A DNA stretch of 59,175 nt, counting the filler, from Sphacelaria rigidula (Eukaryota): assembly GCA_964200075.2 (NCBI GenBank). It is 8 parts of 8 records of this genome, joined end to end, with 100 filler letters (N's around TTAATTAATTAA, not from the genome) between each part and the next. Parts side by side here need not be neighbours in the genome. Positions count along the whole stretch, not along the records: positions 7,412 to 14,721 come from CAXNAA020015504.1; 7 more parts are not named here. The stretch is one strand, 5' to 3'. Shown in pieces: positions 1 to 59,175 of this stretch (positions are counted from its first letter, which is position 1; every line of letters starts with the position of its first letter). The notes below the pieces were generated by a model. The model was not told the origin of the DNA. It did no database searches and saw nothing but the letters and a program-made list of their open reading frames with translations. A program made the translations under genes and the position numbers.

Positions 1-514
1 TTATACACTGCCTCATGAGTGCCTGACCATCCGGACACCCGGGGGGGGGGGGGGGGGGGGGGCGTACTCATTTGCTACTTGCCTTATCCGTTTGACCATT
101 GACCGACGTCCGGGGGGGAAAATACGAGAATGCGCGCTTTGCGCATAATCAATTATCTCAGTGTGACCTGTTCTAAGGTATATGTATATATATATATATA
201 CACACACACATACACACAATATGCGTGGGCGTAAACACGAGCGAGCTCCGGGCCCAACAGTAAGAACCACCGCAGGCGCTGGACGTCCAACAATTCGATA
301 CACAGCGAGCCTGACGCGCTACGTTGCCATGGCGCCTATGGATACCAATGTAGCTCGTGTCAGACGTCAACCAATATGAATATCGTTAATGATTCTGCTG
401 GACTTCCAAGCATGTATTCAGACACTGAGGACAGCACGGCACACCCTCCTCTTGTACTCGACATGCAGCATTCGACAACAAGACGAGATGCAGCTTAAAA
501 ACAACTGCTCTCAC

Positions 515-628
515 CTTGCCTCGCGCGACCGCCAGCATCATCGCCCCCGTACGCCGTTGAGGCGCCTGCGTCGTGGAGTGGCCATCTCGGTTCTCGGCGA
601 CGCGCTCCCTACTCTCCTTGATGGACGC
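515..628 (-). CDS. FANCJ: FANCJ/BRIP1-like helicase, internal exon (third visible)
   Basis: Acceptor aaacag, donor gtgaga; 114 nt encoding ASIKESRERVAENRDGHSTTQAPQRRTGAMMLAVARGK. The junction YY|ASIK and GA..LAVxRGK (start of motif V, RGKVSEG) are in phase. The gene continues beyond the scaffold end. Confidence 0.87.
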
Positions 629-1077
629 CTGTTTCGCCGACGGAAGGGTCACGATTCGGTCCGTCAAAACCCCGAGATTAAGAAAAGAGACAGCATGGCT
701 GTCAACCGCAGCCACGGGATGCGGGTGACACGTGTCATCTCAGGGGTCACGACAGCCGCGTGTGCGTTCATGCCAGGGGAAGGCACGTACCCACCCGTTA
801 TGAAGTCACGAACGAAGGGCCGTGCAGAAGGATCTACGAAGATGACATCGTGCCCACGGATGACGTCACCCGTCGATCGAGGGTTTTCAGCCAGTCAGAA
901 AACCACGAGCACATTCACCCTCTATTTGTTTGCTACGGGTTATTTCTTTCTGGAGGTCATTTCAATTGTACCCTCAGAACAACACACGCACACTCCGTCC
1001 TAGGGCGGCGGGACAATCTGTGAGTCCTATTGGCATACGAGTAGTGCAATGTTCTTGCACAACAACAAAAAACGGTA

Positions 1078-1683
1078 CGAGCTGGGCCAGCTGACACTGA
1101 TTTTTGAACGAAGAGTGGAGATGCCATTGGTAATTCGAAGCGTTAGGCGCTGAAATTTCGACACGACAATTTTGTCATCAACCCGCGCAACCAAATTGGG
1201 GGCGCAGAGGGGAAAAAAAAGCCCAGGGAGTTAGAGCGAGTTGAAGGTTCAGCAAATACAGGGAAAAATGCTTTAACTTCCTCAAAAATTGATAAAAACG
1301 ACGACAACGCCCCAATACATACGGGCACTCGCGTCAAACTACATCCTGCTAAAGTTTCGGCCAAAAATACCTCAAATTGGGCTTTGCGTCGCACGTTTCG
1401 TGTGACACGGCTGCGTCTGTTTAATTCAAGTAATACAGGAGACTCAAATTATGGAGGTCATGAGTTCGAATCCCGACAGATTCTCTTTTTTTTTTCGTCC
1501 GTCCTTAAGGTCATATATTATGCAGTACATTTTTTTCATTATTTTTCTTCATTCAGCGGTGGTGCCGTGTGCTACCACGTTGGTCTGCACTTCACAGCGA
1601 TATGCTCAAGTTGCGCTGATTTGGAAAAATTTAAAAGTTGTGGTGTGGAAAGCGAATGCGGGATTTACTGCTGGCCCGGCTCG
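1078..1683 (+). mobile_element. MITE, CGAGCTGGGCCAGC-TIR family (Tc1/mariner-like TA target), inside a FANCJ intron
   Basis: TA|CGAGCTGGGCCAGC at 1076-1091 and GCTGGCCCGGCTCG|TG at 1670-1685. The interior (about 1390-1610) is homologous to about 40820-41010 on the minus strand. Confidence 0.7.
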
Positions 1684-2279
1684 TGGATCTTTGGCGTCCG
1701 TTCATCACCCTAGCATGCGCTCTTTCTTATATTTGCTCATCAAAGAGTGAAGAAATGTCAATAGAAGATAACAAGAAAACGGCGGGGTAAATTTTGCAGT
1801 ATACACTCAACACAAAAGACATGAGCAGTGACATACGTACCGTACAACACGGTGTATAGAATCCCAGGGTGATGCGCGCGGGGGGGCGGGGGGCGGGGGG
1901 GGGGGGGGGGGCATCATGTTACGCACCTCGGTAGATCTTTGGGGGGGGGGCGATAGAGTCTGCTCCGGGAGGAAGGCTATTACAGCGTCGACTTGTAGAG
2001 ATAGGCGATCGACGGGGCGGTGGTTGGCGGCGGGATAGCGATGAAAAACGCGGAGTAAATCCGCCAATGGTCGCCAAATCCCGTGACGGCCGCAGGCGCG
2101 CGGCTACGGCCGACGATGAATTTCCAGCCGCCGCGACAGCGGGGTTCATTTATCGAATGTCGCACATTGCCTGATCCGCCGCAACTCCAATGGTCACAGC
2201 ATAGGTCTACGTACCTACGGAGAATGAAACGGAAACACGCCGCTATGAAAAAAACTCGAGAAAGGGGAAACACGAGAAG

Positions 2280-2405
2280 AGAGAAAAAAAAGAGTAAATG
2301 GAAAACAAGGAAAGAAAAGAAAAAGGAAAAAGGAAAAAGGAAAAAAGAAAAAGGAAAAAGGAAAAAGGAAAAAAGAAAAAGGAAAAAGGAAAAAAAAGGA
2401 AAGGA
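2280..2405 (+). repeat. Purine-rich low-complexity tract, (GGAAAAA)n-like
   Basis: Seen directly; it generates the spurious Lys/Glu- and Phe-rich ORFs. Confidence 0.9.
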
Positions 2406-2969
2406 ACGCGTGGTACACTACGTGTACGATATAATGTATTTCTCAAAACTTTCAGGGGCCTACCTGTCAAAAATCGAGTCATTGACCGCCGGAGATGATT
2501 CAAGGTGTCGAGTGGTGCAACCCGCCGATACGACCTTCGAGTGATGAGGTTCGGGGCCTCAAAAATTGGAACGTTTGTCACCCGGGGGTATCTTCAATAT
2601 TCAAGGGCGCGCGTACACTCGTACGGGGGGGAGGGGAGGGGGGATATGTCACGTACCCCGATAGAGTACGTACTGGAGGTACTTTTATTGATTGAATGAT
2701 TGATTGTCGCACATGAAGCGATCCCCGAGGGACTCAACCGCGGTCATTGTCCACAGCATAGACGTGCCCAACGTAACCTAAAACTGAAAAGCTCGCCAAA
2801 CAAGAAGAAGCGTGTGTATGGGGGGGGGGGGGGGGGGGGGGGGAAAAAGAAGCTAGAAAAAACAAAGGAGGGAACTGAAAAAAAAAAAAACAAACAGAAC
2901 CGGAAAAAAAAGGAAAGGGGAAGNNNNNNNNNNCACAAGAGGAGGGGAACGAACGAGGGAGGGGCGGGA

Positions 2970-3032
<63 letters not shown>

Positions 3033-3254
3033 AAGAAGCTTGAACAAACAAAGGAGTGAACTGAGAAAAAAATATACAAACAGAACCGGACAAGAAAGGA
3101 ACGGGGAAGGACTAGAGAAAAAAAGGAAGAAAAAAGAAAAAACGCAATAAACGTAAAAATGGCCGGCCTCTGAAGCAGCACGGCTCATTGTGCAGAAATT
3201 CCCCGAAAATCGTGACCCGGAGGTATTTTTCAGGGGAACGAGTGGTATACACAC

Positions 3255-3350
3255 ATAGTATTGGGATAGCACCCTGTCGATCTTGCCCTGTCCGCGCGGC
3301 TCCACGTACACGGCCTTGACCGTCTCAAGAGCCTTCAGTAATCCAATGGC
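3255..3350 (-). CDS. FANCJ: FANCJ/BRIP1-like helicase, internal exon (second visible)
   Basis: Acceptor ctgtag, donor gtgtgt; 96 nt encoding AIGLLKALETVKAVYVEPRGQGKIDRVLSQYY. Joined to the previous exon it reads RWTAIGLLKALETVKAVYVEPRG, resembling the FANCJ segment RW..TGL...L..VK.V.VEP.G as I recall it. An RTEL1 paralogue is not fully excluded. Confidence 0.87.
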
Positions 3351-3399
3351 CTACAGGGGATCACGAGATGGGCAGAGTACAAGAGCAAGGAAGAGGGGG

Positions 3400-3785
3400 G
3401 GGAGGGTGTGTGTGTTCATGACCTTGCATGCCGTAGTCATAAGACTCTAGACCTCGCATCCCTACAAAGCCGGGAGAGAGGGGGAGGGGGGGGGTGGATG
3501 AAGGAGGTTCAAGACCTTGCTCGGAGGTATTATTTCTGCCCTTCAGTTAAGCCAGATTTACTCACATGTGGATCAACTGCGCCATTTGGTACAGCGATAA
3601 TTCTGTTCTATTTTTGCTGCTCCTGACCACGGGCTGGATTGTTGCAATCAGCTAATGTGAGATAATCAATCAATCAGTCAATGATACCTTCGGGGAGGCG
3701 GTAGTGGAGAGGGGGGTGTACTTATGATCTTGCATGCCGTATTCATATGACCATTGGCCTCGTATCCCTACAAAGCCGGGACGGG
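3400..3785 (-). repeat. Two copies (about 3400-3475 and 3708-3785) of an unclassified dispersed repeat with core TCCCGGCTTTGTAGGGATGCGAGGTC...CATGATCATG.GTACACCC
   Basis: Further copies on the plus strand at 22231-22290, 27138-27262 and 51867-51910; two scaffolds start inside this repeat. Confidence 0.75.
3626..3682 (+). mobile_element. 3' end of a non-LTR retroposon (LINE/SINE) with a (TCAA)n tail
   Basis: ACCACGGGCTGGA...TCAGCTAATGTGAGATAATCAATCAATCAGTCAAT; related ends at 7845-7905 and 11430-11488. The retroposon call is inferred from the short tandem-repeat tail. Confidence 0.6.
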
Positions 3786-4676
3786 GCATGCGGGGTTTTC
3801 GTCGGATCAGGCGCGCAATCAATCACCAAGCGCGAAGCGCCGTGATGTGCTCGGTGAGTCGCGTGAAGGGTGAGCTGCATGCTACTAATATAAGATTGTT
3901 AGGCCCGACCCGAAGCGTACTAATTATCTTGCATGTGGGTGGCGGTCTCGAATGAGTCGCTTAATTTTCTGGTATCGCCACTTGCAGAAACAAGCAACGG
4001 GTTACACTGCCTCAGAGTGTCTAACTATTTCAACACTGTGTAGTACGATCATCCCCTTCGCGCGGAGTGAGGCCTCTCCACCCCGAACAAAATGATCTGA
4101 CTCGACCACCATCAATGTCACCGCAAAAAAACAAAATGATAAGGAGAACCCCCCCCCCCCCGGTAGCGTGGCTGCCTAGCTTACGCCGTGAGTGGCGTGC
4201 TTTACAGCGTCATTGCCAACCGACGCCAACCCTCAAAGGGGGGTTCGAGGAGGGGCGGGGATTAGAAGGTGTACCCTTTCTAGCCTAGAGCTTTCCCTTT
4301 GTTCCGAAATTCCAGCGAGCGATGCTCAGAGGCGGGGAGCACAGACAAGCTTACTGCTCGTATTTCTTACAACCGGACACATTAAACTCTCCAGCAGGGG
4401 CACGTGGGCGCGCGTACACACGCACACGCGGACACACGCACACACAGACACACTGCGCCGTCATGACAACTAGGGCGGCCGAAGGCCCGGTCGGAAACGC
4501 ATAGCCTTGGACGCCCCCAACGTACGCACGGGCGGGGAAGCAGAAGTGCGGACCGTCTAGAGTTTTAGCCGCCGTCCTGCACGGATCGAACGATACATCT
4601 TTCATTCGAAATACCACCCGTTCCCAGAGCAGCACGCACGACAGCAACTACTCCACCATTTTCGGAGTGTTCGCAC

Positions 4677-4815
4677 CGTCCAGCGATCGTGCATCTTCTC
4701 CATCAAACCATAGCTCGGGAAGAACGTCAGAATGCCGCCGGGAACGATGCGGGCGTACTGCAAGAGGGCGTTGCCCAGCGAATCCTGATACTTGAGATCG
4801 TGCTGATTCGAATAG
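4677..4815 (-). CDS. FANCJ: FANCJ/BRIP1-like Fe-S DNA helicase, internal exon (first of three visible)
   Basis: Acceptor cgcag, donor gtgcga. Encodes (S)YSNQHDLKYQDSLGNALLQYARIVPGGILTFFPSYGLMEKMHDRWT; GILxFFPSY is the XPD/Rad3-family motif IV region. Splices in phase 0 to the exon at 3255-3350. Confidence 0.88.
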
Positions 4816-6602
4816 CTGCGTGTTCCAATAGCAAAAAGCGAATACAAACAGCGGTGGTGTGTTAAGTGCAGCGGGGGCATGAAGGACTATGACTTCATTT
4901 TTCAAAATGAAAGAACACCTGCACCGATTCTTGCAAAACAGCTGAATGTTTTCTGCCCATGGCTTTCACTCGAGATTCATGGCTTGCATAGCATTAGACA
5001 TGTCCAGTGCTATTTTTTCCCCTCAGATGCGCTGAACAGGACCCCTTTCAATGGATATATCGCCTGTTTACACTCCAACGATAATTTCGAGATGCTATTA
5101 TAGATCAAAGGCGCAGAAGACAAAATAAAAAAGCAATCCTCAACGTATTGACAACCATGAACGTGTATCTTTTTCATGTGTTCTGTTGTATAACACCGGT
5201 TAGACGATATTTTAGATAACTGTGTAATTATGATTCTGTGCTCTCAAGCCGCGATCAAATGGCATTATCTCCGGTCTTTGAAAATAGAAAATAGGATGGG
5301 AAAAGCGATGGCACATAGCAGCACCATCATATTCCTTAGAGCAAACAAAAAACGTCCGGATCGGAGGTGAACGATCTGTGGTCTCTCGTATCGGAACAAA
5401 AACGGAATGTAACAGCGCGGCGCAATCTCTTCAAAACCAGCTTGCGACCAGTTTTCTCAATTGGTTATCCTCCAGCTTTTGTGTGAAATTTTATTTAAGC
5501 TCACAAGCAGAGGCGCTGCCACTTGCGCCATCACTTGCACAACACACTCCAACCGTCAATATCCATACATCAGACCGATAGGTAGATGCTGTCAAGGGGT
5601 CGGGTGCCGCACACGACGGTTTCATCGGCGTTTGAAAATGCATAGCGATATCCGCTTTTGCTATGCAGAACCCCAAGTCATACTCCATTCTCATGAAATT
5701 CGTACGTATGGGTTGTGTGGAGACGTCTCCGGACGGCTGCTTTCCAGCGAAATGCACGCTGATACGAGCCGTTTGCACCTGCGTACTCGACAGAGCCTGT
5801 ACAGATAAAAATACGAGTGTACCGCTCAATCACGGACTTCGGAACGTCGGTGTAGCATCCGGATAAAGAGCCTAGTCTGCAAGTTCGAGCATATTCGTCC
5901 AAGGCCTGACCAAGTTGGGCGGCCGTGTGTGTGTGTCTCGACGGGTGACAATTATGTTTTTTTTTTAATACTTTAAACTCTCTCCCCTTCCTCGGGAAGC
6001 GTCCACAGTCTCAAGGCATTAACTTCATGTATATCCCTGCATGTGTACATGCCACATGCCTGGCGACAGTTCGGTACCGAAGATTGGATCATGACTATCA
6101 GTACTCTCGCACCGCGTCGACTTCCGTCGAAATTTCGCTGATACGCACGTCCCCACGTTTCTCGAACTCGGGAAATTAGACATTCCCTTATGGAAGAACA
6201 ACGTGTAGAATCGTATTTTATCAACAGTGGAAATCGAACCCCCCTACTCCGCCCCAATCGGTTCCGAGATGGGCAGTCACTGAGAGCACCGGGTCGCGTC
6301 GGCAATGCACCATGCTTCCGGAGGAAAAAAAAAAAAAACGTCAGAAAAGCCGAAAATCATTACAATTGACTAGTAATACTCATAATTTTTATACTCTGAA
6401 AAAACAAAAAGCGCCCACACCCTTCGTGGATTAGTTCATCCGCGTACTATCGGTGCTGAAAGGGTATGCCGGTAAGATCATTTCATGGAGATGCAGCTCA
6501 AATGATGGCGCGGTCGCTTAGCATGCGACAGGTATAGTAGTGCGATCAATGCTCACCATCTCCGCCTTTTTTCTCCGCCGCGCACCGTTGATGTGATTGT
6601 TG

Positions 6603-6781
6603 CACACCTTGAACAATGACAGTATATGGTCAATAGTTGCAATAGACAACAAAAATGTACCGCGTAAAGTATAGGCCTGCTGCAACTATCATCGGCCCAC
6701 AATAGTCGCAATAGGCCTATACTACACGGTACATTTTTCGTCTATTGCAACTATTGGTCATCATATACTGTGCAAGGTGTG
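6603..6781. mobile_element. Foldback MITE, hAT-like (8-bp TSD)
   Basis: Ends CACACCTTG / CAAGGTGTG; nearly fully self-complementary; flanks GATTGTTG / AATTGTTG (7 of 8 match). Homologous to 56859-57026. Confidence 0.8.
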
Positions 6782-6788
6782 AATTGTT

Positions 6789-6905
6789 GCCGCTACGGTG
6801 ATCAATTAGATCGCAAGAGAGTGGGGTTCGATTCCAGGCAGTGATGCAAGGCACGTTCCCGGGCAGGGACGGGTTCATCCTTGAGACCACACCACGTCTT
6901 CATCC
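6789..6905 (+). mobile_element. Probable tRNA-related SINE fragment (second family)
   Basis: B-box-like GGTTCGATTCC at 6825-6835 followed by ATGCAAGGC..GT.CCCGGG...GGGTT.ATCC.TTGAGACCAC; the same blocks occur in the same order at 27796-28030. Confidence 0.5.
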
Positions 6906-7311
6906 TGAAAAAGGGGATGAGTTGTTGAGGTTGAAGGTTTTGCGAAAAAACAAAAAAATAAATATACACATGGTGAATGGTTGAAGAGTATGACGAGGAG
7001 TAAAAAATGGCAACAAAAAAACTCTGTGTACGATACGAAGCCCATTTGGGAACTCCCCCCCCTCCCCCACATCATTGTAATCGGCGAATCAGCGCGCGTC
7101 TTCAAATTCATGTAGCACTACGATTCGAGAAGGTCCCATCAAACGAAATACCAAAACGGTGGTGAAGTGCGAAGCGTAGAGAGTTGAGGGTACCATATGC
7201 GGCGGAATCAACAAAAAAAAACGGCTGAAACTGGATTTGCGGTTACAGTCGGCTGTGCCGCGTGTTGCTGCCCAAGTAGCGCCCCCCCACACCCACGTGT
7301 CGGGCTAGGCG

Positions 7312-7411
7312 NNNNNNNNNNNNNNNNNNNNNNNNNNNNNNNNNNNNNNNNNNNNTTAATTAATTAANNNNNNNNNNNNNNNNNNNNNNNNNNNNNNNNN
7401 NNNNNNNNNNN
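7312..7411. other. Artificial scaffold linker (N44 + TTAATTAATTAA + N44); identical linkers at 14722-14821, 22131-22230, 29540-29639, 36949-37048, 44358-44457, 51767-51866
   Basis: Seen directly: seven identical 100-bp spacers containing a palindrome with stops in all six frames; the segments between them are 7309-7311 bp in non-increasing length order. Confidence 0.98.
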
Positions 7412-7499
7412 GTGGAAGGATGTCTGACACACTTATGAGCCTTTTTTTTCGTGCAATCAAATACCCCCCCCCTATCGTAGGATGACTATCGTCAGTACA

Positions 7500-7740
7500 A
7501 AGCTGCACGTTGTTCAAGTCCTTTTCAAGTCGCAGTGTAGGCAGAGAACAGATATAGTCCTGCGCTGTCTGTACTGTATTTTCCCCGCCTCCTTTCCATG
7601 CCCTGCTCACTGCGTGCTGCACTGCTTCCGAGCGCGCGCCCTGCGTGAACCCTGTAGTTATACTCCTGACGGTGTATAACACCCCCGTATATCAAAATGT
7701 AAGCTGCAGCATATATCCACATTGCATAGCCATATGTGGC
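7500..7740 (+). repeat. Unclassified dispersed repeat shared with 21876-22110
   Basis: GCTGCACGTTGTTCAAGTCCTT...GTCCTGCGCTGTCTGTACTGT...GACGGT.TATAACACCC...ATATCAAAA.TAAGCTGCAG occurs on both scaffolds. Confidence 0.75.
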
Positions 7741-7984
7741 GCACATGCCGCGCTCACTCTGCAGCATATAGCACCTGACGTATGAGCACGCGGTATCGCA
7801 CTGTCCTGCATGGTATTATACAGTTTACTGTTGTAATTATATAGACCACGACTGGACTCCTGCTGCGGGGTCAGGTGAACTGCGACAGTCAATCAATCAA
7901 TCAATTTATCATCCCCATCAGAGCACGTGCATATACATATATACCACGATCAACTTTGTTTTGCGTTTTTGCTAAAAGTCATTT

Positions 7985-10095
7985 GGTTTGTGTCATTGGT
8001 AGACACTGGACCACGGGGTTTTCAGAAGCTATGTGCATTTATCTGCGAGGTATATACCGTCAAACCAGCATCTTTACCACGCCTGCAGCGGAAGCGTCGC
8101 TTCGAAGCACAGGCGTGTGGACATACACTCGCAAGCAGTGTGTGGGATCTCTACGAGCTGGGCCAGCCGAGAAGCGATTCTGCAGTTTGCAGGCCCATCA
8201 TACGGCCAATACTTGGAGTTGGACCCTGAAATTTGGTATGGACAGTGAGTAGGACATAATAAAAACAATTACCGCACACACAAGGCTTTTTTTCTTTGTT
8301 TTTTAAGTGAGTTAGGGGCATTTTACCGATATCTGAAAACTGGTTAGTGCCCTCGACTAAAAAAAACTAAAAAAAACCGTTGTGTGCGCCAGTATTGTTT
8401 TTTATTATGCCCTACTCATTGTCCATACCAAATTTCAGGGTCCAACTCCAAGTATTGGACGTATACTGGGCCGTTTAGTGACAGGATCAGAAAAATTCGG
8501 AACATTATTTTGTAGGCCATTTACCGGCCCACGTTTGGTGTTTGTGTATCGAAACTTTGTGTGGGGCGTGGCTAGGGCATAATCAACAAAACAAAGTGGG
8601 TGAGGTCATTTTTTATTTTCTTCATTGGTTTAGGGCGTTTAAGTGTGGTAAAGACAATTTTTTCACGAAAACGCCTGAACCTCTCTGAAAAAAAAATGAA
8701 GGTCCATTCATTTTTTATTTTTTGCATACTTCTGTGGTCCTCCATGCTGAGTTTCAAATTATAATTCCAAATATTGAGCTACAAAATTGAGATAAGGCCC
8801 ACAAGCAGTGTTTATTTCTCCTCAAAACTGCTCCAAAACCCCGAAAAAAAATGAATTAAATAAACGTAAAAAAATGAAAAGCTGTGTTTATAAGCTTTAT
8901 TATGCACTAGCAGTTATCCATACGAAATTTTATAGCATAACTCTCAAAAACTGAGACGTGATATCCAGGTTTAGCTAACCTAGCGCATCTGCTCGTGATA
9001 TACTGATTTTAGTATAGCAACGTATGTGCGCCATATCTCAAGATATATTACAAATGAGGTGAAGGTGAGGGTATCTATCGTCTCCCCGTGTTCCAGGAAA
9101 TGTCCACACCAAAATTCGTCGTCATCCACTAAATGCATCGATCGGGGGCTTCATAGAGATCTTAGTATAAACGCTATCTCCCTTAGGTATAGGAATTACT
9201 AGACATGGGGTTTAATCGACGAGAAAATATGGGCCCACAATTTCGAACAGATTGGCACCTTTCCCTTGGTTAGACGATTAATACAATATGCGAATCATGG
9301 CCCAACTCGTCCGTGTCGGCGAGATATTGCTTTGAGAGTTTAAATCCGTGTCTAGGCTGGCTCAGCTCGTATTCAGCAAAAGCTGATGAGAATTCATCCT
9401 TTAGCCCAACTGGTACATGAACTGGGGGGCAAGAGGATGAATTGCTTTCAACAATTTTCCCTGCGTCTCGGATCCCATACGCTGATAACGGTGCAGTATG
9501 CGGCATCTACGCTGTTGATGCTGTTCGCAAGAAATATCTTTTTGCCCAATTTCCGGATGAAGTGGAGGGCAAAGTGAAGATTTATTCCTGGCTTTTTCTG
9601 CTGTTCAAATTTCAAATCTGCCGGTGTGCATGGGATTTGTGCAGCAGAAAATCTGTTCGAAATAGATATTTTTTTTTGCCCAATTTAATTGGTCGAAAAA
9701 AGGATCTGGTTTGAATAGGTTCTTCTGCTGTTCGAAATATATCTTGTTTTTGCCCCAAAAAATTGGGCGAAAAATGGATCGATTTTGAATAACGTCTCCT
9801 GCTGTCCAAGATATGTTCCTTTTCGCCCGATTTGAATCGGGCAAAAAAAGGATTTATCTCGGACAGCAGGAGAAGCGTTTGAAAAATAAATTACAGATTT
9901 TATACAAAACAACAATGGAATTTTCAAACTTGGGAAGACCTCTCCACAGGGTTGCTTGCAGGGTTTCGACAAAAACGCTATGCAAAATGCTGGTAGAGGT
10001 ACTAGGGTTTGCAAATGCAATTCAGGGCTTCTTACAAAAGACTGTGAAGAACGCTATGTAGCACGTCCTACAGGGTGCTATCTGTCCACGTGTGC
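7985..10095 (+). mobile_element. Unclassified ~1-kb dispersed repeat interrupted by the 8154-9369 MITE
   Basis: 7985-8153 plus 9370-10095 align colinearly with 20478-21435 on the minus strand (e.g. GTGTGGACATACAC, ACAGGGTGCTATCT.TCCACG.GTG). Ends approximate. Confidence 0.75.
8154..9369 (+). mobile_element. Non-autonomous TIR element (1216 bp), CGAGCTGGGCCAGCC TIR, TA target-site duplication
   Basis: TA|CGAGCTGGGCCAGCC at 8152 and GGCTGGCTCAGCTCG|TA ending at 9371; internal inverted repeat about 8206-8270 / 8394-8458; empty site with a single TA at 21277-21278; sister copy at 58601-59175. Confidence 0.9.
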
Positions 10096-10194
10096 ACGGG
10101 ATACGTCTCAATTGCGCTCCTTGCTTGGCGGTCTGAGCTACTACCAACAGTATTCGCCGAACCTAGCCCGAAATCCCGAACCCCTCACATTTTG

Positions 10195-10544
10195 TGTGCG
10201 TGTGTGTTGCCGTCCCATCTATTCTGGACACCGGTCTACATCTTTCGGTACATGTGGGCGCATCAGCCGGGGGCACACAGGAGGAGGGTCAATACAGGAG
10301 CTTTTTATTTGTTTTAGTACCCCATCTTCCTTCTTCGGTGCTTGTCTTCATTTTTTATCGCGAGAGGGATTCAGCAGTCCCTTTCTTTCGTCGAACGTTG
10401 AATCGAATTTTGTGTACTCACGACATAGTCGCTCTTCACTTTTGAGCATGGCGTGAGAAAAAAACCCAGATCGCTCAGAGGAAGTAACCCGCGACCCAAC
10501 CGTCAAAAGGTTTCGAGGTCACCAACTGCGCCACCGGGGCGACC
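10195..10544 (-). mobile_element. tRNA-derived SINE
   Basis: The minus strand starts GGTCGCCCCGGTGGCGCAGTTGG (A box), then a decayed B box; the body matches 53931-54357 and ends in a CA-rich tail. Confidence 0.82.
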
Positions 10545-12620
10545 AGTCACCGTCACATTCCTTATAAAAAAAGGGATGAAATTCATATTTACGTCGGATA
10601 TGGAAAAAAAAGTGAGTCAACTGCTCGACACCAATCTTTTTATCCAGACTGGTCTGCCGCTGAAAATAGCTCACGTCCGTTCCGACCTAGCACGGATTCT
10701 TCCAAACTTGGGTTTTGCTGCACGTCGGAACAGGAACAAACAGATGCTAAACTCGTTCCCATTTTATAATAGAGTCGAACCATCTACCCAAACGAATAGA
10801 ACTGATTGGTCATGAAGCAAGAGGCCGACGCGATTGTTTGGGGTGTGCGAAGCCTCCGTCAGTGCTTGTGTGACATTCCGTTTCTGATTTATACAGAAAA
10901 AATCCAATTGGCTATAGTTACTACCACTTGGAGGTAAAACTGGGTGTGCAGCTACAGAACTAAAACACTGGGGTTGGTGATTGCTCGCTTGGGAGCCATG
11001 CAATGATGCACGGGATTCTGCTGCCATGGACCACATCATGACAATCTGATCGAGCCCAACGCACCTGCACCACAAACCTGAACCGGTGCCGGTCGACATT
11101 GATCGAGCTCTGTGATGTGTGGCTACTGGCCGAGCGAAAGAAAAGGGTGGGGCACTTCCGCGACGTTATGCCGACAATCGTTGGTTTCCTAATGTGGGCC
11201 TGTGGCAGACAATAGGAAATGAACGGGAAGTGTAATCAGCTGGGCAGATGGCGACGGCCCACTTTCGAGGCTGCCGTACCTTTTGTCACGACTTAGTCTG
11301 ATGTCGTTCTGTTCGACCACTCTCTTTTCTTCTCTTTCTGTTCCTTTTATTTCTGTTTCTGTTCCTTTTTTTTTTCTTCCTTAGAGCGTTTTTGATTTTC
11401 GTTTTTCTTGGGTACGTCGATGATGAGATCACGGCTGGACCCCGGGGGGGTCAGTTAAAGTGCAACAATCAATAAAAAAATCAATCAACCGTACACTCTT
11501 GATCACCCCACTGTATGCTTATTTGGGAACGCGGGGTTTGGTACATTTTCGAAACATCGTAGCGGGTGTAGCATCAGTGGAGGGACAGAAATCAACCTGG
11601 CTGGAGCTTAGCCGTTGTGCGGGGTTCAATCGCGAGGGAACGTTTGTCGTCTCATGATTGGCCCTGTGCATGCGATGAAGGGCGCCAGAATGGGATATGG
11701 GCAGGCCTGGACCGAAAGCACTAGCGTCCGAGCCTGCAAATACGACTTATTGCGCAAGGAGTTGAGATTGCTGTGATCATTACCGTAGTTACAATATCGA
11801 ATCAGGGGGCGCTTGTCTGAACCGCGCATATCGCGATGTTCTGGGCGACGGTATGCACGCATACGAGCTTGCCAGGGATGCCAACATTGTGAGAATTCGG
11901 TTTTAAGAAAATGGTTTAAGCACACCGAACGCGTTTGTGAAAGGGTTCTCACCAGTGCGCATCACATATATGGGCAGCAATCGGTCGCGGAACACCCAAT
12001 ATGTTTATGAAACCAAATGCCACAACAATGACATGTATCCTTACAGGGGAGGATCAAGCCAGTCCGAATGAGGGGGTGGACGTAACGGGCCCACATCAGT
12101 GTTTTTCGAAATGTTTCGTGGACGTACTGAATTGATGTGCTTACCGCGAACATTCTGGTGCAAAACGCCACGTAGGGAATCGACTGGTGAACACGTCGGG
12201 GGTTGAGTACCTTCGCTGAAAACATTACCTGACTTACCCCATATATGATTGATTTTAGCCAGCGAGACGGACAGTGGAATGCATCCGTACTGCTGAAAAT
12301 GGAACAAAAAAGGGCAACAAAGTGAGAAAACGTCATGAGAGACCCGTTGTTCCCGTAGAAGTCTGAATGTCAGGGGCTGGCTGCAGACGACGGCTTTTAT
12401 TCGCCATGTAGCTTCGTGCACACCGCATAGTTACCTGGCCTATGTTGCCTAATTTATCAGATGTTCGGACGAGGTAAGTGTAGAAAATGAGTACAGACTC
12501 GAAGGAACGTCAGAAAGGAAAAAAAGAAGTTTAGGTTGCATGACACAATCGAAAAAGCGCCTGGCATAAAGTGACTGTTTTCGTGCGCTACTGTACAGAG
12601 ATATCGAAGTTTAAATCATG

Positions 12621-13574
12621 CACACCCTGCACAATACAATATGTGATACATTGCCCGCTCAATATGTCGACGCGGGTGGTCAATATATTTCGGGCGATTG
12701 ATATGATGGCACGAGAGAGGGTCAATATATATATATTGCGTCATCAATATGTCAAGTCTCGCGACATGCAATATATATCGACCGAACAATATATCACGGC
12801 ACGCGCCACCTCAACATACATTGGCCAAGGAGTATGTTGGTGCGGTAAGGCACTAATATATATTTGTCGAGTCATATATTGGCTGCCACACGAGATCAAT
12901 ATATATTGATTATTCAATATAATCAACACCCGAAGCACCAATATATGTTGCCGCCCCATGCGTCCATGCGTCCAATATACATTGGGTGGACAATATACGA
13001 GGGAACGCACTGTCACAATACATATTGGTGTAACAATATATATATATTGATTCTCAACACGTAGGTTGGAAAGTATATTGAAATTAGTGTGGTGGACAGT
13101 TCTATGTTCGCGGGCACCATTGAAATATGTATCACCACATGCCGAAAACGCTCAACATATTCCTCCGCGAGCGTGTTCAATATATATTGGTGTAGCGATA
13201 GCTATGCAATGAGCGTGCGCAATATATATTGGAAAAACAATACGTTTGCATGGTTTGCGCCCAATGTATTTTATGGCAGCAATATGTTCCGCATCGCTTC
13301 GACTCAATATATATTGAAAATTCAATACATACACGGCTGGCATGCACAATATATATTGAATGCTTTGTTCCCGAAGCAAATGCGTTTCCAATATATATAT
13401 ATATATATTGGTATGCATTATCTCACGATCATGACACGAGAAATATATGTTATTGCTTTAATATTTCCGAGGACGTCTCAACACAATATATTATATTGAA
13501 AGGACAACATTTGCGTTGTCTCCAATACGAAGTATCGGTATCATATTGGAACATATTGTATTGTCCAGGGTATA
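12621..13574. mobile_element. TIR-bounded element with an internal ~42-bp-period array of CAATATATATTG palindromes
   Basis: TIRs CACACCCTGCACAATACAATATGT (12621) / ACATATTGTATTGTCCAGGGTATA (13551-13574), the same TIR type as 56601-56738. Motif starts at 12681, 12723, 12769, 12812, 12854, 12897, 12939, 12973, 13016 and 13178, 13220, 13262, 13305, 13347, 13389. No TSD preserved. Confidence 0.75.
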
Positions 13575-14821
13575 ACCAACACAGAACCGGTGACCACAGG
13601 GGCACCAAAAGACGCATATCGACCCGCTTTTCCTGTCGTCGGGATGTTTACAGAAGATATATTATATGCTGTGAAGGGGATGGGCGGCCTCATACGGTGG
13701 CCAGATGGGTATAAGAAGGCATATACATATATACCAGGTCGCCTCTTCTGCCACCATATTTTCTAACCAGTATATGTATACATATATATATATCAACGAA
13801 TTCGACAACTCTTCGTTGCAGTGCACGCGAACTTCTGCCACTTCCTTCAAAGCGTTTCCCAATGTGCACGGGCTCCGGCATCCACCGCGTCTGGATCTTT
13901 CTTAAGTGTACACAATGCGTTTCATTTCCGATATATATCGACTGGCCAATACATTGGCACCCACGTAGACTCAATATATACTGACTGGTCAAAAGGTTTT
14001 TACCAGTACGACCCTAGGTGAAGAACAATACCTTGGAATTGAGGTGATCCGGCAGGATCACCTCAATTTACAATATTTTCTTTTTCACGTAGGATCCCCT
14101 AATTTTGTTAATCGGAATCCAATTTTTTATCGCGTGTAGTTCTTGTCAACAGCTACCAGCAGATGAAGGAATAGAGCCATATCTCCAAGAATTGGTTGTT
14201 CGGATGCGAAGATTCTAGCTTGAGGGGATATCATCCTTAATGAAAAGCTCCATGCTCAATTTCGATGATCGGCTGTTCAATTCGGCACCGACCAGACAGA
14301 GTGCTGGTTCAGCCTCCTTTAAGTAATACCCTTGTTCACGAGACTATCATCCTGAACGGTTACGACGTTCAAAAGCAGAATGAGCGGTGGTTCTCGTCTT
14401 GTTCGTGATTTTCCAGCTACACCGGTTCCGCGCGTTGGTTGTGTTTCTAGAAATGTTTGTGAAGACGGACACCCCATGTTGATCTATTGTATCGAAGCTC
14501 AATCGTGAAGAGAGAGGCGTATGCTCGAGATCAGCTGCTTCCCTCAGATAAATAACGATACCAGCGAAGTCTCAATCATATGCCTCCCATAACGTGCACT
14601 CTCCGAAACTCTCGTGTTTATTTTCAAAGGCGTTGCAGGGTTAAGAGCCAATGACGCTTTCTACGATAGCCCCCGCAAAAAAGTGCATGGTTTTAGGAGG
14701 CAAAATCTTCACGTAAATCGANNNNNNNNNNNNNNNNNNNNNNNNNNNNNNNNNNNNNNNNNNNNTTAATTAATTAANNNNNNNNNNNNNNNNNNNNNNN
14801 NNNNNNNNNNNNNNNNNNNNN

Positions 14822-16033
14822 CGAAAATATGTTTTGGATATCGTCAGCATGTACCGTGTTATCATTGCGTACATAACGGTTGTGTGACAAAGGCTGAGCA
14901 GTAGAGATGCGCGAAGGTGTATGGTCGGAGTTGTTCGAACGCGAGTTAACGCGCGAAGAACTTGATCTGGGCCGCAAGGCATCCTCGTGAGTACGGCCAT
15001 GGTTAGCATTCACCGGGCGCTTTGGAGCGCGAGATGAATTGGAAGTATGGCGTGAACTACCTCCAGCTTTGTGTCCATGAGCGATATTCTTCGGGCGTGT
15101 GGAAGCGCGCGATGAATTCAAGCTTTGCTGGGAGTGGCCGTTAGAACTGCTAGAACGGGAGACATGGTCATGACCAAGTCTCGGTGTGCGGCGCCGGTCA
15201 GAAGCACCTAGGCTCTGTTGCGACGTTGAGGAAGCGCTGAACTCATGTTCGTTGAATTTATCATGACTGACGAACGGAGGACGCGATGTCGCCGAACGGG
15301 TCGCTAGACGTACGGGTTTGGGCGTGGCAGGTGTAGAATCATCATTGAATTGCACATGAGCAGACGCCGTCTGGACTTGGAGCGTGGCGTGGCAAAAAAA
15401 CGTAAATGCCTCGATGAGAGCTGGCGCTGGCGATGGCGATGACGCCGAGGAGGTGCGATGCAGAGTTTGCATAGCAGCATGCATGGCTGCAACTGCAGGT
15501 CCGACATTGGACTGCGCAGTAGGGCGCATGGGACTATCAAGAGTCGTGCGAAGGGGGTCCGTAACGGAAGCAGCCCGCGTGACAAAGCCTCTTGCTCCAG
15601 AAGCGATGCGCTTCGTCCGGACAGAATCGTCTCGAGAGTTGTCAGCCGTCAAGCGACGGGGTGCCATCGTTGAAGCAACCGTGGCAGGGCCGAGCTGGAC
15701 ACGTGTGTCCAGGGGCAACGACTCGACTGAGGGCACAATCCTAACTCCGGATTCCACATTGGGATTCGGGGGAGCAGGGGCCAGCGAGGGGTGTGCGACG
15801 GAATCCACCGTTATGGGCTCACTGACATGCGCGTCAGGAACCAATGACTCGGCCGGGTGCACTACCATTTTCTCTGAGTCCAAGTCGGAATGTGAGAGAA
15901 CAGGTCTCGGCGTCAAAGTCTGGTCTTCAAGTGTTGAAGAATGAGCTTCGCTCGAATGTTGGTCTTCAGATCCCGAAGAACAAACAGCGCTCGCATACGT
16001 GCGGAGATGCGTTGAAGGTGGCGTGCCGCTCAT
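14822..16033 (-). CDS. Long intronless Ser/Pro/Arg-rich ORF, truncated by the scaffold end; probable N-terminal part of a gag-like ORF1 of an LTR retrotransposon
   Basis: About 404 uninterrupted codons from ATG 16033 (MSGTPP...) in otherwise ORF-poor DNA; lies downstream of the putative LTR/PBS at 17886-18149 on the same strand. No catalytic motif seen, so the product is inferred. Confidence 0.5.
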
Positions 16034-17898
16034 CTTGAAAGATTTCGAACCGCCAGTAGTTTGACTCCGGCGGTTGGTTTCCCAATTGAGGGGAAGAGCC
16101 AGCCTTATTTTTGTGCGACATGATGATCGTACGCAGCCTTTGTGCTTAAAAAGGAAGGTGCAGTATGTCTGGTCTGCGGCTCCAATCAAAGGAGCGTGAC
16201 ACGAGGTGATGCTACGTGCAGAAGCCGGAGCTTGTTCCGGAAAATACTGGATATTGAAGCCTAATAGCGCCTGAGGGGACCGTGGGACCTGATTTACTTG
16301 AGTAATTTATTCAAGCGATTTGCGGTTTGTAACAACGATGTCCGGGGTCTGATTAACACAACTTTATTCAAGTTGTGGCGGTAATAGCTAGGACGAGGTT
16401 GTGCGCAGAACAGGCGTATGTCGCCGAAGACAAGCGAAGACCCGAGTGTCTGTAGCAGCGTTGGTACGTAGAAGAACAACTTACACGTGTTCCGGATGTA
16501 GCGTCACGGGCAGACTATAACTGTAAGATCCCAGCACAAGTTGAGGAACGACTGGTGGTGTGCAAATGAAAAGAACTAAAGATATAGATATATTTTCTCA
16601 GATGCGCACGAAAACTGTGCAGCGTAAGGCAGCACAAAAGTTTTTACAAAGCTTGGCTTGTAGACCGCGAACTCGGACTGCGTAGTGCAGAGCGAAGGCT
16701 TGTTATCCAACGAAGTTGAGACAACGTATGTATATGAAACAAAGGTGATGTGATGCACAACAGGGGCAACGCTGGGAGCGGGTGCCGAAAATTTGTAGTG
16801 CACAGGCAAGGGGCACCGATTTCCAGTCTGTCTGTTCAAATGAGCACGTAACGGAGGTTGAAATATTTCAACTAGTATAATTTCAACGAAACCGTCTTGG
16901 AACAATAAAGTTGTTCGTTCGAGAAGTTTTCAAAGGAGAAAAAACTCATAGTACGTTACGCCGTGTATTGTTACTTATCACGGTGATGTACCGCGTTGCC
17001 TAACGGCTGTGCGAAGTACACAAGAGGACAAGAAGAACAAAGTAGCCACAAGCAACGAAGTTGAAGCTACAACAACAACAAGGTCGCTATGAGCAACGAA
17101 GGTAAAGTGCCGGAACAATCCAAAGTTCGTGTACAGACGTCCGTTATCACACTGTGTGAACACGGTCTGTACTTGTTCAGTAATTTCGTGAAGGAAAGAT
17201 ACAACAGTCGCGTAAAGTCGATATTGAATACTAAGAGCAGCAGCGTGCCGGCTTGGCAGGAGCTCAGGTCAGGAACAGCGACTGGCTATGAACACCAGTG
17301 CGCCTTTGTGCATTGGTGTTCTATACAAACCTGTAGTAAAATACTTTTTCTGCAGAAGGAAAGGGGGCCACAAGGCCAAATACACGAGTCAACGATGGCT
17401 TGGTGCGGGGGTCGCGCCGGGCTGTTGAATCAAGAAAATATTCACAAGTCGTGCAGGCGGGACTGATATCGTCGTGCAGGTGATGTCAAATTGACAGCAC
17501 GGCAAGAACAGCAAGCAGTGCGCGTTGACCCCACGTTGACCACACAAGATGTGGCGTCGAGCGCTAGAGCAATTGCAAGTAGCAGGGCACGAATACACTT
17601 TACCGAGGGACACGCGGGGCAGAAGCTTGAGAGCTACTGACTACCTGGCGGTAGATTTGACTACAACTCCGAAGGGAAAAGGGGAAAATGGTGAAAAAGC
17701 TGGAGTACACAGCTGGCAGCCAGGGATACAAATCGGTACAAGAAAGAAACGCAATAGCGAAAGAAAAAGCTCCTTAGTCAAACGCCAATGTAATAAAGAG
17801 CAAGCGGTAGTATAATGCAAGGACACAGCTTGCAACCCAAGGCACAAGCTTGGCAGACAAGTGTACAACTGTCAGGCTGCTACAACTTGTAGATACCG

Positions 17899-18149
17899 TG
17901 TGACCCGCTCAGCATCCTAATATCAGACGAGGTTCACGCGAATAGGTTCTTCACTTCTCTCTTGATTATCTTGATTCTAACTCCAGTACCCACTCAATCA
18001 GTCCAATTCAACCCAATGCGTCTCACCGATAGTTGGGCTTCTTTTGCTGGAGGGCAATAGAGGGGTAGTGGATAGTGGTTGATGAGGGGGGCTTTGATCG
18101 TGTAGCACAATCAGAGACAAAGCCATCCCTGTAATTATACAGGTTCACA
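17899..18149 (-). mobile_element. Putative 5' LTR (251 bp) with adjacent PBS-like site
   Basis: Ends TGTGACC...GGTTCACA (TG..CA inverted termini); on the minus strand it is immediately followed by CGGTATCTACAAG (17898-17886), one substitution from the TGGTATC start of an initiator-Met PBS. Confidence 0.55.
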
Positions 18150-19060
18150 TTCGTATCCGACGAACTCTGAACAGACCTGTAGTCTTGTCTACCGGGATTC
18201 CTTGTCTACCGGGATTCCCAATATTACCGAAAGCCAGACTTCGACAACGGATCTGAAGCGGCATGACCACAGGCTAGTATGCATCTTCATGACACTAACC
18301 CACCCAGCCAATATGCACAAATGTGGTATCATACTGACCGCAATGAATAAACGAGAAGGGTTACATAGCCGGATTTTTATGAAACGCTATAGCGGTGGCG
18401 TTATGGACAAAAGTAAGTCTCGACTAATTAGCGCCTTTCAATTTGTTCCGAAATTGATACACGAATTCCAAGCCCAATTTCCACCGAATCTGCACATGGT
18501 TCAAATCGTAGTAACCGTCATCAGCTTGGGAATCTAACGGAAGAAACAGATTTGAAAACGGTTTCAACGGGATCGAATTTTGCCCAAGACCGCAATGTTT
18601 CGGTGATGTGGAGCTTTGGCGTCGTCTAATTTCCTCTCATGATACGTACGAAAGACCCACGGAGTCTCGAGACGATTTCGCTTTTATCTGTTGGCGAAAA
18701 GCTCAGATCATCCTCAAACTTGGTAGTTCCGTAGGTATTGATGCTCCAAATGAAAAAAAGTTATTCTTGGCAAGATTTCAAAATGTCTCCGTTCTTTACC
18801 GGCTTCTGGGGGTCCCAGCATAAATACCCTGGGAAACCGGTACAGAATGTCCCAACACCAAAATTTTGACATCTTAGGGTTAGGTAGTATCACAAGAAAC
18901 ATGTGTACCAATTTTGGTTGCTCAACTCAAAAAACTGAATCGGCTGGGTCTTTTACCGTAAAAACAACCCCCACAAAGGGCGATTCTTCACTTTAATCGA
19001 GTAATTACAGACCTTTTTATACTTCAGCACATGTTTTGGCATTTCCTCACGCCGTTTAGA

Positions 19061-19282
19061 CCACGAAACTTTGCACACATGTTCTGGAGGGCACTATCTA
19101 AAAATCAAAGAACGGGGTTTTGACTTTTGTTTTGTTGGTGGCTTTTTATCCAAGGTCGCCGTTCACCTAGTTGACCGCGAGCGGGGTCAGATGCCGACTA
19201 TCTCGACACCAACAACAGAAAAAAAAAACGATCTTCTAGTTTTAGATAGTGCGTTCAAAAACATGTGTGCAAATTTTCGTGG
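19061..19282. mobile_element. MITE with ~43-bp TIRs
   Basis: CCACGAAACTTTGCACACATGTTCTGGAGGGCACTATCTAAAA and its imperfect reverse complement ending at 19282; TTA/TAA close to both ends. Confidence 0.65.
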
Positions 19283-19287
19283 GTTAA

Positions 19288-20104
19288 GGCCAGATGTTAT
19301 GGCAACAGATCTTCGGCCCCGGAGCCCAGAATTCGTGTGACGCCCATGTTATGGATTCAGATTTATCGAAATTTTTGGTGAAAAAATCCGTGGCCAAGAT
19401 TCGGGGCCCGAGTCCCACAGATTTTTGGGCAAACTGGCGGGGGTCGGCAAGCAGAGATTTTTGCCCACGGATTTTTGCGTTTTGGCCGGCAGACCGTCAT
19501 AATGGGGTCACGCCGCGTTTTTTTTGGATGTGCCGGCGTGCTGGCTGCGCCTTTTTGAGTGATCCTGTCGACAACAACCAACAACACACGAAGCAACCAC
19601 ATGACGTAGCCGATGCGTCATGGAGCCCGCTTCGCGCGTACGAGACAAAAAACGACACGCCTTGTTCGTCGGTCTCTGGTAAAAGCATTGCAAAGACGTT
19701 GAGAGAGTAGACGTGTGATGCGGACTGTCGCTGTCTGGCGGGTAGTTCTGCGATCCTTCGATGAAGGATTCAACTTTCGCAGCAACGAGGGGGGTATGGT
19801 CGCTTACTCATGTGCTCGAAAGAACCGGCACTGGTGTTGGTGGGATGGTGATGACCTCTCTGCGGCAGTGACGCTACATCACGATAGCACGCCACAACAC
19901 ACGAGACACCTACGGGACTGTGAGCTGTTGAAACACGCCAAACATAAAACTCGAAACCCTGGTGGAGGTATAGAAATTAGAACAGTATGGTATGGAAATC
20001 TGTGTGTTGCCATAATATCGTTCCCGAAACCAAATTGGCTGCGGATTTGATTCACCAGAATTGAACAATCTGTGGGCCAAAGATCTGTTGCCATAACATC
20101 CGGC
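19288..20104. mobile_element. PIF/Harbinger (Tourist)-like MITE with TAA flanks
   Basis: TAA|GGCCAGATGTTATGGCAACAGATCTT ... AAGATCTGTTGCCATAACATCCGGC|TAA (right end one base short); a related TIR GGCCGGATGTTATG starts again at 20108. Confidence 0.65.
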
Positions 20105-20226
20105 TAAGGCCGGATGTTATGACACACAGATTTCTGACCCACGGATTGTTCACTTTTGGGAAGTTTGACCCACCTTTTGACCTCCAAACAACAGGGAAAA
20201 TCGCCAACACACGTCTTGGACACTTC

Positions 20227-20475
20227 GCATCACGCCACAGAGAGGAGCCTAGCCCACTTTTCAGATTCGCTTGGCTCCACGGGTTCGAGATCGGCCGCTG
20301 AACAAAAAATCGTGTGCGAAAATCTATGCTTGCCGACCCCGGCCAGTTTACCGGATAATCTGTGTAGATCGCCGTAGATCTTGTTACACACGGATTTTCG
20401 TTCAGCGGCCGCTCTCGAACCTTGGAGCCACGCGAATCTGAGAAGTGGGCTAGGCTCCTCTCTGTGGGGAGATGC
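20227..20475. mobile_element. Foldback MITE with ~85-bp arms
   Basis: CCACAGAGAGGAGCCTAGCCCACTT.TCAGATTCGC.TGGCTCCA.GG.TTCGAGA.CGGCCGCTGAAC from 20235 is inverted at about 20400-20467. Confidence 0.78.
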
Positions 20476-20477
20476 AA

Positions 20478-21435
20478 CACCCGTGGATAGATAGCACCCT
20501 GTGGGGCGCACTGTGCAGGGTCCGTACAGGGTCCTCCACAGTCTTGGTGAAAAAACCCTGACAGTGAAAATCCAAACCTGTACCCCTCGTAGCGTTTTGA
20601 TAGGGTTTTCCCCAGGGTTGGGTTTACAGCCCTGTGTAGGCTTGTCGGCAAAGCCCTGCACGGTGATGTGGTAGTGTGTTGGTGAAAGACCCTATCGTTT
20701 TTCTTTTTTGAAAATTCCAACTATCTTGGTACAAAATCTGTAAATTTCTATATCTTCAATAGCTTGTCCTCCTGTCCGAGGTAAATTCCTCTTCACCCAA
20801 TTTAAATCGAGCGAAAAGGAATTCATGTGGACAGCAGGACAAGCTATTCAAAACAGATAATTTTTTCGCTCAATTTATTTCGGCAAAAAAAAAGGATTTA
20901 TTTCGAACAGCAGAAGAAGAAGCTGTTCAAGATCGATCCTTTTTTCGTCCATTTTTGAAATGAGCGAAAAAATTATCTGTTTCGAACAGCTTCTTCTGCT
21001 GCGCAAATCCCATGCACATTGGCAGATTCGGAATTTGAACAGCAGAAGAAGCTCGAAATAAATATTTACTTTTCCCTCCAATTCATCCAGAGATTGGGGG
21101 AAAATAGGTTTACTGCGAGCAGCGTCAGCTGCTGGGCAAATCCCGCATACTGCATCGTCACCAGCGCATGGGATCCGACACGCAGAAAAAGTTGCTGAAA
21201 GGTTTTTCATTTTTTGCCCCCCCGTCCATGTGTACATGGGCTGAAGGATGAATAGCTCTCAACAGCTTTCGCTGAATAGAGATCCCACACGTTGAATACG
21301 TGTGTATGTCCACACTTGTGCTTCGTCTGAAACCCCTGCGAAGGCGTGGGAAGATGCTGGACGGTCGGGTATAGCTCGTCGATCTATGCACATTTTTCAC
21401 AAAACCCCGTATTCCATCGTCTACCAACACGAACC
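20478..21435 (-). mobile_element. Uninterrupted copy of the ~1-kb dispersed repeat at 7985-10095
   Basis: Colinear homology; contains the pre-insertion site GTGTGGGATCTC-TA-TTCAGCGAAAGCTG on the minus strand. Confidence 0.78.
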
Positions 21436-24400
21436 ATGTTTAGAAAGTATCACTGAATCAATCGTATATTAATAGTATATGTAGACCATCACCCCAAGAT
21501 ATATCTATACTCCGTATATATATCACCGCACACAAATCGAACATCAATGAACGCACCCGCCCGCACAACAGTATTATTCCGCCCAGCTATACCACCACAA
21601 CCCCGCAGCAAAGAGCACGGGTTGGGCACGGGGATATAGACACATACACACTGCCGTGCGGGTGGATATGGTGTATTTCTCGTTGGTGGAAACTTGAGCA
21701 CCTTCTTTCATGGTCGCGACATCGCGCGGCGACGACATCCGCGGGGTGCGTATAGGCGGGTGCGAGGAACAATAATCAACCGGCCACCTATATTATGCAT
21801 ATACACACTCGCCATATGCATGCTGCGGACGCACCGCGATATAACATAGTGCAGCATACAGGCCGCGTACGATATGCTGCACGTTGTTCAAGTCCTTCTC
21901 GCGTCGCTCTGTAGGTAGAGAACATATATATGCATTGTCCTGCGCTGTCTGTACTGTTCTTTTCCCCTTCTCTTTCACGCCCTACTTACTGTGCTGCAGC
22001 AGCTGTGCGCGCAAATATGCTGTGGAACGCGCGTGAAAAACTGGAGTTCGTGACGGTATAACACCCGCCCCATATATCAAAATAAGCTGCAGGCATCTAC
22101 ATTGTATTTATAGCCAGCCATCTGCAGTACNNNNNNNNNNNNNNNNNNNNNNNNNNNNNNNNNNNNNNNNNNNNTTAATTAATTAANNNNNNNNNNNNNN
22201 NNNNNNNNNNNNNNNNNNNNNNNNNNNNNNGCGAGGTCAATGGTCTTGTGACCATGGCATGCATGATCATGAGTACACCCCCCCCTCCTACTTTCCGTAA
22301 TGCGTGTGACGGAATGGCACATGTTATCGTCATCGCATGACACATCTTCATCGCATGCCTCTCGGAGACCTGCGATACGGGATGTAACGCTTTTTTCTCC
22401 TTTCTTGGATTGTGTTCGGCTCGTGCGCAGAAGCGAAGGGGGGTGTACACAAGAGGCGGATCATTGAGCGACGGCGTCGGCGGCGGAGAGAGTGGCGAGG
22501 GTGGCGAGGGTCGATGCGGGCACAGTCCTCAGACAATTGCCCTGGAGGACACGATCGTGAACGACGAGAAATTGTTGTAGCTGAAGGAGGGATCGGTGCA
22601 GGGGGGGGGAGGTAGGGGGGCTTGGTGGTTGTAACTAGTTTGTGGCCTCTGGCTAGCAGGACCAAAAAGTTGGGTCGGAACAAGGAGGAAAGGAAAGGAA
22701 GGATGGGATCAAAATAAGCAGGTATGGGAGAGATTGAGTTTTTTTCGGAGGGTGCGCACGCAGAGAGGGAAGGGTTGTACTACTTTTTTTTGGGAGAAGG
22801 GCTGTGCAACCTCTTTTCGTCTGTTGTTGTTTGGCGATGTTTTGGAGTGTTTGTGCGCGCGGGGGATTTGTCGTGAGTGGATGTCCCATTATTTTTTATT
22901 TTCGGCCTCGCGAGAAAAAGAAGTAGTGATGACAAATTACTTTTTTTCGTGGAATAAGAAGCACGAAACAATTATTGACGAAAAATCTTATTGAAGAAAA
23001 AAAAAATGCAGTGGCGAAGATTTCCTGTACAGAAACAAGAAAAATGAAAAGTGATCTCTCTTTGTTCATCGTCGTGCAAAAGGTGACAAGTTTCAATTTT
23101 GACGGAACAATTAATTGTGTAAATACGAAGAACCAGAGAATGGGGGTATTCGAGAGACGGGGAGTGGAAGAGGAATATTATGTTCTTTTTTGTTTTGTTC
23201 TATTTCTCTTGCATTTTCCTCCGGTTTTTTGTTCTGTTTTTGATTTGCTTCGTTTTGTTTTGTTTCAGGGATGGGATATATATATTTATGATAAAAAAAT
23301 GGGGGCACAGCGAACGAGTGAATGAACTTTGTGTGTGTGTGCGTGTGCGTGTGTGTTGCGAGTGCATGGGGATCGAGCTGCAGTTTTTGCTGTGTATGAC
23401 TCTCTGATCCGTGTTTGCCCGTGCTCTGTTTTCGGAGTTGAGAAAAAAAGATGGTACTGTATGCTGTTATTTGCTACCGGTGAGGTTTTGCGGTGTTTTT
23501 CCATGTTGTGCTTGTTCTGACTTGCGAGCTGTCCACGTGGTAAGCATGGTAGCCTCCTTTTTTTTCCGGAGCTCGGAGTACAGGTAACCGAACGCACACC
23601 ACCACGCATATAGGGAGGGGGGGTGAGGGATGCGGTATGCCCAAAGGTTGTGAAATATGACAATTTTCTATTTCAGCGAAAGGGTTATCATATCTTTAAA
23701 AATCCGCACCACACTGACACCACATGCACACTCCCAAAAATATCGCCCTTGCTAGAAGATGAAAATGGGCCTGGGGGGGGGGGGTGCAAGTTCGAATAAA
23801 TAGGCTGCCACATAGAGTCAGACAGCCGCTGAACTCAAGCTGGCTTAGGTGACGTGTACGTCTGTGCAGCGGGCACACAGCGTATGGACGTCCTGTTCTC
23901 AGTGTTGTGTGGTTGGACAAGAGGTGACCGCGAGTCGGAGGAATTGAACGGCACTGGTGGTTGAAAAAACCCGGTAAAGTGGCTGCGGATTAATCGTGTA
24001 TTTTGCCTGGAGACCACCCCACCTACGCTCGCGTAGAAAGAAGAATGGGGGAAATGGTCAGGACACCTCACGAGGATCTAGGTCCAGGGGGCACTCATGA
24101 GGTTGATGTAGCCTTCACAGTGTTTTAGGTTCAGTCCAGCTGTGCTCACATCACTTGTGTGAAATATTTTCGTTTTGATACATAAAACAGAGATGAGCTG
24201 TTGGGGTGCCGGAAAAGGGTGAAGTAGTGCGGTGCCAACACTGGGAAATGAATGAATCCCCTGGTTTCTGCGTCACAGACGATACCAGAAAATCTGCTTT
24301 TTCAATATAGGTTGATGGGTTGGTGGTGGTATTCGTGTCGAGTGCCCCGAAAAGTTGGTGTAACCGTCGGGAGCGTGACCACGTTGTTCTACCTCCAGAG

Positions 24401-25064
24401 CGCGAGCCGTTGTGGCCTGAACCAAAGCTCCAGCACCGTGTGGTGGTGTCCTGAGCGACTTATTTCGTACTGTACGTGCGTACGTGGTGCATGCGGGAAT
24501 TTCCCTTTGTGAGTGTGTGTGCATGTGTTCGTAGGAGGGGGTTCCTGCCGCTTTCTCTTTTCTTTATTTTTTTTCGTTCCCGAGTTGTGGTAGTAGTGGT
24601 GGTGTTGGTGGTGTTGGTGGTGACGGCGTGATGAAGCAAACATATTCGGATCGTTTCGGGTTGTGGATTTTGATTTGATCATATATGTACAAATATATCG
24701 TCTCTCTCACTTTTGTTTTTGCTTTTTTTTTGTAAATATTCGTTGTCAGGAAGAAAGATGCGGGTACATATATGTGTACATTTTGTATGCACAGCGTAGT
24801 TGTATTTATTTCATGTCACCTGATCTTAATTATTAAGCAGGAGAAAAGAGAGGTCTACAAGTAGTGCCGAATCCACCGTAGGACTTCGAAGTATACTGTA
24901 CATATTGCACTACGGTGCAGTCCGCAGGGTATCGTATGTTATGAAAAAAAAGGGGAAAAAAAAGCAGACAGATTACTTTTTTCGTCCCCCTTCCTCGGGA
25001 AGAGTCCGATGTGTCGATGAGTCGACCCATCTCTCTTGCGGCACACACCTTGCTTTTGGGTGTC

Positions 25065-25507
25065 AACACGGGATCCTACAAATTGGGGATGGATCTTTTA
25101 TGGTGATGAGAAACCCGGAGAATTAAAATATTCGAATCCACACCAAATCTTTGAAATATGGTTCCATTTATTCACCTACTGATAGCTATTGACTACTGCT
25201 ATATGCCACAGAAATTTGGATTTCGATCACCGAAGTTTTGGGGTCCTAGGTGAAAAATCAATTTCGGGGAATTTCGGGAGTCCGGACGGACGCCAAAATG
25301 GTTCCGAAATTGGTTTTTCACCTAGGACCCCAAAATCTCGGTGATCGAAATGCAAATTTCTATGGCGTGTAGCAGTTGTCAATAGCTATCAGTAGGCGAA
25401 GAAATGGAACCATATTTCGAAGATTTGTTGTGGATACAAAGATTTTAATTCTCCGGGTTTCTCCTCCCCAATAAAAGATCCATCCACAATTTGTAAGAGT
25501 CCGTGTT
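25065..25507. mobile_element. Long foldback element (two ~200-bp inverted arms, short loop)
   Basis: AACACGG...CCGTGTT; the arms pair along nearly their whole length (e.g. CCTACTGATAGCTATTGAC / GTCAATAGCTATCAGTAGG); a partial copy lies at about 29385-29478. Confidence 0.85.
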
Positions 25508-26304
25508 TATCGGGGATTGGATCAGCACTGCCGCATCGCGGCGACGACTTTTGTCTGACCAACTCAGCATACGTCGGACAGCTTATGAGCTACCTCAATA
25601 ATACTTCCTATTAGTGGCCGCCGCGCCCTGGTGGTGTAATTCCAATTCCAATTTCACGAAGTGAATTTGGTTTCTGCTCCGGGTGAAACTTCGACTGATC
25701 GTTTTGTTGCGACTCTGTTTTTGCTAGATTTTTTCACTCTAAAACCCTTTTGATTTCGTTTTTTTGAGGAAAACTTTGTCAAACAGAAACCGAACGCATC
25801 CTGCTCCAAGGGGCATGCACCTGGACACACAGCAGTTGCTGCTGCTTACCTAGTTCATCATCCTCCAAATCGAAGTCTTGAGTGAGAACGCACAGCGTGC
25901 AGCTGCTTGACGCGACCGCTGCGTTCTGCCACGGACCCTTCCCCACGTACCCGACAAGGGGGCAACACCCCCGTACAGACAGTAGCAATGCTAGCGGATC
26001 CTACGTCCTGACAGTCTGGCAGCCGGCAAGGCGGTTATGGTAGTGCCCTTCTAGCGATATCAACTTACAGTGTACTGGGGCAGAGTTTCCAGGTCGGCGA
26101 TTGCCTCACCTACAGTCCGCCCAGATGTTGCGGATCTTTTTCACGATCTCACTGAGTAACAGTACGTACCTTTGCATGTGAAAATGTATCAGACCCTGCA
26201 TTAGAAGTGGAGATGCACCAAACCCTGGTATATGTGGAAATGTACCAGACCGTCGGCAAAAATTTCTACACTCAGCACGAACACGATATTAAAAGTTTAC
26301 TACG

Positions 26305-26385
26305 CACAGTGTGTTGTGTGTGTTGTCGTCCAATCTATTCTGGATTCCAGTCTCCATTTTTCGGTATATGTGGGCGCCCCAGCCG
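26305..26385 (-). mobile_element. 3' fragment of the tRNA-derived SINE
   Basis: TGTGTGTTGTCGTCCAATCTATTCTGGA...TTTCGGTATATGTGGGCGC matches 10200-10270. Confidence 0.7.
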
Positions 26386-28357
26386 CGGCTGTGCTACCAT
26401 ATAGCTTCGCCCAAGATACAGGCAGCCATTACAGCGGCGGAGGCGACCTTTCACTTCTGCGTGCGCCACCTGGGGCAAGCGCACGCCGTAGCTGCAACAC
26501 GGACAGCTTTACAAAATGTGGCATATCGATTTAGCGCGTAGCGATGGGTGAGATCCTGCGTACACGTTGGCCGCAGATACAAGCGGCTGCGTTTATGATG
26601 ATGTGGCGAACTGCATAGGACAGCGCGAAATCAATGCAGGACAGGAATAGGCTAAGGATGTGACGTCCTGCGGTGTGCTCTGTCACCTTGCACCCTGCCG
26701 CTGTACAGTGAGTAGGTAGTACCGCCGAAGGCGTCACGCTGCGGTTGGTACGCATTGTCAAACACAGCAGCAAACAACATATTTTATGTACTTAGACCTG
26801 TGTTCCAAGACCGATGCGCGCGCACACAGCAACTACTATCGCAATTAACCATCGATCAAGGGGGTACCCCTCTCCTCAAAAGGGGTACCCGCCCCTCCCC
26901 TCATAGGTGAGACACCCATGAGGCAGTGTACAAGACGTGGCTGCCTCTGGAAGTGGCGATGCCAGACAATAAAGCAACTCAATGAGTCATCCAAACGCAA
27001 GATAATCAGTACGCTGCGGGCCGAACAATCCTAACAGGATGCAGCTCACCCTTCATGCGACTCGTCAAATACACCACAGCGCTTCGCGCTCGGTGATTGA
27101 GTGCGAGCCTGGTTTGGCGAAAACCCGGCGCGCTCCGTCCCGGCTTTGTAGGGATGCGAGGTCAGTGATCTTATGACTATGGGATGCATGATCATGAGTA
27201 AACCCTCCCCTCATACTCATGACTATGGCATACATGATCATGAGGACACCCCTCCCCTCATACGGTCCCAGAATGAGGTTTGGGCGACCTGGGGGGTGGT
27301 GGTGCCGTCGTTTCCCGATATGGAACGCCTCAACCCAGTGTGCAGCTGCTTGAAGCTTGACGCTATCTCCTGTTTGCGCGAGAAACAGCAGTTTGCAACT
27401 TATTGTTTATGGCATACCGGGAAACAAGTCCTATACGTGTAGTTGAAAGCAGGCATGGTAGTGGCTGGGACTAGTGCGGGACGACCTAGCGGGAATTTGC
27501 CGAGAACCGGCTCGCGTCTCAGCGCCGGCTTGCTGCGAGCCCTTGCGAATGTAGGGCGACGGCGATAACACGAACACGATTTAGGCTTCGACATAACTTT
27601 ACGCTTCCGTGTAACGACACATCACCATGCCCTGGGTGCGTGCGGCAGACCTTCATTTTAGAGCCACTTCTAACAAGGGTCCAGCCCAGACCAGTCTGGT
27701 TTCGCCGGCGCAATCCAAACCGCAACGTCACAAACACCGAAATAAATCGAAATTCGAAGCGCTCTGGGCACAGGGCAATCTATAGTCCGACTCTCGCCAT
27801 TACGGTGGAGAGAACGAGGGTTCGATTTCCGATACGTTGGGTTTTTCTTCGCAACATCTGATTTCCACCGTGGAAAGTGTGAGGACGTGAGTAAACAAAG
27901 TAGTCGACTGAGTTTGTTTGGCGTGAGCTGACGCGATGCGAGAGTGCAGGCCGAATTCGCGAGACCAAAATGCAAGGCGTGTCCCGGGGAGAAATGGGTT
28001 GATCCCTTGAGACCACGGACTCATTCCGAGGGAGGGAAGAGGTTCAAAGTGCGACAAGAAAAAAAAGTGTACACATCCGGATCATGAGCTGGCTCATTTG
28101 GTCCCTCTCTCCACACTTGCTCCCTACAGCGCTGGGCGCCGAGCACGCAGAGTGGCGCAAAGGTAGCACACGTCGGGCAGATCATTATCTGCGTCACTTG
28201 AGACATACAGGTCAAGTGTGATAACACTTGTAACAACGTTTTCGTGAGACTGAGAGTACAGCGCTGATTGAGAGTGGCTTTGATAATTCGCTGTAACGTA
28301 GCCAATTTTCCATTCTGTGTGTGCTTTTCCTTGCCTCCATCACTGGCGTGTGCTTAC

Positions 28358-28417
28358 AGCTTGTGACGGTTTAAGAGACAACCAACTAGACTGCTGACCC
28401 TTAAACCGTCACAAGCT
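28358..28417. repeat. Perfect 18-bp inverted repeat with a 24-nt loop
   Basis: AGCTTGTGACGGTTTAAG (28358-28375) / CTTAAACCGTCACAAGCT (28400-28417). Confidence 0.9.
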
Positions 28418-29878
28418 ACACGTCGATATCCTACTCAGGGATGTCAAGGGCCTCAGTGGCAAGCTACTACGAAAGGCATATTGGGCCTCGGGGAGGGGCA
28501 TTTCGGAACTGAAACGCTTCATGCACTCATTGACCGCTTTTCACTCTCAATCGTACCCTCTACTGTCAATCTCACGAAGACACTGTTTTGTGTACACGAT
28601 TTAAATGACACAGTGCAACCAGTCATGGAACGGTACTCGTGTTCCGGGTCGATCACAAGGGAGATATCTTGTACGGGCTGAAAGTCAGCAGGTGTTGAAT
28701 GACGAAGACTTTCACATGGAGAATCGCCGGATATCGTGCCGGATCAGCGCCAAGGGATCGTCTTGATTGCGCGACGGCGGCGTTGCGCGTTGCCACTCTC
28801 TGCTTCACAGTCTGCGTCTTGGTCGAAGTAATGCCTGCGCACAAGCCAATGACACGGGAAAGCAAGATGGAAGCCTCTATGATCAAAAGCGGCTCACTCA
28901 TTATCGTGTACCTAGTAGTCAGCTGTGGTTGCCATTTTTCAGGCAATTCCACGCCGGGGATATCGCGTTCGCCACGACGGGCTCGCGTCAAATTGTAGAT
29001 CGACTGTATTATATTTCAATAAGATTCTCCCGAAAAATACGAGAAACATGCAAACGGAGGGTGGGGGAAGGGGGGGGGAGTCCGAATCAGGGGGGCATTT
29101 TTGTATGTACACCACCAACAGTCCCGCGCCATGATCAAAAACAAAAATATACCGCAATGTCCGTCCTATATTTGTGAATGCCAGCACTTGACTTGCTCAC
29201 AACAATCATTGCATCATTGAACGAAAAGCTCTTTGGCTTTTCTGCTGTGTCAGGGCATCCCCATGAAACATGGTGCACTAGTCAGACATACAACCAGTGA
29301 GTGCACCGGAAAAAAGGTTCTTCGGCTACCGAGCACGAACTAAACGAATCCGGCTGTGGTTATGGTTCATCTTCTCTCCACAATAAACACGGATTCTTAC
29401 AAATTGGGGATGGATATTTTATTGGGGATGAGGAACCCGGAGAATTAAAACCTTCGTATCCACACCAAATCTTCAAAACATGCACACGTCGGACAGATCA
29501 GTTTCTACGCGATCCAGCTCCTACAGGTGAAGTATGAACNNNNNNNNNNNNNNNNNNNNNNNNNNNNNNNNNNNNNNNNNNNNTTAATTAATTAANNNNN
29601 NNNNNNNNNNNNNNNNNNNNNNNNNNNNNNNNNNNNNNNACTATCCAACTCCTCCCGTGTATTTATCCCTGTGCTCAACTCGTGCTCTGTGCTGCAGGGT
29701 TGCGGGGGCAGCTGAGTATGAGTTGGATGGAGTTTGCATGGTCCTGTGAACGGGTGTCATTTGGCGCGGTGGTCTGTAAAATAAGAGTCAAGAGCCGCCT
29801 CATGCCTTTCGACTGCCTATTTTCGATCGAAAGAAAATGTTCTTCATTCGTTGCATTCTTCTCTGCACGCCGCTATTT

Positions 29879-30165
29879 ATAATTTTTAGTTGAAGTCTTC
29901 GAGGAACATCAATGCGGTGGACCCATCAGAGAGGGAAAAAAAAAATCGATTGCACTCTTTCGATCGAAAAAAAAATGCCAAGGCACGCCTCAAGAGCAAG
30001 GCCTGAGACAGGAAATTTTTCATAATTTTTAGTTGAAGTCTTCGAGGAACATCAATGCGGTGGACCCATCAGAGAGGACAAAAAAAAATCGATCGCACTC
30101 TTTCGATTGAAAAAAAATGCCAAGGCACGCCTCAAGAGCAAGGCCTGAGACAGGAAATTTTTTTC
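29879..30165 (+). repeat. Tandem duplication of a 143-bp unit
   Basis: Units start at 29879 and 30022 (ATAATTTTTAGTTGAAGTCTTCGAGG...GAGACAGGAAATTTTT) and are near-identical. Confidence 0.92.
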
Positions 30166-31266
30166 ACAACTACCCTCACCATTGGCAGTTTCATTACCGC
30201 TCGTAAAAAGGGTATCTTCATCTCATGTGAGCACTATTAGAGGGTACTGGAAAGGCGAGCCTACTCTTGTGACCATGGATTCGAGAGATCAGGCCGATGT
30301 ACGGAGATGTTTAATGATGATAACCATGATCATCATCATGATGTTCTCAGTAACACTGGTAAAAATAATGTAGGAATGCACCTCTACCCATCTAATCCCC
30401 AGTACTGTACCACCTCTGCTTTTCCCGACGTCAGCTAAACAATGTGGGCTTCCGTTGGCCCTGACATGCGGGTCATCTATTTAGTATCCTTGATCCCTCA
30501 CCTCCGCGGGGTTTTATGTATGAGAGAAGAGGACAAAAGTGGAGCGTACACGCTTCCAGGGGATGGCAATCCATCTCAGGATCGAGAACAACGATCGCCC
30601 TCTACCTTCCCCAAGTCTGCCTCCGTTGTTGTTCCTGAAGGAGACACAACACGAGAACCTAGAATATTGCAACCAGCACACCCGACGTCACAAGGTCCGA
30701 AACGGGCGCATGTGGAGCTGAAGCTTGACAGTGTTGTCAGCGCTTGAAAGAAAGCAAATCGTTCACACCAGTACCGCCTTCTCATTCTCCACTAATGTGT
30801 CTGGTGCTCTCCACACACACAACTAGTCCATTCTCGCCTTGAGGAGGTTGCAGCACCATCAATCACATTTCAGTGTTCCACCACACACACGCCCTCAGGC
30901 ACCCTTCTATTCCTTCAATGCCATCACTACTGGACAGATAATATGTTGTTTTGCACAGATAATACCGGCACTACGGCTACAGAGTTTTTGCTACATGAAA
31001 ACAAACGAAATACACGACTGTACCTTGCAGGGCCATGAAGATAGTTGTGGCCTGCATCGAAAGTTCGTTCATTCTCGCCAGACACACAACAAAGAACGAC
31101 ACGCCGGACTCGTAACACGCACATAAACTACACCAGCAGCGTTAGTCGTACCAGGGAGGTGGACCTGCTCATCAAAGATACCAATCGCTCAAGTCGCGAC
31201 CGCTATCTACTTCTCCGTCACCATCCCCGCACTTCACCGTGAAGAGAATCTCGACACACTGCTCAC

Positions 31267-34200
31267 AAGCGACATTGGTCCCCCTCATGCCCCGGCTCCA
31301 GAAGCTCGGGACCGACACTACCGTACTGCGTGCGAAATGAGGCCGATACTCGGCATGACCAACCATTCACAGGCCAGAAAACACAAAAAGCACCCCAGAG
31401 TTCTTCGTCGTTCCTCGCGGTTCATGTGTCACGGACTTTTGTCACACCTTTCCTGTCCGCTCCTTGTGATGAAATCGTCCTGAATCCACTTTCACCCAGT
31501 TCCGTTGTTCCATTCCCGTTGAAACACTCTGAGTAGGCAATACGCTGCCCAAGAAAAACAAAGTGCGAAGGGCAAAGTGAGGCTTCTTCCTGGCCTCCTG
31601 CGCCCTAGGCCAAATGATGCACACTACACTTCATCGTGCTAGCTAGGCTCACCATTTCATCACCACCGGCAAAATTTTGGGCCCCTCCCCCATACCCCAA
31701 CACATGTCTGACGTACCACGTGAAAAAAACATGATGCACCTACAAATTGCGGCATTCAAGGCAGCCCTCCCAAGGATATTATCAAGTATTTCTTGTATCT
31801 CCCCTCCCGAAGAAAACGAGCAGATCTATTAGCGAATCGCTTCTCAAAGGGCGACGGAGGGTCGTTGTATGATCATATGTCGTCCCTTCCAAGTGATCTC
31901 CTGGTGAAATGTCACATCTCAAGTCACAATCTGTTACAGTTTTCATCATGCCCGGGAACTTGAGTCTCGCACCGCTTTTGTGGCGCTCGACATCATCTCT
32001 TGCAGTAGTGAAGGATGTTTCACCCTCCTGTGTTGTCCTTCAATGCGCTTTCTCCTCCAAACTCAAGTACACTCTTGTCCATGAAACTAGACTCGCCACA
32101 GGCTGATATACATGACCTTCGGGCGAACACCTACAACATATAGCACGGCGGGCGGTAGCGTTGCTTACAACGTCGTCCGTTGAGACGCACCACGAAAAAA
32201 CAGCAAAATGACTAGCAATTTTTTTATAGGATAGTCGGGTGCTCCACTGACAATCCTCGCCCCCCTCAGATGGAGAACGCCAGCGCTCCACTTAACACGT
32301 TTTCAGCCCTCTTTTCTTCACCTTCCTGGGGTTTTTTTCGAGTGCTCACAAAATCACACTGGTCACAAGTCACACAAACCACCTACTTCACTTCTTGTTG
32401 CCATGTTTGCGCCGGCCCCAAGTCTCTTTGGACGTGTAGGTTTCTCTAGGAGCGACCCTCCCGTGCGATATATCTACCCACTCATCCCATGAGTGGGCCC
32501 AGCCGTGGTAGTGAATGCAAATCTTGAGGGAGAAGAAGCCGGACGAGTGCGGTGACAAACAGGAAACATGGAGAAGACGAGCAAGCCCGACAAGGATTCA
32601 AATGAGCCAAAACATTTCGTGTGAGTAGCAGATTGATTCTCTAGACCGAGACAAATGCGGTGATGGAGATACTGTAAAAAACCAGAGTAAACGCATCATC
32701 ACAAAAATACGACGACAGGCAGGAGGGAGAGACATATGGGGTGAGGTCGACACGAACAACGAACCAGACCCCCCCCCCCTCCTCCTGCTCCCGCCCCTGT
32801 CAAGAAGAAAAGTGAACCTTGTACTAGAGACATCACCAATGTTTTCAGGACAGGAAATGAGCGGTATTTCAAAGGAAGACGCGTGGAGCAACGCGATAAT
32901 GGGCTATTTGTCTTGTCATGTGACTCATCACACAACTCACCGATGAGCCCTGTAACCCGCTAATCTTCCCCGGCAGCCAGTTGTTCTGCGCGTCCTTGAC
33001 ATCCACATCTAACCCTGGCGAGAGCTCCACTTTGCCTGCACGGTATGTTGGATCGATAACGCCACAGGCGGAGAGGGAGTGGGGTAGGTGGGAAGAGGCA
33101 CACAAATGTCGACAACGGCAACGAGAACGAACTACCGATGCTCTAGAAAAAAGACGAGGGGGAGTGGGAGGGGAGGGGCATTGTACACATTCGAAGTCGT
33201 CGTGATCCACGGACGCCTTCTCTCCTGTTCTTCGGCATTCATGGCGAAAAAACGACGCATACTCACCTAGCATAATCGGAACTTGGTCGGTAGGTAGCTT
33301 CGCCTTCACCTTAGTGCCAAGGGCAGCCAGAGATTTTTGCCATTGGAGAGGGCTATCCGATTTTAGAGCCCTGCCGTTGAGTCGGGATGCGGACATGACC
33401 ACGACATGGCCCAATCGGCGGAGAGCAGACGCCCATCAAAATAGGACAACATGAAACACGAAAACGAGATCGGGTTCAAGTTGAAACTTTCGTGAAGGTG
33501 TTGAAAAAATGTACTGCAGATGCCAAGTGGTGACCAGTATAAACACACTCGATTGTCCACCTGCCCAGTCAGCAAGCACCAGGAATGCACGTGGAGGCAT
33601 GCAAACAAATGCAGGAGCGCACGATATAGCGGAGATTGTTTCTCGGATAAACATATCCCACAGCTGCAGACAAATCGTCATAAGCGTAACGCCACAAAGT
33701 GCGCGCTCGCCCGACAATGCCGCAGTCCTGGGAGAAACCCTGCAAGGGCAGCCAGCACCGTCGGGACTTCCAACGTTCCACCAGGTGCCAAGTCTCCCAG
33801 AACCAGCTAGACAAGACAGCCAGCTGGAAATACCACCGCGGAGTATCTCAAAATAAATCGGCGGACAGCCTCCAATGATTCAACGAAGCTTGAGGTCGTG
33901 TACCGCCGAGCTTTCCAGGCACTTCGAAGTACTTCAGACCTTCTTTTTTTCGGTCGATACCACGGGTGCTCGGGAATACTTGACAGTATCCGCAGTCGAT
34001 ACTCTAGCCACGCCGAACAATAAACGGTACCCTGAGAGGCGGTACCCCATCCCAAACATCATGAACTGTCTATCGGCTTACCCATCGACGGAGTCCGATA
34101 CAGCGTCTGGTATGTGCAATTCCCTGGAGTCGACAGGCATGCCATCACCGAACGGACGAAACCACGGGAAATCAGAGGCGCGCGCGCACACACACACACA

Positions 34201-34876
34201 CACACAAGGCAAGCAACAGCGGACACAAGGTGGGCGACAATTTGTGTCGACATGGCAAGAAGCACATCTGCACTCGTGTCGACAAGACGCACTTCAACCA
34301 ACACGAGCATATAACGTCACCTCTTTCCCCACGGCACCAGTTTTTTCGAGATTCCAACACTCCTTCCTTGGAAGTTGTTCATTTTCATATGTCATATTAC
34401 GGACGACAAAAACGTTCCACTCACCAACACAGTGAAATCAGGGTCGACTGATGTACTCCAACGCACTAAATGACAGCAACGCTGGACCGGACTGTTCACT
34501 TCCTGACAAAAAAATCGTCAGGCCCGCCATAAGAACTCTAGTTTCCAAACCACCCCTGTCTTGTTTTTCACCGGCGTGAGCGCCGCTCCCCATCTTCTCT
34601 TGGGAATTCCGCAACACACAGAAGTCGAGAAGTCAAGCCGGAGTTTCCAACCCAGACTTCAACTACGATCAACTGCTTGCAAGAGAGAATATTCTGTTCA
34701 GAAATATGCAAGATTACACACACACAGAACACAAACACACACACACACACACACATACACGCACCTCTTGAGACGTTTGAGTATCCCTCGTCGAGCTGCC
34801 AGGCTTTCCGGGGTAGCCTCCAGACACGCGTTTGGGGAGAATAACACCGCCAAGACGGCGAAGTACGCTTTGTGCT
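31267..34876 (-). CDS. Putative multi-exon gene of unknown function (Tudor/MBT-like motif; possible C2-like strand); span given, both ends uncertain
   Basis: Candidate AG/GT-bounded exons: 34765-34876, 34572-34672 (LIVVEVWVGNSGLTSRLLCVAEFP), 33267-33370 (ALKSDSPLQWQKSL...PIMLG), 32941-33035, 31448-31528 (EQRNWVKVDSGRF), 31267-31325. Three adjacent pairs are phase-compatible; I could not close the full exon chain by eye. Confidence 0.55.
32941..33035 (-). CDS. Exon encoding the start of a Tudor/MBT/Agenet-like module
   Basis: Acceptor tgcag, donor gtgagt; (G)KVELSPGLDVDVKDAQNNWLPGKISGLQGSS fits the L..G..VD..D....W..g.I pattern; in phase with the 33267-33370 exon. Confidence 0.68.
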
Positions 34877-36629
34877 CTGTAGACCCTCAAAGCGAGAAAA
34901 AGGGGGAAGCAGAGAGATTGCGTAGCGCAACGAAGAGAGGGGAAAAGGGGGTCACACACGATATCATGGACATTGAAGATCGGGTCATTATTCAGTATTT
35001 ATACTGGGAGCGCAATGTGCACAGGGATGATGGTTTGACCACCACAGTGGACCTTTCGGGATCGCGAGTCGGCGGGGAGTCTATATATTTATATATTTTT
35101 TGGGGGGGGGGTTGCACAACTGTGTCCATCACGCGAGTAAATTGGTACACAGGGGGTATCCAAGAATAGAGGACCGTTGTCGGAGTTAAAAGAGAGTTCA
35201 ACTCGTCTTCGAAATTGATTGACTTGGACCAAAAACCCGAATACTAGATTATACCCATCATCAACCATCAACTCGCGCAGCCGAAACAAAGACAAACTCT
35301 GCCGACTTGACTAACAGGGGCTGGCTTCAGCAAACACAAGACACGCGGATTCTACACCCCTTCTCTTGTACCGGTTACCACCTGGCATGTAGTTGAGCCA
35401 CAATGTGTATAGTAGAGCTACTACTGCCTGCACAACTGTGCCGCAGAGTGAACTTTACGGTACAGTTATAGTGACCTCTGCTGCACGTCCCATCCCTTAC
35501 ACCGCAGCGTATAAAATTCATGTACTGTACGTGAATAATATAAGGCAGCACGAGTATCAACGAGATGATCGCGTCTGCCCGTTCAGCTCCTAGCTAGACT
35601 TTACCATTTGCTGCCCATTTCACCTACTTTGGCGGGAAAGTGGATGTTCCTGTAGAAGCAATATATATATATAGATCATGGTCCGAACGATTGCCTGGCG
35701 AACTTGCTGCAGCTTCCTGCGTACTCATCGTCTCATCGTACTATTTCATTTGTCATCGCATGTGGTATCCTACCTTCCCGATTTTTCTTCCTTGGGCTGC
35801 ACAATCACGCGCTCAGCCACGCTCAGTTACTTAGTCTCATTTCAAGTAAAAGTGATGAGTAGACAGCGATTCATCTTTCTTCTTCATTCCACGTCATGTG
35901 GCACAATGATATTCCCGACCGCAACCGTACGACGGACACACGACACAGAAAGGTGAAAGAGTGCGAAATCAGGGAAAAGGTAGATGCTCCCAAAACGGCG
36001 CTTGTAGAATTCTATTTTCCTGCGATCATAAATGGTTAGCTCCGATTCATCGGTCAAGTCCTGAAACCTACTCATGTGAAACTCAATGCGTTTGCTTTTG
36101 GATAAAGAATTATGAATTATTTGGGATGTAGAAAAGACGGAAAACCAACACAAACAAAACTGCGAGACAAAAAAACATGTTCTTGCAATTGGGAAACTAT
36201 CGGGCTAACCCGAGACTTCTGTACTTAATATTGGCCCGCCCTTGCGGTTGGTCACTATTACCCCCCACCACCCCAGCCCCCTCCCCCCTTTCACTTCATC
36301 CACACATTCCACACCTTGGTGCCTCCCTCCATTGAGGGATAGGGTGGTGGGCGGGAAAAATCGATCAAGTGCCAGGGACTACTGTACTACTGAGACTGCT
36401 GTCGTGTCGCTGTCTGGTCAACTGGTCTCGAGTGATCCTGTCTGCTTCTTTGGTGATCTTGCACCAGACCGGTCTCGCCCGCTTGAAGAAACTCTGCGGC
36501 GTTGGCGCCTTGGACACGCTATCCCTTATATCTTATTTCAAGTTCGGCATACACCAGAGTACATCCCTTATCATTCGTCATCCGCAAACACGAACCTCGT
36601 ATTCTTACTGAATACACCCATTTCTTCGC

Positions 36630-36810
36630 ACATTACTTCTCGATCAAAAATGTGCAATGGAGAAGGGAAACTCCGATCTGATGGGTCGTAGTTTCAACTG
36701 CCGTGGTTCATTTTGAGGATGGTTGAAATCACGACCATCAGATCGCAATTTTTGTTTTCCCCAGCACATTTCCGATCGAAGAATAACGTTCGAAGACACG
36801 GCCTCAGGGA
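36630..36810 (+). repeat. Unclassified dispersed repeat, inverted copy at about 52875-53045
   Basis: Shared AAACTCC.ATCTGAT.GGTCG, GAAATCACGACC.ATCAGATCG and CGAAGACACGGCCT blocks. Confidence 0.72.
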
Positions 36811-37147
36811 GCAGGAACAGCAGTCAAAAGCAGGTGTTTTTTGGTCGTTGAAGCGAGGGTCCCCACGCACCTGCAGACCACGAACCACAGCTACCAAATG
36901 TGGGAAAGGTTGATGATAGGTGAGGCTGATGGGGGAGGGGGGGGGGGGNNNNNNNNNNNNNNNNNNNNNNNNNNNNNNNNNNNNNNNNNNNNTTAATTAA
37001 TTAANNNNNNNNNNNNNNNNNNNNNNNNNNNNNNNNNNNNNNNNNNNNCGTCTTCCTCTTCAGCGCCCCTCAAACAAGAAACGAGGCATGCTGTAGTAAC
37101 TCTCCCGCTCCTGACTCTTGACTACCTCCGTACTCTTCCTCCCTCAC

Positions 37148-37210
37148 CTTGTAGAGGTTGCCCAGGTTGCTGTGCGCGTCCACGAGAGCAGGGTTCAACA
37201 CCAAAGCCAT
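37148..37210 (-). CDS. OGT: TPR exon of an O-GlcNAc transferase (SECRET AGENT/OGT-like)
   Basis: Acceptor tatcag, donor gtgagg; 63 nt, phase 0/0, MALVLNPALVDAHSNLGNLYK, closely resembling the ALxLNPxLVDAHSNLGNLxK TPR of plant SEC as I recall it. Single exon, so orthology is tentative. Confidence 0.72.
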
Positions 37211-37704
37211 CTGATACATTCGAGCAACAACAACAACAACGACAACGGCGATGATAATGACGACTATGATGTGTGGGAGGCGGGCATGCCTCGATACAAT
37301 TTCATGTACATAGAATGCGCAAGAACTGCACTTGGCACAGACGAGAGGCAGGTTGAGGCTACCTTGGGGGGGAAACAGCACGTATGTGCTCTTGCTGCAT
37401 GCACTACGGTGTCATCAACGCCGACGTGGTAGCTCAACACGACGAGCGCAAACAAGCGAGCACTGCCGTTGGCACAGACGGGGACGGTTCAAGGTAGCTT
37501 TTTAAAAAAACGCTGCACGTATTTTCCGTTACTACTCATAATTCTTACTTAAAGTCGCAGCAGCAGCTACGCTCAGTGTATCAAAAATATACTTGGGGAA
37601 GTAAAAACAAATACATGAAAAAAAAAACGAAAATAGACAGAACAGTTCGAAGTGTTTGCGAGGTTGGCCGTCCGTACGAGTATTATTAGTGACTTAGATT
37701 TGAA

Positions 37705-37737
<33 letters not shown>

Positions 37738-37899
37738 TATCGCAAACCGTTCCGTAAAAGGGTGATCCATTCAGCAGGACTACTTCACTGAAGATATACC
37801 ACGTTCCAGTACGCAGTAGTGCCAGCAGCATAAGCACCCCTTCCAACACTTCCATGATGTACGAGTACACAGCAGCACACGCACACGCACGTCAACGAT

Positions 37900-38120
37900 C
37901 CAAGGGTCGGACAAATCAATGATTCGTCTGGAAATTACTTGATTTTAGTGTAACTGACTCGAATCGTACGAATCAATCCCTAGGCTTTGTTTTCAGCGTT
38001 GCAACCCAAGAACACGCAGTCCAGACACATGGAATGACGCAAAACTTGCGTGGATACCCCTCGGACCAGGGGTCAACTTCTTTCTGCCGTTTGGGCAATC
38101 AGGCCTAAGAAACCGTGGAT
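37900..38120 (+). repeat. Dispersed repeat starting CCAAGGGTC; second copy at 44138-44357, short match at about 53301-53340
   Basis: TGATTCGTCTGGAAATTACTTG...TTGCGTGGATACCCCT.GGACCAG...TTTGGGCAATCAGGCC occurs in both long copies. Confidence 0.85.
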
Positions 38121-39139
38121 GTGGTGATTCGAACCCGTGATGATTCGTGCTAGCCGTGCAACGATCAACGCTATACTGAAATTACCTGATAGGTTTCGAT
38201 GGCTTCCTGAGTCTGACCGAGCTGCATGTAGGCCGAAGCGAGGTTGTTGTAGGCATCACAGAAACGGGGCTTCAGCTTCACAGCCTGGAACCCAAAACAT
38301 GAAAAGCACAATCACATGCACACACACACACACACACACGAATGCACAACAACAAGGGGAAAACAAAAAAAATCGGGAAGATGAACCACGGTTATCCTTC
38401 CTCCGATCATATATATACGAGGATGACCAACCGATCGCGGGAGGGCGAGAGGGGGAAGAGGACGACAAAACAGTGCTTATATAATCCCTTTTATATGGTA
38501 TTCACATGGAGGCGGTTCGATGGTTTTTAATTCAAATGCCAGGGTATCATTTGAAAACGGTCATGCTCCACGGAGGGACACACGTCCTTGGAAGACAGTG
38601 TTACGCCGGGGATTTTTTTTATAAGCGAAATAGACGCATCCGCAGTGTCCGCGAGAAACGGTGGATGATGGCAAATATCATAATTTCGACCCGAGGTTCT
38701 GCGCACCTTGTGCATGCAGCTGCGGACCTGAAAGCATCGCCCAAGTCGAAGGAGTGGGCTCGAAGACGATCGAGGTGTGTTTACATACTGACAAGCAGTT
38801 CCTCTCGCAAGTTGCATCCACAATGGTGCTGTCCGCTTGGAGCATTTGCAGAATCCGTGCAGCGTGGGCGAACGCCACCCCCCCTGTCGAACCTCACTTC
38901 CGGTGTCATGGCAGAGCACGGAGCTCGCATGACGCCACGGGCTGAGATCGGGAGGGTTTTTTCACCATCTAGAGAGGTCAATATTTTCATAGCACAAGCT
39001 TGTGTTGAAATCCATCCATGCCGTAACTTGAACGACGTGACTGAAGCTTGAAAATATTTAATTTTTTTATCCGCACCACTGCATGAGCCATCTGGACTGC
39101 TGCGTACTGCACCAGCAGCACATAACAGCAAGATAGAGC

Positions 39140-39232
39140 ACACTAGAGCGCAGCTCAGCGCAGCGCAGCACAGTTCAACACAGTAGAGTACAGCATAGCA
39201 CAGTACAGTAAAGTAAAGTTCGGTGCAGTACA
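39140..39232 (+). repeat. Degenerate pentanucleotide microsatellite (CAGCG / CAGTA)
   Basis: Seen directly. Confidence 0.75.
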
Positions 39233-39848
39233 GAGCATTGTGCTCCCGGCGAAGTATAGAGTGATGGCTCTGTACTGAAGGGCGTTCCCAGCAAGAAACA
39301 GGGAATTCTATGAAATGAGGTTGCACGATGAAATGAGGTTAAGCCCAAAACAGTGATTTCCCCACACTTTCAGCGATTATGCCCAGTGACTTTTTCGTCA
39401 GCCTCATGCCCCTTGATCGCGTAGGTAAGAGCATCTTCAATTTACTATTGAAGTAACCCCGCGAGCTATCGCAGGTGATGATCGCACGCTCCTCACTGCT
39501 TGCTTTCAGGGGATGACTGCGGCTTTCGAACCAAACGCAGGACGTGGGCATGCGTGGAATATGTATAGGATTATATATATGCACAAGATTCCCCGACTCT
39601 GACTCAGTAAACGTCAAATATTGCACAGAACTAAGTTCTTGCACGCATACGCGTTGTTGCATGTCACGCGGGCAGGTAGCGAAACACCCGCGTATCTGCG
39701 GCTGCCATCCCGCCCGGCACATGTCAAATGTGGTTGAGAGAAGTTCTGGGCCGACAGGCGTAGAACCTGCAGTGTCGATGTCAAATATGAGGGTCGCTGC
39801 TTCCTGCCCCTGCCCCCTTCGCGAGCGGTCGCCGCGAATCCCGCTGAG

Positions 39849-40316
39849 GAAACCGGCGACGGACAGAGTGGTGCAAGTGGCCAATCGCGAAACGGAAGAA
39901 GCCGATCAACAGCGAAGCATTCGAGGGATGGGTCGACTGCATCACGTGGTATGGGGGCAGCATCTCGAACAAGCAGGGCACCCGGGACACCTGTTGATAC
40001 GACTGATGGTGAGGAGCCTCGCCGGCGCGGCGCCGGGGGGAGGTGAGGGGGGGAGCGCACTCGGGACCAGATCCGATCAGTGAAACCGCCGGCGTAGATA
40101 ACCGCGCACGCGAGCAATCGCGCAACGGAAAATGCCGCTCAACAGCGGAGCATGCAAGGGGCGAGTCGGCTGCATCACGCGGAAGGGGCGCGGCAAGTGG
40201 AGCGAGCAACGCGCCAGGGGCACCTGTTGGTGTGACCGATGGTGAGGGGCGTTAATGGCACGGCGGCGGGAAGCAGGGGGTAGGGGGGGCGCATCCGGGA
40301 CAAGATCCCATCGGTG
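39849..40316 (+). repeat. Diverged GC-rich tandem duplication, ~233-bp period
   Basis: Units start GAAACCG at 39849 and 40082 and share CAATCGCG.AACGGAA, TCAACAGCG.AGCAT, CTGCATCACG.GG, CACCTGTTG, GATGGTGAGG and CGGGAC.AGATCC.ATC.GTG. Confidence 0.8.
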
Positions 40317-40779
40317 GCTACTTTTGCGACGGCGGATTTGATAAACCCGTCAGACACAAGTCCAACTCTGCAGCCAGGATCTGGATCGGAGATCCTGATA
40401 CAGAATGCAGCGGGTCCGAGAGAGAAGACTCGGCATCGGCAGCGGGCGACGACAATGAGGAAGATTTCGCGTTTTGATTTCAGTCTGCGGACAATATTGG
40501 GGCCGTTCTTTCTGTAGATAGATTGCGCAAACGTTTCTGTACAACTCAAGGTTGTATTTTCCACGCTGTAGTAATGAGCCGTGTCTCATGTACATGGCCA
40601 TGATGGCTCGTGGATGTGCGGTGCACCGTGGGATGCAAAAGTGTAATGGGGGTGATCTGGCTACCTGGTAATATCAATGCGTCAGCGAATCGCCTGTGGT
40701 GCATGAGGCTACCTGGTAATATCAATGAAGTGAGTGTTTCAACGCAAGACGACTAATCTGACCGTCACCCTAGTATGTC

Positions 40780-41165
40780 GGTCAACCTTTCGATTTACCG
40801 TGCGGCTTTGCCAACGTTCGCGCAAGTATATCGGTGTGACCTGCAGACCAACGTGGTAAAAATAAAATAAAAAATGTACGGCATAATGTATCACCCAACC
40901 GACGGAACAAAAAAAGGAATCCGTCGGGATTCGCACTCGTGGCCTCCATAATTGGATTCAACTGCGTCACTTGGATCAAAGGAGCGCAGCCGTGCCACAT
41001 GAAAAGTTGGATGCTGCGACAAATTTCTGGAGATTTGGCCGCAATTGCACCAGGATGTCCTCCAATGAAGGACGCACAACTACGGTAGCGATGCCCACGC
41101 ATTTATTTATTTTCACGGAGTTATAACATTCTTCTAGTTTTTGCAGAAAATTCCAATCGCTCTAA

Positions 41166-41225
<60 letters not shown>

Positions 41226-41360
41226 CTTGGCATCCCCGGGAAGGTTGCGTATAGTGATGATGATACAAATATTGTGTCAAAATTTCAGTGCCCAACGCTT
41301 CGGATTACCAACCGCCCGGCCCGGATACATTCGCCAATCACTGTCAGCTGGCCCAGTTCG
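40780..41360 (-). mobile_element. MITE of the CGAGCTGGGCCAGC-TIR family (inverted relative to 1078-1683), containing a (TG)n tract at 41167-41220
   Basis: TCACTGTCAGCTGGCCCAGTTCG|TA ending 41360-41362 is the reverse complement of the 1078 end; the other TIR is not recognisable. Confidence 0.62.
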
Positions 41361-43721
41361 TACAGTATTTTTTTGGCGTTGTCTGTTTGCCATGAGAACT
41401 GACGCGGAGGGGTCACGGCCTCGCTGACGACAGTATACATCGGTTTGCACCCTATCTTGTGGGCAGCAACCTCGCGCGCCACCGCAGCTATAGCGGCATG
41501 CTCATGTTTGAACTATCTTCTCTGCTGACGGGCAACGCTGTTGTTTCCATGAAATAATATGGGAAAATATATGTACGACAACGAACACACCTCAACGCGG
41601 CGCAATTACCGCCGGCTTATTTTGGATATCACCTCTCTTTGTATACTCCGGAGTATCTGACACGCTTTTCCACCGCATCTCATGTGTCCCGATACCTCCC
41701 GCCGAAATGGGAATATCTCAACACACACAGCAGCTGCCGAGACAAATCAAATTGCCATGTGTAGCTGAGACGCATAGCTACCAGCCCTTCACGTTGCAGC
41801 TGCACATACCCTTGCCGTAACGACAAATGTTGACGTGTAGCAAGGTTAATATTTTGCACTTTACGCACGATCCCGGAACCTAGTTGGTGCAAATTTGATG
41901 TTAAACGATGGCCATAAGCAATTACTACCTGCCTCTTAAGTTTTAGCTACCCACCGTTCGTGCAGCGCAAGTTATCTGCGATCGCGTGTAGGTAGGCCAT
42001 ATTGGAAAATGGCTTTTTGGCTTGTACAGATTTCCGTGGCTTTTTTTTCCGGTCATCCATCGATCATGCGTGTGCTTGACTGGATGGAATTGAACCGGAC
42101 TTCGACGGAGGGGTAGTGTAGGATACGTACTACAGCTGTGTATCGCTTTAGTTGCGATATATCTTCTTTACGCTTCCTAGACACCGTCGCGTCTTCATTT
42201 CGGGGGTGGTGGTGAAAAACGTGACACTAAACTGGGCGTAACACTGAAGAGAGGTGCCAACATCAACACATGAGCACGCGAAGCTGACGACGCAGACGAC
42301 ATCCAGGGCTGCGGCGCCTGGATGAGCAAGGATTTATTCATGTCACTGCGGAGGGAGGGACAGCTTGAACATACGAATTGTGTGTCTCAAGGGATATGCA
42401 GGACGAACATGGAACCGTGTGCTTCGGGCTGGCAGTATAGTACCGACTGTACGACACGAACCACGCCTCGGCAGGGCTCGAGTACCCGCGACACATCCGT
42501 GAACATTGTAATTTGCTCTCTGTCGCAGCCTGGGAGCAAGTGAAGCGGCTGAAAAATATGCACAAGGTCGGCGAAGTGCATGTTGGATACAGCTCAACAT
42601 GTTCACGTGCGAGCCGCGTCCACAAAAACAGCGGGTTGATTATGATGACGGAAAAAGGACAAGAGCACCCGCCCGCGTCGTGGTCAGTCCGTCCTCATGC
42701 GATATCCTGAGAGGTTGTGATACTGTCTGTAAGGGGACGTTGCCCCCTGCCCGAACAGCTTCACAGCGGCCCTGGGCAGAAGACACCATTGCCTTCTACT
42801 CGACTGTACGGCCACGTCTTGCGCTAGACGACGTAAAAACGCCAAGGACAGCAACCTCTAGGATACGAAGAAAACTTAAATGGTGCTTGTTTATCTGTGT
42901 TTGCTGCGAGCATCAAAACGATGAGCGGACCGAGTTAAACGACAATGCTGGCAAGATCTGCCGCTACCTCCCGCGCCGGTGTACCCTCCGTAACTAACAT
43001 CAGAGAAAGAAAACTGTTCCGAAAAAGGCCTCGCCGTCGTGCATGATCATCATTTCAAGACTACGCAGCGCACGAAACGCCTCGGGTCGCCGGTGCTATC
43101 GCGTCAACACCTTTTTCCTGCTTCAACCTACCAATGCACATATTTGAAGTGTCAGCATCATCAGACGCCAGGTGCGCCGTGTTTGGACGTCTAATTTTCC
43201 AAAATACCGCCTCCATATTATTAACCCTTTTAGAACCCTCCCCTCCTGTCCCCGGGCCAAACGCCTCATTACGAGAAGCCCTGACAGAGAAGAAAAGATG
43301 GAAACAGAAAATGCCGACAGCAGCCATTTTTTTTTATAATGGAAGACCGGAGAAGAACCCAGCAGCACACGCGGCGGGTGAGGTTTGTCCAATCATACCA
43401 CGCAACGGACGAAGTGTGTCCGATCGCGTTCATCGACAAAAATTAGCAAAACACTGTTATGAAACATTCCATTCAAAAACCAGCAGTGAGTTCTCGGGTC
43501 TGGAACGGTACATCGGTAAATGGGAAACCTTCTTTTGTTCCACCTGTCACTCGCACGGGTCTGAAAAATACGCATTGGGCGAATATTGTTGCGTCTGAGC
43601 TGTGAACCATCAACCACATCTTGCTCAAAAACCGTCAATCGCAAATGATCAATCTTCCATTGTGAGTTCCAAAAGGGTTAAAAAGGAAATAGAGAAGGCA
43701 GGTGGTGGACGAGAGCAGGAG

Positions 43722-43753
<32 letters not shown>

Positions 43754-44457
43754 AGCGCCGGGGCCGCAGAAAGAGAACAAANNNNNNNNNNGGGGGGGCG
43801 GGCGTGGTGTGGGGGCAGGCGGGGGGGGGGGCAGTGGGGGAGGGCGGCGGGCCTTTGCATGGACACTTCCGGTCCAAACATGAAGTCAACACCGCAGCGG
43901 TCGTATGTTTTATCCATTAGCATGAGCTTTTCGTGCAAACTCTTGAGTACCGTGACAACATATCATTCCCCTTCCTTCCAGGGGGTTGAGAGAGGGGATA
44001 AAGATGACAACATCTCGGCACGGCCCAATGGAGGTGGCGAAAAAAACTAAAACTGCGATTTTGGGTGGGGGACCTGGACCTGCCCGCGCCGTCGATCAGA
44101 GGCCTACCAACCACCAGCAGACACGGTTGAGAATTCTCCAAGGGTCCGGCAAGTACTGATTCGTCTGGAAATTACTTGGTTTTAGTATGACTGATTCGAC
44201 TCGTACGAAGTAATCCCTAGACTTTGTGTTCAGCGTTGCAAGCCAGATACACGCAGCCCAGACACGTGGAATGGCGCAAAAAAGTTGCGTGGATACCCCT
44301 TGGACCAGCGGTCGATTTTTTTCTCCCTTTTGGGCAATCAGGCCGAAGACATCGTGGNNNNNNNNNNNNNNNNNNNNNNNNNNNNNNNNNNNNNNNNNNN
44401 NTTAATTAATTAANNNNNNNNNNNNNNNNNNNNNNNNNNNNNNNNNNNNNNNNNNNN

Positions 44458-47330
44458 CCGTCGTTGTTCCGACAAAATAGACCGCAACGCACGAATAACC
44501 TCTTTCACTTTGCGTTCGCGAGCACCATTCGACCAAGGGGTATACGCAACAGCAATTTGGTGTTGCACCTTGAGCGCATCGCTCAGCTGCGCGATCACTC
44601 GAATCTTGAATGTGCGTGGCGGTATCAATAACCCAAACACGCGGCATCCCCGTGGTCTTGCACCAATGGAGCAAGCGCTGAGCCGTAACCTCGGCGGTGC
44701 AAGCCTCGTCGGCTCCAAGCAAACGAAATTGGACAAATCATTCATGATAACCAAAACGTACCGAAAACCATCCTCCTCAAGCAAACCATTAGCACTTTCA
44801 GGTCCGCTACTTCCGACGTACAGAAAATCAAAGTGAACAACTTCACCTGGTGCAGTGCCATGCACAGTATCGTCGTACGGACGAGGTATAATCTCACCAG
44901 CACGAGTGTCTACCCAATGCAAACACTGGCGAACGAACTCGCGAACGTGGAAACACACAGTATTATTTCAAACGAAACAGAGTCGGCGCCACACCACGGT
45001 GACCGGCCGACCGCATGTGAGCGCACACCATCAAGCGAGTTTGTACAGCCTCATCATCCGGCGGAACCCACAAAACATCACTACTGCCAACACGCACGCG
45101 AAACAAACCATCGTCAGCCAAAGTGGTTTGACCGAAAGTCGTAGGAAAAGAATGAACACCATCGCCGACTGTCTTGCGCTGCGCGGTACAAATGACATCT
45201 AACGAGGGCAGCGAATCCTCGGCATTACACGGCTCTACACGGCAACAGAACGAACAGGCACGGTAGGAACCTTTACCCAGCGAGACAACAGATCTCCCCA
45301 ACAACTGCGCTCTCCAGTAATGTGTTTAATGGCATACCGATATTGGCGTAGTACTCCTTTCCAATTTTCAAGCCGTTGTGCTATGGCCGTCGTCACCGAT
45401 GTGACACACTCTTCGTGGTTAAAAACGTACTCAAGATTGCCATGATGGGTGAAAATGCGAACACCATCCCAAAGCAAATGCTCTAGCCTTCGAAATGTAT
45501 TGGCTATCGCGAAACATTTCTTGTCCACTCTCGCCCACCGCAACTGTGAACCCTTAAAACTATCATTCAGAAAACCCAACGGTTCGTGTGACATGTATTC
45601 GAGCGCAATTCCACTACTAAACTCTGCGACAGGCACTTGCGTAAAAAAACTACCCCAGTGAAAATCCGAAGTATCTGGAAACATGAGAACAACGCACCCT
45701 GGACGAGGATGATACAGCGGCACCGCTTGCGCCACCAAATCTTGCGCAGCAAGCCATGCCCGCACACGATCCTCCGTCCAAGCGTCCTCCGGAATGGTAC
45801 GATTACGCGCCACCCGCTTGGTCCGATGCGAAGCCCTGACCATAAGTTGTTCCAAGAATACTCGAAGCGGAGCAACAACTTCCGCCATGCGCGGGAGCGA
45901 AGTCCGCAACCAATTCACCGCCTGCAGAAACTGCATCAGCTCACTAGCGTTCTGAGGACGTCGCGTATTGCTCAAACCTTGAATACGGATGGGATCACGC
46001 GAAACAGTACCCTTGGGGTACACCTTACCACACCAAACCACTTCGCGTGCGAAACAGTACACTCATGCGCAGCGACGAACAGACCAACACTCTCCAAGCG
46101 GCCAAGAATTTCGTCAAGCAAAGCTAACAGTGCTTCTTCGGTTTCAGCAAAATAGAAAACATCATCCACCCACACTTTACAATCTAGACCTCGCAAAATG
46201 TCAGTTAGCACACCTTGGAAATACGCCGTGGCGTTCAACACGCCCTGCGGGACACGAGTAGGCGTAAACAAACCGTCCGGCGTGACGATCGTGAAGGTTT
46301 CCTGAGCCTCCGGCGCCAGAGGCATCTGCCAATACCCCTGTAGCAGGCCAATTTGCCGAAGCATTGGGCTACCAGCAACTCCCACATGTCTTCTTGGCTT
46401 GGCATCACCCCCGGAGACTGTTCCACTTGCGCGTTCACCGTCTGATAGTCGCTGACCGAACGGAATGTGTCCATTTTCGGCACCGCCATCGCCGGACTCG
46501 CCCATACAGCCTGAATGTTCCTCACCACTAAACCAAACGCCACCAAAGCTGCGATGCATGAGGCAAGCCACCTGGTCTTTACCGGATCGTACCGTCTGGA
46601 CTTCGCCTTCACCGCATTTGCCTGGGGCTTAAGCTGCACCCTCATGAACTCAACGCGCGCTGGCGGATCACCACGCAGCGCACGGCGAAATGTATCTACG
46701 CGACGAGCCAAAATATCGCGCGGACAATGTGCGCCATCGGCACTCAGGCTCTTCTGCTCGGCCTGCCGCACACCATCCTCAAGCGCACGTTCTCGTGCAC
46801 CTCTCTCCTCTGCTGGGTCCATGAACATATCCGACCCCTGATCGACCAAGCGCTCTTCCGCTTCATCAGCAGGAGCCTCCTCCTCATTGACGCTCTGGAA
46901 TGACCGTATGGATACGATCACACGTCTTGCAGCAAGGTAACTGGGGTTTTCCACGCCGGTTTGCACCGGCACAGCACGCGGACGTAACTTCTCCAACATC
47001 AGCGAATATAGATCAATCCCAAGCTCCTTGATTGTCGCCATCCCAAATAGAACCACGGTGTCCCTACCGGGTATGACAGCAAACGTAATGGGCTGCAATT
47101 GCACAGCCCTCCACGGCGTACGCACACTAACAGTAATTGGCACCGTTTTGTGTGTAACCGTCACGGAAGCACCCGTGGCGGTCTGTACCGTTTGCGGTCT
47201 GTTTTCGAACGGGATCTGAAGCTGAGCGCCGCCAAACTGCGAACACATCTGTTCTAGCAACCCCACACCGATCGACGTGAGCCCAGATCTATAATCCAGA
47301 ATAACGCGGGTCATGAACGAACCTACAGAA
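44458..47330 (-). pseudogene. pol: Gypsy pol: protease, reverse transcriptase, RNase H, integrase
   Basis: Protease ILDYRSG (degenerate DSG, D at 47294-47296); RT GYWQMPL...PQGVLNATAYFQ...WVDD (46161-46172); RNase H MFPDTSDFHWG...EPLGFL...QLRW..VDK..FAI; integrase AH...AGHRG...CLHW (last Cys lost), VHFDFL, SNGARER. Confidence 0.93.
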
Positions 47331-47844
47331 CCAAGCAAGGCTAAATATGCGCGTATGCATTCCGCCTTGCGATCGGCAGGTACCACGCCTGTCGAAGAAC
47401 CCTGTTCTGTCCCAAGAGTCACCTGACACCAGGGCTGCCATCCAGCACTTGGCATCGATAGCTGCGAATCGTCGGTCCAACAAACCAAGTCGACGAATAT
47501 GCAGACGACGCTGTTATAGCCGTCGCAGCAGGGAATGCACCAGACACGGATCCTGCCTGGCCGAGGGGCTGTGAGCTATTCGCTCCAGCACTCCCCACCG
47601 AGGTATTTGCATTTCCCACGTACACTATCCGCCCCGCTACGGACGAACCATAAGATCCAGAGTCACCACCTGATGACATAGTAGAAGAAACAGCATCGGA
47701 GGAACCACCATCCTCCGCCGATTGCTTGCTACGGCGGCCGCCGCACCGGCGTCCCTGATCGGCACGGCTCCGTCCACCGTGACGATCGCCACGAGATCCT
47801 GATAAATCTCGTGCATTGCCCTGTGCAGCGCCTTGAGCGCGAGG

Positions 47845-48641
47845 CTTGGGGCAGCCCTTGATCATATGTCCGGTGTCGCCGCAGTTGTAACACGCGCGAG
47901 TGGACGACTCTTGCGAAGACGGCTGCTGTTGCTGTTGCTGTTGCTCTTTGCGGCGCAGACCACCTGCACTTGTTGCAAAGTCGCGCCGACCATGTGCTTC
48001 AATGAACTTCCACTGGTCGTCCGCCTCAAATGGTTTTTGAACACCACCGTCGGGTTCTTTTCCCAGCCGTCAACATACGTTAGTACATTTCCAACATACG
48101 CCCTGAATTCCGGGGGCGAAATCCCATCCACCAAAGCTATGGAAACCGACTCGGCCGGGCCTGGCAACCAACTCTTGTCCTCCGCCCGGTACATGGCTTG
48201 CACCATCATGTTCTCTGCAAAAAACCGTTCCATATCTAAACTGACCATCATAGCACGATCCTTGACATATTTCCCCCCGTTTTGCTTAATCGTAAGTATC
48301 CTACGCAGGTCTGCTGCAGCCTGCGCAGCGTCATCCTTTTCACCGGTTGTAGTATACCCGGCACGCTGCTTCACAGCATCAAGGAATCCATCGGGGGTCA
48401 TAGCCCGACCGTCCTTGTACATGTCTTCGAAACGGCGGTGAATTTAGACAGGAATGAGTTGCCCTATGCTTATTCTCTCATGCCGTATAATTCCCTGTCC
48501 ATTACCGAGACTCAGACGCTATATATATTGAAGATATGCTGCGAAAAAACGTCGTGATGCCTCCTCTGTCCATACTTCACCATACTTTGGCGGCTGTAGT
48601 GGCTCACCTAACACCAGCGGCGCTGCCGCCGCTTGAGTCAT
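47845..48641 (-). pseudogene. gag: Gypsy gag with CCHC zinc knuckle
   Basis: ATG at 48641 (MTQAAAAPLVLGEPLQPPKY...), interrupted by a frameshift and a stop; CYNCGDTGHMIKGC (CX2CX4HX4C) at about 47852-47893 in a shifted frame. Confidence 0.85.
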
Positions 48642-49184
48642 GTCGTCTATGCTTCAAACACTTACGGAGAGACTCTTGCCTGACTTGTGCGTCCTCCAGC
48701 TCACGGAACGTCCCCCCTTGCTGTGCGCTTCAAGCTGGTCTCCTCCTGTCTGCGGGCTAAACTGACTCTTAGCTGCTGCCCACTTTCCTCCTCAGCCAAT
48801 ACTCCTCTAACAGAGTGCCGGAAGAATATCTAGATATTATAGCCTCTGCCAGACGACCTGGACAAGAGGACTATCCACGAGGGATTCCTCCAGTAGCACT
48901 GGCCTCGTGCTCGACAAGTCCTTTCTTCTAACTTGTTATTATCACGGAGTGATCATCAACAGACCACATCAAGAGCCAGACAGCAAGGCGCCACACAGAT
49001 AAGGGTCATCAATTCAGGATTCCCTGACCCCTGCGACTGCTCCAATCATGCATGCGATTATACTGAAACCTATGTCTTGGTATCCTTTGGCTACAAGTAT
49101 CACCTGAGTATGATCCCAATACTCTACTCAATTTTTGAGTAGACTGAGTATGATCTCACTCTGCTCGAAAAATTCAGGGATATA

Positions 49185-49575
49185 CAGGTTACACGTGACG
49201 TTATACGGGACATATTCGAAAAGACGTAACTTTTGGTCATTCAACGCTACGTGAGGTCTGATCTTTTGGATGAGACAAAGGTAACGTAACGTGTTGACCT
49301 TGAAGTAGTGTCTCTTGGGATTTTCCAGATGTAAAAAAAAGCTGTTTTTTGTGATTTTTTTACTTGACGTTTTACGTGACATTTTCACGAAAACAAGCAG
49401 AGTTTTCGTCACATTTGGAAAGTAAAACGCTATGTAAGGGTTCATGCAAAGGACCTCACGTTACATCACGTTACGTTACATATGTCCCATCCTAAAACTC
49501 GAACCTTACGTACCGTTAAATGACCCAAAGTTACGTTTTTTTCGAACATGTCACGTATACGTCACGTGTAACGTG
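49185..49575. mobile_element. MITE with ~70-bp TIRs flanked by TATA
   Basis: TATA|CAGGTTACACGTGACGTTATACG.GACAT.TTCGAAAA.ACGTAACTTT.GGTCATT and its inverse ending GTCACGTGTAACGTG|TATA. Confidence 0.8.
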
Positions 49576-52363
49576 TATATGTTATGGATCGCGGCGTAAT
49601 GGTGGGAGGGTAGTACGAGGATGAGCCCAGCTATTCGACTGATGGGCTCGGAAAGCTAGTCGATGTGACCTACGGTATTCCAACTAGAGGGGAGTGAGTG
49701 ATGTCCGTTGTAACGGTTACAGACACGCCTCCGTGCGCGCAGTGGTTTCATTACGCTGTACAACCCTTGATTTTACTCTCTTGACGATGAGCAAACAACG
49801 AGCGAAGAGCTTATGTGAATCTATTGATGAGGCTATCAAAACCACCACCGCGAAAGAGAAACTGAATCGCTTCTGGAGTTGTCATCACTGTACTGCGTTG
49901 GACGGATTTCCTCTTGCTATGCTTTTGCGGGTTGGTCGCTGAACACGGTGAGACAATACAGTACGGATCCCTGAACCATACTCGATACGTCCGTATGCGA
50001 TGGAGGTCGTCATGACAGTAAATTAATGAATTCAGTGCACAAACAGATGTGTACTTGAGGCATGTTCTGGCATAATCAACATGGTATATTAGTCATCACG
50101 TATTTGCCTGCGCATGAAATGACTCAACTGGATGCTTGCTCGAGACCACGAGACATATCGCCTGTCTGTAAGCCAGTTGTGACGCCTAATGCCAAGAACC
50201 CCAACACCACACCATTCTGTCTGTAACATAGTGCTTCCAGCCGGGACAATTGTGTCGGCTGTTGTTATCCGTGACGTATTGATCACCCCTCTTGCGATTT
50301 CCCGAAATGCGCTTTTTCAACGAAGCATCAGCCACGGTGATGTTTCGGTCCCCATATATGAAAGTTCGTTGTTCGCCTCAAACGAGAACCCCGCATGTGA
50401 TGATGAATTTTGCTGTCTGAGAATGACGAATGAGCGAACTGGTCCTCGGTCAATCCCGTGTGCGCTTGAACACGCTGTCGGCTGTGTTTATCCTACGTCA
50501 CCTAAAGATGCATGTCCACAGCGTTAGCGCAGCGGATATTGCCAAACGACTGAGTTTGATGTTTGGGGTGCACAGCTGTTGCGGTGTTCATACTGCTACC
50601 GTACAGTGAGCATGAAAAATCCGTATAGTCTATACGTTATATAGTATAACTGCGGAGGATTCGAAAGTTCAACTGACCGCGCTGCTTCCATCACTCAGAG
50701 TTCATGTTTGAAGAACTGGGCGATGTGATTGGTCAACTTTGCCCTGCCATAACAAGCTGTAACCTATGGAGGAAAAGGAAATGATGGCTGATGCTGACAA
50801 CACCGGGCTACCCGCTTGAAGTGATTTCACGGTTCACTGGATGACGTGGGGATGACGCTTGGCCCATGCTGCATGTGGGTTATATTTAAATTCGTGAACC
50901 GTCACTCGCTACTGTGAAACGTGGGACTGATTGTGCAGCCCGAGATATACCGAACAGATGCGCTGATGCTGCTGCTTCGAGTCAAGTTTCTGCACCCATG
51001 CAGCGCTTGTTCTTGTCTACGTGAATCCGCGTGTCCACGGCATTTATCCACGACTACGATGTGTCTGCAATAAGCGCACACATGTATGTCTATATCGCAT
51101 GGTGCGGAAGGATGCCGTTTCAGTGCTGCCTGCTTAAATTGGAGCTTGCTTTACCCTATTAGAAATCAGAGATATCCTCCACCTAAACTGGTTAAATGAA
51201 ACTGTTGATTTACTGTGTCTTACTGCTGAACTTGTATTACAGCAGGCCATCTGCTGTGTGCATCCTGTCACTAAACATGAATTTGCACAACGCTTGCACA
51301 GTGCACGAACCAGGCTGATACCCATATTCCTGTAACATGGTGCGGCGTGCTGTTGTTATTTTAATGCTACCAGTCATCCCTCACCATTATCCTACATCAA
51401 TCGTGCCTTCCTGTTCGGCGAGATATGACCTGATGTTGCTCAATACCGATGCACTTGAAACAATGCTTCCGTGAGATTGAGAGTAGAAGATACGATTGAG
51501 AGTGAAAACCGGTCAATTAGTCAATGAATCGTTTCAGTTCCGAAATGCCTCTCCACGAGGCCCGATATTCTTCCTGTAGTAGCTTGCCACTGAGGCGCTT
51601 GATATCCGTGAGTAGGATATCGACATGTAGCTGTAAGAACACGCCAGGGAGAGAGGAAAAGAAGAGCATACACGGAATGAAGAATTGGCTAAGTTAGAAA
51701 CAGGGTTGCCAGAAAAATGAGAACGTATTTTGAAATGAGAATCAACCGCTCCCCGGGATTGTATCCNNNNNNNNNNNNNNNNNNNNNNNNNNNNNNNNNN
51801 NNNNNNNNNNTTAATTAATTAANNNNNNNNNNNNNNNNNNNNNNNNNNNNNNNNNNNNNNNNNNNNGTCTTATGACGATGGCACGCATGATCATGTGTAC
51901 ACCCTCCCGATACATAATACGGGCACAGTTGAATTACCCTCATACCGTCCACAGTCGCAGCGCACACACGCCACATGCACCGCCCCCGCAACCATGCGCA
52001 CCGGCAGAATCGAAAATTCTACCCTATTTTTTGTCGCTAACAATTTGCCGCTGGGGCCGTGTCTTAAAAAAAATCGACTCGGACGAGTTCGTGCGGCGGA
52101 ATTGATTCAGTTCGTTTTGCTGTGTTTGGATCCGAGCGAGTTTGAACGCTTTCGATCGAAAAAAGTAGGCGAAATTTGTGAAGCGGTACTTGTTTACTTG
52201 TATTCAATACAGACAACACAGACCGTGCTCCCTGTACTGTCTGTACTCTCGACACAGTGTGCGTATTTGGTACAAAATGCAGGCACTATGTAGAAAATAA
52301 GCGGGCAACGTGACATACAGACAGCAGCTGCATGCAGGAGGAAGTGAAGAAGGGTTGAACCAC

Positions 52364-52422
52364 GTGCAGTTTTGTACTGCCCTTACTGTCCATGAGCGTG
52401 TTCGCAATTTGGTCGCCCACCC
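52364..52422 (+). repeat. ~60-bp direct repeat, second copy at about 56392-56450
   Basis: GTGCAGTTTTG.ACTGCC...ACTGTCCATGAGCGTGT..GCAA.T.GGTCGCC.ACCC in both copies. Confidence 0.75.
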
Positions 52423-53930
52423 CAACACGCAGCTAAGTGGGTGCCCCCTACTTGTACCACAAAATTAGATGCCCAAGTTTTCAACAAGAAAGAAACACCT
52501 CACGCGGAGAGGGTCGGGGTGTCGGTTCTCCACTGCATGCAGTGTATATGCTCAGATCATGATCTATGCGGCAGGGTTGGGTTGGTAGCTGCGAATGAAC
52601 CGTGTGGGGTTACTCATAGAGTTCCGTGAAAGGTTTGTATCTGGCATGGTTGCCTGCAACACGTGAGTCATGTGCCCCTTCGTTCGTTTCCGCCGCATGC
52701 TTTCGATCGAAAAAGCTAAGATTTTATGTTTTTCACCCCGTCCGTCCCGCGCAAATAATTATGAAATTGACTTGCAAGCCATCTGAGAACATAAATGCCG
52801 TGGACGTATCAGATACGAGCTAACTACGACCAATTCGATTCGACCGCATGTTTTCGAGTCGAAGAAAAATTGATAAGGCCGTGTCTTCGCACATTTTTTT
52901 TTGATAAAAAAAGTGCGGTGACAACAAAATATTCCGATCTGATAGGTCGTGATTTCGGTCATCTTCAAAATAAACGACGATGGGTGAAATCGCGACCAAT
53001 CAGATTGGAGTTTTCCGTTTCCACTGCATATTTTCGATCGAAAAATGATGGTGCTGAGACCATCTTTCACGGCAGTGACCAATCTCGATTCTTTTCAACA
53101 TCTGCGGAAAAAATCTGGGAACGTATTCTAGACCATCTTTGTTGGCAGTCACCAATCTCGATTTTTTCGAGCATCCGGAGGAAAAAATCGGGGAACGCAT
53201 TCTATGGATTCTGATTTGGACCAAATCGGAGGCGACAAATCGGGGAATCACCATTTCGGAACGGTTTCCCCCGAATTTTCGAGATATCGGGGGAAATCGT
53301 TCAAGGGTCGGACGAATGAATGATTCGTCTGGGAATTACTGGACCAAATCGGAGGCAAAAAATCGGGGTTTTACGATCTCAGAACGATTCTCCCCGATTA
53401 AAAAAAAAACGGTTTTGAGGTGACGTACATGCGTTGGCGTACAAAGGTAGGGTACGACGCGCTCGATACTTCTGCAACCGCAGCAGAAGACTGCCTCGTG
53501 ACAACGCAAGGCGTGCCTGCCCGCGCCAGCTGCTGAAGCACTTTCGTAAGGGGTTTGACAAGCGGAAAATAAGTGTTGACGCCGTACCCTGCGGCGATGA
53601 TGATATTTTGTGCTGCACTGCCTGTGCTGCCATATGTATGACTATAACAAACGGTACTGTACTACAGTATCCTAGTCTGTTGGCGCTGTGCTTGCAGGGT
53701 GATGTATGGCACTGCAGTGCTGAGCTCTTCTCACACACTGTTCACTGTTGTCGCGATACCGACTGCGCCATCAAGTATTACAACACGGTATTAGCACATA
53801 CTGTAATGATGGGAGTGTCCTGCACTGTATTACCCTAGGGTACCACGGTACGACACTGTTGTACTCGAAGGATTATTTACCGCCTACCTGCTCTTCGGCT
53901 TCATGCACGAGTACGCGATACTCACAAGCC

Positions 53931-54357
53931 GGTCGCCCCGGTGGCTCAGTTGGTACAATAACCTCAAAACCTTCTGATAGTTGGGTCGTGGGTTCAAATC
54001 TCGAGCGATCTGGGTTTTTTTCTCATGCCCAACAGTAGACAGCAACTGTGTCGTGGGTAAACAAAATTCGACTTAATGGTCGACGAGGGAAAGAAACTGC
54101 TGAACCCCTCAGAGCGAATATGTCGTGGGTGAACAAAATTCGACTTGACGGTCGACGAGGAAAGGGACTGCTGAACCCCACCCGCGATAAAAAAAAAAGA
54201 CAAGCACCGCCCAAGGAATGTGGTGAACCAACACAAAAATAACACACGAGAAAAGTCTTGTGTTGGCCTTCTCCCTGGGTGACCCCAGATGGTGCATCCA
54301 CATATACTGAAAGGTGTAGCCCGGCGCCCACAATAGATGGGACGGCAACACCACACT
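53931..54357 (+). mobile_element. tRNA-derived SINE with an internal ~73-bp duplication
   Basis: A box TGGCTCAGTTGG, B box GGTTCAAATCT; TGTCGTGGGT.AACAAAATTCGACTT...CTGCTGAACCCC occurs twice (54048 and 54121) but once in the 10195-10544 copy. Confidence 0.85.
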
Positions 54358-55442
54358 CATGCAGAAAAAACCCATCTGTGTACAGAACTGGTTCACAAAT
54401 CTGTGATACCATAAAACGACCCTCCACCATTTTGAGTTCGCGACTTTGAGTCCCCCTGATCTCGAAGAAATCGGGATCTTGGAAAATCGAGATTGGTTGC
54501 CATAGAAGGTGGTCGAAGACACGCCCTGACAAATACAACGACCGAACCCTACAGAAAAAAAACGGCCGCTCAGAGAAAAAAAATCGAGTCTACCCGAAAT
54601 CCGCACAAACCACATGCCACTCGAGAATCTGCCCCGAACACCTTGCTTCACGAAATCCAGGCGCCGATTTCGACGAAAACGCGATGTGGGCACGCTAGGA
54701 GCGCATCCCCCATGAAAGATCCGGATTTAGGTGTCCACACTAAAACCGCATTGGGATGTCTCATACCTACCAAGTGAACACCTCTGTATTGGTGCTGATA
54801 TGCAACAAAATTGGTGACCTTGCACTGCCCAGTGGAATGAGCAGTAAGGGCCCATCCTAGCGGGATTACAAAGAAAAAAAGCGAAGAGTCAAGCAAGGGT
54901 CAAAACGCAGCATGTCGATTGATTGTCCACGTGATCTCGCGGCGGCCAATCAACGCGCTATTTTGGACGCTTGCTCTGCTCTTCGCTTTCCTGCGATGTC
55001 CCGTCAAGATCGGCCCAAACACAGGACATGTGTGCCGTGCGGTGTAGCATAGTGGTATCAGGACAGTTCGGTGAAGCGATCTTCAACAGCGTGTTGTGCA
55101 GAAAGTGGCGAAGTCACAACGGGGGAAGTGGGGATACAACGGTGGAGATGATGTCACGGTAAAGACGGTGAGTCTTGTGATGGTCGCCCACGGAAAGAGC
55201 TCAATAGGGCGCCTCAAGACGGAGTAAGCGCGCCTCCACCAGCGAAGTTCACGCGAGTTCTTCGTTACCTCATAATTGAAACAGACTTGATTCCAGCGTT
55301 GAATTATCAAATTCACTTCCTGGAGGGGCCGACAGTCGGAAGTGCTGGCATCGTGCGCAGCACATGCTTTCGCTTCGCCGACGAACACTTCGCCTAGGGC
55401 ACTATATGCGCATTCCTTGCCCAAGCGTTCTCACTATACCTG

Positions 55443-55463
55443 GGGTTAGGGTTAGGGTTAGGG
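55443..55463 (+). repeat. Short interstitial telomere-type repeat GGG(TTAGGG)3
   Basis: Seen directly. Confidence 0.8.
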
Positions 55464-56600
55464 CTATATCTAGAACGTCTCCACCAAGACGGTTTTACGA
55501 CGAGCCCCTGTGAACTGACCTGCACCACTTTTTTGGCCCGCAAACACCGAGAAGGTCTGACAATTTGCACGTAGGTCCGTGAGGCGGAGTCCTACGGGGC
55601 AGGTTCTCGCGATGCAGGTGGTTCGTGCGGATTTCGGGTAGACAGTGATTTTCGGAAATCCTCGAGTTCTTGAGGCGGTCGTTGTATTTGTTTCCGCTGG
55701 ATTCCGCCGTTGTTTGAGTCAGCGCGGAAAGCATAAAAGCTACGATTCTGCTAGTAGTGCGTATGATTGCGGGCGGTCCATGCGGCGAACGTGCGCGGCA
55801 GCTAGGGAAGGTACGGGGCAGTCCAACACGGCATTCATACGAATGCTATATATGTTGAAAATAATGGCTGCAGTGTAGTACCTTATGCTTTCTTGGCCTC
55901 ATCACTGTGTAGCGCGGCTGCTCGAGGCTAAACATGATTTCTCCTTTTTTTTTTCTTTTGTTGACAAGGGCTGATCGGTGAAGTCCTGGATTCGTGTGCC
56001 TGGAGAATTCGGGGTGAAAACGGTGTTGTTTTCGTATTTCGCCAACTCCGCAGGATCGTTCTGCGCTGTCTCAGGCCACGTTTATGAGCTTTTCGAGTTC
56101 AGTACTTTGGGGAACCCATCAAGGGCCCAAAATTGATAGATGACGCATAATATCTGGTATATGAGCAACATTGGAGAGGTCGGATTTGGGCGGGGAGTGA
56201 ATGGTAGCGGAGGGGACGAGAAAATAGCCGTCCCTGGGGGTGCTTTTTACCGTGATTTCGGGATGGCACCCCACCGTTTTGGTCGAAAACGTGCGAACGG
56301 CGATACGATTGCATGACATGAAAGCTGTTTGGGGATGCGGAGAATATGGAAACTCTCTGCATACAATGCGACATGAATTGACTTTAACAATGTGCAGTTT
56401 TGAACTGCCTGCACTGTCCATGAGCGTGTAAGCAAGTCGGTCGCCAACCCTACGATCATATAATATGTTCAAGTCTTCGCCGACAAAATATTAAAAAAAA
56501 AAACATACCCGACTGCTGCATAGTTGCGGTGGTGGCTGAGGAAGAATTGCATGGGGTTTGCATGGATCTGTGAGCTGATGGTATCTGGCGAGGTGATTTG

Positions 56601-56738
56601 CATACCCTGGACAATAGAATACACGGTCAAAACATGTACTGCGTACAGTATGGAATCTATTGTCTGTTGCAATAGACAATAGATTCCATACTGTACGCGG
56701 TACATTTTTTTACCGTGTATTCTGTTGTCCAGGGTATG
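56601..56738. mobile_element. 138-bp foldback MITE with a perfect 8-bp TSD (hAT-like)
   Basis: GTGATTTG|CATACCCTGGACAA...TTGTCCAGGGTATG|GTGATTTG; almost entirely palindromic. Confidence 0.9.
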
Positions 56739-56858
56739 GTGATTTGCAAGATGGGAGCCAAGTGCCCCTTCGTGCCGTTCCTATGCATGTCTTCGACCGG
56801 AAAAGCTCAGCTTGGGCATTTTTCCTCCTGTATGGGCGTCACTAATTATGAACAATTT

Positions 56859-57026
56859 CACACCTTAGACAAAATATGGTCAATAGCTGCAATAGACAAG
56901 AAACGTACTGCATAGAGTATAGGCCTACTGCGACTATTGTCGGCCGGCAATAATTGCAATAGGCCTCTACTTTATGCAGTACACTTCTCGTTTATTGCAT
57001 CTTTTGACCATATTGTCCAAGGTGTG
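56859..57026. mobile_element. Foldback MITE, hAT-like (8-bp TSD)
   Basis: AACAATTT|CACACCTTAGACAA...TTGTCCAAGGTGTG|AACAATTC; homologous to 6603-6781. Confidence 0.83.
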
Positions 57027-57034
57027 AACAATTC

Positions 57035-58600
57035 CAAGGGTAGGTCGAGTAGAGTTTGTACTTTTGATTACTCGAGTAAAATACTCAAGTATTTAATCTA
57101 CTCGACATTTGAGTAGGTCGAGTGCGGCCTCAAATACTCTACTCAAATTTTGAGTAGGTCGAGTACGGTCTCAAATATTCTACTCAAATGTTGAGTAAGC
57201 ACTCTCAGTAATTCTCGAGTATAGTGTATCACTTGAGTATGACCTCAATACTACTCTACTCAAATTGTGAGTAGGTTGAGTACGGTCTCAAATACTCTAT
57301 TCAAATTTTGAGCAGGTTGAGTACGGTCTCAAATACTCTACTCAAATTTTGAGTAAGTACTCCCAGTAATACTCGAGTATAGAGTATCACTTGAGTATGA
57401 CCTCAATACTCTACTCAAAGTTCGAGCAGGTCGAGTACGACCTTAAATACTCTACTCAGATTTTGAGTAAGCACTCTCAGTAATACTTGAGTATAGAGTA
57501 CCCCTTGGGCATCGTGAGTACCCCTGACAGTCGGCGACTTCGTGGCGTCAGTTCACACACCATGTTGAATGCATGGGCGAACGATGGCCATCAATTAGAT
57601 GGGCGGCACTACATCACAGCCAACAAGGAGTACGAGCGAATGATGGCCATGAAAACCTCAAGAAGCGTGCAGGTGAACGAACCTACTTGCCCCAGCGCCC
57701 CATCTCACCAGCCCCCACCCACGGCAGTTCATACTCGATACCTCTCAACGCCTTCGGTATCACTTTCAATACAGAGGGCTACTTATCATCATCGAGTAGT
57801 CGAGTAGTCGAGTAGGTATCATCAAAATGGGCGACTCTACTGGCCACGGTTTGGCAAGACAGTTTGATCTCGAATCAACAATCATCATGGGTGGGCAACT
57901 CTGGGAATACCTCGGTATCTCCTCTACCCAAGTTTGAGTATCTTGCGTACGAACTTGAATATTTAAATTCAAGTTATGGGTTTTCGGTACATCGGATCCG
58001 GCCTGAGATACTTCACTCAAATTTTGAGTAGGTCGAGTACGGCCTGAGATACTCCACTCAAATTTTGAGTAGGCCGAGTACGGCTTCAAATACTCTACTC
58101 AAATTTTGGGTAGGTCGAGCACGGCCTCAAATACTCCACTCAATTTTTGAGTAGGTTGAGTATGGTCTCAAACACTCTACTCAAATTTTGAGTAGGCCGA
58201 GTACGACCTCAAATACTCTACTCAAATATTGAGTAAGCACTCTCAGTGATACTTGGGAATAGAGTATCCCTTGAGTATGACCTCAACAGTCTAGTCAAAT
58301 TTTGAGTAGATCGAGTATGGTCTCAAATACTCTACCCAATTTTCGAGTAGGTCGAGTAAGAACTCAAATACTCTACTCAAATATTGAGTGAGCACTCTCA
58401 GTAATACTTGAGTATAGAGTATTACTTGAGTATGACCTCAATACTCTACTCAATTTTTAAGTAGGTCGAGTATGGTCTCAAATACTCTACTCAATTTTCG
58501 AGTAGGTTGAGCACGGCTTTCAATACTCTACTCAAATTTTGAGCGCTAAAAGTTTGACTCTAAAAAAATACTGAGTATTGAGTATAGTCTACTCGACCTA
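57035..58600. repeat. Satellite-like array (41-bp unit plus a ~72-bp variant) bounded by inverted ends
   Basis: Unit GAGTAGGTCGAGTACGGTCTCAAATACTCTACTCAAATTTT with palindromic core TACTCAAATTTTGAGTA; blocks at about 57100-57500 and 58005-58545 around a largely unique centre; ends TAGGTCGAGTAGA / TCTACTCGACCTA. A related short remnant lies at about 49098-49167. Confidence 0.88.
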
Positions 58601-59175
58601 CGAGCTGGGCCAGCCTAGAGGCGGGTTTGAAGTTTGCAGGCCCATGCTCTTTTGTACATTTAGAGTTGGACCCTGAAATTTGGTATGGACAGTGCATAGG
58701 GAATAAAAAAAAAATTACTGAAGTACCAAAAGTGTTTTTTTTTCATGAGTTAGGGGCATTTTACTCGTGAGTTAGAGGAATTTTACGGAGTGTAGGGGTA
58801 TTACTCATGAAAAAAAACACTTTTGGTACCTAAGTAATTTTTTTTTACGCCCGATGCACTGTCCATACCAAATTTCAGGGTCCAACTCTAAATGTATAAA
58901 AGAGCATGGGCCGATCAAAAACCGGCTCGGTAGAAATTCGGAACAGTATTTTGCAGGACACTCACCGACCCACGTTTGGTTTTCGTGTATTGAAATTTGG
59001 TATGGGGGCTCTCTAAGGCATATTCAACAAAAAAGAATGGGTCACGTTGATTTTTTTTCAATTTTTTTCATTGGTTTAGGGCGTTCTACTGTGGTGAAGA
59101 CCATTTTTTTTTATTCGGCACTCTTTTGTGGTTCTCCACACCAAAATTCGTCGCCATCCGCTAAATGCATCGATC
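58601..59175 (+). mobile_element. Copy of the 8154-9369 TIR element, internally shorter and cut by the window end
   Basis: TA|CGAGCTGGGCCAGCC; same internal inverted repeat (GAGTTGGACCCTGAAATTTGGTATGGACAGTG); 59134-59175 matches about 9103-9143. Confidence 0.88.

Follow-up and report, generated by a model that had tools for sequence, protein, structure and literature searches.

A one-way array of palindromic motifs at 42-bp spacing in a high-copy, probably non-autonomous TIR element of Sphacelaria rigidula

In foldback (FB) elements, short tandem repeats that surround a conserved core make up the long inverted termini, and iteron arrays are a feature of plasmid and viral replication origins. 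In known TIR elements, the subterminal motifs of one end usually mirror those of the other. hAT termini have a YARNG-type consensus start, and an autonomous hAT element encodes a transposase with BED, RNase-H-fold and hAT-dimerisation domains. A CRISPR array, at home in prokaryotic hosts, combines near-identical direct repeats of 23-55 bp with foreign, locus-specific spacers and cas genes. For Hermes, BED domains are described (PMC10368747) that bind 4-bp subterminal repeats, with a quasi-palindromic pair bound cooperatively and with exact phasing near the tip being critical; mutation of the far-interior sites leaves ~70% activity, and the authors doubt that auxiliary binding inside the ends matters. 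The Herves transposase is reported to bind a short subterminal motif, CG/AATTCAT (PMC3143072). Tetris/DAIBAM of Drosophila virilis, which are non-autonomous TIR elements, are reported to carry internal tandem repeats from which satellites arise (PMC4079207), and central repeats are reported for DINE-1 (PMC2374699).

The locus considered here lies at 12621-13574 of a window of 59,175 nt, the whole stretch of S. rigidula DNA analysed (assembly GCA_964200075.2). It resembles the hAT ends of Hermes and Herves in reiterating a short motif inside its ends and in or next to the TIR, in a palindromic pair that could seat two domains, in phasing, and in having small relatives with an 8-bp target-site duplication (TSD), for which 10 bp fits equally. 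Unlike those ends, its sites are strictly ~42-bp periodic, run one way and fill the whole 0.95-kb element, an arrangement that the best-studied hAT element, Hermes, would not predict; its termini moreover read CAYACC, as opposed to the YARNG start. Like Tetris/DAIBAM and DINE-1, it has a non-coding body with internal tandem repeats, its TIRs recur in smaller MITEs, and it is present in high copy and in many rearranged forms. Unlike Tetris, whose repeats are described as ~220 bp long, homogeneous and set within long foldback TIRs, it has 42-bp repeats that are unidirectional and saturated save for two motifs. As in FB elements, a short conserved word sits inside a longer periodic unit that composes most of the element, but FB arrays are mirrored in two arms, and here the array keeps a single direction throughout, with no inverted arrays acting as long TIRs. 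Like iterons, the putative binding sites are direct repeats at whole helical turns with AT-rich neighbours; unlike iterons, they have no replication gene or origin context and belong to a dispersed, high-copy family that is TIR-bounded on at least one side.

An initial annotation, made from the sequence alone, had proposed the locus as an undescribed structure. This is too strong, since transposons with internal tandem arrays or with subterminal transposase-binding repeats are already known. The feature is real and fairly ordinary selfish DNA, and it represents no new kind of biology; what is unusual is that the 42-bp register is strict throughout the element, that the units face only one way and that all but 18 positions are saturated. 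A literature string search finds the motif string CAATATATATTG in no paper, four terminus strings only by coincidence, in biomedical papers on subjects other than transposons, and nothing of relevance on subterminal tandem repeats in alga transposons.

The window is a mosaic of eight pieces of ~7.3 kb each, joined by linkers of the form N44-TTAATTAATTAA-N44 at a regular step of 7,409 nt:

7312-7411, 14722-14821, 22131-22230, 29540-29639, 36949-37048, 44358-44457, 51767-51866: linkers

Because the pieces are joined artificially, adjacency across pieces is artificial too, and the MITE at 56601 is no physical neighbour of the 12621-13574 element, which is held by the piece at 7412-14721. Two extra runs of 10 N occur in the window, at 2924 and 43782. 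The surroundings of the element are eukaryotic, rich in TEs and poor in genes. Among the 110 stop-to-stop ORFs of at least 110 aa in the whole window, four have Pfam matches at E <=0.001 (three retrotransposon domains at 45.2-48.1 kb and one TPR match under its gathering cut-off) and none has a transposase domain. None of the four overlaps the element, and the four stop-to-stop ORFs that do overlap it are without a Pfam family. No Rfam family reaches threshold in the element, the best being snoZ39, whose 23.3 bits (E=0.31) fall short of its gathering score of 39. Elsewhere in the window, an LTR-retrotransposon coding region at 45238-48069 (- strand) is broken up, with RVT_1, an RNase H-like domain and a zf-CCHC zinc knuckle each in a frame of its own, and tandem duplications with periods of 73-74 bp, ~2 copies each and A-runs in both, lie at 9653-9805 and 53057-53204.

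The termini of the element, and the three small MITEs related to it, are as follows:

12621..12645, + strand: left terminus (TIR) CACACCCTGCACAATACAATATGT, with two direct CAATA half-sites in its inner part (inverted repeat I3; flank contigs)
13550..13574, - strand: right inverted copy of the terminus, an insecure family boundary (inverted repeat; crossing paralogous contigs)
6603..6781, + strand: small MITE on another mosaic piece, flanks GATTGTTG / AATTGTTG, CAATAG pairs near the ends
56601..56738, + strand: small MITE, TSD GTGATTTG matching at 8/8, or at 10/10 with the terminal C/G taken as part of the target
56859..57026, + strand: small MITE, TSD AACAATT(T/C) at 7/8, or 9/10 as 10 bp, CAATAG pairs

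The TIR pair proper (12624-12644 / 13551-13571) is 21 nt long with 95% complementarity, and apart from its copies at either end of the element, the 20-mer of this repeat is absent from the window. Two tandem copies of the CAATA half-site lie just inside each terminus. The three MITEs (138-179 bp) have the terminus CAYACCYTGGACAAT in common with the element, whose terminus aligns with all six of theirs; the earlier description of ~24-bp TIRs, of the same type as those of the MITE at 56601, is borne out. The CAATAG pairs of the MITEs are 11 bp apart and close to the ends.

The superfamily label attached to these termini fares less well. The designation hAT-type is unproven: what fits is only the 8-bp TSD of the three MITEs (8/8, 7/8 and 7/8), for which a 10-bp reading (10/10, 9/10 and 8/10) that also suits Mutator-like elements fits equally, and the window holds no transposase. 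At the element itself no TSD is present at 12621/13574, the left side reading AAATCATG and the right ACCAACAC, with no second AAATCATG in the piece. The YARNG-type start is not seen either, letters 3-5 of the termini CAYACCYTGGACAAT being the misfit. Subterminal repeats related to the inner TIR, as in hAT elements, are present, with CAATA inside both termini and throughout the element. The properties of a non-autonomous TIR element or MITE are found in the 21-nt TIR at 95%, the lack of any Pfam match and the thousands of matching read contigs, with the right boundary being insecure; at 954 bp, the element exceeds the length of most MITEs. The stretch is best read as one diverged copy of a TIR transposon that is non-autonomous and high in copy number and that carries an ancient tandem array as its interior.

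That interior is organized into repeated units, of which the following stretches are needed here:

12637..13525, + strand: array of ~21 head-to-tail units, each ~42 bp (34-52 bp) (unit table and MAFFT alignment)
13178..13410, + strand: best-kept run, with six A-sites at 13178, 13220, 13262, 13305, 13347 and 13389 (motif search, repeat family D3)
12956..12974, + strand: 8-bp micro-tandem CCATGCGT x2.4, in place of the B-site of a shortened 34-bp unit (Tandem Repeats Finder, unit table)

Each unit consists of an A-site, the palindrome CAATATATATTG, followed by 6 nt, a B-site CAATAT that starts at +18 from the A-site start, and ~18 nt of GC-richer filler. The polarity is identical in all units, with the B-site at +18 after the A-site on the + strand throughout. 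Recurrence of the motif is far above chance, as had been claimed: at up to one mismatch, CAATATATATTG is found 11 times in the window, with only 0.15 occurrences expected; 0/100 shuffles reach 11, and nine of the sites lie within 12769-13358, with one each at 13972 and 48519. Two further exact copies with an expanded (TA)n core lie at 12723 and 13389. Seven units have a perfect A-site (12/12), and in 16/21 the match is >=10/12. The B-site, noted earlier as a CAATA half-site about 18 nt after the motif start, holds up at that position, matching at >=5/6 in 12/21 units and at >=4/6 in 16/21. Expansions of the TA core are of +4 at 12723 and at 13034 and of +10 at 13389. The division of the array into two blocks does not stand: it is continuous from 12637 to 13525, and three mid-array units (13058-13177) are heavily decayed.

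The spacing of ~42 bp is equally well founded. Five of the 10 successive gaps among the 11 sites measure 42-43 bp, which 0/200,000 random placements equal, and the self-identity of the element peaks at lags of 42, 85, 127 and 170, with z=4.8 at lag 42. CAATA occurs 25 times in the element, or 26.2 per kb, as against 1.1 per kb outside. A global phase (Rayleigh) test of all 25 CAATA starts, by contrast, is not significant (R=0.554 at 22.3 bp, below the null 99th percentile of 0.563), because the sites fall into two classes and the register is moved by indels of +4, +10 and -8. Power peaks of the AT indicator at 21.7 bp (13.4x mean), 45.4 and 41.5 are suggestive only, control maxima being 6.0-10.9. 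Tandem Repeats Finder does not call the 42-bp array even at score 30, and the units must therefore be strongly diverged. A BLAST search at word size 9 finds no second family copy in the window, and in a sliding scan 41-42-bp periodicity occurs at two loci only, the element and 57040-58601.

Divergence is distributed very unevenly within the unit. Mean pairwise identity across units is 0.738 in the A columns (range 0.46-0.90) and 0.594 in the B columns (0.47-0.72), values somewhat inflated by the anchoring of units on the motif, as compared with 0.268 (0.22-0.34) in the other 25 of 43 scored columns, where composition predicts 0.262. The CAAT and TTG letters that flank the core reach 0.73-0.90 and 0.59-0.81, respectively. 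Because the register is exact in 13178-13410, the contrast between motif and filler is there independent of the anchoring. The dissimilarity of the spacers noted at the outset is confirmed by comparison with shuffled fillers, which give 0.250 +/- 0.006 and equal the observed 0.268 in 5/1000 cases; together with the alignment of blocks 12769-12950 and 13178-13358 at 62.7% over 185 nt, this small excess marks a faint residue of common descent in the fillers. G+C is 52% in fillers and 23% in motifs, with 39% for the element. A whole-unit consensus of the minisatellite kind is not seen, 25/43 columns being at random identity, though period and polarity are present. A motif and a spacing that are kept while the remainder of the unit is at nearly random identity would be expected of a phased protein-binding array in a TIR element, as the initial annotation had put it.

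Contigs of four public read runs (X1-X4), matched to 12200-14000 at >=80% identity, place the window copy within its family. The family is very abundant. Each run contributes 3,948 to 4,747 such contigs, and in X1 these divide into 229 at >=99% identity, 792 at 95-99%, 1,829 at 90-95% and 1,897 below 90%. Summed depth in X1 is 17,706-243,240 in the element bins, compared with 70.7 for the flank contig; the median element bin is ~600-900x flank depth in all four runs, and bins range from 250 to 3,400 times that depth, which is a rough measure and no copy count. Paralogous contigs from the four runs keep the spacer order over alignments of 6-8 units, and their identity there is 81-84%, where ~50% is estimated had the motifs alone been common to paralogs. 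Examples span 12789-13047 (44 differences, 9 gaps), 13036-13400 (68 differences, 5 gaps) and 13200-13590 (62 differences, 14 gaps). Judged by these alignments, the fillers and their order are family sequence, and because the spacers are common to paralogs, the units diverged before the family was amplified.

The same alignments bear on the resemblance to a CRISPR array that had been remarked on, in which spacers would have been added singly from foreign DNA. The resemblance is one of superficial layout only, a short repeat alternating with dissimilar ~30-nt spacers. Co-linear spacers in paralogs at 81-84% make the spacer order family-wide and refute acquisition by the initial annotation's own test, and nothing external matches: the phage collection contains no match to the element (blastn, distant mode), and viral contigs contain 0 loci of the terminus pattern ACCCTGSACAATACAATATG and 0 of the array pattern (two exact palindromes 28-32 nt apart). 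The repeat, a 12-bp palindrome, occurs in variants; neither cas nor any other gene accompanies it, and its surroundings are eukaryotic and TE-rich. Acquisition can in practice be dismissed.

A more serious competitor is that the contrast between motif and filler is a neutral relic, the element being an old minisatellite in a dead MITE whose AT-only motif merely looks conserved through (TA)n slippage and faster mutation of the G/C-rich filler. The core is indeed an expanding TA microsatellite, as its three lengthened copies attest, and the motif anchoring biases the unit alignment in favour of this explanation. So does the spectrum of private changes in the window copy, where G/C sites make up ~16/26 among the rows listed (40 of 307), though G+C is 39%, and where G/C positions look ~2.5x more mutable than A/T in those 26 listed changes. 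From G/C mutability alone, however, the fillers are estimated to decay only ~1.3x faster, and a gap of that size cannot yield 0.74 versus 0.27. Slippage, for its part, cannot maintain the flanking CAAT and TTG or the B-site, which is not a microsatellite, and the spacing is kept as well. The motif is not immune to mutation either, since A/T to G/C changes strike it in the window copy at 12649, 12819 and 12980. Taken together, these points make a purely neutral origin unlikely. At those three positions and at 12873, the window copy has lost a letter that nearly all paralogs keep (4/5 of the private changes in motif columns among the 40 of 307 rows listed), a pattern that fits constraint before insertion and neutral decay afterwards.

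On the left, the family has a sharp edge. A single 699-nt flank contig per run ends at 12621 in all four runs, differing from the window at 0 positions in X1-X3 and at 3 in X4, with depths of 70.7, 12.5, 22.5 and 30.9 (X1-X4). Because this single-copy contig stops there each time, the left terminus is a genuine edge of the repeat. Further left, at 12392-12528, contigs of all four runs skip 135 nt, which could be an indel polymorphism or a paralog without the segment, and bins left of the element, except 12444-12504, have ~8-26x the depth of the flank contig.

The right side is different, and two features there require mention:

13575..14000, strand not assigned: right neighbour, high-copy, contiguous with the array in some paralogs (read contigs)
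13929..13990, + strand: two-unit fragment with the array grammar, namely a palindrome variant at 13929, CAATAC at +18 and the next A-site at 13972 (+43) (PWM scan and sequence)

Paralogous contigs cross the right TIR and position 13574 (13467-13688, 13391-13639, 13413-13689 and 13493-13756), and the DNA to the right is also high-copy, to at least 14000. The two-unit fragment lies 355 bp past the right TIR, and no TIR pair is found in 13500-14720. Since paralogs cross the right TIR and high-copy DNA continues beyond it, the amplified unit may be longer than 12621-13574, or composite. The earlier picture of a block between TIRs therefore stands for its left end, a true repeat boundary, and gives way at the right, where family copies run beyond the TIR. 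Within this right-hand DNA lies an imperfect hairpin at 14010-14096 (88 nt, 77%), whose stem of 14 nt, AATTGAGGTGATCC, is perfect and whose loop measures 4 nt.

The other locus with 41-42-bp periodicity provides a point of comparison:

57040..58601, + strand: second TIR element, sequence-unrelated, with a perfect 14-nt TIR GTAGGTCGAGTAGA (inverted pair I18)

It contains two arrays of 41-bp period, with 20 copies of a 19-bp palindrome in units that include the element's own TIR word; the arrays form higher-order units of ~155 bp around a unique core of ~480 bp. Column identity is 0.83 in the palindrome and 0.57 in the remainder, and no TSD is seen. In these respects the second element resembles the first in design, though not in sequence, and appears to be younger.

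The half-site inside the termini of the first element, the similar word in the MITEs and the array of TIR words in the second element are most simply read as arrays that reiterate the part of the terminus read by the mobilising protein. We accordingly favour, at a probability of about 0.6, an explanation in which the locus belongs to an abundant, non-coding, cut-and-paste TIR family whose array of binding motifs, together with their spacing, was kept by selection while the family was active, most likely for a transposase. The interior would have begun as a tandem duplication of a ~42-bp unit, possibly 2 x 21 bp, and the founding unit would have carried CAATA[T/C], the word read by the mobilising protein just inside the termini. 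During the activity of the lineage, selection in cis would have kept the double site CAATAT/ATATTG, the single site 18 nt on and the ~42.4-bp spacing (four helical turns), as all remaining positions of the unit drifted to saturation. The already-diverged array would then have been copied whole to hundreds or thousands of places, and the window copy would have decayed neutrally since. In functional terms, the array would offer ~40 binding sites on the same face to the DNA-binding domain of a partner transposase, with two such domains bound cooperatively at each palindrome, and the resulting higher local occupancy by transposase could ease end pairing and thereby mobilisation. Precedent for such binding is given by the BED domains of Hermes and by the Herves transposase. 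Counting against the explanation are the absent TSD, the crossing of the right TIR by paralogs, the failed global phase test, the small contribution of far-interior sites in Hermes, the lack of a transposase in the window to link with the motif, and the orientation of the units, all of which run one way and are not mirrored as in known TIR elements.

Selection need not have acted through a transposase. The sites might be read by a host protein, such as a transcription, chromatin or replication factor, or one with a satellite- or centromere-type role, the array being a transposon-borne or satellite-forming platform. Such a platform would suit the unidirectional array, its fragment outside the TIRs at 13929-13990 and the highly uneven abundance of units (17,706 to 243,240 per X1 bin) with many rearranged joints, which recall the transposon-to-satellite transitions described for Tetris (PMC4079207). 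As to the joints, 8/12 of the 'from' points in the element fall in palindromes, among 15 of 213 joints listed, hinting at recombination or at alignment jumps between motifs. Against a host reader stand the half-site inside both termini and the near-identical subterminal word in the small MITEs, and also the array of the second element, whose repetition of its own TIR word ties array motifs to terminus recognition. A host-protein platform is for these reasons improbable.

Returning to selection for mobilisation, the occurrence of a palindrome and a TIR-derived word every 41-42 bp in two sequence-unrelated TIR families admits a bolder generalization, which we hold to be speculative and rather doubtful: a shared structural rule, by which an oligomer of transposase or host protein would coat the element in a register of four helical turns. 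The body would then be a cis-acting scaffold under long-term purifying selection, and the design itself may perhaps have enabled amplification to hundreds to thousands of times over the flank.

If the favoured explanation is true, the family constitutes a natural experiment in cis-selection on a transposon, in which ~21 repeats within one element reveal which 18/42 positions, and what spacing, the mobilisation machinery needs, information for which footprinting is normally required. For an alga-associated eukaryote, it would also supply a model of the sites bound by an uncharacterised transposase, and it would aid the annotation of what is seemingly one of the genome's most abundant repeats. 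The main value of the analysis lies in accounting for a CRISPR-like layout in eukaryotic DNA.

In cellular sequence collections, the terminus pattern ACCCTGSACAATACAATATG has 0 loci in metagenome contigs, and the array pattern has 5 loci in metagenome contigs and 4 in genome contigs (prokaryote). These array-pattern loci are short homogeneous tandem repeats or operator-like pairs; they were rejected as homologues, BLAST sharing only an 18-nt word in one of them, the metagenome contig L002. Both ends of this contig (1-1604, 1,604 nt), which is not homologous to the element, consist of a homogeneous 41-bp tandem repeat with CAATATATATTG and a second word, CAATATAT, and the contig may have a circular form or belong to a long array. 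Its interior carries a 148-aa ORF without a Pfam family and three ~60-bp repeats.
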